Assembly: GCA_046290225.1 (NCBI GenBank)
Contig: JBKAGE010000079.1
Coordinates: 128,001 to 192,000 of the forward strand
Direction: 5' to 3'
Length of the DNA: 64,000 nt
From: Bradymonadia bacterium
Lineage (GTDB): Bacteria; Myxococcota_A; Bradymonadia; UBA7976; UBA1532
Position numbers and translations under genes: made by a program. The notes below the pieces were generated by a model that saw only the letters and a list, made by a program, of their open reading frames with translations, searched no databases and had not been told where the DNA came from. Shown here piece by piece: positions 1 through 64,000 of this stretch. The stretch's first letter is position 1; every line of letters starts with the position of its first letter.

Positions 1-2
1 AG

Positions 3-1289
3 ACCGGGTTCTCTGGAGGTGACTCTGCCCTGGGCGGTCTCTCGGAGATTCTGAAGTCCGACGCGGTGGTCATGCGCCTCTGGCCCGAGCGTCCCGACGT
101 GCGGCCGGAGCTGCTCAAAGGGCAGGTGTACCAGAGGTACGACGAGGGTCGGTGGGTGCCGGCACCGAGCGGTCAGGGTCTCACCGCAGGTGCCGATGGC
201 GAGCTGGTCTTCGACGAAGGCGTGATCGCGGGCACGGTGAGGGTGGAGCGCACCGATGTCGCCGGCGAGTTCTATTTTTCTCCAGAGCGCGCCCGAAGAG
301 TCTCCGATGTCGCTGAAGAAGCCTTTGCTTCCCGACTGGGCGTGATCCGTGATCCCGGCGGGCCGCTGTGGGGTGGAGGCGCGCCCTATACGATCGCTGT
401 CGGTGTGCCGGAGAGTCGCCGTCCGTTGCTGGCCCCCACTGCGGAGGACACGCGACTGCCGGAGTTCCTCGCGCCGGCCTTCGAAGCCCTGTCGAGAGAC
501 TGGGCGCCGGGCACGCCTGACCCGGAGACTCTGGTGGCTCTGATCAGTGGCCGACTGAGAGGCTTCAAGTACACCCTGAAGCTCAAACCCACCCCCAAAG
601 GGGCAGATCCGCTCTGGCATTTTCTCAATGAGACCCAGTCGGGCCACTGTGAGCTGTTCGCCAGCGCGCTCGTGGCGCTGGTCAGGGCTCGCGGGGTGCC
701 GGCGCGGTGGGTGACGGGGTACCGGGTGACGGAGACCAACCCCGACTCTGGATACGCCATCGTCAGGGAGCGCGACGCCCACGCATGGGCTGAGGTCTAC
801 TACGACGGGCAGTGGCACACGGTAGATCCTACACCGCCGGGGGCGACACCATTCCAATCTCGGGAGATCTCAGGTGGAGCGGCCACATGGGATGCCTTCA
901 AGGGCTGGTTGAACCGACTGTGGAGTCGCCTCGGCGCGTTGCCTCCCCCCGTGATCTTCTCGGGCCTCGGGGTGCTCGTCGTCGGCGTTTTTGCATGGCT
1001 GGCCCTGAGGCGATGGGCCCGTGGACGCACTCAGTCGGCCTCTGTGGAGACCTATGGGCCCTTCGAAGCGCTGTGCCGGCGACTCACAGCAGAGGGCCTG
1101 CAACCATGGTCACCAGAAGAGCCGATCCTGCGCTACGCTCGCCAGGCTCAGCTGGCAGGGCATGTCAGGGCGGCGGTCTTGCTCGAGCGATGCGCGGCTT
1201 TGCGATTTGGCGGCGAGGGGGATGAGACGCAGCTCATCGCCGCCATCGAAGCCTATGTTGCTGAGGGGGATCCAGAGGGGCGCGGTTGA
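3..1289 (+). CDS. Transglutaminase-like (TgpA/DUF3488-type) membrane protein, 5'-truncated by window edge
   Basis: Frame is open from base 3 (TGFSGG...DAVVMR). Triad motifs GHCELFASA, HAWAEVY, VDPT; C-terminal TM helix. Confidence 0.85.
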   Translation, partial: TGFSGGDSALGGLSEILKSDAVVMRLWPERPDVRPELLKGQVYQRYDEGRWVPAPSGQGLTAGADGELVFDEGVIAGTVRVERTDVAGEFYFSPERARRVSDVAEEAFASRLGVIRDPGGPLWGGGAPYTIAVGVPESRRPLLAPTAEDTRLPEFLAPAFEALSRDWAPGTPDPETLVALISGRLRGFKYTLKLKPTPKGADPLWHFLNETQSGHCELFASALVALVRARGVPARWVTGYRVTETNPDSGYAIVRERDAHAWAEVYYDGQWHTVDPTPPGATPFQSREISGGAATWDAFKGWLNRLWSRLGALPPPVIFSGLGVLVVGVFAWLALRRWARGRTQSASVETYGPFEALCRRLTAEGLQPWSPEEPILRYARQAQLAGHVRAAVLLERCAALRFGGEGDETQLIAAIEAYVAEGDPEGRG

Positions 1290-1290
1290 G

Positions 1291-2013
1291 CTAATGATTG
1301 GTGCAGATGCGCTCACGGGCCATGCCCATGCCCAAAGCCCAGTCAGTGAGCTCGCGTTGCATGTCGGGCATGCCGCACAGTGCCAGCCACCCGTCAGCCC
1401 AGCCCGCAGGCAAGGTGTCGAGCTCACCGGCGATGTTGTGTTGCACATACCCTCGGCGCCCTGGCCAGTCCGGGGCATGGCCACTCACGACGAGGCGCAC
1501 GTCGAGGCCTGCTCGCAGCAGCTCGGTGAGCTCTCCGAGGAAGGGGAAGTCACCTGGCTGGCGGCACCCTTGATAGAGCACCGCGGGCACTCCAGCCTCC
1601 ACTAGGCCCCAGAGCAAGCCGCGCACACCGGCGAGGCCGCTGCCGTTGGTGGCCAGCAAGACCGGTCCTCCGTGGGCAAGCATGGCCTCTTGAGGAAACC
1701 CGGGTCCCTGAGGGGCGCTCACGTGGAGCGTGGCGCCGGCGGGCAAGGCACACAGCGCCTCTGAGAGGGGTCCGTTGCGTTGCACGTAGAAGCTGAGGGC
1801 CTCCGTGCCGAAGTGCTCCGAGGGCTCGTTGGCGATCACGAAGGGGCTCGAGAGCCGCTCACCCTCGACGTCGAGGGCCAGCATGCAGTACTGGCCTGGA
1901 GACCGCCAGCTCGCCCGGAGCGGCTCAGTGAGGGCCACGCGGATCACCCGACCACGCCACGTCTCGGGGTACCCGTCGAGCAGGGTGGTGGGGTGCAGAG
2001 TGGGGAGGGGCAT
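1291..2013 (-). CDS. FAD/NAD(P)-binding ferredoxin-reductase-like oxidoreductase
   Basis: PGQY, GPLSEAL, PQGPGF, GSGLAG, GYVQ and LCGMPDM motifs of the FNR family. ATG at 2013 abuts the cysK stop. Confidence 0.75.
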   Translation of the reverse strand: MPLPTLHPTTLLDGYPETWRGRVIRVALTEPLRASWRSPGQYCMLALDVEGERLSSPFVIANEPSEHFGTEALSFYVQRNGPLSEALCALPAGATLHVSAPQGPGFPQEAMLAHGGPVLLATNGSGLAGVRGLLWGLVEAGVPAVLYQGCRQPGDFPFLGELTELLRAGLDVRLVVSGHAPDWPGRRGYVQHNIAGELDTLPAGWADGWLALCGMPDMQRELTDWALGMGMARERICTNH

Positions 2014-2951
2014 CAGGACTCCAGCAAGTCTTTGTAGAGCGGCGTCGAGAGATACCGCTCTGCAGAAGATGCAAAAATCACCACAAGGGTGCGTCCGGCC
2101 CATTCAGATCGACGGGCGATCTTCAGCGCCGCGGCGCACGTGGCCCCTGAAGAGATGCCCGCGGGGATCCCCTCGAGGCGTGCCAGTGCCCGGGCGGTGT
2201 CGAAGGCCTCTTTGTCGGTGACGGTGACCACCTCGTCGATGAGATCGCGCTGCAAATTCTCGGGCACGAAGCCTGCGCCGATGCCTTGGATACGGTGCAT
2301 GCCTCTGCGTTTGCCCGAGAGCACCGCGCTCGTAGAAGGCTCCACGGCAAAGACCTCGACGTCGGCGCTCTGGCTCTTCAGGAACCCGCCGATGCCGGTG
2401 ATGGAGCCCCCAGTGCCCACCCCAGAGACGAGGCCGTGGACCTCACCCTCGGTGTCTTCCCAGATCTCGCGGCCGGTGGTCTCACGGTGGACACGTGGGT
2501 TGTTGGGGTTGGAGAACTGCTGCAGCAACAAAGACTTGGGGTGCGAGGCAGCCAGGGCTCTCGCCCGGGCGACGGCCCCCTGCATGCCCTCCGCGGCGGG
2601 GGTGAGCTCCAGCTCGGCGCCGAGGCCTTTGAGCAGAGCACGACGCTCTTCGGACATCGAGTCGGGCATGGTCAGGATCAAGCGTACGCCGCGTACGGCG
2701 GCGGCGAAGGCCAGGGCGATGCCGGTGTTGCCGCTCGTGGGCTCGATGACCACAGTCTCGGCGCACAGACGGCCCTCTGCGGCGGCGGCATCGAGCATGG
2801 CCACACCCACCCGATCCTTGATGCTCGACAGCGGGTTGAAGAACTCGAGCTTGGCCAGGATCGTGCCGTGACACCCCTCGGCGATGCGGTTGAGCCGAAC
2901 CAGGGGCGTGCGGCCGATGGTCTGGGTGATGTCGTCGAAGATGCGGGCCAT
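2013..2951 (-). CDS. cysK: Cysteine synthase A (O-acetylserine sulfhydrylase)
   Basis: IGRTPLVRL, KLEFFNPLSSIKDR (PLP lysine), EPTSGNTGIALA, GVGTGGS, IQGIGAGF, ERYLST. Confidence 0.95.
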   Translation of the reverse strand: MARIFDDITQTIGRTPLVRLNRIAEGCHGTILAKLEFFNPLSSIKDRVGVAMLDAAAAEGRLCAETVVIEPTSGNTGIALAFAAAVRGVRLILTMPDSMSEERRALLKGLGAELELTPAAEGMQGAVARARALAASHPKSLLLQQFSNPNNPRVHRETTGREIWEDTEGEVHGLVSGVGTGGSITGIGGFLKSQSADVEVFAVEPSTSAVLSGKRRGMHRIQGIGAGFVPENLQRDLIDEVVTVTDKEAFDTARALARLEGIPAGISSGATCAAALKIARRSEWAGRTLVVIFASSAERYLSTPLYKDLLES

Positions 2952-3008
2952 CCGTGCTCCGTGATGGGGGCGGGCTGAGTTGCAGGTGCCTCTGAGATCA
3001 GAGGCCGA

Positions 3009-4055
3009 TCATTCTACATAATCGGGCATGAAGACCGGACGGCCCCGTGGCGCAGAGGGCACCTCTCTCGTCGTCCGTCGTCGGGTCCGGCGACGCCTGC
3101 CAGAGGGTCGAGGGAGATCTTCCGCCTTGGGTGTGGGTGACACCCGATCTTTCGGGGGCTCTGGCTTCGGTGGCGGATCGGAGGCCGCGGTACGGAGCGT
3201 GGCCACCAGCGGTTGAGGCGGTGACTTCTCCGGATCGACGAGGGCCATCAAGACACCATCAGGGGCAAAGCCGGTGGGCCACCATGGGGCCTGCTTCACC
3301 CTGATCCAGGGAATGAGCTCGGCCACGGCACCCGCGAGGGGCAGGCGGTTGTCTGCAGGGCGCCCTCGGGCCACCAGCTGTGCTGCGGCCATCTCCAACA
3401 CGGTTTGATCGTCCGCGACGCGATCAGCTTCAGCGGGCCCGCGAAAGAGCGCGAGCTCGGGCAGGGCGAGGGCCGAGAGACCCGCCGTGCGCCAACCACC
3501 GCCCTCGGGTCTCACCGCCACCAGCATGTGCACAGGCACACCGCCACTCGGGGAAAGCCCAGGCCATGCGTCACCGCTGAATGTGCGGTCGAGCAGAGGG
3601 TCGATCACCTCTCGCCCAGGGCCGCTGAGGCAGCTGGTGACGACGATGTGCAGCGCCAGAGCGAGAGAGCGCCGTGCCTCCACGGGGGTGGCCACCTGCC
3701 AGCGTGCGTCCTGCTGTCGGATCGCCACGGGGTGGGGCAGCTTCGGATAAGTGACGAGGCGAGCGTCAGATGCGGACATCACCCGGGCTTTGCGATAGCC
3801 CGCCTTGGCGAGGCAGTCCTGCAGGGGTCCGGAGCCCGGCAGGGTCTCGGGCACACCCGAGATCGACCAGCTCCGCTCGAGCGGGCCCTTGGTGGTCTCG
3901 GCGGGTGGGCTCGCATCAGCGCTCTGGGTTGCCGCTTCAGGCTGCTCAGGCGCTTCTGGCTTTGCCGTGAGCCAGAACAAAGCGCCGCAGGCGAGCACCG
4001 CCACCAGGATGGGGTACCCGGACCAGGGGCCGCGGCGTCGAGAAGAGGGGGCCAT
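3009..4055 (-). CDS. Hypothetical protein with N-terminal membrane anchor
   Basis: 348-aa ORF with a hydrophobic N-terminal segment, co-oriented with its neighbours. Confidence 0.6.
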   Translation of the reverse strand: MAPSSRRRGPWSGYPILVAVLACGALFWLTAKPEAPEQPEAATQSADASPPAETTKGPLERSWSISGVPETLPGSGPLQDCLAKAGYRKARVMSASDARLVTYPKLPHPVAIRQQDARWQVATPVEARRSLALALHIVVTSCLSGPGREVIDPLLDRTFSGDAWPGLSPSGGVPVHMLVAVRPEGGGWRTAGLSALALPELALFRGPAEADRVADDQTVLEMAAAQLVARGRPADNRLPLAGAVAELIPWIRVKQAPWWPTGFAPDGVLMALVDPEKSPPQPLVATLRTAASDPPPKPEPPKDRVSPTPKAEDLPRPSGRRRRTRRRTTREVPSAPRGRPVFMPDYVE

Positions 4056-4064
4056 CAGGGGAGA

Positions 4065-5363
4065 TCAGTCGCCGTGGGGGTTGGGGCCGAAGTGGCCGTG
4101 ATGGTGATGGCCGTCATCCTTCCGGATGAAGCTGCCGCCGGGGGTGAGATCCACGTGGAAGTGGTTGTCGTGTGCGGCGTTGAAGTTCGGGGTCAGCACG
4201 ATGTTGAAGATGCCTCTGTTGAACATCTGCTGGCCGAGGTTGAAGAGCCACTCGCCCTTCTCGGTGGAGAAGTTGCGGGTGTCGTGCTCCCAGTGATCTT
4301 CCACGTCGTAGATCTCGCCATCAGCGGTGCGGAACCACTTGATGTCGATGGCAGCGGCCCGGCCATGCTCGCTCAAGGTGTCAGTACCGGAGATGACCCG
4401 GCAGTGATACGTGCCGATGTGGCCCACCTCGACGATGTCGGACTCGCGCAGCAGCGCGCTCAGCTCGTGGAGGGCCGCGGCGAGATCACACGACACGTAC
4501 ATGGGCTGGGGCGTGTCGTGGGTGACGTAACGGTAGCTCACGCCGTTGACCGGGCTGCGGAGCATGATGGGCGTGTCGATCGTGCACTCGAGATCGCCAC
4601 GACCTGCCGGGCTCTCACCAGGCTGGCCAGCGAGGGCGTAGTTCATGCCGAGGCGCTCGATCTCGGCGATGCAGCCCATCACCGGGGGCGGGTCGATGTC
4701 TGCCGAGCCAGGGACACACACGCCGCGGCGGGTATCGGGCTCGCTGAACCGCCCGCGGGTCTCGCAGCGATATCCAGGGCGGCACCCTGTGTCGAAGGCG
4801 TTGTAGTCACAGCGCTGCACACAGGCACCACCATCGACCACCTCACCGATACAGAACGTCACCGGCATGCCGTCGCGATCGGGGCAGACCCGCTCACAGT
4901 CGAGGCTGCACATGCCCCGTGGGTAACCCTCGTCGTCTTGCAGACAGTACCCCTCGTCGTAATCACAGTCGCCGTCATTGCTGCAGGGCCCGCCGATCCA
5001 GCCCGCATTCACGTTGGGATCCGGTGGCAGATCGGGGGGCACCTCGGCGTCGGGCGTCTGGGGATCCATGTCGGGGGGAGGTGGCCCGGCATCAGGCATG
5101 GGCGGGGGTTCGGCGTCAGGTGCACCACCCCCCATGTTGCCAGCGCCTCCGACGGCGCCGCCCTGGCCCCCCTCACCGGCTGCACCACCCATGCCCACGA
5201 ACATGTCCGGTCGAGGCGTGTTACCGAAATCCGGGGGATCGATCTGTTGCTGCATGCCCGAGTCGGGGGAGGTGATCTGTCGTCGATCATCATCACCGCC
5301 CTCATCTGAGCAGCCAGATGTGATGGTCAGGGCGAGGGCAGCGATTAATGCTGTCAGGCGCAT
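4065..5363 (-). CDS. Lipoprotein with Cys-rich repeat region and C-terminal extensin-like (M15-peptidase-like) domain
   Basis: Lipobox ITSGC, Pro/Asp linker, Cys-rich block. C-terminal GTYHCR, SEHGRAAAID, HDNHFHVD. Start chosen at MRLTAL. Confidence 0.75.
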   Translation of the reverse strand: MRLTALIAALALTITSGCSDEGGDDDRRQITSPDSGMQQQIDPPDFGNTPRPDMFVGMGGAAGEGGQGGAVGGAGNMGGGAPDAEPPPMPDAGPPPPDMDPQTPDAEVPPDLPPDPNVNAGWIGGPCSNDGDCDYDEGYCLQDDEGYPRGMCSLDCERVCPDRDGMPVTFCIGEVVDGGACVQRCDYNAFDTGCRPGYRCETRGRFSEPDTRRGVCVPGSADIDPPPVMGCIAEIERLGMNYALAGQPGESPAGRGDLECTIDTPIMLRSPVNGVSYRYVTHDTPQPMYVSCDLAAALHELSALLRESDIVEVGHIGTYHCRVISGTDTLSEHGRAAAIDIKWFRTADGEIYDVEDHWEHDTRNFSTEKGEWLFNLGQQMFNRGIFNIVLTPNFNAAHDNHFHVDLTPGGSFIRKDDGHHHHGHFGPNPHGD

Positions 5364-5490
5364 GAGGGGCTCCGAACGGTCGAAGCCGACATTCTGCATA
5401 AGGTGGGGGAGGGATGCCAGAGGGGCGAGCAGTTATGTCAGGCCCTCTAAAGGCCCGCTGCTGTGGGTATGGGCGAGTACGTGGGGCGGA

Positions 5491-6015
5491 TCAATCCGCG
5501 GGCAGGCCGATCCACACCCAACAGCGGGTGCCGTCGGCGCGCTGGCGGCCTTCGAAGGGCAGGACCACCCCACGCTGTGGAGCCCAGCGACGCATGGCCC
5601 CGGTGAGGCCGCCCATGGCCTTGGGGCTGTTGAGTCCCAGTGCTTCGACTGCCTCGTCTACGGTCAACTCGCCCTTCTCTTCGAGGATCTCCACGAAGCG
5701 GCGGGTGGGCTCAGGTACTTCAGTGAGGTATTTGGCCCAGCGCTCGGCGTGAGGCAGATGGGACAAATCGGCCTGCTGAGTGGTGGCCGAGCGTCTGGGC
5801 TTGCGCCGAGGTTTGCGCTCGGAATGGGCACCACCCTGCAGATAGCTGCTCTGCTTGAGCAGCGCGCTGCGGGAGGAAGGGCTCGTACTCGGTGCGCTGG
5901 CGATTGTGCCCTCATGGCCCTCTTGCCCGAGACTGTGCATCAAATCGGAGAGGGCCTGAGCGACGCCGGGCCGGCCCATGGCCTGAAGTGGCACCTCGAT
6001 TTGAATATGTGACAT
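5491..6015 (-). CDS. Hypothetical protein, possible winged-helix DNA-binding domain
   Basis: C-terminal ELTVDEAVEALGLNSPKAMGG resembles an HTH. Start uncertain (6015 or 6033). Confidence 0.5.
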   Translation of the reverse strand: MSHIQIEVPLQAMGRPGVAQALSDLMHSLGQEGHEGTIASAPSTSPSSRSALLKQSSYLQGGAHSERKPRRKPRRSATTQQADLSHLPHAERWAKYLTEVPEPTRRFVEILEEKGELTVDEAVEALGLNSPKAMGGLTGAMRRWAPQRGVVLPFEGRQRADGTRCWVWIGLPAD

Positions 6016-6245
6016 GTGTGTTTGCCCTTTCAACGCACCCTGTCAGCCCAAAGAGTTCCCTCTCATGGAGAGCGCTCAAAGGCTGTCTGGATTGTTGTGA
6101 TGTCTATTTCGACGTTGTCGTAGAACGTTGTCGTTTGAAAGTGTGCCCGCTGACTCGAATGTGGGATTGACGCCCAGTATTCAAATCAGTCTGAAGTGAG
6201 GAATCAAGAAAAAAGCGGTTTCTTCGCACTGTTTAATCGGGCTGT

Positions 6246-7667
6246 TCAGCGGCGAGAGTCCCTGGAAATAAAGAACGATTCTCGAACTTGGATACACCGT
6301 TCCGGGGTGTCACAGGTACCTGATTCAGAGGGGAGTGACTGTCCATCAACCCGGGCTGTGCCCTGAGAAGGTCCTCTGAGCATCACGTCCACCATGTGTA
6401 TTTCACCGCTGAGACCATCACTGTCTTCGTCGACGTCCGCAGGCTCTGATGCAGCCGTGGTCAGACAGGCCTGACCGCGCTGATCTGTCCAGGCTCGGGT
6501 GAGAAACCCCTCAGCATGGCTGAGGACCTCGACCGCCACCCCGTCGACTGCACGATCAGACTGATCCACCACCTGCACGGCGACGCATCCGCCGGGACGT
6601 ATGGTTCGCCCATAGGCGACAAGCCCGCTGCCTGTGAACGTGTCACAGATCCAAGGCACTGAAGGGGATTCTCCCCGTCGGATGGCGCCAAGCTCTTGAG
6701 CGGACAGCGGAGCGAACGGATCGTTGGGCCCCGGGCGACTCTGCAGCGTGCCCCCTTGTCCTGACTGTCGCCAGACCGCCTCTCGCTCGTCAAAGGTGAA
6801 ACGATTGATCTCCACCCGCGAGGTCGTGGCGGGCTCTGAATCGACCAGTCGGTCGAATACTTGTTCCGACACTTGGATACATTGAGCGAAGGGCGGCATG
6901 CTCTCGATGCGCTCGCCCTCTCCGTCATACACATCGTGATACGCATACGCTGTCACCCACAGCAGATCTCCGGTGCTGGTGACGAAGGGACCCGGGAGCT
7001 GTTCGGTGACAGTACGGCCGTTGTCGTAAAACACCCAGCCCTCTCGAATCTGATCGGCGGGCAGGGGTTCATACAACGGCCCGCTCTCGCACACCGCGTC
7101 GTCGCAGGTGAGCGCCACTGCAGGCTCGAGGGTGACATGGTTCTCGAGGGTTTCGCTGGGAAAGGGCTGGGGAATGACACGTGTGAGGGGGATATGCCCA
7201 GGATGTTTGAAGGTGAGTCGCATGAATGGACAGGGCCCTGCATGCACGTCGAGGGCATAATTGCCCATGCCGTCGGTTGTTCCCTCCTGGTACAGATCGT
7301 CGCAGCCCACGGTGACCTGCACACCCGCTCCGAGGCCGGCACCGAGCCTCACTGTTCCACTCAACGTGGTGGACTCGATGGGCGGCAGATAGAGATCAGG
7401 CATGGCGTCTGGAGGGCCCATGTCGAGGATCTCTGCGTCGGGCATCGCGTCGGCGATGGCGGCATCGACGATGAGCTCGGTGGGCTCGCAGCCCATCGAG
7501 CCCACGAAGAGGACGCCCCAGAGCCCTAAGGTGAACGACCTTCTCGACGCGCCCGGCAAAAGCCGAAGCAAAAGCCGAAGCAAAAGCCGAAGCAAAAGCC
7601 GAAGCAAAAGCCGAAGCAAATGCCGCGAGAAATGTGGAGAACAGGGGCCAATGTTGTAGATCCCCAT
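6246..7667 (-). CDS. Hypothetical exported lipoprotein with carboxypeptidase-regulatory-like beta domain
   Basis: Possible lipobox SMGC; LSGTVR...GTTDGMGNY motif. The N-terminus contains the 12-bp repeat, so the start is uncertain. Confidence 0.6.
   Translation of the reverse strand: MGIYNIGPCSPHFSRHLLRLLLRLLLRLLLRLLLRLLPGASRRSFTLGLWGVLFVGSMGCEPTELIVDAAIADAMPDAEILDMGPPDAMPDLYLPPIESTTLSGTVRLGAGLGAGVQVTVGCDDLYQEGTTDGMGNYALDVHAGPCPFMRLTFKHPGHIPLTRVIPQPFPSETLENHVTLEPAVALTCDDAVCESGPLYEPLPADQIREGWVFYDNGRTVTEQLPGPFVTSTGDLLWVTAYAYHDVYDGEGERIESMPPFAQCIQVSEQVFDRLVDSEPATTSRVEINRFTFDEREAVWRQSGQGGTLQSRPGPNDPFAPLSAQELGAIRRGESPSVPWICDTFTGSGLVAYGRTIRPGGCVAVQVVDQSDRAVDGVAVEVLSHAEGFLTRAWTDQRGQACLTTAASEPADVDEDSDGLSGEIHMVDVMLRGPSQGTARVDGQSLPSESGTCDTPERCIQVRESFFISRDSRR
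7556..7625. repeat. 12-bp tandem repeat (GCAAAAGCCGAA) x5 plus a partial copy
   Basis: Five exact copies at 7556-7615, then GCAAATGCCG. Confidence 0.95.
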
Positions 7668-7767
7668 GGAGCGCCCTTCCTGTTTGAATCAGGGCTCGCG
7701 AGTATAGAGCACTCTGAGAGCACATGCGCACCGCCGAACGAACTCACCGTGATCAGAAAGGGCAGCG

Positions 7768-8823
7768 TTGAACCGGATCCAGATACAGCGAGGGAGTGTG
7801 GGCTACATCGCCATGTGGGCGGTGGCCCTGGCAGGTGGTGGGGCTGTGTTGATGTACGTGCGCCCCATTCTGGTGCCCCTGACCCTGGCCCTCATCACCT
7901 CGGTGCTGGTGCTGCCCATCGTCAAAGGGCTCATCGCCCGCCGAGTGCCGAGCATGGTGGCCATCCTCGTCGGTGAGCTGGCTGCGCTGGGCCCGGTGCT
8001 GGCGTTCCTGGGGCTGTTCCTCGCCACTGCGGGGCCCGTCTCGCAACAGCTGCCCAAATATCAGGAAGCACTGGTGGTGCAAGGGAACGAGGCTCTGGCA
8101 GTCATCATCGAGCGTCTGAGCCCCGCCACAGCTCAGGAAGAGTTCACTCGCCAGCTCATGGAAGATCTGATGCCCCGACTGGTCACCGAGGCGGTGAGCC
8201 TGGTGCAGCAGAGCGTCACGGGCCTCACTGTGTTCCTGGGCAATCTGTTTCTGGTGTTCCTCTTCAGCACCTTCATCCTGCTCGAGGCGCGGCGGTTCAG
8301 CGAGAAGATCGAGAAGTCCTTCGGCAAAGGCACGGCGTTGATGACGTCGCTGGGCCGCATCGAGAAGCACGTGCGGGCGTATGTGCTGGCGAAGTCCTTC
8401 ATGAGCCTCGTCACGGCGCTGTCGGTGTGGGCATTTCTCTCTGTCATGGGGGTGGACTTCGCCTTCTTCTGGGGGGTGTTGGCGTTCCCATTGAACTTCA
8501 TCCCCACGGTGGGGGCCCTCATCGCCTCGGTGCCACCGATTTTGCTCGCGGCCATCGACCCGGACATGTCGAGCCTCGCCAGCACCACCGTGCTGGTGGG
8601 TCTCACCGTGATCAACGCCGTGATCGGATCCTACCTGGAGCCCCGTTTCGTGGGCCGCTCGGTGCAGCTCTCGCCCCTGGTGGTCTTCTTGTCGATGGTG
8701 GTGTGGCTGCTGCTCTGGGGGCCCATGGGCATGCTGCTGGCGGTGCCGATCATGGTGTCGGTGAAGATCATCTGCAGCCACATTGAAGGCCTGAGACCGG
8801 TGGCGGCCCTGATGGAGCCGTGA
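7768..8823 (+). CDS. AI-2E family transporter
   Basis: Multi-TM protein with LNFIPTVG, LEPRFVG, LSPLVV, WGPMGMLLAVP. Confidence 0.9.
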   Translation: MNRIQIQRGSVGYIAMWAVALAGGGAVLMYVRPILVPLTLALITSVLVLPIVKGLIARRVPSMVAILVGELAALGPVLAFLGLFLATAGPVSQQLPKYQEALVVQGNEALAVIIERLSPATAQEEFTRQLMEDLMPRLVTEAVSLVQQSVTGLTVFLGNLFLVFLFSTFILLEARRFSEKIEKSFGKGTALMTSLGRIEKHVRAYVLAKSFMSLVTALSVWAFLSVMGVDFAFFWGVLAFPLNFIPTVGALIASVPPILLAAIDPDMSSLASTTVLVGLTVINAVIGSYLEPRFVGRSVQLSPLVVFLSMVVWLLLWGPMGMLLAVPIMVSVKIICSHIEGLRPVAALMEP

Positions 8824-8841
8824 GAGCGGACGGCCGTCCGC

Positions 8842-9687
8842 TCACTGCGGTCGAAACACCGCCCTGACCCGCACCGTACAGGCGCTCTTCTGCCGCTTGA
8901 GGGGCTTGAGCGCGCTCAACGCCTCGGTGACACAGTCCGACAGACCCGTGGCCAGCAGCGTCGTCTCCTCGAGGGTGGCGTCGATGGGGGGGGACTTCGG
9001 CGAGAGCCCGTAGGCCATCGTCAGGCGGCCGGTGCGCCCTTTGTCGGGATCCACCGTTCGGGCGTAGCACTCGCCGAGGGCTTGGACCATGGGTCGAAGT
9101 TGCCGCTTGATGGAAGAGGTCGAGCACTTGCCTTCGATTTGGGGGGGGCGGAGCTCCACCTTCACCGGCAGGCGTCGAGGGCGATCACCTTCGGGGCGGG
9201 CCACCACCCGGATGGGCATTGGAGGCACCTCGTGCACATCGCGGAAGGTGGCCTTGGCCAGGGCCGCGGGCAGCCGCATGTCGCGCTCTGGCGCCGAGTC
9301 GGCCCCATCTGCTGGTCGGGGGTAGTCTCCCCAGCCCACCACCTTCCAGGTGCCGCTGTGATACTCGAACCAGAGGTCGAACAACTGGCGATCGCCATTG
9401 AGGGTGAGCAGGGCGGTGATCACCGCCCGGTTGTCGATCATCCGCAGGCGCCAGATGTCGTTGAAGGTGTAGGCCTCCGGGGCACTCACCACCAGCGGGA
9501 TGGGGAAATCCTTCGGATCCACAGTGTCGGCGAAGAACGGCTTCGCCACCTCGATGTCGCTGAACACGTGATGGGTGAGATAGCGCCGAGCGGCAATCTC
9601 CGGATCAGCAATGCCTTCGTTCACCGCACGACGAGGATCATCACAGGCCCACACCGAGCACAAAACGATCAAGAGCCACCAACGCAT
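8842..9687 (-). CDS. Lipoprotein with possible AgmX/PglI-like C-terminal domain
   Basis: Lipobox VWAC; C-terminal LGECY...GRLT...LSDCV pattern. Confidence 0.55.
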   Translation of the reverse strand: MRWWLLIVLCSVWACDDPRRAVNEGIADPEIAARRYLTHHVFSDIEVAKPFFADTVDPKDFPIPLVVSAPEAYTFNDIWRLRMIDNRAVITALLTLNGDRQLFDLWFEYHSGTWKVVGWGDYPRPADGADSAPERDMRLPAALAKATFRDVHEVPPMPIRVVARPEGDRPRRLPVKVELRPPQIEGKCSTSSIKRQLRPMVQALGECYARTVDPDKGRTGRLTMAYGLSPKSPPIDATLEETTLLATGLSDCVTEALSALKPLKRQKSACTVRVRAVFRPQ

Positions 9688-10823
9688 CACTGCACCCCCA
9701 CCAGGATGGGCAGGCCCGGCGCCGCGGCGCGGACTGCGTCGAGCACTGCCACGGTGTGCCAGTGGCGTCCGCTGCTCCATGGGCGCAGCCGCAAGCCCGC
9801 GGGCTCTGGAGTCTCCACAGCCTGTGCATCGCCTTCCGCCCCCTCGTCCTCTTCTGGCGTCTCGGGGAAGAGCATGGCGTCGAGGGCCCTGCGGAGCATG
9901 TCACGATCGATGTTGGGCCCCTTCCGAGGCACCTGGACGACCTTTTCTCCGAGAGTGAGGGTGAGGCCCTCAGGTGCCTCTACGGCTTCGATGACCGGGG
10001 GCGGCGTGTTGCCCTCGACGTTGGTGATGCGGGCGAGGGGATACAGGGCCGGTCGGCCCCCAGGGCCTCGGACCACCAACAAGGCCTCGTTGGCACCTGC
10101 CTCCGTGGCGAGGGCGATGAGGGTGGGAAGCAGGCTCGCCTGGGCCTGTCGCGGCATGGCGATGGCCACCTGAGGGGTGTAGCCCGCGTGGGCCTCGTTG
10201 GCGAGGCGGGTCCGCATGGCCAGGGCATCTTTGAGTGCCCGCACCTGCTGTGCCTTGTCCTTCGGCGCCACGGGCACCCCGTCGATCTCGAGCCGCTCGC
10301 CGTCAGCGAGCAGGAGCACCGAGGCCGTGGGCCGACCCACGGCGTCTCGTCCGGCGAGGCCACCCTTCCAGGGCCGTGCTGTAGGGGCAGAAGGCAGCCC
10401 GTCCTCGCTGATGAGGTCGAGCAAGCGCTTCTGGCTCTCCGGGGTGTCGACGGCGCTGATTTGCCATGGACCCTGCGCTGTGGCCGTGACGGTGAAGCCC
10501 AACGTCATGGGCCAGCTGTCGACGCTGAAGGCCACTTTGCCCTTCCGGGTCTGGTCGTCGATGCGGCGCAGATCGGCGATGTAGAGGAAGACGTACCGTT
10601 CCTGACCGACGAGGTTGAGCAGGGCGAGGGCGTTGAGGGCGTCGGGGCTGAAATTACGCTGTCGGGCGGCGGCGTCGTACAGCTCGGCGCTGAAGGCGTC
10701 GTTGACCACGGACCAGGCGCTGTATTCCGGTGCTTTCTCAGCCTCTCCACAGCCCGGGAGCCCGGCGAAGCAGAGGCACGACAGCGCCAGAGAGAAGGTG
10801 AGGGGCAGAGCTCTGTTTTGCAT
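9687..10823 (-). CDS. Lipoprotein with possible ExbD/TolR-like periplasmic domains
   Basis: Lipobox LPGC. The VAIAMPRQ...EAGA and LRP...VAVLDAVR segments resemble the ExbD fold. Confidence 0.5.
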   Translation of the reverse strand: MQNRALPLTFSLALSCLCFAGLPGCGEAEKAPEYSAWSVVNDAFSAELYDAAARQRNFSPDALNALALLNLVGQERYVFLYIADLRRIDDQTRKGKVAFSVDSWPMTLGFTVTATAQGPWQISAVDTPESQKRLLDLISEDGLPSAPTARPWKGGLAGRDAVGRPTASVLLLADGERLEIDGVPVAPKDKAQQVRALKDALAMRTRLANEAHAGYTPQVAIAMPRQAQASLLPTLIALATEAGANEALLVVRGPGGRPALYPLARITNVEGNTPPPVIEAVEAPEGLTLTLGEKVVQVPRKGPNIDRDMLRRALDAMLFPETPEEDEGAEGDAQAVETPEPAGLRLRPWSSGRHWHTVAVLDAVRAAAPGLPILVGVQ

Positions 10824-10909
10824 GGAGAGACTATGATACGTCCCCTGCCGGTACACCACCCACATGTGGCGCTCGCCCTCAAATGAAGGGGTGGAGCGAG
10901 AAGGCTGAC

Positions 10910-12106
10910 ATGAGCCGCACCCGCAAACAACGCCGCCGCCGAGGGCCTCGCCTCAAGATCCCCGAGATGCTGATCGATGCCTTGGGCACCCTGGAAGGGG
11001 GCGAGCTGAGCCGCCCCGAGCAGGTCACCCGCATCGCCGAGGGGGTGAAGGCGATCCACCGAGGACTCACTGTAGACCGCCGCCGTTGGATGGGCGGGGG
11101 CTATATGGCCCACAAGGCACAGGGGGCTGCGTATGGCACCTACTACCTGTGCGCCAACCTGCCCAAGCTGTGGCCCATCCTCGATCGCATGGCCCACCGG
11201 GGGCTCATCAAGGCCGGCGCGCTCAAGATCCTGGAGGTGGGCGGCGGTCCGGGTACGGGCACCTTCGCCGCTGCGCTGTGGGCTCAGGCCAGAGGGTGGC
11301 CCCTGCCCACAGTGCACCTCACCGACATTCAGCGAGATCCGCTCTCCCGGGCCCGAGCGCTCTGGAAGGCCATGGGGTGGCCCGCGGAGCTGCTCACCAC
11401 GGCCACTGTCGATCTGACCCAGCCGCTCACCGGTCAGGTGGCTCGGAGCGGCTTCGATCTCGCCCTCGCCTGCAACGTGTTCAACGAGATCGAGACCGCC
11501 CACGACGAGCGGGCGTTGCCGGAGATCGCCGCCCTGCTCAAGCCCACTGGGTGCCTCGTCTCCGTGGAGCCTGCCGTGAGAGAGCTCTCTCGACGTGCCC
11601 TGGCCCTGAGGGACACGGCTGTGGAGAAGGGATGGCGGGTGGTGATGCCCTGCACGCACCAGGGGCCGTGTCCGGCCCTGGAAGACGAGCGCGACTGGTG
11701 TCATGGGGAGTGGAACTTCGAGCGCCCCGATTTCATGGCCGAGGTGGATCGTCGCGTGGGCACCCGGCGCGAGGTGCTCAAGGCCACGTGGTGGGTGGCC
11801 ACACCGCCCAGGCACCCTGGCGTGAGCTCGTTGTCAGTCCCCGAGGGGCTGCGACCTGCCCGAGTGGTGAGTGAGCGCTTCGACCAGAAGGGGCGTACCG
11901 CCCTTGTGGTGTGTGATCTCGAAGGCCGCCGTCGGCTCGAGCTACAGCGTCGCGATGCGGGGCCGGACAATGCCCCATTTGGCCTCGCGGTTCGTCATGA
12001 TCTGCTGGCCTTGCCTCCCGGGACCGAGGGCCGTTTGAGCCCGGATACGCCGGTGATCGCCCTCGCCGAGGTGCCAGACTCTTCAGATACGGACGAATCC
12101 CTGTAA
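10910..12106 (+). CDS. Rsm22/METTL17-like SAM-dependent methyltransferase
   Basis: AYGTYY, LEVGGGPGTG, CNVFNEI, VEPA, PCTHQGPCP, DWCH. Confidence 0.8.
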   Translation: MSRTRKQRRRRGPRLKIPEMLIDALGTLEGGELSRPEQVTRIAEGVKAIHRGLTVDRRRWMGGGYMAHKAQGAAYGTYYLCANLPKLWPILDRMAHRGLIKAGALKILEVGGGPGTGTFAAALWAQARGWPLPTVHLTDIQRDPLSRARALWKAMGWPAELLTTATVDLTQPLTGQVARSGFDLALACNVFNEIETAHDERALPEIAALLKPTGCLVSVEPAVRELSRRALALRDTAVEKGWRVVMPCTHQGPCPALEDERDWCHGEWNFERPDFMAEVDRRVGTRREVLKATWWVATPPRHPGVSSLSVPEGLRPARVVSERFDQKGRTALVVCDLEGRRRLELQRRDAGPDNAPFGLAVRHDLLALPPGTEGRLSPDTPVIALAEVPDSSDTDESL

Positions 12107-12142
12107 GATGAGGAGATTCCTGGCAGCCCCTGGAGGTTGAAG

Positions 12143-12475
12143 ATGTCTCGACTGCAAAGTTTCGAAGAGTTCTGGCCCTACTACCTCAACGAGCATCGAG
12201 ATCCGGTGAACCGGGCGCTGCACTTCATGGGCACCTCGGGGGCCATCGCCGCCGTGGTCACTGCTGCGGTGACGCTGAACCCCATGTTCCTGATCGCGGC
12301 GCCGTTTCTGGGGTATGGCCCGGCCTGGGTGGGGCACTTCATCATCGAGAAGAACAGGCCCGCCACCTTCACCTACCCGCTGTGGTCTCTCATGGGCGAC
12401 TTCAAGATGTTCGGCCTCACGCTCACCGGGCGCCTCGGCCCTCATCTCGAGCGCGCTCAGGCGCAATCGGCCTGA
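12143..12475 (+). CDS. DUF962/Mpo1-like membrane protein
   Basis: FWPYYLNEH, NRALHFMG, AWVGHFIIEKNRPATFTYP. Confidence 0.85.
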   Translation: MSRLQSFEEFWPYYLNEHRDPVNRALHFMGTSGAIAAVVTAAVTLNPMFLIAAPFLGYGPAWVGHFIIEKNRPATFTYPLWSLMGDFKMFGLTLTGRLGPHLERAQAQSA

Positions 12476-12499
12476 GACCCACACTCGAACCGCCCCCAG

Positions 12500-12946
12500 A
12501 TGCTCGACCCCCTTCACTTGACTCTCGTCGCTGCCGTGGTGTTGCTCGGCGCTTTGCCGCTGCTGCTCCACGGGCGGAAGATCTCCACCCACCGTCAGGC
12601 GGTCCGGGCCGCCATGGCGCAGTGCCTCGATCAGATCGTACGGCGACGCACGCTCATCGACGCCCCGTTGCCCAGTGCCCTGGTGACCTCGATTCGAGAC
12701 ATGGGGCTCCCCGGGGAGCCCTGGCGCACGTTGATGCGTCAGGAGGCAGAACTCGAAATGCCCGAGGATGCTGAAGCGGTGACCGCGGCCAGCGCTCGGG
12801 TGACGGCCACCCTTCGGGTGCTCCAGCGCGAGATCGAGGTCTACAATGCCCTGGTGGGCTCGGGGGGCGGCCGCTTCGCCGCGGGGATCCTGGGCCTCGA
12901 GGCCATCTCACATCAAACCGACACGACAGAGGTACCCCCATCGTGA
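12500..12946 (+). CDS. LemA-like membrane-anchored protein
   Basis: N-terminal TM helix, then helical domain ending EVYNALV...FAAGILG. Confidence 0.5.
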   Translation: MLDPLHLTLVAAVVLLGALPLLLHGRKISTHRQAVRAAMAQCLDQIVRRRTLIDAPLPSALVTSIRDMGLPGEPWRTLMRQEAELEMPEDAEAVTAASARVTATLRVLQREIEVYNALVGSGGGRFAAGILGLEAISHQTDTTEVPPS

Positions 12947-14493
12947 GTGCCATCACCCCGAGGGTGAGATCCATCGACGCGCCGAGGTCACACCCCCTCG
13001 AGCCGATTCATCGAGGCGACGGCATCATCGCCGTGGACAAGCCTGTGGGGTGGCTTACTCACCCCGATGGGGCCACGACGCGCCCCGACGTGGTCACCGC
13101 CCTCGGCGGTGATGTGGGCGTACACCATCGCCTCGACGTGGATACCAGCGGGGTACTGCTGCTGAGCACCGATCCTGAGGGGGCGAAGCGCCTTCAGAAA
13201 GCCTTCGAGTCGCGGTCCATGGGTAAACGCTACCTCGCCGTAGTCCTGGGCACACCGCCGCGCAAAGAAGGCACACTGAGAGGGCCAGTCCCCGAAGCCC
13301 CCGGGCGAAAGGCCGAGACGCGATACCGCACCCTGAAGGTGTTTCGAGGCAGCGGGGGTGCGCCCAAGGCGGTCCTCGAGGTCACGCCGATCACCGGGCG
13401 CACACATCAAATCCGGGCCCACCTCGCCCAGGTGGGGTGCCCCATCCTTGGCGACCAGCGCTATGGCGATCCGTTGAGCCCGCTGGCTTCCCGTCTGATG
13501 TTGCACTGTTGGTCGATGACTTTGCCGGGGGCGGCGCCCATCGTCGCCGAGCCCCCAGCGCCCTTCGCCCGCTACCTCGGCAAGTCGCCCGAGGATGCCC
13601 GGGGCGAGATCGCGACCGATGAAGGCACCACGGCATGGCGCATGATCCACGGCGCCGCCGATGGCCACCGCGGGTGGTACGTGGATCGATATGGCGACTA
13701 CGCCTGGATCCACCACCACGAGGGCACCCCCGAGGGGCCCATGCCTGAAGTGAAGGGGGCTTTTCGTATCACCGCGCTGCGCGATCGATCCCGCGGTGGG
13801 CAGGCGATGCCCGAGTTGATCTCTGGTGAGCGGCCGCCGACGCCGATGACGATCCATGAGAACGATGTGCGCTATGTGGTGTCTCTCTCAGAGGAGAGCT
13901 TGTCCACGGGCATCTTTCTCGACCATCGACCTCAACGGCGTCTGCTCAAGGAGACCAGCGCCGGGTGCCGGGTGCTCAACACCTTCGCCCACGCTGGGGC
14001 CTTCTCCGTCGCAGCGGCCGCCGGGGGAGCAGAGTCGTCACTGAGCATCGACTTGTCGGCGCGGTGGCTGGCGCGACAAGATCCGCAGATCGAAGCCAAT
14101 GGCCTCGACGTGGCGGCACATCGCACCGCGAAAGGCGACGTCTTCGACTGGATGCGTCGCCTGGCCCGCCGAGGTGAGAAGTTCGACGTGATCATCCTCG
14201 ATCCGCCCTCGACGAGCGTGGGCAAGAAGGGCAAACGGTGGAGCGCCGCGCGAGACTACGGATCCCTGGTGGAGGCTGCGGCGCCGCTCATGGCCCCAGG
14301 CGGGGCACTGTGGACCTGCACCAATTACCACAAGCTCACGCCGGCCCGCTTCGCCCGCGACGTCGCCCAGGCTCTGTCTACGTCTCCCGGTGCCGCCCCT
14401 GGGGCGGTGTTGGAGCACGTGAGACCCCCAGCGGTGGACTTCCCAGTGGACGAGACACCCCCTCTGAAGACCTTCATCTGGCGCTGGCCGTGA
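12943..14493 (+). CDS. RluA-family pseudouridine synthase fused to an RlmI/RlmK-like class I SAM methyltransferase
   Basis: N-half: VDKPVG, HRLDVDTSG (catalytic Asp), TGRTHQIRAH, PILGD, LH. C-half: STGIFLDHR, VLNTFAHAGAFS, FDVIILDPP. Confidence 0.85.
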   Translation: MSAITPRVRSIDAPRSHPLEPIHRGDGIIAVDKPVGWLTHPDGATTRPDVVTALGGDVGVHHRLDVDTSGVLLLSTDPEGAKRLQKAFESRSMGKRYLAVVLGTPPRKEGTLRGPVPEAPGRKAETRYRTLKVFRGSGGAPKAVLEVTPITGRTHQIRAHLAQVGCPILGDQRYGDPLSPLASRLMLHCWSMTLPGAAPIVAEPPAPFARYLGKSPEDARGEIATDEGTTAWRMIHGAADGHRGWYVDRYGDYAWIHHHEGTPEGPMPEVKGAFRITALRDRSRGGQAMPELISGERPPTPMTIHENDVRYVVSLSEESLSTGIFLDHRPQRRLLKETSAGCRVLNTFAHAGAFSVAAAAGGAESSLSIDLSARWLARQDPQIEANGLDVAAHRTAKGDVFDWMRRLARRGEKFDVIILDPPSTSVGKKGKRWSAARDYGSLVEAAAPLMAPGGALWTCTNYHKLTPARFARDVAQALSTSPGAAPGAVLEHVRPPAVDFPVDETPPLKTFIWRWP

Positions 14494-14521
14494 TGGCCGT
14501 CGGTCACCCTCAGGAGCCCCA

Positions 14522-15976
14522 TTGACATCTGCCCAGCCCGAGAACACGCCGGCCGAGCGAGCTCAGTCCGCCAAGGCCCAGCGTGTACGCCTCATGTTGC
14601 TCGCCGCCATCGTGGCGGTCATCGCCATGAGCGCTGTGCTCTACTTTAAGATCGAAGATCGCAAGTCGATGAAGGCCGCCGCCGCCCAGGGCCCCGAGTC
14701 CCAGGCAGAGCGTGCCCTCACCGAGGCGGATCGCGCGGTGGTGAACCAGGACTTCGCCCAGGCGAGGCAAGCGTTCACCCGGGCAGCCACGGCCCTCGAC
14801 GAGGCCCTCAAAGGCAAGGGGCGAGATCTCAAGTTGCTGCGCATTCGCATGAGCGTCGATGATCGGCTCGCGTATCTCGACCAGCGAGAGGCGCGGCTGG
14901 ACTGGGCTGTGGAGCATGCCACCGCCGCTCGGGATCGAGCGCGGGCGATCCTGACGCTGAGCATCACCGACGAGCGATCCCGCATGGACCGTTTGAGCAC
15001 CGCCCAGCGCCTGCGGGAGGTCCTCGAGAAGTCCGAGCGCCCCGTGGAGGCGCGGCAAGCGCTGTTCGAGGCCGCCGAGGCTGTCGAGGCCACCCTCGAG
15101 ACGCTCCCTCCAGATCAATCGACCCGAGTGGCCCTCTCGGAGGCGTGGCAGGGGGTCGCGGCCCTCGGGGCTTCTGGAGCCGAGGCGACCAAAGCCCATG
15201 CCCGCGCCATCGCCCACGCTGAAGAGGCTTTGAAGGGGGCCCACGAGCCCATCGGGGCCCTCGACCACCTCTACAGCGTGCTCTCTCTGGCGTTGGAAGA
15301 CAGTGCAGATGCCCGGCATGGGGCGCGTCTGAAGCGGGCGATTCAGGTGCTGCGGTTGCGTCTCGAACTCAAGGCCGGTGATCGGGCGGCCCGTCGGGCC
15401 CTCGCCGGCAGGCTGAGCCAGCAGGCCAAGGCCCGAGAGGGCGCTGAGGCCGAGGCGCTCTATGGGGAGTCGATCACCCTGCGCAGAGCGCTGCTCGAAG
15501 GCGCCCCAGATGACGGTGAGGCTCGGGCTGATCTGGCTGTGGCGTTGAGCCAGCTCGCCCGGCATCACGGCGCCGCGAGCGCAGATACCAAGAGTCGGGA
15601 TGCATACGCGGAGGCTGTGGAGGTGGCTCGACCCCTGAAAGCCTCGCACCCTGATCTACTCGTCAAGCTGCTCGGCAGCCTCGCCCAGGTCCTCGGGCGC
15701 ATGGACGAGATGGTGCCCAGCAAGGCTGCCGCTGCCGAGGCCTGGTCTCTCGCGAGCGGCCGAGTCGACGCTGAGGGCGATCGTACGCGGCTCATGGCCG
15801 CTGTGGCGGCGCTTCGCCATGCGCGCCTGCTCCGGGCAGATCCGAAGCCCGACAAGAAAGGGGCGCTGAAGATCACCCGCGAAGGGCTGGATCTCGTAAA
15901 GGGCCTTCAGAGACAGGGTGGTCGATCGAAGAAGGTCAAGCAGGGCCTCGAGACGCTGCTCGCGGAGCTGAGGTGA
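14522..15976 (+). CDS. Membrane-anchored TPR-like helical-repeat protein
   Basis: N-terminal TM helix; Ala/Leu-rich helical repeats. Start uncertain. Confidence 0.65.
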   Translation: MTSAQPENTPAERAQSAKAQRVRLMLLAAIVAVIAMSAVLYFKIEDRKSMKAAAAQGPESQAERALTEADRAVVNQDFAQARQAFTRAATALDEALKGKGRDLKLLRIRMSVDDRLAYLDQREARLDWAVEHATAARDRARAILTLSITDERSRMDRLSTAQRLREVLEKSERPVEARQALFEAAEAVEATLETLPPDQSTRVALSEAWQGVAALGASGAEATKAHARAIAHAEEALKGAHEPIGALDHLYSVLSLALEDSADARHGARLKRAIQVLRLRLELKAGDRAARRALAGRLSQQAKAREGAEAEALYGESITLRRALLEGAPDDGEARADLAVALSQLARHHGAASADTKSRDAYAEAVEVARPLKASHPDLLVKLLGSLAQVLGRMDEMVPSKAAAAEAWSLASGRVDAEGDRTRLMAAVAALRHARLLRADPKPDKKGALKITREGLDLVKGLQRQGGRSKKVKQGLETLLAELR

Positions 15977-15988
15977 GCGGGCCAAGGG

Positions 15989-16459
15989 TCACTCGGAGTC
16001 GACCACTCTGAGGATGGGCCGTGGCCGGGGATCATCTGACCACTGCGCACCACATGCTCTGCAGGTCCAAGGGCCTTCGTCGTGGGCCGGTGTACCCGAG
16101 AGCCAGCGGCGGATGCGCTCGAACACGCCCCCATGAGGGGTTTGCTCGGTGCCACAGGCAGGGCATCGGGGCTGCTTGGGCTTTGCAGTGCTCCCCCTCG
16201 GGCCGGGGGCCTCGAGGGCGATGGCCTCGAGCTCGTCTGCGGGGATCGCGTCCATCTCCAGTGTGGCGAGGGCTCGGGCTTCGTCGGTGGTCGCCACCGT
16301 GAGCCTGACCCCGCCGAGGACTGCAGCGCAGCCAGGGTAGAGCCCCAGCAGGTGCTCGTCGACGATGCGACACGTGATCCCCTCCGCTTCGAGCCGACCA
16401 CGGGCCATGTGGGCCTCGATGGGCAGCTGAAACGTAGCGATGGTGATCCAGTCGGACAT
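15989..16459 (-). CDS. DUF2007 (putative signal-transducing) protein with C-terminal zinc ribbon
   Basis: EAHMARGRLEAEGI...GGVRLTV; CPAC and CRAC pairs. Confidence 0.75.
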   Translation of the reverse strand: MSDWITIATFQLPIEAHMARGRLEAEGITCRIVDEHLLGLYPGCAAVLGGVRLTVATTDEARALATLEMDAIPADELEAIALEAPGPRGSTAKPKQPRCPACGTEQTPHGGVFERIRRWLSGTPAHDEGPWTCRACGAQWSDDPRPRPILRVVDSE

Positions 16460-16582
16460 CTCGACTCCCGGTGCACAACGCTCTACACAACACGTGTAGA
16501 GATGTGTGTTCATTCGTAGAGGTAACGAAATCACAGCGCCTTTCTCAAATGTTGGTGCGAGAAATGGCAGATTTGCAAGGGG

Positions 16583-17188
16583 ATGCCCGTGGGCACGCTG
16601 GAACGCCGCTTTTCACCGGCGGCTGATCGCAACAAAGAAGTCATCTTCGATGTGCTGAGCGGGCTGCTCCCCTCAGAAGGGTTGCTGCTCGAGGTGGCCA
16701 GCGGATCTGGCCAGCACGCCGCCCACATGGCCCCTTTGCTGCCCCGATGGCGATGGCAGCCTACTGACATCGGGCCCCAAGCCCTGGAGAGCATCAGCGC
16801 GTGGACCCAGGACATCGAGAACGTGCTCGAACCACAACTGCTCGACGTCACCGAGCAACCCTGGCCCGTCGAGACGGCCGACGCGTTGTTCTGCGCCAAC
16901 ATGATCCACATCGCCCCCTGGGCTGCCACCGAAGGGATCTTCACCGGCGCGGGCAACGCGCTCAGCGCCGAGGCCGTGGTGTGCCTCTATGGGCCTTTTC
17001 GTTTCTCTGGCCAGTTCACTGCCGAGAGCAACGCCCGTTTCGATGTGTCCTTGAAGAGTCGAGATCCGCGCTGGGGGGTCAGAGACATCGACGACGTGTG
17101 CGCCCTCGCCGAGTCGAATGGGTGGCGCCTCTCAGAGACACACGCGATGCCCGCCAACAATCACGTGATGGTGTTCAGACGCCTCTGA
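16583..17188 (+). CDS. DUF938 family SAM methyltransferase
   Basis: SPAADRNK, EVASGSGQHA, WQPTD, NMIHIAPW, YGPF, MPANN. Confidence 0.9.
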   Translation: MPVGTLERRFSPAADRNKEVIFDVLSGLLPSEGLLLEVASGSGQHAAHMAPLLPRWRWQPTDIGPQALESISAWTQDIENVLEPQLLDVTEQPWPVETADALFCANMIHIAPWAATEGIFTGAGNALSAEAVVCLYGPFRFSGQFTAESNARFDVSLKSRDPRWGVRDIDDVCALAESNGWRLSETHAMPANNHVMVFRRL

Positions 17189-17207
17189 GCGGCATGGGGC
17201 CTGGGCT

Positions 17208-18125
17208 CTAGATCTCCATGCTCTCCATGCGGATGCGGCCGAGATCGAGCCACTCTTTTTCGAAGTACTCCGCGGTGAGGTTCAGGTAGGCCGCCCCCTC
17301 GTCTTGAGCGAGGGTCTTGAAGTCCACCCCTTCGCCGGTGGGGTTCGCCTCGAGCAACCAGCGCACCCGGTCCGCCACCCGGATGAGGGCCACGAGGTTG
17401 GCCACCGCGCCGCCTTCACTGAAGGCCCGCCCCGCCTGGTGATGCCAGGCCACCACCGTGGGCACCGGCTCAGGAATGTTCCAGCTGCGAAGCAGGTGGC
17501 CTGCGAGCACGCCGTGGTCGAACCCGTTGGCTTTGCGCTCCAGCACATAGGTGGTGTTCCACTCCTTTTTGCTCTGGCGCAGAAGATCCGGGTAGTGGGT
17601 CTTATCTACCTGCAACATCATCAGCTTGCCGATGTCGTGGAGCAGGGCACAGGTGTAGACGTCGGCGGCGTCGAGATCGCGACGCCGGCCGGCGATGTAC
17701 CGTGCGAGACCGCCCACCACCACCGAGTCCTGCTTGATCTTCGCCCCCATCTGCCCGATGTCGCGGAACGTCTCCAACACCGCCGAGCCTGCTGCGAGGC
17801 CCCGAACGAGGTTGGTGCCCAGGAGCGTGATGGCGTCAGAGACGCTGCGGCAGGGGTGCTTGAGACCCACGGCGCCCGAGTTCACCAACCGCAAAAGCTT
17901 CGAAGAAAGGCCAGGATCACTCGTGATGAGTCGCTCCACCTCGGCGACGCTGTAGTTGGGATCACGGGTGATGGTGAGCAACCGCACGGCGGCGGCGGGG
18001 AAGGGGAGCACCCCAGAGGTCTCGACCAGGATCGCCACCATGCTTCGGGCGGCGCGCTGCTCGGCCTCGGCGTCTGGGGCGGTGCCAAACCAAAGCTCTT
18101 CTTCGACGGAAAACTCGGAGTTCAT
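17208..18125 (-). CDS. HDOD domain protein
   Basis: DPGLSSKLLRLVNS, LLHDIGK, W-N-I-P, HH motif. Confidence 0.9.
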   Translation of the reverse strand: MNSEFSVEEELWFGTAPDAEAEQRAARSMVAILVETSGVLPFPAAAVRLLTITRDPNYSVAEVERLITSDPGLSSKLLRLVNSGAVGLKHPCRSVSDAITLLGTNLVRGLAAGSAVLETFRDIGQMGAKIKQDSVVVGGLARYIAGRRRDLDAADVYTCALLHDIGKLMMLQVDKTHYPDLLRQSKKEWNTTYVLERKANGFDHGVLAGHLLRSWNIPEPVPTVVAWHHQAGRAFSEGGAVANLVALIRVADRVRWLLEANPTGEGVDFKTLAQDEGAAYLNLTAEYFEKEWLDLGRIRMESMEI

Positions 18126-18255
18126 GCTGTCGTCCTGCGGATGTGGCGGTGGGGCCGGCGGCGATGGCCCAGTTGTCTCTGAACGCTACAGAGATCGGCC
18201 GAAACACCCCGCACCTTGAGGCCTGGACGGCATTTGAAGGGCCTCGAAAGGGCCC

Positions 18256-19161
18256 TCACACCCGGACGAGCAAGCCCTCTTCCACGAGATCTCGAATCAA
18301 CTCCAGCGCTTGGCCTTCGTCTGCGCCGGCCGACGCCGCTGTCGAGATGGCCTCTGACTCGTTTTGGGGGGCCTCGTTCAGGCCATCGAGCAGAGCGTTG
18401 AGGGCCTGTGAGCCGCCCCCGAGGGACAGGCTGATTTCGCCTTCTGGTCCTGCCCCGTTGTCCTCGGGCCATCGACCTTCTACGAGCAGATATTCGGGCT
18501 GGGCCCGATCGAGCGCGGGGGTGGCAGGTCGTGGAAACTGCCCCTTGAGCACCGCGGTCATGGCCTCGGCGCCGAGGGCGTCGAGGGCGGCCTTTACCGC
18601 GCTGTAGAGCTGCAGGCCGCCGCCTGCGAGGGTGAGCGGCTGTACGAGAGGGCTGCATTGGTAAAGCGCGCCGTCCTGCACGGCCCGAGGTTGCGCCCGC
18701 CTCAGCCGGGCGAAGGCGAGCTCGAGATCGACCAGGGCCCTCAGCGCCGTGCCCTCGGCGCCTTCGAGGGGGGACCAGAGCCTCAACCACGTGCCGAAGG
18801 CCAGGGCCAGCACCCCTCGGTGTTGAATGCATCGATGAAAGGCCGGGCTCGAGAAGAAGCTGTCGAGAGCGGCGCCACCGAGGATCCCACCTGAGGCGCC
18901 TCGGGCGGAGATCACCCATGCGCCCGCCACTGGGTACTCGTCGAGCAGCGCTGTGAGCGAGCGGGTTCGGCGGAGCGGATCAGTGGTGAAGGCGCGACGA
19001 TCGATGGCGGTGAGCCAGCCCACAGCTTCTTCAGGCAGCTGCACGGAGCACAGAGGCCCTTGGAGCGCAGTCTGAGGATCAGCGAAGACCGCCTCGGCGA
19101 AGGGGCGGTCGTAGAGCATGCGCACCACGACGCGTTGCAGAGTCACATGGGTGTCGCTCAT
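18256..19161 (-). CDS. DUF692-partner protein (DUF2063/HvfC-like)
   Basis: Overlaps the DUF692 gene stop. LLDEYP, LAFGTWL and ALVDLELA motifs; C-terminal LVEEGLL helix. Confidence 0.6.
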   Translation of the reverse strand: MSDTHVTLQRVVVRMLYDRPFAEAVFADPQTALQGPLCSVQLPEEAVGWLTAIDRRAFTTDPLRRTRSLTALLDEYPVAGAWVISARGASGGILGGAALDSFFSSPAFHRCIQHRGVLALAFGTWLRLWSPLEGAEGTALRALVDLELAFARLRRAQPRAVQDGALYQCSPLVQPLTLAGGGLQLYSAVKAALDALGAEAMTAVLKGQFPRPATPALDRAQPEYLLVEGRWPEDNGAGPEGEISLSLGGGSQALNALLDGLNEAPQNESEAISTAASAGADEGQALELIRDLVEEGLLVRV

Positions 19162-20033
19162 GGCATCCACCCCAGGGCGTCGAGGGCCTCGGCGATGCGG
19201 GCAAAGCCCGGCAGGCAATCTTCGAGGGGGTTGCGCTCACACTCGAAGACCACGGCCTTCAAGTTGCTCGCTCGGGCGACGACGTGCTCGAAGATGCGCC
19301 AGGTGTCGTCGAGGACCTCGGGGGTGTGATCGTCGGCGATGTATCCGAAGCCCTCGTGCTGCTTCTCCACACCCCCGGCGACGTGCAGCTCGACGACCCG
19401 ATCGAGGGGGAACCCGTCGAAGGCCGTGAGCGGATCGTGACCCATGGCGCGTTGATAGATGGCGAGGTGGGCGCAGTCGAGAAGCATCCCTGTGTCTCCG
19501 GCCTCACAGACCTGGCCGAAGAAGTCGAGCAGGTGCAGATCACCGATGAAGGCCTCACCAGGCGGGTTCTCGGGCAGCACCTCGTACCCCGCCCCTGCCC
19601 GCAGGGTACACACGCCTTCCCCCATGGCGAGGGCGGCGTCCCGAGAGAGGATGGGAGGCAACAGCAGCATGTGATTGCGATCACGGGGACCAAAGTGCCA
19701 GAGCCCGGCGTCGCCACACATCCATGCAGGCCGCACCACCGCTGCGAGATCGGCCACCCGGGCGAGCCAGCGATCGTCGAAGTCCGCGGGCTCGTCGAGG
19801 TTGATGTCGAGGAAGTGATAGGTCGTGGCCCGACCCGCCTCGGCCCAGGCCCTGGCGTCGTGATCGAGGCCCTTGCTCGCCTCGACGCCGATTTCGAGGA
19901 AGCCCGCATACCGAGGGTGAGCTCTCCACAAGGCCTCGACGTCGAGGGCCCCCGCGGCGCCGGCGGCGCCATACTCGGTGGAGACTCCGATGCCGAGCTT
20001 GGGCAGGTTCAGAACACGATCGGTGAACCCCAT
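19158..20033 (-). CDS. DUF692 / multinuclear non-heme iron oxidase (MNIO) family protein
   Basis: PENPP, GMLLDCAH, PLDRVVELHVAGG, DDH and FECE metal-ligand motifs on a TIM-barrel-sized ORF. Confidence 0.8.
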   Translation of the reverse strand: MGFTDRVLNLPKLGIGVSTEYGAAGAAGALDVEALWRAHPRYAGFLEIGVEASKGLDHDARAWAEAGRATTYHFLDINLDEPADFDDRWLARVADLAAVVRPAWMCGDAGLWHFGPRDRNHMLLLPPILSRDAALAMGEGVCTLRAGAGYEVLPENPPGEAFIGDLHLLDFFGQVCEAGDTGMLLDCAHLAIYQRAMGHDPLTAFDGFPLDRVVELHVAGGVEKQHEGFGYIADDHTPEVLDDTWRIFEHVVARASNLKAVVFECERNPLEDCLPGFARIAEALDALGWMP

Positions 20034-21031
20034 CAACGCTCTCCTGAATGCAAGGCGGCGGCGAGGGCGCTGAGAGGGCCTCGCTGATCGCCGAGGGCCG
20101 CGGGCACGAGGCGTACGCGCTTGCGGGCCCGGGGAATGGACTCGATTTCGAGGGTGTGCCTTGCGGGCGGCAGAAAGAGATCTGGCCACGCAGCGCCGAT
20201 GGTGCCCACGACGATGATCTCGGGGTTGAGCAGATCGGTGAGCAGGGCGCTGAGGCGACCTAGAGCGTGACCGATGCGTCCCGTAGCCCGCAATGCGGCC
20301 TTGTCTCCAGCGCTCGCCGCGAGGCACAGCTGGTGGGGGTCGAGATCGGGCCGGACCACGCCGTCGCTGAGCAAGGCGGAGGCCTCACCACGCTGTTGAG
20401 CGACGAGGGCCTCTGCCCGAGCCACCTGGGTCATGCCCGGGCCGCTGAGCCACCCTTCGACGCTCCCTCGTTTGCCGAAACCGACAGGGCCTTCATCTGT
20501 GAGGCGCAGGTGCCCGATCTCCCCGGCGAGCTCGTCGGGCCCCTGGAACAGCCGGCCGTCGATGACGAGGCCTGCCCCCATGCCCGTGCTCATGGTGAGG
20601 TAGATCACCGTGCTGTGACCACGGGCCGCACCCCACCGCCACTCTGCGAGGGCGGTGGCGTTGGCGTCGTTCATCATTGTGGCCGGGATCTTGCGCACGG
20701 CATTCTCGCCGATCTGCTGCGGGCTGCGGGCGAGGTGGTCGAGTAGGGCGAAGTCATGCCAGCGGGGCATGTTCGGTGGATCGAGAAACCGCCCCTCGGC
20801 GCCAGACATGGGCCCGGGGCACGCGAAGCCCAGGGCTACAGGAGCGCCGGGGCGATCACCCCACAGGCTCCGCAGGCCGCCGAGGGCCTCGTCGATGAGG
20901 ATCTCCGGAGCGGCATCTTTTCGAGTGGGCTGCTGCCCTCGGGCGACGAGCTCGCCGTCGGTGGTGCCCAGGCACCAGGCGAGTTTGGTGCCGCCGATGT
21001 CGATGCCGGCGATGAGTTCAGTGCGTGTCAT
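20033..21031 (-). CDS. ROK family sugar kinase
   Basis: GIDIGGTK, NDANA, STGMGAG, AGEIGH. Confidence 0.9.
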   Translation of the reverse strand: MTRTELIAGIDIGGTKLAWCLGTTDGELVARGQQPTRKDAAPEILIDEALGGLRSLWGDRPGAPVALGFACPGPMSGAEGRFLDPPNMPRWHDFALLDHLARSPQQIGENAVRKIPATMMNDANATALAEWRWGAARGHSTVIYLTMSTGMGAGLVIDGRLFQGPDELAGEIGHLRLTDEGPVGFGKRGSVEGWLSGPGMTQVARAEALVAQQRGEASALLSDGVVRPDLDPHQLCLAASAGDKAALRATGRIGHALGRLSALLTDLLNPEIIVVGTIGAAWPDLFLPPARHTLEIESIPRARKRVRLVPAALGDQRGPLSALAAALHSGER

Positions 21032-21115
21032 GGGGGATGGATAATGGCGATGGATGCGATCTTCAAGGTGTGTCTCCCTTGCAGGGGGTCTGCGGTTCGC
21101 CTCTAATGCCCCATC

Positions 21116-22564
21116 ATGTCAGACACCACACCTCGACGCGCCGACCGCAAACAGATCTGGTTGTTGCTGGGCCCGCTCATCGCCGCTGCGGCCGGCGTCG
21201 CCGGCGCCTTGGGCGGGTTGCCACAGCCTGCGTGGATCACCGCCGCCGTCACCGCCTTGTGCGCTGTTTGGTGGGTCACCGAGGCTATCCCCATCCCCGC
21301 CACCTCGTTGATTCCCCTTGGAGCCTTCCCGCTCACTGGGGTGCTCGGCCACAAAGAGGTGGCTGCGGCCTATGGCCACACACAGATTTTGCTGCTCATG
21401 GGGGGCTTCATGCTCTCTACCGCAGTGGAGCGCAGCGGCGCCCACCGGAGGCTGGCGTTGTTGATGATTCGGGCTGTGGGTGGTCGAAGCGGCCAGGGGG
21501 CTGACGGCAAGCGGCTCGTGCTGGGCTTCATGCTGGCCACCGCGGTGTGCAGCATGTGGATCTCCAACACCGCCACCACCCTGATGCTGCTCCCTGTAGC
21601 CCTCGCCGTGCTCGACAGCGCCAAAGATGGTGAGCGGCTGGCCATGCCGTTGCTGTTGGGCATCGCCTACGCCGCCAGCATCGGCGGCATGGGCACGCCT
21701 GTGGGTACGCCGCCGAACGTGGTGCTCATGGGCATCTATGAAGAAACTACGGGCAACACCATCGACTTCGCTGGCTGGATGCAGGTGGGGATCCCGGTGG
21801 TGGCCATCTTCATCCCCATCGCCTGGTTGTATCTGGTGCGCCGACTGAAGAGCACAGCCGGTGTGGGCGAGCTGCCCGCCATGGGCCCTTGGCGCAAGCC
21901 CGAGGTGCGAGTGTTGATGGTCTTCGGTATCACCGCGATGTTGTGGGTGTTTCGCAGCAGGCCCTATGGCGGTTGGGTCGGAGGTGTTGAGTGGCTGCTC
22001 GGGGCCAAGGTGGGCGTCGGTGACGCCACTGTGGCGGCCCTGGCTGTGGTGGCTCTTTTTGTGCTGCCCGATGGTGAGGGTGATCGCATGCTCGATTGGG
22101 AGACGGCTCGGAAGATCCCCTGGGGCCTGTTGCTCTTGTTCGGCGGGGGCATCGCCATCGCCTGGGCCTTCAAGGCCAGCGGCCTCTCGGGGCAGTTGGG
22201 CGCGCTGCTGGCGCCCCTCACTGAACTGCCGATCCTCGCCACCGTGGCCCTCATCTGCCTCGCGGTGACCTTCCTCACAGAAGTGACCAGCAACACCGCC
22301 ACCACCAACCTGCTCATGCCCATCCTGGCCCAGGCAGCGGTCTCCGCGGGGGTGGAGCCCACCTCTCTCATGGTGCCTGCGGCCTTGAGCGCCAGCTGCG
22401 CCTTCATGCTGCCCGTGGCCACGGCGCCGAACGCCATCGTGATGGGCACCGAGCGCATCACGATCCCACAAATGGCGCGGGAGGGCTTCGCCTTGAACCT
22501 CGCCGGTGTGGTGGTGATCACCCTCACGTGCTGGGCCCTCGTGAGCACACTGGAGCCCACCTGA
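21116..22564 (+). CDS. SLC13/DASS sodium:dicarboxylate or sulfate symporter
   Basis: WWVTEAIP, SMWISNTAT, TPVGTPPN, TEVTSNTA, LPVATAPNA. Confidence 0.9.
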   Translation: MSDTTPRRADRKQIWLLLGPLIAAAAGVAGALGGLPQPAWITAAVTALCAVWWVTEAIPIPATSLIPLGAFPLTGVLGHKEVAAAYGHTQILLLMGGFMLSTAVERSGAHRRLALLMIRAVGGRSGQGADGKRLVLGFMLATAVCSMWISNTATTLMLLPVALAVLDSAKDGERLAMPLLLGIAYAASIGGMGTPVGTPPNVVLMGIYEETTGNTIDFAGWMQVGIPVVAIFIPIAWLYLVRRLKSTAGVGELPAMGPWRKPEVRVLMVFGITAMLWVFRSRPYGGWVGGVEWLLGAKVGVGDATVAALAVVALFVLPDGEGDRMLDWETARKIPWGLLLLFGGGIAIAWAFKASGLSGQLGALLAPLTELPILATVALICLAVTFLTEVTSNTATTNLLMPILAQAAVSAGVEPTSLMVPAALSASCAFMLPVATAPNAIVMGTERITIPQMAREGFALNLAGVVVITLTCWALVSTLEPT

Positions 22565-22591
22565 ATCACCCGAGTCTGTGATCCCGAACTG

Positions 22592-23428
22592 ATGCTCCAC
22601 ATCGAACACCTGACGGTACGCTACGGCGACCGCGCCGCTGTCGACGATCTCGACCTGCACGTGCCTGAGGGCTCGCTCTTCGGGCTGTTGGGCCCCAACG
22701 GCGCAGGCAAGACCACCACGCTCTCGTCGGTGGTGGGGCTGCGCCGACCCGACGCAGGCCGAATCACCGTGGCGGGCATCGACGTCGCCGCCGATCCTCA
22801 GGGGGCCCGCAGGGTGCTGGGCTGGGTGCCCCAGAGCCTGGCGCTCTACCCCGAGCTGACGGTGAAGCAGAATCTGAAGGCCTTCGGTGGCCTCTATGAC
22901 CTCCGCGGGGCGACGCTGCAGGGGCGCATCAACGAGGCGTTGGAGCTGGCGCAGCTCGTCGATCGGGCAGGGAGCAAGGTGGGGCACTTGTCCGGCGGCA
23001 TGCAGCGTCGGCTGAACCTCGCCGTTGCGCTGCTGCACAAGCCGAAGCTCTTGATCTGTGACGAGCCCACCACGGGGGTGGATCCACAGTCGCGCAATCA
23101 CCTGTTCGAGACGATCAAGCGCCTCAACGCCACGGGGATGACTGTCATCTACACCACCCACTACATGGAAGAGGTGCAGGCGCTGTGTGATCGGGTGGCC
23201 ATCATGGACGCGGGTCGCATCATCGTGGAGGACACGCTTCAGGCGCTGCTCGGGCGCCCGGGCGATCGCTGGTTCGATCTCGACTTCGAAGGCCCGGTCA
23301 CCGCGGCGCAAGTCGAACAGGCGCTGCGCGATGCCGGGTTGCCGATCTCGGCGATTCGGCCGCGGCCCCGCACCCTGGAGACGCTGTTCCTCGAGCACAC
23401 CGGCCATGGTCTGAGGGACGAGACGTGA
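22592..23428 (+). CDS. ABC transporter ATP-binding protein
   Basis: GPNGAGKTT, LSGGM, DEPTTGVD, TTHYMEE. Confidence 0.95.
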   Translation: MLHIEHLTVRYGDRAAVDDLDLHVPEGSLFGLLGPNGAGKTTTLSSVVGLRRPDAGRITVAGIDVAADPQGARRVLGWVPQSLALYPELTVKQNLKAFGGLYDLRGATLQGRINEALELAQLVDRAGSKVGHLSGGMQRRLNLAVALLHKPKLLICDEPTTGVDPQSRNHLFETIKRLNATGMTVIYTTHYMEEVQALCDRVAIMDAGRIIVEDTLQALLGRPGDRWFDLDFEGPVTAAQVEQALRDAGLPISAIRPRPRTLETLFLEHTGHGLRDET

Positions 23429-24696
23429 GGGCCATCATCCACGTGCTGCAAGTGGAGCTGGTGCGGTTCTTCGCTGACCCCAAGGGGGCGGTGCTCACCG
23501 TGCTCATGCCCCTGACCCTCGGGGCGCTGCTGGGCATGTTGTTTTCACCGGACGCGCTCTCCGGGCAGGTGCAGCTGCTCGTCGCCGACGAAGATGGCGG
23601 GCCCAGGGTGCAGGCGTTGATTCAGGCCCTCGACGATGATGACGGCATTCGCGTAGAGCGGGTGAGCGTGGCCGATGGTGAGGCGGCGGTCACCGCGGGC
23701 CGAGTGCCGGCCCTGCTGGTGATCCCCCAAGGCACCGACGCCGCCCTGAGCCCACGGCAGCTGCTGGAGCAGCCCCGGCCGGTGCTGCCGCTGCGCTTTG
23801 ATCCTGCACGCGCCGCAGAGCGGGCCCGTCTCGAAGGCAGTCTGCGGCGCACCGTGGCCCGCCACATCGTCTCCACGGTGCTGGCCCCGAAGCCCCTCGC
23901 CGAGCTGCTCGAAGGCCTCAAGGGCAAGTTGGCGATGTTGCCTGCAGTCCTCGCCGAGCGCATTCGAGCCGTCGTCACCGAGATCCAGCGCGTGCTTCGG
24001 GACCTGCCCGACATCTCGCTGGGCCCAGAGGGGATCGGCGGCGCGTTGCCCCCGCCGGTGAACATTGTTGCTGAGCAGGTGAGCGAGGGGCAGGGCACTG
24101 AATATCACCCGTACGCACACACCTTCGCCGGCATGCTGTGCCAGTTCTTGATGTTCATGGCGGCGAGCATGGCCCGGGGCCTCATCGCCGATGGTCAGAG
24201 AGGGGCGCTGAGCCGACTTCGGGCTGCGCCCGTCGAAGGTTGGCAGATCCTCGTGGGCGCTGGGTGTGGCGCTTCGGTGGTGGCGTTGTTGGGGTCCCTC
24301 CTGGTCTACGGGGTGGCGATCCCGGTCTTCGGGGTCACCGTCGAGGGTTCGTGGCTGGGGCTGGGCGCTGTGCTCGTGGGGCAGGCGATCTTCATCGGCG
24401 GGTTCATGTTGCTGCTCGCGGGCCTCGGGCGCACCGAGCGGCAAGTGGAGACGGTGGGCACCTTCGTGATCTTGACGATGTCGTTTCTCGGTGGGGCGTG
24501 GATCCCGGCGTTCCTGATGCCCGAGTGGGTGCAGGGCCTGGGCCACGCCGTGCCCACGTGGTGGGCCACCGAGGGCCTCGCCGCCATGACCTGGCGGGGG
24601 CTGCCGCTGTCGGCCGCGTTGGCCTCTGCAGGGGCGCTCACAGGCTTTGGGCTGTTCTGCGCCGCGGTGGGATTGAAGCGCTTCAGGTGGGGGTGA
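23425..24696 (+). CDS. ABC-2 type transporter permease
   Basis: One N-terminal TM, a large extracytoplasmic loop and several C-terminal TMs; overlaps the ATPase gene. Confidence 0.85.
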   Translation: MRAIIHVLQVELVRFFADPKGAVLTVLMPLTLGALLGMLFSPDALSGQVQLLVADEDGGPRVQALIQALDDDDGIRVERVSVADGEAAVTAGRVPALLVIPQGTDAALSPRQLLEQPRPVLPLRFDPARAAERARLEGSLRRTVARHIVSTVLAPKPLAELLEGLKGKLAMLPAVLAERIRAVVTEIQRVLRDLPDISLGPEGIGGALPPPVNIVAEQVSEGQGTEYHPYAHTFAGMLCQFLMFMAASMARGLIADGQRGALSRLRAAPVEGWQILVGAGCGASVVALLGSLLVYGVAIPVFGVTVEGSWLGLGAVLVGQAIFIGGFMLLLAGLGRTERQVETVGTFVILTMSFLGGAWIPAFLMPEWVQGLGHAVPTWWATEGLAAMTWRGLPLSAALASAGALTGFGLFCAAVGLKRFRWG

Positions 24697-24715
24697 GCAC
24701 AGGCCGTGCTCGCGA

Positions 24716-26857
24716 TCACAACACCCAATCGACACCGAGGACGAGGCCAGGCCAGGACTGAACCTGCATCTCGTCTCCGGAGTAGACGATGTTGATGTTG
24801 CCGCCGCCGAAGAAGACGAGCTCATCTGTGATGGGTTGTCGGGCCAATACGCGAGCACGGGTGATCATGTGGTGGGCCTCCGAGTCATGCCACTTCGCGC
24901 CCTCGGCGCCGATGTAGTGAATGAAGTCGACATCGAAGTGGAGGCCGTTGGGGGCTTGGATCCGGCCGCCAAAGCCTGCGCCGAAGAAGCCGATCTCTTC
25001 TTCTGTCTCGGGCAGCCCGACGCCAAACCAGCCGCTGGGACGAAGAGACGTGGCGAGGATGGTGTAGAAGCTGCGGCTGCCCATCTTCAACCCCACATGG
25101 GTGACGGCGAGATCACTGCTCCAGACCCCCATCTCCAAAATGCCGTCGCCGATGATGTTCACGAGCCCGATGGGGACCCCGTCCATGGAGTCGGCGACGT
25201 TGACGAGTCCGATCTGCACCCCGGATATGTGCCGAGCGACGTTGACGAGGCTGATTTGGGCGCCGGTGACGTCTCCACCGACGTTGGCCACTGCAGAGAG
25301 CTGTGCCCCAGTCACCTGCTCTCCAATGTTGGTCACACCCGCGAGCTGCGACCCGGCATATGCGCCGCTGCTGAGGTTGAAGACCCCTGCTGCCTGAACC
25401 CCGGAGCCGCCCTCGTTGCCATTGAACACCCCGGCGACGTCGAGGCCGTGCTGCTCGCCCTCCACATAGCTGAAGACCCCCGACGCGCGAAGGCCATAGG
25501 TGTTGGCCCTCACCACACTGAAGACGCCCGCGAGCTGCAGGCCTTCCACGTCACCGGCTTGCAGCGCGCCGATGCCGGCGACGCCCAGGCCTCGAAGGCG
25601 CCGGCCCTTGCCCACCAGGATAGAGAGGCTCGCGTAGTTGTCCGCCTCGCCCTCCGGATGATGGGTGTAGTTGGTGTCGAGTGGTGGCAATACGCTCACT
25701 GCCACGATGGAGGAGGGTCCTTGACCGAAGCCCGCTCCGGCCCCACCGCGGGCGACGGACACCTCGCCCTCAAAGGCCGAAAAACTCTTCGGCCCCAGCA
25801 TGAGGGGGCTCGCCTCGCTCAAGGTGAATCGGGCCTCCGAGCGCTCGTGGGTGCTGTGTAAAACGGCGCTGTACGCCCCGGGCTCGAAGCCCAGGCTCAT
25901 GGGGCGACCGCTCACCTTGGCCAGCTCCGCCACGAGGCGGCCATTGCCGTCGCGAATGAAGAGTCGGCCGCCGAGCTCCGGGGCGAGCTGTAGCCCTGCG
26001 CTGGCCCCTCGCAAATCGGTGAGGACCACATCGCCCTGACCGCTGAGTTGCAGATCGTAGTTGGGGTGCTGGGTGCCGATGCGGGACTGCTCTGTGCGGG
26101 CGAGGGTCTCGTGGTAGGCGAACTGGTAGGCCTCGTTCAGGGTGACCCGTCGATCCCCCGTGGTGTCCGCGGCCCCTCGCAAGCCCGAGAGCAGGTAGTG
26201 GGTGAAGTACGACGCCTGCACGAGATCGGACTCCTGGGCAGACTCGTCTGCAGAGGCCGAGGTGAGGAACGCGTGGCCCGAGACCTCGGATGCGGCATCG
26301 ACGAGCAGAGGCGGTCGCCGGATGCCGCCCTTTGCCCGGGCGAGGGCACCCGAGGCGCAGGCGTCGACGATGGCGATGTGCACATCGGCGGGCAGGGCCC
26401 GGATGGCGGCCTTGAGCGTGCCGTACTCAAGGCGCTCTCCGCCGAGGAGCAGGCCCCGATCGTCGGCGTGGCCCGAGTAGTACACCACCAGCTCCAGGCG
26501 GCTTCCTGGCCATTGACGGCGCGAGGCTTCGAGCCGCCCCTCGAGGGTGCGAAACGCCTCGGCGAAGGCCGTGGGGCTCGGATCCACCAGGAGCACGTGA
26601 TCGGCGCGGGCCACGCCGCCGAGCTCTGTGAGCACCTTCTGTACGGCCCGGGCATCGGAGATGGCGTAGCGCAGTGGGATCCGGTCCGAGCCGCCGTCGT
26701 TCGCCCCAGCGAGGAGGGCAAATCGTCGAACACGGATGTCTTCGCCTGCGGCCTCGGCGATGCACATGCGAGGGAGCAGAATCGGGACCAGCACATGAAA
26801 CAGCACGCCGAGGGTGAGCGCGAGCCGCCGAGATCCGACGATGGCGTGAATCTTCAC
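24716..26857 (-). CDS. Secreted caspase-like (peptidase C14) protein with C-terminal GxQ-type surface repeats
   Basis: YYSGHA (His) and IVDACASG (Cys) dyad; repeats GLQLAG/GAQIS/GVQIGLVN. Confidence 0.85.
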   Translation of the reverse strand: MKIHAIVGSRRLALTLGVLFHVLVPILLPRMCIAEAAGEDIRVRRFALLAGANDGGSDRIPLRYAISDARAVQKVLTELGGVARADHVLLVDPSPTAFAEAFRTLEGRLEASRRQWPGSRLELVVYYSGHADDRGLLLGGERLEYGTLKAAIRALPADVHIAIVDACASGALARAKGGIRRPPLLVDAASEVSGHAFLTSASADESAQESDLVQASYFTHYLLSGLRGAADTTGDRRVTLNEAYQFAYHETLARTEQSRIGTQHPNYDLQLSGQGDVVLTDLRGASAGLQLAPELGGRLFIRDGNGRLVAELAKVSGRPMSLGFEPGAYSAVLHSTHERSEARFTLSEASPLMLGPKSFSAFEGEVSVARGGAGAGFGQGPSSIVAVSVLPPLDTNYTHHPEGEADNYASLSILVGKGRRLRGLGVAGIGALQAGDVEGLQLAGVFSVVRANTYGLRASGVFSYVEGEQHGLDVAGVFNGNEGGSGVQAAGVFNLSSGAYAGSQLAGVTNIGEQVTGAQLSAVANVGGDVTGAQISLVNVARHISGVQIGLVNVADSMDGVPIGLVNIIGDGILEMGVWSSDLAVTHVGLKMGSRSFYTILATSLRPSGWFGVGLPETEEEIGFFGAGFGGRIQAPNGLHFDVDFIHYIGAEGAKWHDSEAHHMITRARVLARQPITDELVFFGGGNINIVYSGDEMQVQSWPGLVLGVDWVL

Positions 26858-27666
26858 GGGTGCTTCTCCAGAGTCGATGTGTGTTGGGTCATGCCCTCCG
26901 GAAGGGGCAACGTCGCCTGATGTGCATCAGCCTGTCTGGCGAGAGCCTCAGCGCGACTCAAGATCTCTTCGACGTCGATGGGATCTGCAGAGGTAACGAA
27001 GAAGAAGCGCTCATAGCGTGGGGCATCGTCGAGCTCGTAGCTGTGCGGCAGTGAGACCACACTGCGACCCTGTTGGTGGGTCTCGAGGGCTGTGGAGCCA
27101 TCTGGGGTGGAGGGAAAGTGCAGCGACGCCACGCCGCGACCGTCGATGGAGACGATCACACCGTGTGATCGCCCCGCGGCGTGATAGCTCACCTGAAGCA
27201 CATCACCCTCAGAGACGCTGTCTTCAACGTTGAGCATTGCGGTGCCCTCCGGGGTGTTCCGATGGAAGAACAGTCGGGGATCACCTTTCGCCCGCTCGCC
27301 CCAGGTGGAGAAGTCCGAGAGATCGGCCCCTCGATGAGCTGGCCAGATGACCACGAGGGCCAGGGTGAGGGCTGTCATGGCGCCTAGGGCGGTCCACAGC
27401 GAGCCGTTGAGACCCCGACGTACCGGGGCCTCGGTCTGAGCGAGCCGGGCGTTGATCCGAGCGGCGACGAGATGGGGCGGATGAGTCGCCAACGTCTCTG
27501 TATCAGAGGCTTCCAGGGCCTCGAGGCGCCGTTGAAGATCCGGACGCTCGGCGATCTTCTGACGCAGCGCCTGTGCGCGGGCCGGCGGGAGTTCGCCGAG
27601 ACGCAGCTGTTCGAGGTGCAGATCGGACACCGGCTCAGCCGGCGTAGACTCGGTGTGAACGCTCAC
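26854..27666 (-). CDS. Membrane anti-sigma factor (ActD-like, DUF4384-like C-terminal domain)
   Basis: N-terminal SDLHLEQL helix, a TM, then ERAKG...SYELDDAP.YERFF. Coupled to the ECF gene. Confidence 0.7.
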   Translation of the reverse strand: MSVHTESTPAEPVSDLHLEQLRLGELPPARAQALRQKIAERPDLQRRLEALEASDTETLATHPPHLVAARINARLAQTEAPVRRGLNGSLWTALGAMTALTLALVVIWPAHRGADLSDFSTWGERAKGDPRLFFHRNTPEGTAMLNVEDSVSEGDVLQVSYHAAGRSHGVIVSIDGRGVASLHFPSTPDGSTALETHQQGRSVVSLPHSYELDDAPRYERFFFVTSADPIDVEEILSRAEALARQADAHQATLPLPEGMTQHTSTLEKHP

Positions 27667-28223
27667 TGATGATCCTCCTCGTGGGCTGCCTCAAGGGCAG
27701 CAAGCTCGTGCTTCAAACGCCGCAACCGTTTGCGGATCCCGGAGACCGACATCCCATGGGCTTCGGCGACAGCCTCCAGGGTCATGCCGTCGACGAGATG
27801 CATCACCGCGATGGTGCGGGTAGAGTCAGGGACCTGCCCGAACAAGCGTCTCAGCACCGAGCGCGCCTCAGCCTGGCCTTCCGCGGTGCCTGCACAGGCG
27901 ATGCGCATCAGCAGCGCGTCGTCCCGGGTCTCGGGTCGGCGCTTGAGCGTACGCAGCTGGTTGAGGCAGGTCCGCGTGGCCATCTGGTAGAGCAGGGCAG
28001 AGGCGCCTCGATCGTCCAGCTGCGCCTGACGCCGGCACAGGGATACGAAGGTGTCCTGCATGGCGTCGAGGGCGAGACCCTCGTCTTTGAGCAGCCGACG
28101 ACATCGTCGCAACACCATGGGGCCGTACCGTCGGTACAGCGCCTCTACGTCCACGGCCAAGTCGAACTCCCAGGCGGTGATGCTGCCCCGTGTGTGCTGG
28201 GGGGCAGACGCTCGATGAAACAC
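27663..28223 (-). CDS. ECF-type RNA polymerase sigma factor
   Basis: LYRRYGPMVLRRC, DAMQDTF, region 4 DGMTLEAVA...SGIRKRL. The true start may be about 28154-28160. Confidence 0.9.
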   Translation of the reverse strand: MFHRASAPQHTRGSITAWEFDLAVDVEALYRRYGPMVLRRCRRLLKDEGLALDAMQDTFVSLCRRQAQLDDRGASALLYQMATRTCLNQLRTLKRRPETRDDALLMRIACAGTAEGQAEARSVLRRLFGQVPDSTRTIAVMHLVDGMTLEAVAEAHGMSVSGIRKRLRRLKHELAALEAAHEEDHQ

Positions 28224-28275
28224 CGCGGGTATGGAGAAGTGTCACTGGAGGGCGAAAAAATCTCGAGGTGCGTGA

Positions 28276-31200
28276 TCAGGGGAGGGGCAGGCTGTAGACC
28301 GCCCCCTGGTCGATGGAGGTGTTCGGGACACCTGTGTAGCCCTGCCCGAGGTAGCCACCGATGATCAGCACCCTCGAGCGCAGTGCGGGGTTCCATAGGC
28401 CGTGCAGCCATTCTCCGATGCGGCCGTCCACTCTGCTGGGCTCGCCGCCGAAGATCAGCCACGGCTCGGGGCGAACCCCTTCAGGGCCCACCTCGAAGAT
28501 GCGAACGCCTCCAGAGTCATCCACGCCGCCCTGGGCGCCGAAGGGGCTGCCGACGGCGAGCAGTCCAGGTTGAGCGTCGCTGCCGGGGAACATGAAGAGG
28601 CCGCTCCCCATGCGGGCGCCGTTGGTGAGGCCGCGAATTCGGCTGCCAGGGCCGCCCTCTGGGATCAAGGGCACCCACTGGGCCGGGATGGACTCCGACG
28701 GCAGCGGCTGAGCGGTGGCGCTGGTGAGGAGCGTGCGCAGTCGGGTGCCGGGTACGAACCACACCGAGCCCCCTCGGCCACCCGTCTCGGCGATGGCGTT
28801 TACCCCGGTGACGGCGAGATCAGTCAGCCCGTCACCGTCGGCGTCCGCAGAGGCCAGAGCCCAGCCCACTTGATCGTTCGCCGCCCCTGACTCCATGCCG
28901 AAAGCTCTGGGCGATTCGGGGCACCCTACATTGCCCCATCCTCGGAACACATAGACCGCCCCTTCGTTGTTGCGCCCTGCGTGATCGGAGAGGTAGGCGC
29001 CTACGGCGAACTCCTCGCAGCCGTCTCCGGAGAGATCTCCGAGGCCTACGATGCTGCGGCCCAGCTGTAGATCCGAGGCGCCCCCGAGGAAGTGCTCTGG
29101 ATCGCACAGGACCTCTGGGCGCCCTGCGGCTGCGTTGGCGATGTCCCGGCCATGGACCACCATGAAGCCGCCGCTGTTGCCTCTGCCGTTGTGATCACCC
29201 TCCGGGAAGCCGATCACGACATCCGAGCGCCCGTCGCCGTCGACGTCGACGGGCCCCGACAGCACGCTCAGGCGATCCTGGTTGCGCAGGCCGAAGACCA
29301 CGAAGGCCGGCTGCTCGGAGGGGCCGCCCTCGCCACCTGCGAAGAGGTAGGCTGCGCCGCTGTCGTTCCGCGAGCCCTCGCAACGCACGGGCTCGTAGTA
29401 GTCGTCGTTGGGATCGTTGGGCTTGTCGTCCCGCTGCGCCACCACCCAGAAGTCGTCGATGCCGTCTCCGGTGAAGTCTCCTGCAGGGGACACGGCCCAC
29501 CCGAACAGATCCCCACCGCTGTGACCCGTGAACTGCGCCAGCGTGCGGAAGGGCCTGCGCTCGAAGTTACCGTCGGCGGTGCCCCGATACAGGAACACGG
29601 CGCCCTGATTGATGCCGTTCTGGCCAGACACTTCACCTTGAGGCGCGCCGGCGGCGAGATCGGGCAGGCCGTCAGCGTCGACGTCGCCGATGACCGCGGC
29701 GCCTCGACCCAGCTGAGCCCCTGCCGCTCGACCGGGCACACCCAGAGCCCGCCGCGGTGCGTCATCCGCCCCAGGCACGAAGTAGATCTGCCCGACGTCG
29801 TATCCAATGGCGTCGGTGCGCCCTGCTTGAGAGACGAGATCCGGAAGGCCGTCCCCATCGAGGTTGCCTGCGACGGCCACTGTCTGCCCGAAACGCTCGC
29901 TGACTTCTTCGCCCGTATAGGTCACGTCGGCCACTGTGGCGGGGAGCCCCTGGCCCTCGGGGCCGTAGAAGATCGAGACACGCCCGGCGTTGGTGAGGTT
30001 GTCGGGCCCCGGCGCGAGGAAGTCGCCGGAGATGATGTCGAGACGCCCGTCGCCGTTGGCGTCGCCCACGTTGGGGTACAGACCGACCTGTCGGTTGGAG
30101 GCCTCACCTGCGTAGGACCAGTCCGCTGTCGCCGCCGGAGGCAGGAACCCCGGGGCGGGTTCGTCGGTGAGATCGGTGCCGAGGAACACGCGCAGGGCAC
30201 CGTTGTTGTTGAGGTTGCCGCCGTCGGGCCTGAACCCGTTGGCGAGGTGGTGGCTGGCGAGCAGATCTTCACGACCATCACCGTCGACATCACCAAAGGC
30301 GAGTCGGCGGCCAAACTGACTGCCACCATCGAAGACCCCTGTGGGGGCCCAGGCTCGGACCGGCAGACTGGTGAGGCCGCCTGGAGACAGCGGTCCGGGG
30401 GCGACGCCGCGGTAGAGGGCCACGATGCCGTCGCTGTTGGCGATGCTCGTCGGCGCGCGATAGTTCAGGGCGTGGGCTGCCAGATCACAGCGGCCGTCGC
30501 CGTCGAAGTCGCCCGCTGCGAGGAACCGGCCCAGCTGAAGGTTCGCCGCCGGAGACCAGGCCTCGAGGTCGCCATCACGTCGAGTGCCCCAGATCGCTTG
30601 ATCAGGGTCTTCAGGCAGTCCGCCCTCGGCCCCGAGGAACACGTAGACACCACCCTGGTTGTTGGCCCGGGGATCAGCGGACTGGTCCTCTGCTTGGAAC
30701 GCCCCCGCGGCGAGGTCGAGGCGCCCATCGCCGTTGAAGTCGCACACCGCGAGGCCCCGCCCCATACGCCCGCCGCCCTGAGGACCCGCGATCACGCGGG
30801 TGGGCGTCTCGTCGAACAGTCCGCCCTCGATGCCTGCATAGATGTAGATCGCGCCATTGTCGGTGCGGTTGACGTCGGCCTGGTGGGCGCCCACAACGAG
30901 ATCTGGCTCACCATCGCCCGTGACGTCGGCCACGGCGAGGCCCCAACCCATCTCGTCGGTGCGGCCATCGCCAGCGATGATCTGTGAGGCCTCGCCCGGG
31001 CCCTCGGGGCCACCGGTGAACACGAAGACCGCGCCACCGTTGAAGGCCTCGATGTCAGCTTCTGGCCAGCCCACGACGACATCATCGAAGCCGTCTCCGT
31101 TCAGGTCTCCAGGGGCCACGATGGGTCCGCCGAGGAACCCGTCACCCACACGAGGCAGCTCGGCCTGTTGGGCACCGAGCACCGTGACCCCCAGAGCCGC

Positions 31201-32286
31201 GGTGCGTCCTGTGAAGCGATCGGTGAGCCGAAGTTGCGCCCGCCCGGGCCGCTCTCCGATGAGCCACGCCCCATCAGCGGAGACCAGACCCTCGCCGCCG
31301 TCGACATCGAAGGCGCCGCTGCCACCGAGGACGACGAGCGGGTGACGCTCACCGACGGCGATGGCCACCTCCGGCGGGGTGGCCGTGAGCACGACGTCGG
31401 CGCGGACCTCGATCTCGACGTCGACCTCCTGGCCAGTCTCCACGTCGGTGACCCGGACCACGTCGAGGCCTTCCTCCGCAGGGGCGCTGTACCGACCTTC
31501 GTCGTCGATGACACCGCCTGCCCCTGCGAAGATGACTTCGAAGCCGTACTCACCAGAGCCTTCGCTCACTTGGAAGGTGAACCGATCACGGGGCGTCACG
31601 GCGATGGCCTCCGGGGCCACCTGCATCAGCCGCACGACGTAGATCTCGGCCGATGCTTCGCCGATGCAGCCTCGATCGGTGAGGGTGACCCGATCGGTGG
31701 TGCCGAGCTGGTCTCCGGACAAATAGGCTCCGGTGACAGCGTTGAGCAATGCCCCGCTGTTGTCTTCGGCGAGACTGAAGCTCCAGTCCCCGGTACCGCC
31801 GGCGGCCCTGAAGCTCACCAGGTCGAGGGGCAGGACCGAGGCCAGGGTGGGGCTCAGGGACAGCGGAGGATCACAGGCTTCCAAGGGCGGTGGCCCTGCG
31901 TCGGGGAGGCCCTCGTCAGGAGATCCTTCATCTGGGGGCTCGACGTCGGGCAAGTCTGCGTCAGGGATGCCGTCATCGATGAGATCTGCGTCGAGACCGG
32001 CGTCCACGAGATTCGCATCGGGCTGGGCTGCGTCAGGCTGGGCCGCATCGGGCTGGCTGGCGTCAAAGAAGCCTTCATCGGGGAGGCCTTCATCAGGGAG
32101 CCCTTCGTCCGGCACTGTGGAGTCTGCAATTGCGCCCGCTGCGCCATCGCTCATCGCAGCATCAGGGCGAGGCTCGGGGGCGGTCTGATCCGCAGCGCCC
32201 TCGTCATCGCATCCCCACATCATGCCTGCGCTCAGCGTGACACACGCCATCGCCGGCAAACGGGCCTGCCACCACCTGACGATCAT
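28276..32286 (-). CDS. Large lipoprotein with FG-GAP (integrin-alpha-like) beta-propeller repeats
   Basis: Lipobox MWGC; PD-rich linker; many GDLNGDG/GDVDGDG...GA repeats. RBS GAAGGAG lies before ATG 32286. Confidence 0.85.
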   Translation of the reverse strand: MIVRWWQARLPAMACVTLSAGMMWGCDDEGAADQTAPEPRPDAAMSDGAAGAIADSTVPDEGLPDEGLPDEGFFDASQPDAAQPDAAQPDANLVDAGLDADLIDDGIPDADLPDVEPPDEGSPDEGLPDAGPPPLEACDPPLSLSPTLASVLPLDLVSFRAAGGTGDWSFSLAEDNSGALLNAVTGAYLSGDQLGTTDRVTLTDRGCIGEASAEIYVVRLMQVAPEAIAVTPRDRFTFQVSEGSGEYGFEVIFAGAGGVIDDEGRYSAPAEEGLDVVRVTDVETGQEVDVEIEVRADVVLTATPPEVAIAVGERHPLVVLGGSGAFDVDGGEGLVSADGAWLIGERPGRAQLRLTDRFTGRTAALGVTVLGAQQAELPRVGDGFLGGPIVAPGDLNGDGFDDVVVGWPEADIEAFNGGAVFVFTGGPEGPGEASQIIAGDGRTDEMGWGLAVADVTGDGEPDLVVGAHQADVNRTDNGAIYIYAGIEGGLFDETPTRVIAGPQGGGRMGRGLAVCDFNGDGRLDLAAGAFQAEDQSADPRANNQGGVYVFLGAEGGLPEDPDQAIWGTRRDGDLEAWSPAANLQLGRFLAAGDFDGDGRCDLAAHALNYRAPTSIANSDGIVALYRGVAPGPLSPGGLTSLPVRAWAPTGVFDGGSQFGRRLAFGDVDGDGREDLLASHHLANGFRPDGGNLNNNGALRVFLGTDLTDEPAPGFLPPAATADWSYAGEASNRQVGLYPNVGDANGDGRLDIISGDFLAPGPDNLTNAGRVSIFYGPEGQGLPATVADVTYTGEEVSERFGQTVAVAGNLDGDGLPDLVSQAGRTDAIGYDVGQIYFVPGADDAPRRALGVPGRAAGAQLGRGAAVIGDVDADGLPDLAAGAPQGEVSGQNGINQGAVFLYRGTADGNFERRPFRTLAQFTGHSGGDLFGWAVSPAGDFTGDGIDDFWVVAQRDDKPNDPNDDYYEPVRCEGSRNDSGAAYLFAGGEGGPSEQPAFVVFGLRNQDRLSVLSGPVDVDGDGRSDVVIGFPEGDHNGRGNSGGFMVVHGRDIANAAAGRPEVLCDPEHFLGGASDLQLGRSIVGLGDLSGDGCEEFAVGAYLSDHAGRNNEGAVYVFRGWGNVGCPESPRAFGMESGAANDQVGWALASADADGDGLTDLAVTGVNAIAETGGRGGSVWFVPGTRLRTLLTSATAQPLPSESIPAQWVPLIPEGGPGSRIRGLTNGARMGSGLFMFPGSDAQPGLLAVGSPFGAQGGVDDSGGVRIFEVGPEGVRPEPWLIFGGEPSRVDGRIGEWLHGLWNPALRSRVLIIGGYLGQGYTGVPNTSIDQGAVYSLPLP

Positions 32287-32441
32287 GCGTACTCCTTCTT
32301 GAGTCTGCCCTGTCTCGGTCTGCTGCCTTGCGGGGCCTTCCGGCCCTCGAACGTCAATGAGGTGATCCCACCAGACCACCTTCTGATTCAAGCATGCTTC
32401 TTCGATAGACGCTCACTGGCCCTCGGCGCTATCGTGCGCCC

Positions 32442-34202
32442 ATGGGCAGCACACTACATCCACGCTGGCGCTCTGTGGCCCTCTGGGCCGGACTCTCCAT
32501 CATGCTTGCAGGCTGCCTCGAAGGCTCCGACGTCGACGCTCCCCTGGCAGATGGGGGGGCCGTTGGAGGTTCAGGCGGTGATCGGGGAGACGCGATATCT
32601 GAACCCGCCGACATGTCCGTGGGGACCGATGCAGAGCCAGCGCTTGATGGCTCGATGCCCGATGGTGACTTCCCCGACGCCTCTCTCTCGGATGCAGGCG
32701 ATGCGGATGTTGGGGTCGAGCTCGACGCGGACACGCCCGACGCCGAGCCCCCTGACGAAGGCATGGATGACGGTCTTCCGGTGTATCCGGAGAGCCCCAC
32801 CGAGGTGGCAGGTGGCCCTGCCTTCGAGCCTGAGGTGGAGGCGGTCTGGCCCGCGCCCATGGAGCAGGTGTTCACGCTCCCTGAGCAGCGACTGCTGGTG
32901 CTGGACGCCGAGGGGCCGCTGGTGCTCAGCCCGACATTGGAGGCTGCCCCAGTCATCGACGGCGCCGCAGCTGCCGAGCGGCTCGGGGGTGAGGCAGATC
33001 TCGTCGACCGGATGTGGGCAGTGCTCCCGGTCTTTGGTGGGGTGCTCGTCTCCACCGACACCGGGCTCATGGCCTTGGATGGCGGTGCGCTTCAACGCTC
33101 TCCCCTGGATGCGCTGCTCCCGGGTGCGCCCGAGGCCATGACCGTCACCGAAGACGGGTCAGTCTGGATGCGCCACGACGACGTCGCGCGGCGCTGGTTC
33201 GAGGGCACTCTGGAGGCGTTGTGGCTCGAAGGTCGCCGGCTCGTGGCACGACAGATGGTGCGAGGGCCCGAGGGTGATGTCTGGGTCGCTGCGGTGGCTG
33301 ACGACGGCGCCCGCCTGCTGCGACTCTGGGTGGAAGAGCAGGGTCTCAGAGCCCTCGCTGGCCCCCCAGCCATCAATCCCGAGGCCCTCGCCGCTGACGG
33401 AGACGGCGGGCTCTGGGCGCTCTCAGGGGGAGACCTCTGGCAGAGACACCCCGACGGCAGATGGTCCTGGTGGCGACTCCCTGAGCCTGTCGAGGCTCTG
33501 TGGGGCACCGTCAGCGCGGGCGATCTGTGGGTCTCTACCGAGGACGGGCTCTGGCATCACCGGGCAGGGGTGTTCCGCCCTGTGAGCGGCGCGCCGCAGA
33601 TCAGCCCGGAGGGCAGCACCCTCGAGGCCGACGGTGCCGTCGTGTACAGCGATCCTCGTGGGCTGTGGCGGCTGCGGCCGGAGCGCCGCGTAATCATCGT
33701 AGGGTTTCCCGATGGGGGCACCCTCCAACAACCTCGACCCTTGAACATCCGCCCTGATCGACCCGATCAGGTCACCGACGTCACCTTCGAGATCACCGAG
33801 GGTGGACGCCCCGTGCTCGATGGCCCCGTCGAAGGCCCGCCCTGGGCCCTCACCCTCGATCCTGGATCTTTACCAGAGGGTGCCTTGGTGCTGGGTGTGC
33901 AGGTCGACTATGATGACGGCCAGCGGTTGAACGCTTCTCTGGAGTTCGATGTGCTCGACGTCGGCCCCCCGACCTGGGTCGATGACGTGGCGCCCATCTT
34001 CTTCGCCCGTTGTGCAGGGGCATGTCATGGGGACAGCGGTAACGCGCGCCCCCTCCACACCCCCGCCCTCTGGCAACAAGATGCCGTCGCCATCCTCGAC
34101 GCGATCCGGACTGGCCGGATGCCACTGCCACCCAACCCGCCGGTGCCTCCGGCCGAGATCACGCTGATCGAGGCCTGGATGGAGAGCGGCTTCATGGAGT
34201 GA
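32442..34202 (+). CDS. Lipoprotein with beta-propeller-like region and C-terminal cytochrome-c-like domain
   Basis: Lipobox LAGC; C-terminal PTWVDDVAPIF..RCAGACH...GRMP. Confidence 0.7.
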   Translation: MGSTLHPRWRSVALWAGLSIMLAGCLEGSDVDAPLADGGAVGGSGGDRGDAISEPADMSVGTDAEPALDGSMPDGDFPDASLSDAGDADVGVELDADTPDAEPPDEGMDDGLPVYPESPTEVAGGPAFEPEVEAVWPAPMEQVFTLPEQRLLVLDAEGPLVLSPTLEAAPVIDGAAAAERLGGEADLVDRMWAVLPVFGGVLVSTDTGLMALDGGALQRSPLDALLPGAPEAMTVTEDGSVWMRHDDVARRWFEGTLEALWLEGRRLVARQMVRGPEGDVWVAAVADDGARLLRLWVEEQGLRALAGPPAINPEALAADGDGGLWALSGGDLWQRHPDGRWSWWRLPEPVEALWGTVSAGDLWVSTEDGLWHHRAGVFRPVSGAPQISPEGSTLEADGAVVYSDPRGLWRLRPERRVIIVGFPDGGTLQQPRPLNIRPDRPDQVTDVTFEITEGGRPVLDGPVEGPPWALTLDPGSLPEGALVLGVQVDYDDGQRLNASLEFDVLDVGPPTWVDDVAPIFFARCAGACHGDSGNARPLHTPALWQQDAVAILDAIRTGRMPLPPNPPVPPAEITLIEAWMESGFME

Positions 34203-35836
34203 TGCCCATGATCTCTCGACGCGTGTCCGCCGCGCTGGGCGTACTGGCCTTCATCGGCTGTCTGGTTGCCCCTGCAGGGGCCCAGCTGGCCAACGAAGGC
34301 GAGCGCTGCGCCCCCGACGAGCCGGAGATGTCGCCCCACCGGTATCTGCGCAGCGTCAGCCTCGACGTTCGAGGGGTGGTGCCCACCTTGGAAGAGTACG
34401 CTGCACTCGACGCAGCCCTCGCCGAGATGCCCGAGGGTGAAGACCAGAAGGTCGAGGGGGTGTTGCCCTGGTTCGAGGCTCAAATCGACACCTGGATGGA
34501 CACCCCCGAGTTTACCGAGCGGGTGGTGCGGCGGCATCAGGCGCTGCTCTGGAACAACCTGTCCAACGTCAGGCTGTTCAACAACAACGTGAACATGCAG
34601 CGGGCCGGCGATCTCTACTACCGGGCCAACATCGGCCAGCGTCTCTACCGCGGCGCTCGGGTGGCCTGCCTCGACGAGCCCGCTGAGTTCGGCCCTGAAG
34701 GCGAGGTGCTCTTTCAGACCGACGAGAACGGCGTGCGCCGAGAAGGCTGGGTCTGGGTGAACCCCTATTGGGCCCCAGAGAGCCGCATCAAGGTCTGCGC
34801 CTTCGACGCACAGGCTGCAGAGACCTCTCCCACAGGCACCGACTGTGGCAGCTCGGCGGCCTACCGCGACACGGCCTGTGGTTGTGGCCCCGATCTCCAG
34901 TGGTGCCAGTACCGAGGTCAGACCAACAACGCCATCGTCGCTGGTATGGCAGAGGCCATGAAGCGGCGTATGGCCCTCGTGGCAGAGGCCAGCACCCCCT
35001 ACATCGACCTGTTCCGCACGCGCCGGACCTGGATCAACGGCCCGCTGGCCTTCTTCTATCGACATCAGCGGAAGATCACCGGGGGCCTGGCTTTTGATCC
35101 AGGGCCGCTCCCCGACTACTTGATCCCCGAGTTGGAGTTCACCGAGGCTGACACCTGGGTGGAGGTGGAGCTCCCCGCCTCTCATGCTGGCGTGCTCACC
35201 GATCCTGCCTTTTTGTTGCGGTTCCAGACCAACCGCGCCCGGGCGAACCGCTTCTACGATGCCTTCTTGTGCCAGCCCTTCACTCCGCCAGATGCGCCGC
35301 TCCCCGTGGCCGACGAAGCCGCTGCCCTGGAGCCTGATCTTCAACGGCGGGCGGGCTGCAAGTACTGCCACGCCTTGCTGGAGCCCTCCGCGGCGTACTG
35401 GGGTCGGTGGAACGAGCAGGGAGCGGGCTTCCTCGATCCTCAGGGATACCCGCAGGTCCGTGACGACTGCCTCACCTGTGCCCAGGAGGGCGGAGGGTGC
35501 TCTGCAGATTGCCGTCGGTACTACGTGACGCAGGCGCTCTCCGATGCCGAGGCGCCCTACCTGGGCACTCTGAGGGCCTATCTGTTCCGCCGTGATCCGC
35601 ACATGCGCAACGTGGAGATGGGCCCCGAGCTGCTCGCGCTCACCGCTGTGGCCGATGGCCGGATCCCCCAGTGCGCCGCCACCCGCACTGCGGAGTGGCT
35701 GCTGGGGCGCGACCTCGATGTGAAGGAGTCCACCTGGGCCGCCGAGCTCAGCGCGGACTTCGTCTACAGCGACTACAGCTATCGACAGCTCATCAAAGCG
35801 GTGCTCACCAGCTCCGTATACCGGAGGGTCCGCTGA
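34199..35836 (+). CDS. Secreted Cys-rich DUF1588/DUF1585-like protein with CxxCH
   Basis: YLRSVSLDVRG, HAGVLT, TNRARAN, CKYCH..LEP, C-terminal LIKAVLTS.VY. Confidence 0.7.
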   Translation: MMPMISRRVSAALGVLAFIGCLVAPAGAQLANEGERCAPDEPEMSPHRYLRSVSLDVRGVVPTLEEYAALDAALAEMPEGEDQKVEGVLPWFEAQIDTWMDTPEFTERVVRRHQALLWNNLSNVRLFNNNVNMQRAGDLYYRANIGQRLYRGARVACLDEPAEFGPEGEVLFQTDENGVRREGWVWVNPYWAPESRIKVCAFDAQAAETSPTGTDCGSSAAYRDTACGCGPDLQWCQYRGQTNNAIVAGMAEAMKRRMALVAEASTPYIDLFRTRRTWINGPLAFFYRHQRKITGGLAFDPGPLPDYLIPELEFTEADTWVEVELPASHAGVLTDPAFLLRFQTNRARANRFYDAFLCQPFTPPDAPLPVADEAAALEPDLQRRAGCKYCHALLEPSAAYWGRWNEQGAGFLDPQGYPQVRDDCLTCAQEGGGCSADCRRYYVTQALSDAEAPYLGTLRAYLFRRDPHMRNVEMGPELLALTAVADGRIPQCAATRTAEWLLGRDLDVKESTWAAELSADFVYSDYSYRQLIKAVLTSSVYRRVR

Positions 35837-36636
35837 TGGCGCGCATCTACAAGACGTCGATCTCCGCACTGGCGTTCGCAGGGATCTTGGGCTTGCCCGG
35901 GTGTGCCCCCAGCGGGGGAGAGCACCTTGAGCCAGCGAGCCCCGCACCTGCTCAGCCTGATCCAGGTGATGAAGCGCAGAGCCCGGGCGCCGAGGGTCCC
36001 AGCGCCCGTGGGGCAGGGCCTGGCCGCCGAGGCATCACCCCACCTGCGCCCCCTGAAGCAGAGCGGCATCAGGGCTTCGACATCGAGAGCCGGGCCGAAG
36101 GTCAGGCTGATTTGTTGCCACCGCCTGTAGAGGCCACCCGGACCATGCGACGGATGGACCTCGACCAGCTCTCTGCCTCGATCCGCCGCGTCACTGGCGG
36201 TGTGGGCTGGACCGAGCGGCGCAACAACGTCGACGTCGATCTCTTCGAGAGCCTCTCGGGCACCCTCGGCAAGGCCGACTATGTGGAGATCACCGCCGAG
36301 AGCCTCGAGCCCAGCGCGTTGTTTCAGAAGTTCCTCGCCGACGCCGCCCGGCAGGTGTGTGCTGAAGTGACCACCCTCGACGCCGACCGGCCCCGAGGCG
36401 AGCGTGTGCTCACGCCGGCCATCAGCCTCGAGGGCGACGCCGAGCCCGAGGTGGATGCCAATCTGAGGGCGCTGCTGGTGCGGTTCCACGGCCAGCACGT
36501 GCCCCCTGGGGATCCAGTCCTCGAAGAGTGGAAGTGGCTCTTCCAGTCGGTGATGCATCTCACCGACGAGCCCACCGTCGCCTGGAACGCCATCTGCGTG
36601 GGCCTCATCACCCACCCTGACTTCTACACGTACTGA
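35836..36636 (+). CDS. Lipoprotein of the DUF1501-associated cluster
   Basis: ATG overlaps the upstream stop; lipobox LPGC; C-terminal AWNAICVGLITHPDF. Confidence 0.65.
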   Translation: MARIYKTSISALAFAGILGLPGCAPSGGEHLEPASPAPAQPDPGDEAQSPGAEGPSARGAGPGRRGITPPAPPEAERHQGFDIESRAEGQADLLPPPVEATRTMRRMDLDQLSASIRRVTGGVGWTERRNNVDVDLFESLSGTLGKADYVEITAESLEPSALFQKFLADAARQVCAEVTTLDADRPRGERVLTPAISLEGDAEPEVDANLRALLVRFHGQHVPPGDPVLEEWKWLFQSVMHLTDEPTVAWNAICVGLITHPDFYTY

Positions 36637-36647
36637 GGAGCCACACG

Positions 36648-38024
36648 ATGCGTCGCACCCATCGACCTGGTCTGACCCGTCGGGGCCTCCTCCAGGGCCT
36701 CGCTGCCACCGGCGGTCTCGCAGCCTTCGGCGGCGCGGGCATCATGCCCCGCCTCGCCCACGCCCAGGCACACCCCGATGCCCAGGATCGTCATTACATC
36801 TTCTGCTACTTCGGCGGAGGCTGGGACATCCTGCTCGGCCTCGATCCCCGTGATCCGGCGGTCTTCACCAACGAGAACCTGCGCACCACGCGCATTCAGC
36901 CTGGCTACGAGCTGCTTCAGAGCAGCGAGGGGTTCCTCGTCGAGGCGCCCAACGGCATGATCTTCGGCCCGCACATCGGCGATCTCGTGCGCCACGCCGA
37001 CAAGATGTCGGTGATCCGGGGCATGAGCATGGAGACGCTCACCCACGAGGTGGGCCGTCGACGGTTCATCACCGGTAAGGCACCCAGCGGCCTTCAAGCT
37101 CGTGGCTCCTCTGCGGTGACCTGGCTTGCTGATCGACTCGGCAGCGATCAACCTGTGCCCAACCTCTCCATGCGCGTCGAGGGCTACAACAAAGGCCTCG
37201 CCGACTACGCCAGCCCGCTGCGGGTAAACAGCACCGCTGATTTGCTGCGATCGCTCACCCCCGGCGCCGGTGCCGAGCTGAGCCCCGCCGTCGATCGGCA
37301 GGTCGACGCCCTGCTGGCGAACATGGCCCAGTGCCCTGGACCTCGACGGGCCCCGGTGTGGCGTGCCGCAGAAGGGGGCCGCTTGAAGGCCCGAGAGATG
37401 GTGGGGCAGGGCCTCGACACCCTCTTCGACTTCGAGAGTGCGCAGAACCCCGACGTGGCCGCGCTCCGTGATCGGTACGGCATCATCGGCAATGGCGGCA
37501 ACGATCCCGCGCGGATGGCCGCCTTCGCCGCTCAGGCCATCATGGGTGGCGTGAGCCGGTGCGTGAGCGTGCAAATCACCAGCGGCCTCGACACTCACTT
37601 CGAGAACTGGGAGACCGATCAGGGCACCCGTCAGCAAGCGGGTTTCGACGCCATCGCCCGCCTCGTGGATCACCTCTACGAGACCGAGTATGGCAACACT
37701 GGCACGCGCTGGCTCGATCACACCATCATCGTGGGCTTCAGTGAGTTCAGTCGCACTGCGATGATCAATGATCGCGGCGGCCGGGATCACTCGCTCACCA
37801 ACGCCTGCTTCTTGATGGGGGGCCCGATCCAGAGCGGGATCATCGGCCGGTCGAGCGACATTGGCTTGGAGCCCACCGCCACCAACTTGCAGACGGGTCT
37901 CTCCGACGCTGGGGGCGAGGTCATTCGCCCCGAGCACGTGCTGCAGACCCTGTTCGAAGATGTGGGCATCGGCGCCGCCCCCGATCTGCGAGTGAGTCCG
38001 ATTCAGGCCATGCTCCGTCGCTGA
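36648..38024 (+). CDS. DUF1501 family protein with Tat signal
   Basis: TRRGLL signal, GGWD..LDP, DTH, SEFSRT, GRDH. Confidence 0.85.
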   Translation: MRRTHRPGLTRRGLLQGLAATGGLAAFGGAGIMPRLAHAQAHPDAQDRHYIFCYFGGGWDILLGLDPRDPAVFTNENLRTTRIQPGYELLQSSEGFLVEAPNGMIFGPHIGDLVRHADKMSVIRGMSMETLTHEVGRRRFITGKAPSGLQARGSSAVTWLADRLGSDQPVPNLSMRVEGYNKGLADYASPLRVNSTADLLRSLTPGAGAELSPAVDRQVDALLANMAQCPGPRRAPVWRAAEGGRLKAREMVGQGLDTLFDFESAQNPDVAALRDRYGIIGNGGNDPARMAAFAAQAIMGGVSRCVSVQITSGLDTHFENWETDQGTRQQAGFDAIARLVDHLYETEYGNTGTRWLDHTIIVGFSEFSRTAMINDRGGRDHSLTNACFLMGGPIQSGIIGRSSDIGLEPTATNLQTGLSDAGGEVIRPEHVLQTLFEDVGIGAAPDLRVSPIQAMLRR

Positions 38025-38031
38025 TTCTGCC

Positions 38032-38100
38032 CAGTGACGTCGATGCAGTGACGTCGATGCAGTGACTTCGATGCTGTGACTTCGATGCTGTGACTTCGAA
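38032..38100. repeat. 14-bp intergenic tandem repeat C(A/T)GTGAC(G/T)TCGATG, about 5 copies
   Basis: Units start at 38032, 38046, 38060, 38074 and 38088, with stepwise substitutions. Confidence 0.9.
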
Positions 38101-38125
38101 CTCAAAGTTGGGCGTGAAGAGGCGC

Positions 38126-39784
38126 TCAGTCCCAGAGGTCGGGCGTGCCCCACATCATGTCGGGAGAGAGCCGATCGGCCTCGAAAGAGACAGGTACCAA
38201 ATCCGAAACACACGCGGTGTCGAGCTCAGCCTTGGGATCAGCGAGGAACTGATCCATCAGCTGCTGGGCGCAGTGCGTGCCGCGATGCACAGGGGAGTCG
38301 TACAGCGTCTGGTGCCCTGACCAGGGCAGCGTCACGAGGTGCTGTCTCGGGCCGAGGTGCATGTCGATGACGTCGACCGCCTTGGGGGGTACCTGTGGAT
38401 CGAGGCCACCCTGCAGCGCCAGCATGGGCACACCGGATGCGGGCCACCGGACATCGGGCTGAGGGTAGCGGGGCCACTGATCGGCGAGGGCGCTCGCGGT
38501 GAGGGTGACGTCCTGGGAGAACACCGAGTCCCTCACACGCTCTGAGAGCGTCTCAGCATCGACCCCCTCTGGCCAGAGCTCGGAGAGCCCCACATGGTAG
38601 AAGAGCACTGGCGATCGACGACGGATCGTCGACGTCGGTGAGGCGTCGCTCTGAGACAAGAGCCCGTAGAGATGGGTGATGGCCGAGACATCCCCGGCGG
38701 TGCAGCGGCCCAGACGGTAGATCAGGGCCGGCACATAGGGCCAGGCATCACGGCTCGACAGCAGAGAAGCCAGCATGCGCCTGACGACACCTCGATCGAT
38801 GCCTTTCTCCACGAGAGGCATACAGCGCCCGTCTTCATGGGCCTGCAGGGTGCGTCGAGCGAGGGCCATGGGATCAGCCCCCATGTAGGATCGACACTTC
38901 TGATCTTCGGCGCAGAGGTCGAGCAGGCGATGCCCCGCTTCGTCGAACCACGCGTCGTAGGCAGAGAGATCACAGGCCCCGGGCGGGCACACTGAGTCGA
39001 GGATCACCCCATCGCTGCCCTGGGGATAGAGCTGAAGATATCGCAATGCGAGCCAAGTGCCATACGAGCTGCCGTAGATGTAGACATCCTGGCCAGGCCT
39101 GCGGGTACGCTCGATGGCCAGGGCCAGGTCGTGAGCTGCGTCGCTGGTAGAGAAGGCCGCGAGCTGGTCCCAGCGTCGGCTCTTGAGGCCGCTGATACAT
39201 GATGACCACTCGGAGAGGGTGATCATCACCCCGCCCTCACTGTCCCGGTGTTCGGCCTCAGGACAGCTGAGTCGATCAGACTGGCCCGTGCCGCGGTGGT
39301 CGACGGTGTAGATGTCGAGGTGTGGATACGTCTCGTGCATGTGGCCCATGAGCGGTTCGAGGGCTTCTGCAGAAAGCCCCGGACCTCCAGCGAGCAGCCA
39401 GAGCTGCCCCGAGCCTTCCATGCTGTTCGACGCCCGTGCCCGTTTGATGAACAGTTCAATGCGCTCGCCGCCTTGATCGGCGCGGTAGAGAGGCGCAAGG
39501 AACCTGCCGCACTCGGCCATGGGCAGGAACTGCCCGGTGTAGAGGGTGCAGGGCGCCCACTGAATGCGCAGGCCGCTCACGGGGGCCTGTCCGCCGGGGG
39601 CGTCTGCAGGGAGATCCGGGGGCAGGCCGGAGTCTGGCTCTTCATACAGAATGTGACGGTTGTCGGTCTCGGGCTCGCCCTCGAAGTCCGGTGTGGAGCC
39701 AGGCCCCGAGTCACATCCCCAGAGCGCCGAGGCGAGCACGCTGACGAGCATACAGGTCAGACTCGAGTACAACCTGTGTCGCAT
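38126..39784 (-). CDS. Alpha/beta hydrolase (TAP-like, peptidase S33) lipoprotein
   Basis: Lipobox LWGC, GGPG, DHRGTG, GSSYG nucleophile elbow, DPQ, GH. Confidence 0.85.
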   Translation of the reverse strand: MRHRLYSSLTCMLVSVLASALWGCDSGPGSTPDFEGEPETDNRHILYEEPDSGLPPDLPADAPGGQAPVSGLRIQWAPCTLYTGQFLPMAECGRFLAPLYRADQGGERIELFIKRARASNSMEGSGQLWLLAGGPGLSAEALEPLMGHMHETYPHLDIYTVDHRGTGQSDRLSCPEAEHRDSEGGVMITLSEWSSCISGLKSRRWDQLAAFSTSDAAHDLALAIERTRRPGQDVYIYGSSYGTWLALRYLQLYPQGSDGVILDSVCPPGACDLSAYDAWFDEAGHRLLDLCAEDQKCRSYMGADPMALARRTLQAHEDGRCMPLVEKGIDRGVVRRMLASLLSSRDAWPYVPALIYRLGRCTAGDVSAITHLYGLLSQSDASPTSTIRRRSPVLFYHVGLSELWPEGVDAETLSERVRDSVFSQDVTLTASALADQWPRYPQPDVRWPASGVPMLALQGGLDPQVPPKAVDVIDMHLGPRQHLVTLPWSGHQTLYDSPVHRGTHCAQQLMDQFLADPKAELDTACVSDLVPVSFEADRLSPDMMWGTPDLWD

Positions 39785-40013
39785 TCAGCGCTCCTTTACA
39801 CCGCATAACCAAGTGAACGAACTCAACTCCGAAGCCCTGAGGTGAATCAGGGCATGGGCGTGATCCCGTAAGTATGTGAACGGTTCGTCCGTCGTTCATG
39901 ACCAGCGGGGTGTCACTGCACACCCCGTTCCAGCGCCATCGAACTTGACACTTACGTGCATCACGATCACAGTGCGCAGTTTTTGTTGAGTACTCAAGAG
40001 ATCTGGGAGAGCA

Positions 40014-40805
40014 ATGGCCATCTATGCCGTCGGCGACGTGCAGGGCTGCTTCGACGCCTTGATGCGGCTGGTCAGTGCCATCGGGTTCGATCCCGCCGCC
40101 GATCAGCTCTGGCTCGCAGGTGATCTCGTCAACCGGGGCCCCGACTCGCTCTCTACGCTCCGGTGGGCTCGAGATCAGGGCGACGCCGTCGTGGCGGTCC
40201 TCGGCAACCACGATCTGCATCTGCTCGCCGCCGCGGCGGGTCTACGAGGACCAGGGGGGCTGGCTCCCATCCTCGACGCCCCTGATCGAGACCAGCTGCT
40301 CGAGTGGGTGCTGCACCGGCCGGTGATGCACCGAGCGGGGCGTTGGATCATGGTGCACGCCGGCCTGTTGCCTCAATGGAGCTGGGCTGAAGCCGAGCGC
40401 CGCGCACGGCGGGCTGAGGTGTGGTTGAGATCGGTGGGCTTCGCCGGTGGCGCTCTGGAGGACACCACTGAGAGCACGCTCGAGGATGACGTCTCCCCCG
40501 ATACGCCGGCCCATGATCTTCGGGTGATGACCCACATCCGGACGTGCACACCCGAGGGCAGGCTCGGCAGCCACAAGGGGCCACCAGAGCAGACACCTGC
40601 CGGGTATGCCCCATGGTACGCCCATCCCACTACGCGTGATGACACCTTGGGCGTGGTCTTCGGTCATTGGGCCGCCCACGGCCTCTGGGTGAGCGGTGGC
40701 CACGTCACCCTGGACACTGGCTGCGTCTGGGGTGGCTCGCTCACTGCCGTGCGCCTGGAGGATCTCGCTGTGACGCAGGTGAAGTGTGACCACGGAGGCT
40801 TCTGA
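40014..40805 (+). CDS. apaH: Symmetrical bis(5'-nucleosyl)-tetraphosphatase
   Basis: YAVGDVQGC, GDLVNRGPDS, LGNHDLHL, VHAG, FGHWAA, LDTGCVWGG. Confidence 0.92.
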   Translation: MAIYAVGDVQGCFDALMRLVSAIGFDPAADQLWLAGDLVNRGPDSLSTLRWARDQGDAVVAVLGNHDLHLLAAAAGLRGPGGLAPILDAPDRDQLLEWVLHRPVMHRAGRWIMVHAGLLPQWSWAEAERRARRAEVWLRSVGFAGGALEDTTESTLEDDVSPDTPAHDLRVMTHIRTCTPEGRLGSHKGPPEQTPAGYAPWYAHPTTRDDTLGVVFGHWAAHGLWVSGGHVTLDTGCVWGGSLTAVRLEDLAVTQVKCDHGGF

Positions 40806-40866
40806 GAGGTGACGCCGAGGGCGTCTTGCGCCAATATGCCCCCGGGAAGACACCGGAGGAGGCGCT

Positions 40867-41784
40867 GTGAAGGTCCTGATCACCGGCATCACCAGCCCGC
40901 TCGCACGGCTGGTCACTCATCGTCTGGTGCAGCTGGGCCACGAGGTCGTGGGCATCGATCGACGGCCGTGGCCCGAGGCCCCAGCGGGGGTGCAGGTGTT
41001 CCAAGCCGACATCCGAAAGCGGTCCGCAGAAGACGTCTTCCGCTTGCAGCGGCCCGACGCGTTGATCCACATGGCCACGGTGACCTGGCTCACCGCGCGA
41101 TCAGAAGAACGCTATCGCATCAACCTGATGGGCACCCGGGCCCTCTTCGACTATTGCGCCAGCTACGGGGTCAAGCAGGCCATCTTCATCGGACGCCACA
41201 CCGTTTATGGTGCTGCCCCGGACGCGCCGCTCTATCGCACTGAAGCGGAGCCGCCCCTCGCCGCCACCACCTTCCCGAACCTCGCTGATCTCGTCGCTGC
41301 CGATCTCTTCGCGGGCTCCATCTTGTGGAGGTATCCGGAGACGACCGTGGCAGTGCTGCGCATCGTCTACATGCTCGGCGGGTCGAAGCGGGGCACCCTG
41401 GCAAACTATCTGCGCGGCCCGAGAGTGCCCACGGTCATGGGCTTCGATCCGTTGTTCCAGTTCATGCACGAAGCAGATGGCGCAGAGGCCATCGTCACCG
41501 CGCTGCAGACCAGGGCTCGGGGCGTGTTCAACGTCGCCGGCCCGCCGCCCGTGCCGCTCTCGCTCCTGTGCAAAGAGACAGGCCGGACCTCGGTGCCCAT
41601 CCCCGAGCCCGCCTTCCCCTATGTGCTCGGGCGCTTCGGCTTCCCCCGAATGCCCGCTGGCGCCGTACAACACGTGAAGTACCCGATCGTCATCGACGAT
41701 GCGCTGTTTCGAGAGACCACCGGCTTCACCCCCACCTACGACGAGGTGCAGGTGATGCAGGCCTTCAGGAGTCAGAGCCCGTGA
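40867..41784 (+). CDS. NAD-dependent epimerase/dehydratase (extended SDR)
   Basis: [32 protein letters not shown]. Confidence 0.85.
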
Positions 41785-42350
41785 GCGAACAACTCGACCT
41801 TCAGCACAAGACCGCCGCCGAGCTCGAGGCGGGCCTGCCTCACATCGAGGCTTCACCCAAAGACGCAGGGGTGCTGAAGTTTCTGGTGCGCCGACCAGGG
41901 ACGAACCAGCGGGAGGTGATCACCGAGGCCGTGCTCGATGTCACCGAAGGCCTCGTGGGTGACAACTGGAAGGCCCGTGGCTCTCGCCGCACCGAGGATG
42001 GCAGCGCCCACCCCCGCATGCAGCTCAACATCATGAACGCCCGCGCGGTGGCGCTCATCGCCGGCGACACGTCCCGTTGGGCCCTCGCAGGTGACCAGCT
42101 CTACCTCGATTTGGATCTCAGCGATGAGAACCTGCCCCCGGGCACACGGCTCAGCCTCGGTGAGGCGGTGATCGAGATCACCGAGATTCCCCACAACGGT
42201 TGCAAGAAGTTCACTGAGCGATACGGTCTCGACGCCGTGAAGTTCGTCAATTCCAAGGTGGGCAAGGCCCTGCACCTGCGGGGAGTGAATGCTCGGGTGA
42301 TCGAGGGCGGTACCATCAAAGTGGGCGACGTGGCTCGAAAGATCAGCTGA
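41781..42350 (+). CDS. MOSC domain protein
   Basis: GTG start overlaps the upstream stop; [28 protein letters not shown]. Confidence 0.85.
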
Positions 42351-42352
42351 GT

Positions 42353-42853
42353 TCAGCTGCGTTGCAGCCACTCGGCGGTGAACGCCGCGGCCTTCTGGTA
42401 GCTCTCACGAAACGCCTTTTCTACGGCTTTCTCCACCACACCGCCCACCCCGAAAATCTTCACGGAGATGTCTGTCTTGCAGTGACGGTTGAGGCCCTCG
42501 TCTCCATCGGGGGTGGACCAGAACTCACCGCTCACCTTGATCTTCTCCGCGAGCTTCGAGGGGGTGAGGGCGAAGCGCCAGCGCTGATCCACCGGGTCGA
42601 AGGTGCCCTGCTCGATGTAGCTGATGCGATCACCCATGACCTTGCGGGCGGCCTTGGGCAGGTCGAGGGCCGGGATCACCCGGATGCTCCGAGAGATGGT
42701 GCCGTCAGCGGCGGTCTCCAGGGAGAGCTGTTCGAAGCCAAAGCCCAGACCCTCAGTGTAGAGGGCGGTGTTGTAGGCCTCGTCGAGGAACACTTCGCCC
42801 CAGAAGCGGGTCTCGCTCAAGGGGAAGGGGTGGGCGACGGTGAAGGTGTGCAT
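42353..42853 (-). CDS. DUF2505 / SRPBCC-like protein
   Basis: LPKAARKVMG, VKIFGVGGVVEK pattern. Confidence 0.7.
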   Translation of the reverse strand: MHTFTVAHPFPLSETRFWGEVFLDEAYNTALYTEGLGFGFEQLSLETAADGTISRSIRVIPALDLPKAARKVMGDRISYIEQGTFDPVDQRWRFALTPSKLAEKIKVSGEFWSTPDGDEGLNRHCKTDISVKIFGVGGVVEKAVEKAFRESYQKAAAFTAEWLQRS

Positions 42854-43026
42854 CGGCTGCTCCAGCGGCGAGAAAAAACGCAATCATCCTCTCCACCAGA
42901 GCCTTAGATCACAAGCTCTCGTTTGACTGAACGAATGTGCGGTGTTAGGTCATGATTGACATCGAGGTGCGTGGACGGTTTGTTGAGAGCCCTCCATCAC
43001 ACACCCAATGGGAGAGTCACAGACCC

Positions 43027-44460
43027 ATGGCTGAAGAGCGTTCATATCTCGAGCTGTCGCAAGACGAGGGCGTCGCCCACAAGTTCTACGAGGTCACGAT
43101 CAACGACACCGAAGTCACGATCCGGTACGGCCGCATCGGCGACAAGGGCACCTCGAAGACCACCAGCTACGCCGACAACGCCAAGGCCAAGGCCTTCGCT
43201 GACAAGAAGCTCCGAGAGAAGCGCCGCAAGGGCTACGAAGATGCTGTGATGGGGGTGCGCAAGAAGCGGGCGATCACCCGCCGGCAGATCGACAGCAAGC
43301 CTGCCACCACCAAGTCGAAGGCACCGCTGGTCTGGAAGTTCTCCACCGGGCGTTCGGCCTTCGGCGTCTTCGTCGACGACGAGCTGTGCTGGGTGGGCAA
43401 CGAGGCGGGCCGCATCTTCGCGCTGAACCACGAGGGCCAGGTGCAGCGTCAGTTCAAGCTGCCTGACGGGGTGAAGTGCCTCGTGGCCGACGATGAGTGG
43501 CGTTACGCCGGCTGCGATGACGGCACAGTGTACGACATCAGCGGCAAGGCCCCGCTGGCGGCCTACGACATCTCCGAAGACGTGGACATCTACTGGCTCG
43601 ACATTCGAGACGGGGTGCTCGGGGTCTCCGACGCCAAGGGCTTCGTGGTGATGATCAACCATGAAGACGAGTCCCACTGGCAGAAGAAGAGCGACGGCCG
43701 CTCTGGCTGGATGGTGCGCTGCGACGAGATCGGCGTGTACCACGGCCACAGCCTGGGCCTCACCATGTACGACTGGGAAGACGGCTCAGTGGTCTGGAGC
43801 CACCGCCTGCCCAGCGCGGTGCTCTTCGGCTGGCAGGAAGAGTCCACCATCTACGCCGCCTGCGCGAACCGTATCGTGTACCAGTACACCAAGCAGGGCC
43901 ACAAAGGTCACGAGTTCAAGTGCGACGCTGCGGTGTTCTCCTGCGCTGCTGCGGAAGACGGCAAGTATGTCTTCGCCGGTGACAACTGCTCTTCGATCTA
44001 CTGCTTCGACAGCACCGGCAAGCGCCTGTGGAAGATGGCCACAGGTTGCGGCTCTGCCTTCTCGATGCAGTTCCACAACGATCGACTCTTCGTGGTGACC
44101 ACCGACGGCTCCCTCGCCTGCTACGACGTGAGCGACGAGGCCATCAAGGGTGCAGAGTCGGGGCAGACCTTCGACGCCAAGATCATCGCCGCCCCTGCTG
44201 CCACCGCCGACGTGGCCCCCACCACCAGCGTCGACACTGTGGCCGCGAGCGCCGTGAGCAGCGGCGTCGTGGTGGAGTGCTACAAAGAGGGCAGCCGCCT
44301 GCGGGTGCGCCCCGTGGGCGATGGCTTCAACGCCGGCTGGCACGTGCAGTTCCCCAAGCACCTGCGCGAAGCGGGGGCTCGCTATGTGGTCGAGGCCCTC
44401 AAAGAGTCGAGCCGTGGTGGGTTCTACCGCGCCTCGGGCGACATCAAGAAGCTGGTCTAG
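43027..44460 (+). CDS. WGR domain plus PQQ-like beta-propeller protein (retron-associated)
   Basis: HKFYEV...RYGRIGDKG...EKRRKGY (WGR); repeated W-containing propeller blades; small C-terminal domain (WHVQFPK..R). Confidence 0.85.
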   Translation: MAEERSYLELSQDEGVAHKFYEVTINDTEVTIRYGRIGDKGTSKTTSYADNAKAKAFADKKLREKRRKGYEDAVMGVRKKRAITRRQIDSKPATTKSKAPLVWKFSTGRSAFGVFVDDELCWVGNEAGRIFALNHEGQVQRQFKLPDGVKCLVADDEWRYAGCDDGTVYDISGKAPLAAYDISEDVDIYWLDIRDGVLGVSDAKGFVVMINHEDESHWQKKSDGRSGWMVRCDEIGVYHGHSLGLTMYDWEDGSVVWSHRLPSAVLFGWQEESTIYAACANRIVYQYTKQGHKGHEFKCDAAVFSCAAAEDGKYVFAGDNCSSIYCFDSTGKRLWKMATGCGSAFSMQFHNDRLFVVTTDGSLACYDVSDEAIKGAESGQTFDAKIIAAPAATADVAPTTSVDTVAASAVSSGVVVECYKEGSRLRVRPVGDGFNAGWHVQFPKHLREAGARYVVEALKESSRGGFYRASGDIKKLV

Positions 44461-44509
44461 AGCTTACTGCTCGAGAACCATGAACGTACGCTTCAACAGG
44501 ACCTGAATC

Positions 44510-47500
44510 GTGAATTTGATCCGACAGAGCCGGCTCATCTTTCGCCGCGGCGCCTCAGAGAAGATCTACGAGATCGAACTCTGTGAGACCTCGGCCGCTC
44601 CGCCGAACCGCTATGTGGTGAACTACCGCTATGGCCGGCGTGGGGGCACCTTCAAAGAAGGCTCCAAGACCGTCACGCCGGTGAGTCGCGTCGAAGCGGA
44701 TCAAATTTTCGATCACCTCGAAGAAGCGCAGCTGCTCAAGGGCTACCAGCGTGAAGGGGCTGCAGGCGCAGCCCCCCCGCCGGCAACCTCGACGCCCTCT
44801 TCCGGAAGTGGCCTGGGCTCCCGTCTCTCTGGCCGCACACCCACACCCTCGACGACCTCAGCGGGCACCAGCGCCTCGGGTGGCACCCGGCGACGCGTGA
44901 GTGCGCCCACCTCAGCGCCAGCGGCGACAGCCTCGAGATCCCCCAGCGGAGATGCACGACGCGATCGCGTACTGGCACGCCTCGATGAGGGCGACTCGGT
45001 GGCTGGTGCCGGTGGGCGCCGTGGTGGGCTCTCCGGGCTGCGGGCCACCTTCACCCGGCATCGGAGAGGGGCGCGTCGCACCGCCACCCCCGTGGCGTGG
45101 CCTCTCGAGCGCGCCATCTGGCGGGCAGGGGAGCTGCGCCTCGTCGACGCCGTGCCGCGCCTCATCGAGCTCATCGGCACCAAAGACGCTCAGCGGGACT
45201 ACTGCATCGCCTGGGCTCTGGGTCGCATCGACGAGCGCAGCGCCCTCGGCGCCCTCAACCGCCTCTATCGAGATGTCACTGGTCACGAGATGGTGGTGCG
45301 CATGGCCGGTGAGGCGGTGAGGGCCCTGCTCGACGAGACCGAACTGCAGACGTTCCGAGAAGAAGTGGCCCGCAAGCTGCCTGATCCGCTGCGCACACAG
45401 GTGCTCCAAGGCGGCGAGGGGGCTGATGATGCCCTCGCCGAGTCTTTGGGCAACCACTTGGAGAGCAGCGGTCACAAAGCGTGGAAGGCTGTAGAGCGCC
45501 TCTACCTGATCGACAATGACACCACCCGAGCGGTGCTCAAGTCGCTCCTGCGTCAGATGCCTCTCAAAGCCCCCATGTGGCGGGCGGCGCGGCACATCTT
45601 CAAGGCCGCCGAGTTCCGCCTCGACGCCGAGATCTTCGGCCTGCTCGCCTGGCGTATGGCCACGACCCGGGCGTCTTTCAAGCGGGGCCGCTACAGCAGC
45701 TATGTGCGGGACGAAGAGACAGGGGGCTATGTCCGCCTCGACATGACCACCCTGGGCCGCCCCGACGCCAAATACGGCTACGGCAGCGACACCCGGGCCT
45801 ACATGCGTCGTCGTGTCTGGCGCACCCTGCGGCGACTCGGCGAGCTCGGAGACGAGGCCTTTGTGCCCATGGCCGTAGGTGTCTTGTTGCCGTTCTCCGA
45901 CAACGACAAGCGCACCGAGCGGACTGGGTGGAAGGGGCGTGGTCAGGCCCTCTATGGTGAGTTCGCCAGCTACTGGGCCTTCAACCATCTGCTCTACACC
46001 CACAGCGAGTCACATCACCCAGATCGCGCCAACCTGCGCTGGTGGGAGGTGATTCAGGCACCGAGTGGCCGTCGCAGCCGCTCTTCGGTGAGGTCCCGCC
46101 GTGGCAGCCTCAGCGATCGCACAGTGTCTCCGCCCCCTCAACAGGGGCGCACTGAGGCTTTCCCGGAGCTGTGGAACGACAACCCAGGAGGGTTGCTGCA
46201 TTTGCTCGACGAGAGTCGGTGCAGGCGGGTCCATCAGTTTGCCGTCGCCGCCCTGCGCGACAACACCCAGGCCCTCGAGCGCATGCCCATCGAGGCGGTG
46301 TGCATGCTCATCACCGCGCGCTACAAGGTCACCGTGGAGCTCGGCGTCGAGCTCGCCCGGGCCCGTGACGATGGCAGCGCCCCCGATCAGCGTCTGGTCA
46401 TCGCCTGTGCCCGCAGCTCGGTTCAGGCGGCGCGACAGCTGGCCTTCGACTGGATCAATCGTCACCCCGAGCACTTCACCCGTGATGGCAAGTTCCTCGC
46501 CGAGCTCATCACCAGCCAATGGGACGACACCCGCGTCTTCGCCCGAGGCTTGATTCGGGGGCTCACCCTCACCGAAGAGGCGGGCCGCACCCTCGTGGCT
46601 CGCCTAGTGGCCTCGCTCATGGCCCTCGGCAAGGGCAAGCAGAGCCACGAAGAGCAGATCGCCTCTGACGTCGCCGATTTGTTGTTCCGGGTGTTCCGAC
46701 AGCACCTCACAGGTCTCGGAGAGCAGGTCATCGCCGATCTGCTCCGACACCCGCTGCAGTCGGTGCAGGCCCTCGGCGGCGACATCCTGCTCAACCACGA
46801 CACCCTCGCGGCGAGCCCACCAGAGTCCTTGTTGCTGGCGTTGTTGCAGTCGAAACATGCCGAGGTGCGTGCTCTGGGTCTGCGCCTGATGGGTCAGCTG
46901 AGCGACGCCGCCCTCGGCGAGCGCAGCATGATCCTTGTGGCCCTCGCCACTCACAGCGAGGCCGATTTGAGAGCTGGTGCCATCGAGCATCTGAAACGGC
47001 TCGCCCAAATCGGCGATCTCGGCCAGAAGATGGCCGAATCTCTGATTCGCGCCCTCGTGGGGCAGAAGATCAGGGGCGACGGGGCAGATTACGCCGTCGA
47101 GGCGCTCCGTGAGGCCCTCAAAGGGCACTTGCCGGCGCTGCCGATGGATTCGATCTGGCGGCTGCTCAAGTCGAAAACCAAGGCTGGCCAGAGCCTCGGC
47201 GGGCTGCTGCTTGAGGCGGGCGTGAAGGCCGAGACTCTCACTGTCGACGAGATGGCCCGCCTCAGCCGCCACGAGATTCTCACGGTACGAGAGGCTGCGT
47301 GGGCCTTCTATCGCCAGAGCGTGGCGCGCATCAAAGCCGACATGGTGAGCGCAGTGCGCGTCTTCGACAGCGAGTGGGCCGACTCTCGCACCTTCGCCTT
47401 CGAGTTCTTCAGCGATGGCGACGTCTTCACCCGAGAGGCCTTCACACCGCAGATCCTGGTGGGCATCTGCGACAGCGTGCGCCCCGACGTACAGCTCTTC

Positions 47501-47950
47501 GGGCGGCGGCTCATCACTCAGTACTTCAACACCGAAGATGGCGTGGAGTACATGCTCAAGCTCGCCGAGCACCCGTCCATCGACATCCAGCTGTTCGTCA
47601 GCCAGTACCTCGAAGACTACGCTGCCGGTCACGCTGACCGCGTCGAAGCGCTCGAGCCCTACTTCGCCGGTGTGCTCGCTCGGGTGAACCGCGGAGGCGT
47701 GGCCAAGGCTCGTGTGTTCGGTTTCTTCGAGGCCCAGGCCAGCGTCAGCGCCGAGCTCGCGGCCCCCATCGCCCGGCTGCTCGCTCGACAGTCCGCCACA
47801 ATCGCCATCACTGATCGCGCCCGGTGCATCGAGATCATGACCTCGATTCAGCGCCGCTGGCCCGACATCGAGTTGCCCCTCGTGGCTCGCCCGCCAGAAG
47901 CGCGCGGTGCCATCTCCGGGCAGCCCGCGAACGCCAGCGCAGGAGCTTAA
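44510..47950 (+). CDS. WGR-like domain plus ARM/HEAT-repeat protein (retron-associated)
   Basis: SEKIYEI...YGRRG...LKGY N-terminal domain, Ser/Thr/Gly linker, long helical-repeat region (AWALGRI, WRAGEL). Confidence 0.8.
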   Translation: MNLIRQSRLIFRRGASEKIYEIELCETSAAPPNRYVVNYRYGRRGGTFKEGSKTVTPVSRVEADQIFDHLEEAQLLKGYQREGAAGAAPPPATSTPSSGSGLGSRLSGRTPTPSTTSAGTSASGGTRRRVSAPTSAPAATASRSPSGDARRDRVLARLDEGDSVAGAGGRRGGLSGLRATFTRHRRGARRTATPVAWPLERAIWRAGELRLVDAVPRLIELIGTKDAQRDYCIAWALGRIDERSALGALNRLYRDVTGHEMVVRMAGEAVRALLDETELQTFREEVARKLPDPLRTQVLQGGEGADDALAESLGNHLESSGHKAWKAVERLYLIDNDTTRAVLKSLLRQMPLKAPMWRAARHIFKAAEFRLDAEIFGLLAWRMATTRASFKRGRYSSYVRDEETGGYVRLDMTTLGRPDAKYGYGSDTRAYMRRRVWRTLRRLGELGDEAFVPMAVGVLLPFSDNDKRTERTGWKGRGQALYGEFASYWAFNHLLYTHSESHHPDRANLRWWEVIQAPSGRRSRSSVRSRRGSLSDRTVSPPPQQGRTEAFPELWNDNPGGLLHLLDESRCRRVHQFAVAALRDNTQALERMPIEAVCMLITARYKVTVELGVELARARDDGSAPDQRLVIACARSSVQAARQLAFDWINRHPEHFTRDGKFLAELITSQWDDTRVFARGLIRGLTLTEEAGRTLVARLVASLMALGKGKQSHEEQIASDVADLLFRVFRQHLTGLGEQVIADLLRHPLQSVQALGGDILLNHDTLAASPPESLLLALLQSKHAEVRALGLRLMGQLSDAALGERSMILVALATHSEADLRAGAIEHLKRLAQIGDLGQKMAESLIRALVGQKIRGDGADYAVEALREALKGHLPALPMDSIWRLLKSKTKAGQSLGGLLLEAGVKAETLTVDEMARLSRHEILTVREAAWAFYRQSVARIKADMVSAVRVFDSEWADSRTFAFEFFSDGDVFTREAFTPQILVGICDSVRPDVQLFGRRLITQYFNTEDGVEYMLKLAEHPSIDIQLFVSQYLEDYAAGHADRVEALEPYFAGVLARVNRGGVAKARVFGFFEAQASVSAELAAPIARLLARQSATIAITDRARCIEIMTSIQRRWPDIELPLVARPPEARGAISGQPANASAGA

Positions 47951-47952
47951 CG

Positions 47953-49638
47953 GTGGAGTTCACGTTCAACTATCGAGGGGCCAGCGCCGTCAACAACCGC
48001 GCCGACCGAACCGAGATGGTCTTCTCACCCGACACGCTGCGCGATCCGACCTTCTTTCGGGGAGAGCTCACCGCCAGCAGCCGTGGCGGGGGCATCCCGT
48101 TTCGAGAGGCCATCAGCGCTCTGCACGATGTCGTGGTGCAAGATGGCCGGTTCGTGCCCAAGGACAAGAGCGCCTACAAAGCCTGGGTCGCTCAGCAAGA
48201 GCAGCTCGACGTGCTCGATCTCGCCGCAGAGCGGGCCGACATCGCCGACGAGATCAAAGAGCTGCGTGACGAGCTGAGGGTGCTCGATCAGAGATCGACC
48301 CGGCGTACGTCTGAGTTCTACGCCGCTCGGCGTCGCTATTGGGATTGGCTCTACCGGCACGACTACAACGCCTGGCTCATCTTCGACCCGGTGATCACCG
48401 TGCACCCCGACGAGCTGTTCTTCGAGTGCTTCAGCGTCGACGAGTCGAGTTATGGGCGCCTCGGGGTGAACCACGACGTGTTCCAGAACCTCGGCGATAT
48501 GGCGTGCGGTACAACGAACGTCGACTACTCGCAGCAGCTGTATGACGAGTTCCAAAAGATCCGCAGCTACAAGACCACCACGTTCCAGGTCGATCCCAGC
48601 GGCTTCGAGACTCAGACTCACGACGCCACCACCTTCAGCGAGGCTCACAAAGAGGTCAAAATCGACCTGCCCGACACGTGGGTTCGGGGTTTCTTGCAGG
48701 TGAACTCGGCCATGTCGTTGCCGGCCACCACCTTCACGCTGCATCCCATGGACGTGCACAACTTCTGCTTCGTGCTGCGGCGCCACAAAGAGATCGTGGG
48801 TCCGCGGTCGATGCGTTACGTGCTCACCCCCGGACAGCCGGTAAAGGTGGTCTTCGAGCCCTGGGACTTCGAGGTGGTGTGTCCACGCTCGATCTACGAG
48901 GGCCCCGTGGCCCAGGAGATCCGGGTCTGGGGCCGCCGCCGGCTGAACGTGCTCGAGCGGCTGATCCCTGTGGCCCGTAAGTTCACCGTGCATCTGCTCG
49001 GCAGCGGCATGCCTTCGTTCTACGTGGCCGATCTCGGCGATATGTCGTTCACCCTGGGCCTCTCCGGCTGGACGACGAACGACTGGGCCGCCGCGGGGAA
49101 CTTCGATCTCATGGCCCCTCGGGCAGATGTCGACGCCGACACCAAGCGGCGTGTCTTTCAGGCCCTCAAGGCCGACTGGCTCAAGACCCCCGATGTGCTG
49201 GCACACGATCTCAACCTCGACCGTGCCACGGTGCTCGGGGCTCTGGGCGCCTGGACCCAGGCGGGACGAGCCATCTACGACCTGAACAAGGGTGTGTATC
49301 GGGCCCGAGAGCTCAGCCGGGAGCCGCTCCCGCTCGACGCGCTGCGGTTCTCCAGCCCCCGAGAAGAGTCGGCCCACACCTTCGTGAGTCAGGGCAAGGT
49401 GCGCCTCAACAACACCAGTCACGACAATCGTGGCTGGTTGCATCTGAGGGGCACTGTGAAAGACACCGCTGCTCGAGGAAGCAGCAAGCAATACATGCCG
49501 TCGATCATCATCGACACCGACGAGCGGATGAATCACGGCGAGTGCACGTGCAACTGGTACACCCAGAACAAGCTCTACAAGGGCCCGTGCGAGCACATGA
49601 TCGCTTTGCGGTTGGAGTACAACCGCAGGCGGCATTGA
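47953..49638 (+). CDS. SWIM zinc-finger protein (retron-associated)
   Basis: GTG start after AGGAG (47941-47945); C-terminal ECTCNW...GPCEH (CxC...CxH). Confidence 0.85.
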   Translation: MEFTFNYRGASAVNNRADRTEMVFSPDTLRDPTFFRGELTASSRGGGIPFREAISALHDVVVQDGRFVPKDKSAYKAWVAQQEQLDVLDLAAERADIADEIKELRDELRVLDQRSTRRTSEFYAARRRYWDWLYRHDYNAWLIFDPVITVHPDELFFECFSVDESSYGRLGVNHDVFQNLGDMACGTTNVDYSQQLYDEFQKIRSYKTTTFQVDPSGFETQTHDATTFSEAHKEVKIDLPDTWVRGFLQVNSAMSLPATTFTLHPMDVHNFCFVLRRHKEIVGPRSMRYVLTPGQPVKVVFEPWDFEVVCPRSIYEGPVAQEIRVWGRRRLNVLERLIPVARKFTVHLLGSGMPSFYVADLGDMSFTLGLSGWTTNDWAAAGNFDLMAPRADVDADTKRRVFQALKADWLKTPDVLAHDLNLDRATVLGALGAWTQAGRAIYDLNKGVYRARELSREPLPLDALRFSSPREESAHTFVSQGKVRLNNTSHDNRGWLHLRGTVKDTAARGSSKQYMPSIIIDTDERMNHGECTCNWYTQNKLYKGPCEHMIALRLEYNRRRH

Positions 49639-49679
49639 CGAGAGTTTCGATATCTAGACAAACGTGCAGCGTTTGGCGG

Positions 49680-49708
49680 TTGACAAGCTGGTTTTGATTC
49701 AATACGGT
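49680..49708 (+). promoter_or_regulatory. Sigma70-like promoter for the retron ncRNA/RT1
   Basis: TTGACA (49680-49685), a 17-bp spacer, then TACGGT (49703-49708), about 20 bp upstream of the 5' inverted-repeat arm. Confidence 0.7.
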
Positions 49709-49727
49709 CTGAACCAACGCTCTTTGA

Positions 49728-50056
49728 CAACACAACACACAACACAGGGCATCAACCTGATGCTCAGTCTAATGAATCAAATTGATTAGACTGTGCTCTC
49801 GCTGGCGTCGTGAACAGAGACCTTGCAACCCGGGCGGCGGATCGCCGTCCTTGCCACTTGCTTTGTCATGCGTCACTGGCCCGCTCTTTACTGTGGCGCC
49901 CGTCGCACTGGGGGCGACATTCCGGTATGGCTCCCGTGGAGCCAATGTCGCCCCCAGTGCGGGGCGCCTGGAGTTGAGTCGATCCAGTCCCGAGAGGAGT
50001 ACGAAGGTGATCGATGTCAGCGTTCGGGCTGATGCCTTGTGTTGTGTGTTGTGTTG
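49728..50056 (+). ncRNA. Retron msr-msd non-coding RNA
   Basis: Terminal inverted repeats 49728-49764 and 50019-50056 (outer 19 bp perfect). Short hairpins at 49765-49793 and 49832-49850; long hairpin 49895-49968 with an 18-bp perfect stem. Lies directly upstream of a retron RT. Confidence 0.85.
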
Positions 50057-50174
50057 AAGCGCGTGGCTCGCGCCCATTCGGGATGCATCGAGTCGCCCAC
50101 CGAATTGCTCAACTGCACGTTCATCGAGAATCCTCCTCCACCGCACTGCGGGGGAAGGTTGCGGCAGGCAGATC

Positions 50175-51797
50175 ATGAGCGAGCATCCGCGGACACGACA
50201 AGAGATATACGACCGTATTCGAGAGACCTCCTCCGAGCAGGTCCAGCTCGAAGATATGGTCCGTCTGGGCTTCTGGCCGCGCCGTCGCGGTCGTCCGGAA
50301 GACCCCGTCGATGAAGTCCGCCGTCGTGGTGAGCTGCTTCGGAGACTCAAAGCGTTACAGTCCGATCATCGCCGCCTGGGTGATCAGCAGGCTGCGTTGC
50401 GAGAGGTGCGCAGGCGTCGGATGAAGGCCGCCAAGGAGCGGCGCGTCGAGACCAAAGCTCGACGCATTCGTGAGCGCGAAGAGAAAGCCCGAGCATGGTC
50501 TCGCCGCAAACAGAGTGAGATTCTGTTTCTCGGTGAAGAGGTCTCTGGCGGGCTGGGCAAGTTCAGCTGTGACATCCCCAAGTTGCAGAAGCAGGGGCTG
50601 CCCATCTTCGAGAGCATGGAGGAGCTCGCTGGGGCCATGGGCATCACCGTGCCCGAGCTCCGGTTCCTCGCCTTCGATCGTAAGGTGAGCAGCCAGAGCC
50701 ACTATGTGCAGTTCACGGTGCCCAAGAAGACCGGTGGTGAGCGCCTGATCTCGGCACCGATGCCCCGACTCAAGCGTGCCCAGCGCTGGGTGCTCGACAC
50801 GCTGCTCACCCCCATCGACGTACACGACGCCGCTCACGGCTTCCGCGAGGGGCGGTCCATCGTCACCAACGCCACCCCCCACGTTGGTGCTGACGTTGTG
50901 GTGAACGTCGATCTCAGCGACTTCTTCCCCACAGTTGGCTATCGACGGGTGAGGGGGGTCTTCAAGGGCCTGGGCTACAGTGAGGCCATCTCTACTGTGC
51001 TCGCCCTCGTCTGCACCGAACCTCAGACCACCACTGTAGAGCTCGACGGCCGTACTTGGTACGTGAAGACCGGTACACGTTTGCTCCCACAGGGGGCCCC
51101 CACCAGCCCTGCCATCACCAACCTCATCTGTCGCAAGCTCGACCGACGCTTGCACGGCCTCGCCCGTCGCTATGGCTTCACCTACACCCGCTACGCCGAC
51201 GATCTGACCTTCTCCGCCCCGAAAGAGGCTGGTGGTGATGTGGGCATCGTGCTGCGGTGTCTGCGACAGGTGGTGGCCGCCGAGGGCTTCGTGGTGCACC
51301 CCGAGAAGACCCGCATCTTGCGCAACGGCGCTCGAAAAGAGGTCACCGGGGTGGTGGTGAACGAGAAGCTTTCTGTTGATCGCAAGACACTGCGCAAGTT
51401 CCGAGCGGTGCTGTTCCAGATCTACAAGGACGGCCCTGAAGGGAAGTCATGGGGTGCTGAGGGGGCGCCACTCTTTGCCAGCCTCCAGGGATACGCCGAC
51501 TTCGTCTACATGGTCGATCCTCAGCGTGGCGGGCCCTTGCGCGAGAAGGTCCTCGAGCTGCGCCACCGTCATGGCGTGAGCCCAGCGCCTCGACCTGCGG
51601 CTGCCCAGCCGGCGGCCACTCAAGCAGCTGCGCCTGCTGCGCCCACCGCACCTTCGGCGCCTCCCGCCGAGAGCGGCGATCTCAATGATCTCATCCGCCA
51701 GTTTTCTGGCGATGAAGAGAAGCCCGCCGAGCAGAGCTCCGAGTCTTCGAGCGAGAGTGAGGAAGACAAAGACAAGAAGTGGTGGAAGCTGTTTTGA
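50175..51797 (+). CDS. Retron-type reverse transcriptase RT1
   Basis: PKKTGGERLI, AAHGF, NATPH (region X NAxxH), DLSDFFP, LPQGAPTSP, YTRYADD, VTG (region Y). Long Arg-rich N-terminal extension. Confidence 0.95.
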   Translation: MSEHPRTRQEIYDRIRETSSEQVQLEDMVRLGFWPRRRGRPEDPVDEVRRRGELLRRLKALQSDHRRLGDQQAALREVRRRRMKAAKERRVETKARRIREREEKARAWSRRKQSEILFLGEEVSGGLGKFSCDIPKLQKQGLPIFESMEELAGAMGITVPELRFLAFDRKVSSQSHYVQFTVPKKTGGERLISAPMPRLKRAQRWVLDTLLTPIDVHDAAHGFREGRSIVTNATPHVGADVVVNVDLSDFFPTVGYRRVRGVFKGLGYSEAISTVLALVCTEPQTTTVELDGRTWYVKTGTRLLPQGAPTSPAITNLICRKLDRRLHGLARRYGFTYTRYADDLTFSAPKEAGGDVGIVLRCLRQVVAAEGFVVHPEKTRILRNGARKEVTGVVVNEKLSVDRKTLRKFRAVLFQIYKDGPEGKSWGAEGAPLFASLQGYADFVYMVDPQRGGPLREKVLELRHRHGVSPAPRPAAAQPAATQAAAPAAPTAPSAPPAESGDLNDLIRQFSGDEEKPAEQSSESSSESEEDKDKKWWKLF

Positions 51798-51828
51798 GGC
51801 TTGGTCTTCAGCCCGGTGAATCAGTGCT

Positions 51829-52072
51829 ACATCACCATCAAACGATGTCTCCATGAAAAGCGTAAGACCAGCCTTATTGAAGAGTTGTCTTCTGGATGTT
51901 GTGGTGGGGCCCTGGTAGGCAGTCATCGCTTCGCTCTGACTGCCTACAAGAGGCTCAGCTATAGCTCTCGTCCTTGAATGGTTCGACGCGAATCAGCATT
52001 TGATATTGATGTTTGGTGAGATGAGTCCTCAGGTCCGTGAGGCGGCCGAAACCTGCCTCACGGGTCACTGAG
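51829..52072 (-). ncRNA. Candidate second structured RNA (possible msr-msd) downstream of RT2
   Basis: Imperfect 16-bp inverted repeat 51829-51844/51997-52012 that pairs better on the minus strand (two G-U pairs, one mismatch). It encloses an 11-bp perfect hairpin (51915-51947). A UUCG-capped hairpin lies at about 52028-52072. Confidence 0.45.
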
Positions 52073-52080
52073 CATGCTGA

Positions 52081-53439
52081 CTACTGACCGGCACGAGCCT
52101 GTTGAATGCGCCCCAAGTCCTCCAGCATCTGTCCACCCAGCTCCGGGTTGGTCATGTGCACGAAGGCCGCATACCCCGCCAGTTGTGCCAGAGTCTCGCC
52201 TTCCTTGAGGGGCTTGCCGTTGCTCAGGTTGTGGATCGCCGCCCGCAGCTGGCGCCGGAGCGCCCGAGGTACCCGCGGGGTGCCCTCACCGTTGACGATG
52301 AGCCCGGTCACCGCCTGGCGACCGCCAGAGCGGGCCACGCGGGTCTTCTCCTTGTGCACCTCGAAGCCCTCAGCGGCGCAGATGGTCTTCACCCCACCCA
52401 TGAGGGCCGCCACATTCGAAGTGGCTTTGTCGTCCTTCTTCTTGGCCTTCTTCTTCCCGGTGTCGGATGCAGCGGGCAGGCTGAAGGTCAGGTCGTCGGC
52501 GTAGCGGGTGTAGCGCCAGCCCAGCTTACGGGCCAGGCCGCTCAGGCGACGGTCGAGGCGCATGCACAAGGCGTTGGTGAGAGCCGGGCTCGTTGGGGCG
52601 CCCTGAGGCAAGCACCGAGGGCCCATGGCGACAAAATAGGTCTTGCCGTCGTGCTCCACCACCTCCCGAGGAGGCTCGGTGCACAGCAACGCCAGCAACG
52701 TGGCCACCTGCTCGCGGTAACCCGCCTTGCGGAACACACCCTTCACCCGGCGGTAGGTCACCGTGGGGAAGAAGTCCTTGAGGTCCATCTTGAGGACCAT
52801 GGAGGAATGGGTGTGCACCGCGGCGTTGGAGGCTATGCTACGCCCCGGCACGAAGCCGTGGGCAGCGCCATGCACCGGCAGGTGCTCCACGATCTCGCGC
52901 AGAATCCAGCGCTGGGCAGACTTGAGTCGGGGCATGGGTGCCCAGATGGCTCGCTCACCGCCCGAGCGCTTGGGGATGGTGAAGCGGGTGTAGTTCACCC
53001 GAGTCGCCGCCTCGCGGTGGTAGGTGAGACCTCGCAGCTCCGGGATGCTCACCTCAAGGGCCTCCGCGAGGGCCTTGGGGTTGTCGAGCTGAGGCAGCTC
53101 GTTCTCCTGGGCCCGGGCCTCGGGCTCGGGGAGATCGTGCTTGTCGAAGTCGTGATCGTCCTGCCAGAAGACGCCCTCACCGAGGTGCACAAGGTGGGTG
53201 GCCTTGTAGGCCGCCCAGGCCTCCTTCTTCAGTCGGCGCCGCTCCGCAGCCTCTTCTTTGAGCTGCTTCTTGTACTGACTCAGCTGAGACTTGCTCATGT
53301 TGTCGGTCTCCCGACGCTGCACGAGAAAGCCGCGCTCCTTGAGCTGCTGGTCGATGTAGGCCTGGATGCTGCCCGCCTGAGCGATGGCACGCCAGAGCAC
53401 GATGGGATCGCTGTTTCGAGTTTGAGTGGCCATCGTCAT
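52081..53439 (-). CDS. Retron-type reverse transcriptase RT2
   Basis: PKRSGGER, AAHGF, NAAVH, DLKDFFP, LPQGAPTSP, YTRYADD, VTG. ATG overlaps the upstream stop (TGATG). Confidence 0.95.
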   Translation of the reverse strand: MTMATQTRNSDPIVLWRAIAQAGSIQAYIDQQLKERGFLVQRRETDNMSKSQLSQYKKQLKEEAAERRRLKKEAWAAYKATHLVHLGEGVFWQDDHDFDKHDLPEPEARAQENELPQLDNPKALAEALEVSIPELRGLTYHREAATRVNYTRFTIPKRSGGERAIWAPMPRLKSAQRWILREIVEHLPVHGAAHGFVPGRSIASNAAVHTHSSMVLKMDLKDFFPTVTYRRVKGVFRKAGYREQVATLLALLCTEPPREVVEHDGKTYFVAMGPRCLPQGAPTSPALTNALCMRLDRRLSGLARKLGWRYTRYADDLTFSLPAASDTGKKKAKKKDDKATSNVAALMGGVKTICAAEGFEVHKEKTRVARSGGRQAVTGLIVNGEGTPRVPRALRRQLRAAIHNLSNGKPLKEGETLAQLAGYAAFVHMTNPELGGQMLEDLGRIQQARAGQ

Positions 53440-55349
53440 CAACCTGCCGTCGCGTCCAGGTAACCCTGGGATTCGAGTTCATCAACACGGGCGAAGTAGG
53501 CCGCCCGTGCGTCGGCCACTGTGTCAAAGACCAGGCTCTGCACCCGGAGCCGAGCGTCTGCACGCTGACCCCAGCGCACCTTGAGACGGGTGCGGTTGAG
53601 GGAGAGCTGGTAGAGCGCCTCGCCCCGGCTGTGACGCCGGGTGTAGGTGCGGGTCTCCACGGTGATGGTATTTCGGGCCTTGCCTCGACCCTCGGCGGCC
53701 TTCTTCCGCTCCTCGGCGTACTTGAGCGCCAGGGCGATGAGAGGGGCGCTGGGACCATGCTTGAGGGCGTGCTTGCGGAAGAACGGCGACGAGCAGCTGG
53801 CCCGGGTGACCCGGCCCTCGTCGTCGATGAGCAGCTCACAGCGGTACTCGCGCTGATCGGCCGCCACCACCACCTTGCCGGTGATCTCCACGCCGCGGCC
53901 GAAGATGCGGTTCTCCTGGGTGATCTTCACCGCGCCATCGGTGGCGAGCAGATCGCGCGCCTGGCGCTCCCGGGTGTTCCGGTGGGCCAGCGTGTCGAGC
54001 TTGAGCGGCTCAGCGGTGAGCGGTCGCAGCCGGTAGACGTCACGGGCGATGTCGTACATCAGCCGGCCCGCCTGACAACCACCCTGCAAGGCGGCGGTGA
54101 GGTCGGCCCCCTTGAGCCCAGTGGCCTTGCCGATGCCCTTGGCGCTGTCGGACCACTTCTCGCCCAGATGCTCGAGCACCTTGTCGAGGCCCTCGGGCTC
54201 ACCCTCAGGGCGGGGGAGCAGCACGTCGAAGTTGAGGCTCTGGGCCCAGTTCGCCGAGGAGAACCCGGTGAGGCCCAAGGTGAAGGTGACGGCGCCGCAC
54301 CGGAACACGAAGAACGAGGGCATGCCGCTGCCGAGCAGGTGCACATCCACGCTCTCGATGAAGGGCATGAGCCTCCGCAACAGCATGAGCCGACGACGCC
54401 CCCAGATGCGAATGACGTGGGCCGTGCGGCCCTCGTAGTTCGCCGAGGACGACGGGATAATCTCTTCCCAGGGCTCGAGCACCAGACGCGGGGGCTCGCC
54501 GGGGACCAGCTCGACGCGGATCGCCCGCCCCTTGCGCTTCTGGTCGGCCTTGAGCCGCAGGGTGCGCATCACGTTGTAGAGATCGATGGGGGCCAGGGAG
54601 AAGGTAGAGGCCGGCAGAGTGGCCGCCGACTGCACCTGCAAGAAGCCACGGAGCCACGCATCGGGCACGTTGATCTGCTTCTCGATGACCTTGGGTTGCC
54701 CCTCGGTCTCGAGGCCGACGTCGCCTGCACCCCCAGCCGCATCACCGAGGGTGAGGGTGGTGTTGCGGTAGCTGCGCATGCGCTGCACCCCATTGAAGAG
54801 GGCATCGCTGAAGTCGACGTTGGTGGTGCCGAAGGTGGGCGCGGGCTTGCCCTTGGCGCCGATCTTGAGGGCCTTGGCGTCCAGCGACAGCTGCGCGTAG
54901 GTGCCTTCGTCTTTGCTGAACACCTCGAAGGTGACGGCGTCGGGGTGCACCGAGACGATGGGGTCGAGGATCAACCACGCGTTGGGGTCGTTCCGACTCA
55001 GCCAGCTGAAGTAGGCCTGCTGGGCCTGCCAGACGCTCATGGTGGCGGTCTGCTTCTTCATGGCCTGATAGGCCAGCCACGCGGAGCGATCCTTGGGCTT
55101 GTAGCGGAAGTCGCTCTTCACCACCTCGTAGAGGGCCGACAAGGCCTCGCGCACGGCGACGGGCTCGCCGATCTCCGCCGTGGCGGAGACCGTGGGGCGA
55201 CCGGACTCGCCGAAGAGGGCGATGCGGGTGCCGCCGTCTTCCCCGATGACCTCGCTGGCCCCGGGATACTTCAGGCTGAAGGGGCTCTTGCTGGCCCCGC
55301 TGGGATCGTCAGCCTTCTCGCCTTCAGGGCGCTTCTCTTCGCCGCTCAT
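53439..55349 (-). CDS. SWIM-family paralog with degenerate zinc finger and C-terminal WGR-like domain
   Basis: Shares DPxxxVHPD, GTTNVDxS, PDxWxRGFLQV, WGRRRL and VHLLGSGMPSF with 47953-49638. The SWIM site reads SCSS...GPSAP; C-terminal VRWGQR...SQGY. ATGA overlap with AGGAGG RBS. Confidence 0.85.
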   Translation of the reverse strand: MSGEEKRPEGEKADDPSGASKSPFSLKYPGASEVIGEDGGTRIALFGESGRPTVSATAEIGEPVAVREALSALYEVVKSDFRYKPKDRSAWLAYQAMKKQTATMSVWQAQQAYFSWLSRNDPNAWLILDPIVSVHPDAVTFEVFSKDEGTYAQLSLDAKALKIGAKGKPAPTFGTTNVDFSDALFNGVQRMRSYRNTTLTLGDAAGGAGDVGLETEGQPKVIEKQINVPDAWLRGFLQVQSAATLPASTFSLAPIDLYNVMRTLRLKADQKRKGRAIRVELVPGEPPRLVLEPWEEIIPSSSANYEGRTAHVIRIWGRRRLMLLRRLMPFIESVDVHLLGSGMPSFFVFRCGAVTFTLGLTGFSSANWAQSLNFDVLLPRPEGEPEGLDKVLEHLGEKWSDSAKGIGKATGLKGADLTAALQGGCQAGRLMYDIARDVYRLRPLTAEPLKLDTLAHRNTRERQARDLLATDGAVKITQENRIFGRGVEITGKVVVAADQREYRCELLIDDEGRVTRASCSSPFFRKHALKHGPSAPLIALALKYAEERKKAAEGRGKARNTITVETRTYTRRHSRGEALYQLSLNRTRLKVRWGQRADARLRVQSLVFDTVADARAAYFARVDELESQGYLDATAG

Positions 55350-58300
55350 GAGCGCACCTCCTTCTGGGCACGGGCGCGCCGGGCACGGCGCAGGGCCCGC
55401 CATGCGGCCTTCCTCATGTCTTCGTCTTCCTTCTCGTTGGTCGCCACGGCGAGGATCGGCTTCTCTGCGGCCTTGGCCTTGGCTTCGTCGGCGGCGATGC
55501 GGGCCAGGGCCTCCAGGGCCCCGAGCCGGGCGTCGGCCTTGAGTGTCTTGTCGTTGAGCGCGGCGGTGAGGCCGTCGATGTCACCACGGGCCACCAGGTG
55601 CGGCAGGACCACACCCTGGCGGTGAATCTGCCCCGCTGCACCTCGCAGAATCGCCCCACTGGCTTTGTCGTCTGCTGCGCTGAGCAGGCGGTCGAGGGCC
55701 GGACGATCGTCGAGGGCCCCTTCGAGCAGCGTGGCTGCCCGCTTGGGGTCGAGGGCGGAGACCGCCGTCGAGGCGAGCGTACGCAGCTCGGCGTCGGGCC
55801 CAGTCGCTGCGGCGACGAGGGCGTCGAGGCCCTTGGCCTTGGCGAAGCCCGACGACAAAGCGGTGATGGCCATCTGCCGCAAGGGCCGCGCTTCACGGGG
55901 CACCATGGCAGAGACCTGAATCAGCACCTCGGCCCCTGCCTCGAGTCGGCCACAGGCCCACAGAAGCCAGGAGAGGCGATCGGTGAGCTGAGAGAGGGCC
56001 TGACGGTGTTGGTGCTGACCGCTCCGAGCGGCAGAGAGCCGCTGGTATCGATCCGACCAGAGCGTGAGGCTCTGAGTGGCCGCCTCGGTGACAGCCTTGC
56101 CGTGCTTCTTGCCCTCACCGACACGACCCAGGATGCGCGCCGCCACCTCGACGGTGCGATCGTGGCTGGCGCCGAGGGCTTCGACTGCCTCGGCCACCGG
56201 CGCAGGATCACGGGTGAGCAGGGCGTTCACCAGAGGTGGCACGTACTCTTCGGTGTAGTCCTCGTTGATCTTGGGCAACACCTTGAGCAGACGGCCGGCT
56301 TCACCCCGCTCGCACAGCCGCTTGAGCGTGTCCTCTTCGAGATCGTCGAAGGGGCTCTGGATGAAGATGTAGTCGGGCTCGAGGGACTCGGCGCCATACT
56401 GCGTACGGAGCGCGGTCGCGGCGGCCTGGGCTACGTCCCAGTCGTCATCTTCGATGAGCTGCTTGGCGAGGGCCTCTCGCGTAGCCACGTCGTCGTGGTG
56501 AGCGAGCAGCTCGCAGACCCGCTGTCGGATCGACCAGTCATCGTCGTTGATGCGCCCACGGACGAACTGCCACGCGGCGTCACCACCGAACCAGCGCAGA
56601 CCGCTGAGGGCGTACTCGGCCACGCCATCATCGGCGCCGGCGAGACCCTTGAGGATCTTGAAGATCTTCTCGCGGTGCTCACCCTCGGCCAGGTGGCCGA
56701 TGGCCTCCGCGGCCTGCTCTTGCAGAGCGTTATCCTCGTCGTTGACCAGACGCAGCAGCAAGTCGAGGGCTCGTGGATCACCGAGCTTGCCCAGGGCCTC
56801 GACGGCCCGCTGGCGGTAGCTGATGTTCTCGAGCAGATCGACGGAGGCGAGGAGCACGCTGATGCCATCGGCCCGCCCGCCGAGGGCCAGGCCCTCTGCG
56901 GCGACGAACTGAGTGACCTGATCTTTGTGCTTCAGAGCCTCGACGAGAGCCTCGGCCTTGCCCTCACGGTGGCGCAGGCGCCACGAGAGTGCGTCGAGGG
57001 CCGACAGGCGCACGTTGTCCTTGGGGAAGGCGGCGAGCTGAGCCAGGGTGCCGTCGACGACAGCCTCGGGGCACCACTTGGCGCCGGCCATGAGCTTCTG
57101 CAGCCAGCCGGTGTCGTTGGCGCCCCAGGCGGCCTCAAGGAGGGCACCGAAGAGGTCGTGTTGGCGGGCGTGTTGCCCTTTCTGCCACCCGTCGTCTTCC
57201 TGACCCGTGCGATCGATCTCGTCGAAGTCGACGTTGAGATACTGGTTGTAGCCCGTGACAGTGAGGGCGGCGTTGAAGGCGTATCCGGCACGTTGCTTCT
57301 GGCCGAGATCAGCCAGGAGGCGCGGGAACACTTCGCGGCGCCGGAACTCACCTACATGCTGGTAGATGTTGCGCATATCGGCGTTGCCCGCGGGATCGTT
57401 GTCGACCCGGTTGAGCATGGCGTCGGCGGTGCGCTCGTCGGCGAGGCGTGCCAGGGCGTTCAAGATACGGCCCTGGGTGTTGGAGGCCGTGGCCAGCAAC
57501 TTCACCAGCGGGTCGAAGCCCTTGGCCTCCTGAATGCTGCCCAGCTGGATCGCCACCTCGAGGCGTACATCGAGGAAAGGGGAGTCCACGGCGTCGAGCA
57601 AGGCCTTGAGGGCGGCCTTTTGTACCTTGGCCTCAGCGTCGGGCTTGACCTTGAGCATGGCCAGCTTGCCCGGCGCCTGGTTGCGCAGGCGACTCGAGCG
57701 GGCCTGCAGCCCCTCGGCCCAGGGCATCACGGGCTCTCCCTGGCCTTCGAGGAGCTTCACCGCCTCGAACTCCAGGCCGTCTTCCTTGGTGCGCAGCACG
57801 TCGAGCAGCACTCGCCGGCCTTCCTTGGCACCGCTCTTCTTGGCGAGCAGCTCAAGGGCCATGACCCCCACATCGCCCTGACCGGTGGCCAGCGCCTCGG
57901 CGGAGAGCTGCGAGACATCGTAGCCGACAGCGTTGAGGGCCTCGAAGGCAGCCCGGCGCACGATGGCCGAGTTGTCTGTGAGGCGCTGCACGAAGACCGG
58001 GATGGCGGCTTCGGCGGTGCCGTGACCCTCAGCGACCATGGTCTGCAAGCGGACCAGGGCTTGACGGCGCACCCATGCAGGGGCCTCGCCGGCACGACAC
58101 AGCCCGGTGTAGGCGCCGAAGACCAGCTGCTGCAGGGTGGCGTTGTCGTAGGCGGTCTTGGCGGCCTTGCGCTTCTTCGCCGCCTTGGCGAGGGCGTCGA
58201 GATCTACGGCGTACCGGGTGGAGAACACCCGCCACAGGCGGTTGAAGGCCCCCTGTTTCTTCTCGCCGAGGCCCTTGAGCACCTCTGCGGCGCGGGCCTT

Positions 58301-61300
58301 GAGGCGGGGGGCCCCGAAGGTCACCGCCTCGGCGAGCTGGGTGATGGTCTCCTCGGTGATCGTCCAGGCCTTCTGGCCGTCTCCGCGATCGTTGAACACG
58401 TCGACGACGTGACGGCCGAAGGCGTCGAGATCACCGAAATGCTCCAGGGCCTTGGCACCTGCGATGCGCACCCGGGCGTCTGCTGAGGAGAGCGCCGCGA
58501 GGCAGCGATCGGGGATGCCGTCGTTCTCGCGCCACTCCATGAGCAGCATGAGGTTGAGGGCCTGCTGGCGGATGTCGCTGTCGTTGTGGTCGAGGAACGA
58601 CAGGAAGACATCCTCAACGTCGAGGGTGAGGGCGGCCCACAGCGCCACCTGAGCTGGGGCCCCGGCGTGGGTGGGGGCTGCGCGCCGAGTGGCGCGGCGG
58701 CGACCGCCCCGAGAGGGGGTGTCCTCAGCCTGACGATGCGCGAAGAGGATGGAAGCTCCTGTGGCATCGGCCAGTCGGGCGAGCCCCTTGGCGGCGATCA
58801 TGCGTACGGCCTCGTCGCCGTGTCGCAGGGCGGCCTTGAGGGCTGTGGGATCCTCGGCGTTGTCGGACCACGCCAGGGCCTCGGCGGCGCCCTTGCGGAT
58901 GCTGGCCTCGTCGTTGGCCAGCAACTTCACCAGGCTCTCGACGGCGTCGACGTGGCCCAAGGCCCCGAGGCCCTCGAGGGCCACCAGGGTGTCGGCCTGC
59001 CAGAGCGTCGCGAGATCGGAGACCTCGGGGCGTTCTGAGTTGACCTGCTCCAGCAGAGGCTTGAGGGCCTTCTCGTCGCCCACCACCGCACGGGCCGCGG
59101 CGGCCTTGTTGCGCACGTCGCGGTGCTCGCTGGACATCGCCTTCACCAGGGCGTCGTCGTTGTCGGCGAGCTTGAGGGCGTTGATGGCCACCGAGCGCAC
59201 ATCAGCGTCATCGTCGTCGAGGGCCTTCACCAGCAGCGGAGCAGTCTCTTTGGAGTACTTCCGCGCCAGGGCCTTCACCGAAGTGAGGCGCACGTCGGCG
59301 AAGGGGCTCTCCAGGCCACGGCTCAGCGGGGCGAGGCCCTTGGACTTGCCTTTCTTGACGGCGAAGGCGAAGGCGTCGGTGCGCAGGTCTTGATCGGGAT
59401 CGTCGAAAAGACCCAGCAACATGTCCCAGGCCCATGGGTGAGCGATCTCGCCCATGACCTCGGTGAGCACCTCGCGACGGATGTTGGGGTGCAGGCTCTT
59501 CAGGGCGAAGGCCAGAGTGGCGTCACCACCCCCCATGACCTGCAGGTTGATGGTGGCCTTGAAGGCCTCGCTGCGGATCGCGCTCCCGGCGTCGTTCAGG
59601 GCCCGCTCCAGCAGGCCGTAAGCGGCGTCGTTCGGGTCGGCGGGCAGCTTCTTCTTGAGCTGCCGGACCAGCACGCTCAGGCCCCGGCGGCGCACGTCTT
59701 CGTGCTCCGCCATGAGGCCCGCCTCAGCGGACTCGAGGGGGGTGTCGGAGAGCAGCCGCGACAGGGCGGTGAAGGCAGCGTCGCGGACCTGACCCGTTGT
59801 GTCCCGGAGCATCAGGCGCAGGCGCTGCAGGCCCCGAGGATCACCGAGGGCCTCCAAGGCCCGGCAGGCCTCTACCCGTGCGGTGCTGTCGTCGGCTCGG
59901 GTGAGCTGCAGCAGCGTGCCGAAGGCGCGGGGATCTTGCAGCTGCGCCAGGGCTACGGCGCCACGGACACAGGTGTCGAGGGCCTGACCCGCCATGGCTT
60001 CAAGCAGAGGTGCGAAGTCATCGGCGGTGAGATCGGCCGTCTTGACCTTCTTGGTCTTCGGCAGCGCGGCCTCGGGATCGATCTCCTCGCCATGGGTCTC
60101 GATCTGGTAGAGGCGCCGGTGCACGTCTTTGTCGAGGTGGCGCACCGCCTGGGCGAGGGTGAGCTGGCTGAGCAGCCGCACGTCGAAGGCCATCAGTCGA
60201 ACCGAGGCCTCGCGATCTTCCAGGGTACGGCGCAGAGCGGAGCGCACCACGGCCTCGGCGAGCAGCTCGCGCTGGTGAAGCCGCAGCAGCGCCTGCCAGC
60301 GCAGATCGGCCTGGCCGCTCTTGAGCCCGATGAGGGTGCCCACCGGGTCGTCGCCGTAGAAGCCCTCCAGGGTCTCCAGGGCTGCGAAGCGCACCTCGCG
60401 AGGGTTGTCGTCAAGGGCCCGGGTCAGGCGACTCAGGGCCTGCTCGTCCTCACCGGCGAGGGTGCCGAGGGCCTGCACAGCCTCAACGCCGATGTCGGCC
60501 TTCCGCGCGCCGAGGGCGAGCTCGAGGGGGCGCAGGTTGCTTTGGCCTTCGAGGGTACGCAGCCCGGTGAGGGCCGCTCGCCGCACCTTCTCGCTGCCGC
60601 CTCGGAGCAGGCCTTCGAGGGGCTGCACCGCCCGGCGGTTGTCGCTGTTGCCCAGCAGCTCGACGGCGAGCACGCGCAGGGCGTGATCGTCATCGTCGCT
60701 GGCCCGGCTGGCGATCATCTCGATGGCCTTGGCGTCGTTGTAGCCTGCCAGGGCCTGCAGGGCCTCCTGACGGGTGGAGACCTCCTTGGCCTTGAAGCTG
60801 CGACGGGCCCAGGCGTATGCGTCGCGGATGGTGAGCGAGCGGTGCTCGATCTTGCCCGCGGCGTCCTGGATGAAGAGCCGGATGGTGTTGTCGTTGCTGG
60901 CGATGGCCACGTGACCACGGCTCTTGTAGGTCACCTGCGCCATGGCCACGACGGGCTTGAGCGTGTCCTTGAGCGTGGACGGGCGCTTGTTGCCTCCGCC
61001 CACCGTCCAGATCTTCACCTCGCCGTCACGGCCGCCGGTGTAGAACTTGTCGGCGTCGTCCTCGATGGCGGGGCCTTCGGCGATGATTGCGCCGCTGCTG
61101 TGACCGCCGCGACCGCCGCGCTCCTCGGGCTCCAGGGTGCCCCGTACGTGAGTCACGAGCAGGCGGCCGTCGGCGCCGGCGCTCATCACCCGGAGCTCCT
61201 CGGGCTCGAAGCACAGCGAGGTGACCTCGCCGTTGTGGGCCTTGGCGTTGTTGCCCGCGAGGAACTGGGGCTTCTCTTCACAGTCGAAGACCACCAGGGT

Positions 61301-61783
61301 GCCCTTGGCGGTGCCCACCACGAGCCAGTTGCCCGAAGGGTCTGCGGCGAGGGCGGTACCGGCCTGGGGCAGCTTCAGGCGCTGAGCCACAGCGCCGTCG
61401 GCGATGGTGATGATCAGCAGCTCTTCTCCGGCGATGGCGGCCATGCGGCCTTCACTCGCCAGCGCCAGCGCCGTGGGGGCGGGCTCGAGGGCCTCGGTGA
61501 AGGTTGTGGCCTCACCACCGGCAGCGGGGCTCGAGTAGAGCTTGTCGTCGGTGCCGATGAAGTAGAGCGTGTTGTCGCCGGTGATCTCGTCGATGATCAG
61601 ACCACGGGCGCCACAGGGCAGCGCCGTCGAGGCCAGCTCGAGCTTCTCGAGATCGATCCGGTACAGGGCGGTGGGCTGCCCCTCAGGGTGCACGGTGGTG
61701 AGCACGAGGGTGCTCTCCAGGCCCACGAGGGCGGTGACGTCACCGCGGTACTTCAGGGTCTTTTCGCTTGTTGCGGCGGCCAT
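55346..61783 (-). CDS. Giant WD40-like propeller plus HEAT-repeat protein (2145 aa)
   Basis: N-terminal AHNGEVTSL, TGGRDGEVKIW blades, then many HEAT_2-like repeats (ALDDxxxxVRxAA, ALGKLGDPRA). Confidence 0.85.
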   Translation of the reverse strand: MAAATSEKTLKYRGDVTALVGLESTLVLTTVHPEGQPTALYRIDLEKLELASTALPCGARGLIIDEITGDNTLYFIGTDDKLYSSPAAGGEATTFTEALEPAPTALALASEGRMAAIAGEELLIITIADGAVAQRLKLPQAGTALAADPSGNWLVVGTAKGTLVVFDCEEKPQFLAGNNAKAHNGEVTSLCFEPEELRVMSAGADGRLLVTHVRGTLEPEERGGRGGHSSGAIIAEGPAIEDDADKFYTGGRDGEVKIWTVGGGNKRPSTLKDTLKPVVAMAQVTYKSRGHVAIASNDNTIRLFIQDAAGKIEHRSLTIRDAYAWARRSFKAKEVSTRQEALQALAGYNDAKAIEMIASRASDDDDHALRVLAVELLGNSDNRRAVQPLEGLLRGGSEKVRRAALTGLRTLEGQSNLRPLELALGARKADIGVEAVQALGTLAGEDEQALSRLTRALDDNPREVRFAALETLEGFYGDDPVGTLIGLKSGQADLRWQALLRLHQRELLAEAVVRSALRRTLEDREASVRLMAFDVRLLSQLTLAQAVRHLDKDVHRRLYQIETHGEEIDPEAALPKTKKVKTADLTADDFAPLLEAMAGQALDTCVRGAVALAQLQDPRAFGTLLQLTRADDSTARVEACRALEALGDPRGLQRLRLMLRDTTGQVRDAAFTALSRLLSDTPLESAEAGLMAEHEDVRRRGLSVLVRQLKKKLPADPNDAAYGLLERALNDAGSAIRSEAFKATINLQVMGGGDATLAFALKSLHPNIRREVLTEVMGEIAHPWAWDMLLGLFDDPDQDLRTDAFAFAVKKGKSKGLAPLSRGLESPFADVRLTSVKALARKYSKETAPLLVKALDDDDADVRSVAINALKLADNDDALVKAMSSEHRDVRNKAAAARAVVGDEKALKPLLEQVNSERPEVSDLATLWQADTLVALEGLGALGHVDAVESLVKLLANDEASIRKGAAEALAWSDNAEDPTALKAALRHGDEAVRMIAAKGLARLADATGASILFAHRQAEDTPSRGGRRRATRRAAPTHAGAPAQVALWAALTLDVEDVFLSFLDHNDSDIRQQALNLMLLMEWRENDGIPDRCLAALSSADARVRIAGAKALEHFGDLDAFGRHVVDVFNDRGDGQKAWTITEETITQLAEAVTFGAPRLKARAAEVLKGLGEKKQGAFNRLWRVFSTRYAVDLDALAKAAKKRKAAKTAYDNATLQQLVFGAYTGLCRAGEAPAWVRRQALVRLQTMVAEGHGTAEAAIPVFVQRLTDNSAIVRRAAFEALNAVGYDVSQLSAEALATGQGDVGVMALELLAKKSGAKEGRRVLLDVLRTKEDGLEFEAVKLLEGQGEPVMPWAEGLQARSSRLRNQAPGKLAMLKVKPDAEAKVQKAALKALLDAVDSPFLDVRLEVAIQLGSIQEAKGFDPLVKLLATASNTQGRILNALARLADERTADAMLNRVDNDPAGNADMRNIYQHVGEFRRREVFPRLLADLGQKQRAGYAFNAALTVTGYNQYLNVDFDEIDRTGQEDDGWQKGQHARQHDLFGALLEAAWGANDTGWLQKLMAGAKWCPEAVVDGTLAQLAAFPKDNVRLSALDALSWRLRHREGKAEALVEALKHKDQVTQFVAAEGLALGGRADGISVLLASVDLLENISYRQRAVEALGKLGDPRALDLLLRLVNDEDNALQEQAAEAIGHLAEGEHREKIFKILKGLAGADDGVAEYALSGLRWFGGDAAWQFVRGRINDDDWSIRQRVCELLAHHDDVATREALAKQLIEDDDWDVAQAAATALRTQYGAESLEPDYIFIQSPFDDLEEDTLKRLCERGEAGRLLKVLPKINEDYTEEYVPPLVNALLTRDPAPVAEAVEALGASHDRTVEVAARILGRVGEGKKHGKAVTEAATQSLTLWSDRYQRLSAARSGQHQHRQALSQLTDRLSWLLWACGRLEAGAEVLIQVSAMVPREARPLRQMAITALSSGFAKAKGLDALVAAATGPDAELRTLASTAVSALDPKRAATLLEGALDDRPALDRLLSAADDKASGAILRGAAGQIHRQGVVLPHLVARGDIDGLTAALNDKTLKADARLGALEALARIAADEAKAKAAEKPILAVATNEKEDEDMRKAAWRALRRARRARAQKEVRS

Positions 61784-61786
61784 CGA

Positions 61787-64000
61787 TCAGGCCTCCTTCC
61801 AGCAGTCGAGGTCGGGCCATGCCCGCCGCATCCGGGTGAGGGCCACCAGACAGGCGGCCCGCTCGCTCTGACCCCGAGAGCCCAGGAACTCCTGGAGCAG
61901 CGGGGCCGACTTCTCGGCGAAGCCCTGATCTTCCAGGGCGAGATCCCGCACCACGTCCACGAGGGCCAGCTTGGCCTTTCGGGCGGGGAGGGGCGGCAAA
62001 GTACGCTTTTTGCGCTTGCCCTCAGCAGGGCGGGGCAGCTTCGCCGGGGGGATCCCGAAGAGGGTGCGCCTCAAGAAGCTCTGCAGATCGTCGGGGCTCG
62101 CCGGGGGGTTCTCGGGCTTCGCCGGAGCGCCCTGGGGCTTCGGTGCATCTTCGGCCTGTTGCTTCTTGGCGCCGCGGCGCTTCTTCACCTTGGGGGCGGG
62201 GGGGGCCGGGGGCAGCCAGCCCTCGGTGATGCCCCGCTCGCGGTACAGGTGCCAGAGCTGCCGCACCACGAAGGCCCGGACCTGACGGTCGGGGCTCTCG
62301 GTGAGGCGGAAGAGCTCTTCGGGGATGGCCAGCCGGGGGTTCCGGGCGATGAGGGCCATGCCCAGACCTCGGGCCGAGGCGTCGGTGGACTCGCAGAACT
62401 GGTACACCGCGTCGGCGGTGAGCACCTTCGGGTCTACTCGGAAGCGCCGGGTCTCCGTGGACTCCTCGGCGGTGAGGGCCTCGAAGACGAACTGACGGAT
62501 CTCGGGGTAGGGCAGCTCCGACAGCTCGACGAGGGCCTCCATGGGCGGGGACCAGCGGGCGAACTCGTAGCGGCTGTACTCGAGGCCCAGCTGACGCAGC
62601 CGCTCCCGGCTGTCGGCGAGCAGGCCTCTGACCCGGTCGAAGGACAGGAAGTCGTCGGGGATCTCCGCCCCCGGATCGACGTAGCGCTCGGTCTCGATGG
62701 CGCAAATCTCGGGGTGGTGCAGCCGCAGGTAGTGCAGTGCGAACCGGGCGAGGGGCGATTCATCGATGGCCTTGCCGTCGGCGAGCAGCATGGCCCAGAG
62801 GCGCTCACAGCCCGCCTCGGTGCTGCCTTCGTCTGCCTGAGTCGCCTCACCGGAGAGCATCTTCAAGAACGCGGTCTCGGAGATGATCTTGATGGGGGCG
62901 CCGCCGGCCTGCAGCTTCTCGGCCTTGAGCATCTTGCTGCCCTTACGGCCGTTGCCGTAGAGGGGGGAGCCGTCGTCACCGATGACCAGGTAGTCCAGCT
63001 TGCCGTTGACGCCCGAGGCGTTCTTGCCGTTGGCGTCGGTGACCTTCCGCTGCGCCTGAGAGCGGGTCATGGTCATCAGCTTGCCGGTGAAGACGAAGCT
63101 CTGTCCCTCGAGATCGATGTTGATCTCACCGTCGGCACTCGCCTCCTCTGCAGGAGCGTCAGCACCTTCCTCCTTCTCGGCGAAGTCGGCGGGCAAGAAA
63201 GCCTTGGTCATGTAGGTGACGGCGAAGTCGTGGTACCGGGGCTCGGTGCGCTCCACGAGCTGCATCAGCCAGTCGAAGCCCACTTGATCGGCGCTGAACA
63301 GTCGCACGTCGGCGAGCAGTCCGAGGGCGAAGCCCGACAGGCCGTCGGAGAACTCCAGATCTCGAGCCCAGACCCGGCCGCTCTCTTTGAGGGCCTTCAC
63401 CCAGTCGCTCTCCGACCAGGTGCCGTGGAAGGCGATGATCTTGAAGAAGTCGTGACCCACGTCGGCGGGCTTCACCCGGCCTTCGTCGATCCAGCCCTTC
63501 ACCCGGCTCGTGCAAGCGGGGTTCACCAGCGTCCGGCGGATGAACTCCATGTCGTCGGCGGTGATGGGGAACCGCTCCAGAGCGTCGAGGGCGAAGCGGA
63601 CAGCGTAGCGATGGAGCTCCGGCGCGTCGAGCAGATCGCGGTAGTACTGGGCCCCAAGCTTCTTGTCGGGGTGGATCTTCCGCAGCTGCTCGGTGGCGAA
63701 GTTCACCACCTTCGAGTTGTCGGACTTCAGCCGCTCGGCGAACCACTCGGGGGTCAGCTCACGGGCGCCGAAGTGCTTCGCCAGAGAGGCCGTGGCCAGG
63801 TCGTGGCCATAGGGGCTGCCCAGCAGGCGGCCCCAACCGTCGAGGCCCACGTCCTTGCGCGGATCGCGATCACGCAACAGGTCGCGGCTCATCTTGCGCA
63901 CGGCGTCGTGATCGTTGTTCGCCAGGCGGATCAGCTCGTCCAGCTCGAGATCTCGAGCGTGAGTGCGGGCATACTTCGCGGCGTAGCTGCGGGCGTTGTC
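61787..64000 (-). CDS. ARM/HEAT-repeat protein with inserted BRCT domain, 5' end beyond window
   Basis: BRCT motif GQSFVFTGKL..MTRSQAQ...LDYLVIG...GSKMLKA...IISE at about 62860-63125. The C-terminus resembles that of 44510-47950. The frame continues to the window edge. Confidence 0.8.
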   Translation of the reverse strand, partial: DNARSYAAKYARTHARDLELDELIRLANNDHDAVRKMSRDLLRDRDPRKDVGLDGWGRLLGSPYGHDLATASLAKHFGARELTPEWFAERLKSDNSKVVNFATEQLRKIHPDKKLGAQYYRDLLDAPELHRYAVRFALDALERFPITADDMEFIRRTLVNPACTSRVKGWIDEGRVKPADVGHDFFKIIAFHGTWSESDWVKALKESGRVWARDLEFSDGLSGFALGLLADVRLFSADQVGFDWLMQLVERTEPRYHDFAVTYMTKAFLPADFAEKEEGADAPAEEASADGEINIDLEGQSFVFTGKLMTMTRSQAQRKVTDANGKNASGVNGKLDYLVIGDDGSPLYGNGRKGSKMLKAEKLQAGGAPIKIISETAFLKMLSGEATQADEGSTEAGCERLWAMLLADGKAIDESPLARFALHYLRLHHPEICAIETERYVDPGAEIPDDFLSFDRVRGLLADSRERLRQLGLEYSRYEFARWSPPMEALVELSELPYPEIRQFVFEALTAEESTETRRFRVDPKVLTADAVYQFCESTDASARGLGMALIARNPRLAIPEELFRLTESPDRQVRAFVVRQLWHLYRERGITEGWLPPAPPAPKVKKRRGAKKQQAEDAPKPQGAPAKPENPPASPDDLQSFLRRTLFGIPPAKLPRPAEGKRKKRTLPPLPARKAKLALVDVVRDLALEDQGFAEKSAPLLQEFLGSRGQSERAACLVALTRMRRAWPDLDCWKEA

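What the first reader, a model, noticed from the sequence alone, without database searches (positions are those of the whole stretch)
49680..50174. Unannotated msr-msd RNA with its own promoter inside the operon
Seen: TTGACA-17-TACGGT, then arm CAACACAACACACAACACAGGGCATCA (49728-49754) pairing with TGATGCCTTGTGTTGTGTGTTGTGTTG (50030-50056). Inside lie two short hairpins (msr-like) and a long stem CGCACTGGGGGCGACATT/AATGTCGCCCCCAGTGCG with a 7-nt bulge and a GGCTCC/GGAGCC cap (msd-like). G-U pairs favour the plus strand. Known: the a1/a2-msr-msd-RT order is the retron hallmark. Inference: ncRNA plus RT1 can be transcribed independently of the upstream WGR/ARM/SWIM genes, and the msDNA would include the reverse complement of about 49895-49968.
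Basis: partly seen in the sequence, partly recalled or inferred. Interest (0 to 1): 0.8.

Follow-up and report, generated by a model that had tools for sequence, protein, structure and literature searches.

The report
Type XIII retron beside split retron
The flagged stretch is a real, conserved template RNA of an already classified bacterial retron (type XIII), likely with its own promoter, while the facing second retron has no template RNA beside it and likely uses two RNA copies encoded elsewhere in the genome.

Summary
Observation confirmed. The RNA (49728-50056) folds far better than shuffles (z -11.5). Its core (49820-50008) is conserved and covaries across 18 loci, each beside an RT of one type XIII clade that includes the Nannocystis exedens cassette (likely Ne144). 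Corrections: only one of the two hairpins is msr. The branch G is predicted at 49825 and the msDNA at about 145 nt (about 49859-50003). The long 27-bp arm and the first hairpin are a private extension. The promoter fits this genome's promoter grammar (39 sites against 2.9 expected), but only 3 of 22 homologues show the pattern. So the flagged RNA is a new member of a known kind. The less ordinary part is next door. The convergent type XIII operon (RT2) has no adjacent RNA, and two solo msr-msd copies lie on another contig. This RNA family tracks the RT2 clade (9 of 9 and 11 of 13 genomes) and is unlinked in at least 10 genomes, which fits the RT-less Ne160. The SWIM partner is predicted to have a PCNA-like fold. 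This scan noted both points before on other DNA; my searches found neither in print. No RNA data; function untested.

The parts
49680..49708 (+). Sigma-70-type promoter candidate (TTGACA-17-TACGGT); start predicted near 49715
   Evidence: Sequence. TTGACA-16/18-TAnnnT occurs 39 times in the genome against 2.9 expected, several upstream of tRNAs; TACGGT is the -10 at 2 other such sites. Seen in 3 of 22 homologues. No RNA data.
49728..49760 (+). Distal a1 extension (27+5 bp arm), private to this locus
   Evidence: The a1-a2 span is 329 nt here against 221-239 nt in RT1-type homologues.
49762..49796 (+). Hairpin inserted in the 5' arm, upstream of the branch G; not msr, not conserved
   Evidence: single copy in the genome.
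49800..49824 (+). Proximal a1, pairing with 50004-50022; its last 3 nt pair with 50004-50006
   Evidence: The three pairs next to the G hold in 54 of 54 cells over 18 sequences, with one compensatory T-A to A-T change.
49825..49825 (+). Predicted branching (priming) G
   Evidence: Invariant in 18 of 18. Context is TTGC here and TAGC in four Nannocystis loci; TAGC is the usual priming context (Simon 2019). Against: the thermodynamic fold pairs this G.
49832..49850 (+). Conserved msr hairpin (8 bp)
   Evidence: 100% of cells paired; 4 of 8 pairs have changes on both sides.
49859..50003 (-). Predicted msd: template copied from 50003 leftwards, msDNA about 144-145 nt with one long hairpin
   Evidence: Conserved anchor before a2. 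Lower stems, main stem and cap covary. DNA fold -47.5 kcal/mol. The 3' end is inferred from the N. exedens cassette on the assumption that it is Ne144.
50004..50056 (+). a2 (proximal 50004-50022, distal 50024-50056)
50175..51797 (+). RT1, type XIII retron RT (540 aa; NAxxH 232-236, YADD 340, VTG 390)
   Evidence: PADLOC RT_XIII 617 bits, next family 332; motifs; clade with the N. exedens cis RT, support 99; model closest to Ec86 and Ec67 RTs.
47953..49638 (+). SWIM1 partner: predicted PCNA-like clamp fold (about 34-374), winged helix (392-458), SWIM finger CxCx12CxH (531-548)
   Evidence: PADLOC SWIM_XIII 759 bits; AF2 pLDDT 74.6; Foldseek E 1.3e-9 to PCNA; VIA Z 20.5, rmsd 3.0, 235 aligned.
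44510..47950 (+). WGR/HEAT-ARM partner (Mestre cluster 216 type), 1146 aa
   Evidence: PADLOC WGR_XIII 1040 bits; found upstream of SWIM in RT1-type loci.
52081..53442 (-). RT2, a second type XIII RT with intact YADD and VTG and no adjacent RNA; likely served by solo RNAs at G000:C35:41461-41679 and C35:465069-465287
   Evidence: PADLOC RT_XIII 566 bits; motifs; separate clade, support 100; no RNA of its family in the window or at the operon head; co-occurrence.
53439..64000 (-). RT2 operon partners: SWIM2, a 2145-aa WD40-HEAT protein, and a BRCT-bearing helical protein that runs past the window end to about 65038

Best explanation
The flagged stretch is the conserved msr-msd RNA of a type XIII retron, sitting between its SWIM gene and RT1; it is likely transcribed from its own promoter near 49715, and RT1 is predicted to prime on the 2'-OH of G49825 and copy from 50003 back to about 49859, giving a branched msDNA of about 145 nt. 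The RT1-msDNA particle would bind the WGR/HEAT protein and the SWIM protein, whose front half is predicted to fold like a DNA sliding clamp. It would hold them in check until a phage or DNA-stress signal changes the msDNA, as in other retrons. The facing RT2 operon is a second, independent type XIII retron that does not share this RNA and likely uses two solo RNA genes on another contig in trans. Shown: sequence, conservation, covariation, gene context and co-occurrence. Inferred: transcription start, priming site, msDNA ends, RT2-solo RNA pairing, complex formation and defence role.
For: Core RNA: found upstream of all 17 RT1-type GTDB loci that had upstream sequence. 32 of 45 consensus pairs change on both sides and 91.3% of cells are paired; 0 of 500 shuffles reach this, and slid controls give 31-44%. 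The model also finds the RNA 0.3-0.4 kb upstream of an RT in 4 genomes it was not built from. PADLOC type XIII models are the best hits for the RT, SWIM and WGR proteins, matching the definition in Mestre 2020. The three pairs next to G49825 hold in 54 of 54 cells. Promoter pattern enriched 13-fold in this genome. RT2 family: in 151 phylum genomes, 9 of 9 with an RT2-clade RT carry the second RNA, 1 has the RNA with its contig ending just after SWIM, and 141 have neither. In 41 relatives it is 11 of 13 against 0 of 28. The second RNA is in cis to the same operon in G181, G121 and G022 and covaries (33 of 60 pairs). Clamp fold.
Against: No transcript or msDNA evidence could be obtained. In the thermodynamic fold G49825 is paired and the ACCTT/AAGGT helix has only 4% probability, so the priming site rests on conservation. 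Five of the 18 aligned RNAs are close Nannocystis kin, and the compensatory change next to the G is one event. The promoter pattern is missing in 17 of 22 homologues. Two genomes with an RT2-clade RT (G014, 89% complete; G025, 91%) show no second RNA even after a deeper search. Kin genomes are not independent, so the Fisher p-values overstate. My searches found no paper showing defence or an effector activity for any type XIII retron. A shared fold shows no function.
Confidence: 0.8

Rival explanations
1. The RNA is the RT1 template, but it is made mainly as part of the long WGR-SWIM-RNA-RT transcript and cut out; the promoter-like site is minor or incidental.
For: In 7 homologues the branch G lies 35-46 nt after the SWIM stop, leaving no intergenic room for a promoter. 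17 of 22 homologues show neither pattern scanned. No terminator-like site was called between the SWIM stop and the RNA on the plus strand.
Against: The exact pattern is 13-fold enriched in the genome and sits upstream of tRNAs and gene starts. This locus has the longest SWIM-to-G gap among single-copy loci (187 nt), and the predicted start falls 13 nt before a1. Both routes can coexist.
Confidence: 0.3
2. The flagged RNA serves both facing RTs; the solo copies on C35 are retrotransposed, non-functional relics, as was proposed for Ne160.
For: RT2 has no adjacent RNA and lies 2 kb away. The two RNA families are related (cross-scores of about 40 bits). [quoted passage not shown] Partial copies exist in N. 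exedens and N. punicea.
Against: Genomes with only an RT2-clade RT (G022, G026, G089, G181) carry the second RNA, and RT1-only genomes G183 and G184 and RT1-type G182 do not. The two G000 copies differ in the msd stem with pairing kept. The same RNA is in cis to the RT2 operon in three genomes. Region Y gives RTs specificity for their own msr (Simon 2019).
Confidence: 0.1
3. The retron is real but is not a phage-defence switch; it is a domesticated DNA-maintenance or stress module in which msDNA is a ligand or decoy for a clamp-like, WGR- and BRCT-bearing complex.
For: Type XIII tracks host 16S more than the other types tested (Mestre 2020). The partners carry clamp-like, WGR, BRCT, HEAT and winged-helix domains and no recognised toxin domain. 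The RNA gene can leave the operon and persist, unlike a tightly linked toxin-antitoxin cassette. Earlier scan notes report RT-less SWIM/HEAT pairs (not tested here).
Against: Type XIII is patchy (19 of 151 phylum genomes have such an RT) and occurs in distant phyla, as defence systems do. The acidic residues that Mestre flagged are invariant and could be catalytic.
Confidence: 0.35
4. The structure is a chance or repeat-derived inverted repeat with no link to RT1.
For: The genome holds many long inverted repeats from dispersed families, and Rfam has no matching family (best E 0.097, unrelated miRNA hairpins).
Against: Single-copy; conserved with covariation beside RT1 homologues from three phyla.
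Confidence: 0.01

Closest known systems
Retron type XIII (RT clade 10; Mestre et al. 2020, PMC7736814), Ne144 / Retron-Nex2 subgroup
   Same: WGR/HEAT-SWIM-RNA-RT order; PADLOC RT_XIII, SWIM_XIII and WGR_XIII are best hits. RT1 is 57-59% identical to, and in one clade with, the cis RT of N. exedens DSM 71. The RNA core aligns with that cassette, with G-to-template distance 178 against 177 nt. That this cassette is Ne144 is my inference: the genome has two such RTs and only this one has an adjacent RNA; it is 514 aa, and I recall 515 aa for Ne144.
   Different: a1/a2 is extended to 48 pairs with an inserted hairpin (span 329 against 221-239 nt). There is a clear promoter-like site in the SWIM-RNA gap. 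The priming context is TTGC rather than TAGC.
Retron-Nex1 (Ne160) of Nannocystis exedens (described in Simon et al. 2019, PMC6868368)
   Same: msr-msd copies with no RT within a kilobase. The solo RNA family of this genome matches two full and one partial copy in N. exedens DSM 71, 5.6 Mb from an RT2-clade operon. Its geometry allows about 160 nt of msDNA.
   Different: The review names no RT for Ne160 and treats the copies as possibly inserted by a distant RT; here a specific RT clade is proposed by co-occurrence. The original papers were not held, so sequence identity with Ne160 was not checked.
Retron-Mxa1 (Mx162) and Sau1 (Sa163)
   Same: Type XIII. From recall only, RT2 and the solo RNAs resemble the Mx162 kind.
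   Different: Mx162 is a contiguous msr-msd-RT cassette.
PCNA / 9-1-1 sliding clamps
   Same: Predicted two-domain clamp fold in SWIM1 residues about 34-374 (Z 20.5, rmsd 3.0, 235 aligned).
   Different: 7-15% identity, a long helical insert (about 64-141), and appended winged helix and SWIM finger. Ring formation is unknown.

Membership tests
Retron (general) | RT with YADD, region X (NAxxH) and region Y (VTG) | tested here: met
   YADD 340 and VTG 390; N232, A233, H236 invariant in 55 sequences; closest solved structures are retron RTs. The NAxxH consensus is recalled.
Retron (general) | ncRNA with a1/a2, msr hairpin(s) and a long msd stem, conserved by covariation | tested here: met
Retron (general) | Priming G at the inner end of a1 | tested here: inconclusive
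   G49825 is invariant and flanked by a conserved 3-bp helix, but it is paired in the thermodynamic fold.
Retron (general) | Production of 2'-5' branched msDNA | not testable with these tools
   Needs expression and sequencing.
Type XIII retron | RT of clade 10 | tested here: met
   PADLOC RT_XIII 617 bits against 332 for the next family; clade with Nannocystis RTs.
Type XIII retron | Linked cluster-114 protein with acidic motif, winged helix and C-terminal SWIM (CxCx12CxH) | tested here: met
   SWIM_XIII 759 bits; C531-x-C533-x12-C546-x-H548; winged helix 392-458; D145, D153, E158, D191 and E234 invariant. The last spacing is 42 rather than 37, so the strict pattern found no match.
Type XIII retron | Upstream WGR/HEAT-ARM protein (cluster 216), or two HEAT proteins | tested here: met
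   WGR_XIII 1040 bits for the RT1 operon; HEAT-ARM_XIII 1964 bits plus a second large gene for the RT2 operon.
Type XIII retron | Match to the published TypeXIIIB_Ne144 covariance model | not testable with these tools
   The model is not held; the Mestre supplement could not be read; Rfam has no such family.
Type XIII retron (RT2 operon) | ncRNA contiguous with the RT cassette | tested here: not met
   No RNA of the second family in the window or at the operon head; two copies on C35.
Anti-phage retron toxin-antitoxin system | Toxic effector neutralised by RT-msDNA, and phage protection | not testable with these tools
   No data; no such report for type XIII in searches.
DNA sliding clamp | Two-domain clamp fold | tested here: met
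   Predicted model only.
DNA sliding clamp | Closed ring that encircles DNA | tested here: inconclusive
   See Tried and rejected.

The most novel reading that the evidence does not exclude
This genome runs two type XIII retrons face to face. One is a conventional cassette (the flagged RNA plus RT1). The other is a split retron whose RT2 works in trans on a small set of free-standing RNA genes with different msd stems, giving one RT several msDNAs. The RT2 clade is the missing enzyme of Ne160, and in both retrons the msDNA controls a bacterial PCNA-like clamp protein with WGR, BRCT and HEAT partners.
Probability: 0.45. Interest if true: 0.72.

Novelty: new variant of a known kind. Interest (0 to 1): 0.5.

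Why it matters
The flagged RNA alone is one more type XIII retron, useful mainly because its predicted branch point and msDNA ends are now specific enough to test. The neighbour matters more. Retrons are defined as contiguous RNA-RT cassettes, and the pipelines I read look for the RNA only near the RT (vicinity in Mestre 2020; plus or minus 10 kb in the SPIRE survey), so unlinked RNAs would be missed. If RT2-clade enzymes use distant RNAs, the RT-less Ne160 has a candidate enzyme that can be tested in a cultured strain (N. exedens DSM 71). 'RNA-less' retron RTs would then deserve genome-wide searches, and nature would offer a one-RT, several-template design. The predicted clamp fold gives the oldest retron family, still without a function in the papers I searched, a concrete hypothesis other than the transposase-like nuclease reading.

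Tried and rejected
Expression: no RNA holder listed. Two DNA runs laid on the region gave only patchy low-depth contigs, so nothing is drawn from them.

Homo-trimer prediction for SWIM1 residues 36-368, three copies: no verdict, score 0.00, fold uncertain. It is not used for or against ring formation.

Rfam: only chance miRNA-hairpin matches. PDB sequence search with the SWIM alignment: nothing below E 0.7.

First DNA alignment held L008 in the wrong orientation and was redone. Left out of A2: L050 (near-duplicate of L038), L053 and L054 (duplicates of L046 and L047), L043 (no upstream sequence), and L052 (found later by the model).

Tree: it is the quick version. The L044 row is a wrong ORF picked by my script, L049 gave no ORF, and the partial G009 RT2 was assigned by identity (61% over residues 3-162), not by tree.

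Candidate branch Gs at 49817 and 49819 were rejected because homologues lack a G there. Pairing of 50141-50155 with the msd stem was rejected (probability 0). The strict DEDE pattern found no match. The automated a1/a2 pair counts include spurious distal pairs, so spans are quoted instead.

The closest RT1 relative (P0002, 77%) could not be traced to DNA: it was not among the 28 family genomes. Whether the extension and promoter are shared by a near relative is therefore open.

The search for 'Ne160' matched unrelated strings in the 20 papers listed. The Lampson and Rice papers were not held. The Mestre supplement was unreadable; it may list RNAs for RT2-clade members and bear on novelty.

Full report
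OBSERVATION. TTGACA is at 49680-49685, followed by 17 nt and TACGGT at 49703-49708. The arms 49728-49754 and 50030-50056 form 27 pairs, one of them G-U, plus 5 more. Hairpins lie at 49762-49796 and 49832-49850, and the long stem is 49904-49961 with bulge and cap. The region folds at z -11.45, with 0 of 100 shuffles as good, and the plus strand is favoured. Long inverted repeats alone prove little in this genome (173 hits, mostly repeat families), but this element is single-copy.

CONTEXT. PADLOC gives WGR_XIII (44510-47950), SWIM_XIII (47953-49638) and RT_XIII (50175-51797) on the plus strand. A convergent set lies on the minus strand: HEAT-ARM_XIII, SWIM_XIII and RT_XIII (52081-53442), with SWIM2 overlapping the RT2 start. 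These are the only two such RTs in the genome. Mestre 2020 (passages and section 16 read) defines type XIII by these partners and lists Ne144, Mx162, Mx65 and Sa163 as members.

THE RNA IS CONSERVED. All 17 RT1-type GTDB loci with upstream sequence carry the same core; one of them has two copies. In the 18-sequence alignment, 32 of 45 consensus pairs change on both sides and 91.3% of cells pair. No shuffle of 500 reaches this, and slid partners give 31-44%. Five rows are close Nannocystis kin. A model built from it finds the RNA just upstream of an RT in four further genomes of a 151-genome phylum sample and in L052. RT1 falls in a clade (support 99, quick tree) with the cis RT of N. exedens DSM 71, which I infer to be Ne144.

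ANATOMY, CORRECTED. The only invariant G at the inner end of a1 is G49825. Its context is TTGC here and TAGC in four Nannocystis loci; TAGC is the common priming context (Simon 2019, passages and section 5 read). The three bases before it pair with 50004-50006 in 54 of 54 cells, with one compensatory change. Against this, the free-energy fold pairs the G and gives that short helix 4% probability. Copying would start at 50003. The G-to-start distance is 178 nt against 177 in N. exedens, where a 144-nt product ends 9 nt after the msr hairpin, so about 145 nt ending near 49859 is predicted here. Only the 49832-49850 hairpin is msr. The 49762-49796 hairpin and the 27-bp arm are an extension not seen in homologues: span 329 against 221-239 nt.

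PROMOTER. TTGACA-16/18-TAnnnT occurs 39 times in the genome against 2.9 expected. The looser pattern precedes 12 of 96 tRNA calls against 0.28% of random 100-mers. TACGGT is the -10 at two other sites, which by eye lie before a tmRNA-like and a lexA-like sequence. The site is therefore probably real. It is not a family trait: 3 of 22 homologues show the pattern, 2 more an extended -10, and 17 neither; in 7 the G is 35-46 nt from the SWIM stop. No RNA run was listed.

THE NEIGHBOUR. The same model found two weaker matches on contig C35. Both are full msr-msd-like RNAs with no RT gene among the ORFs within 5 kb. They are near-identical in the conserved parts and differ in the msd stem with pairing kept. 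A blastn over 41 relatives, not chosen by RT content, found the family; it covaries (33 of 60 pairs, 96.7% paired).

CO-OCCURRENCE WITH RT2. In the phylum sample, 9 of 9 genomes with an RT2-clade RT carry the second RNA and 141 have neither. The remaining one, G121, has the RNA before the operon, and its contig ends just after SWIM. Seven of those 9 were in the training set; G089, G142 and G121 were not. In the relatives sample it is 11 of 13 against 0 of 28; G014 and G025 are misses even on a deeper search. Kin are not independent.

LINKAGE. The second RNA is in cis in three genomes: about 60 nt before the first gene in a gammaproteobacterium (G181), 1.6 kb before it in G121, and 0.9 kb after the RT in G022. 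It is unlinked in ten: G000, G013, G015, G021, G023 and G089 (other contigs, operon head assembled), G026 (100 kb), and N. exedens, N. punicea and N. pusilla (5.6, 3.4 and 8.9 Mb on one contig). G179 has them on different contigs. G004, G006, G009, G027, G134 and G142 are too fragmented to judge. N. exedens has two full copies and one partial copy, which fits the review's description of Ne160 as repeats without an RT within a kilobase. RT1-type genomes without RT2 (G182, G183, G184) lack the second RNA, so the flagged RNA belongs to RT1 and is unlikely to be shared.

PARTNERS. The AF2 model of SWIM1 (pLDDT 74.6) matches PCNA and 9-1-1 clamps over residues about 34-374 (Foldseek E 1.3e-9; Z 20.5, rmsd 3.0, 235 aligned), followed by a winged helix and the SWIM finger. 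Mestre read the acidic residues there as transposase-like; they are invariant in 64 sequences. Other partners carry WGR, HEAT, WD40 and BRCT domains. The ESM Atlas added only SWIM clusters.

MECHANISM. Shown: a conserved structured RNA tied to RT1, intact RT motifs, type XIII partners, and a second RNA family tied to RT2. Inferred: start near 49715 (about 0.7), priming at G49825 and an msDNA of about 145 nt (about 0.8), RT2 using the C35 RNAs in trans (about 0.85), and an RT-msDNA complex gating the clamp-like and HEAT proteins in phage defence (about 0.5; a housekeeping DNA-stress role is the main rival).

NOVELTY. The flagged RNA is a new member of a known kind. The split arrangement of the RT2 retron is a variant that I did not find in print; nor did I find the clamp fold. 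The original Ne144 and Ne160 papers and the Mestre supplement could not be read and may bear on this. Of Khan 2024, Millman 2020, the SPIRE survey and PMC8867640 I saw passages only; all other papers were seen as search listings only. This scan's earlier notes reached both ideas on other DNA. I had written both down first (notes), and they are not independent evidence. The overall class reflects the whole locus; interest 0.5.

Noticed in passing
G000:C35:41461-41679 (L151) and C35:465069-465287 (L143): Two solo msr-msd-like RNAs with different msd stems, relaxed promoter-like sequence upstream and hairpins downstream; likely templates of RT2.
   Followed up: yes
L037:7488-7920; G004:C234:9307-10168; G177-G180: Tandem RNA arrays: two RT1-type RNAs with different msd stems before one RT in L037, three second-family copies in G004, and two in each Nannocystis genome.
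   Followed up: partly
L009 (G021) and L010 (G013), upstream of their RT: A third type XIII RT lineage with its own cis RNA and a 35-bp a1/a2.
   Followed up: no
window 53439-55349 (-): SWIM2 lacks most zinc ligands of the SWIM motif and has no Pfam hit, though it scores 596 bits on SWIM_XIII.
   Followed up: no
window 42952-44460 (+): WGR plus beta-propeller gene just upstream of the RT1 operon; a relative lies at the same place in G023 and G015.
   Followed up: partly
window about 51915-51950: Hairpin of a dispersed GTAG-type repeat family between the two RT stop codons; its first 22 nt occur 32 times in the genome. The genome has several families of long inverted repeats.
   Followed up: no
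window 50141-50155: Matches the msd stem in 13 of 15 positions just upstream of the RT1 start; the predicted pairing probability is 0, so probably chance or a local hairpin.
   Followed up: partly
G000:C35:40085-41233: A TnpB-like gene (recognised by eye, not searched) ends about 230 nt upstream of one solo RNA copy.
   Followed up: no
G000, several contigs: 96 ARAGORN tRNA calls, many in dense tandem arrays with odd isotypes.
   Followed up: no
L072 (G021:C17): SWIM2 and the large HEAT gene of the RT2 operon align in pieces, suggesting frameshifts or assembly errors.
   Followed up: no
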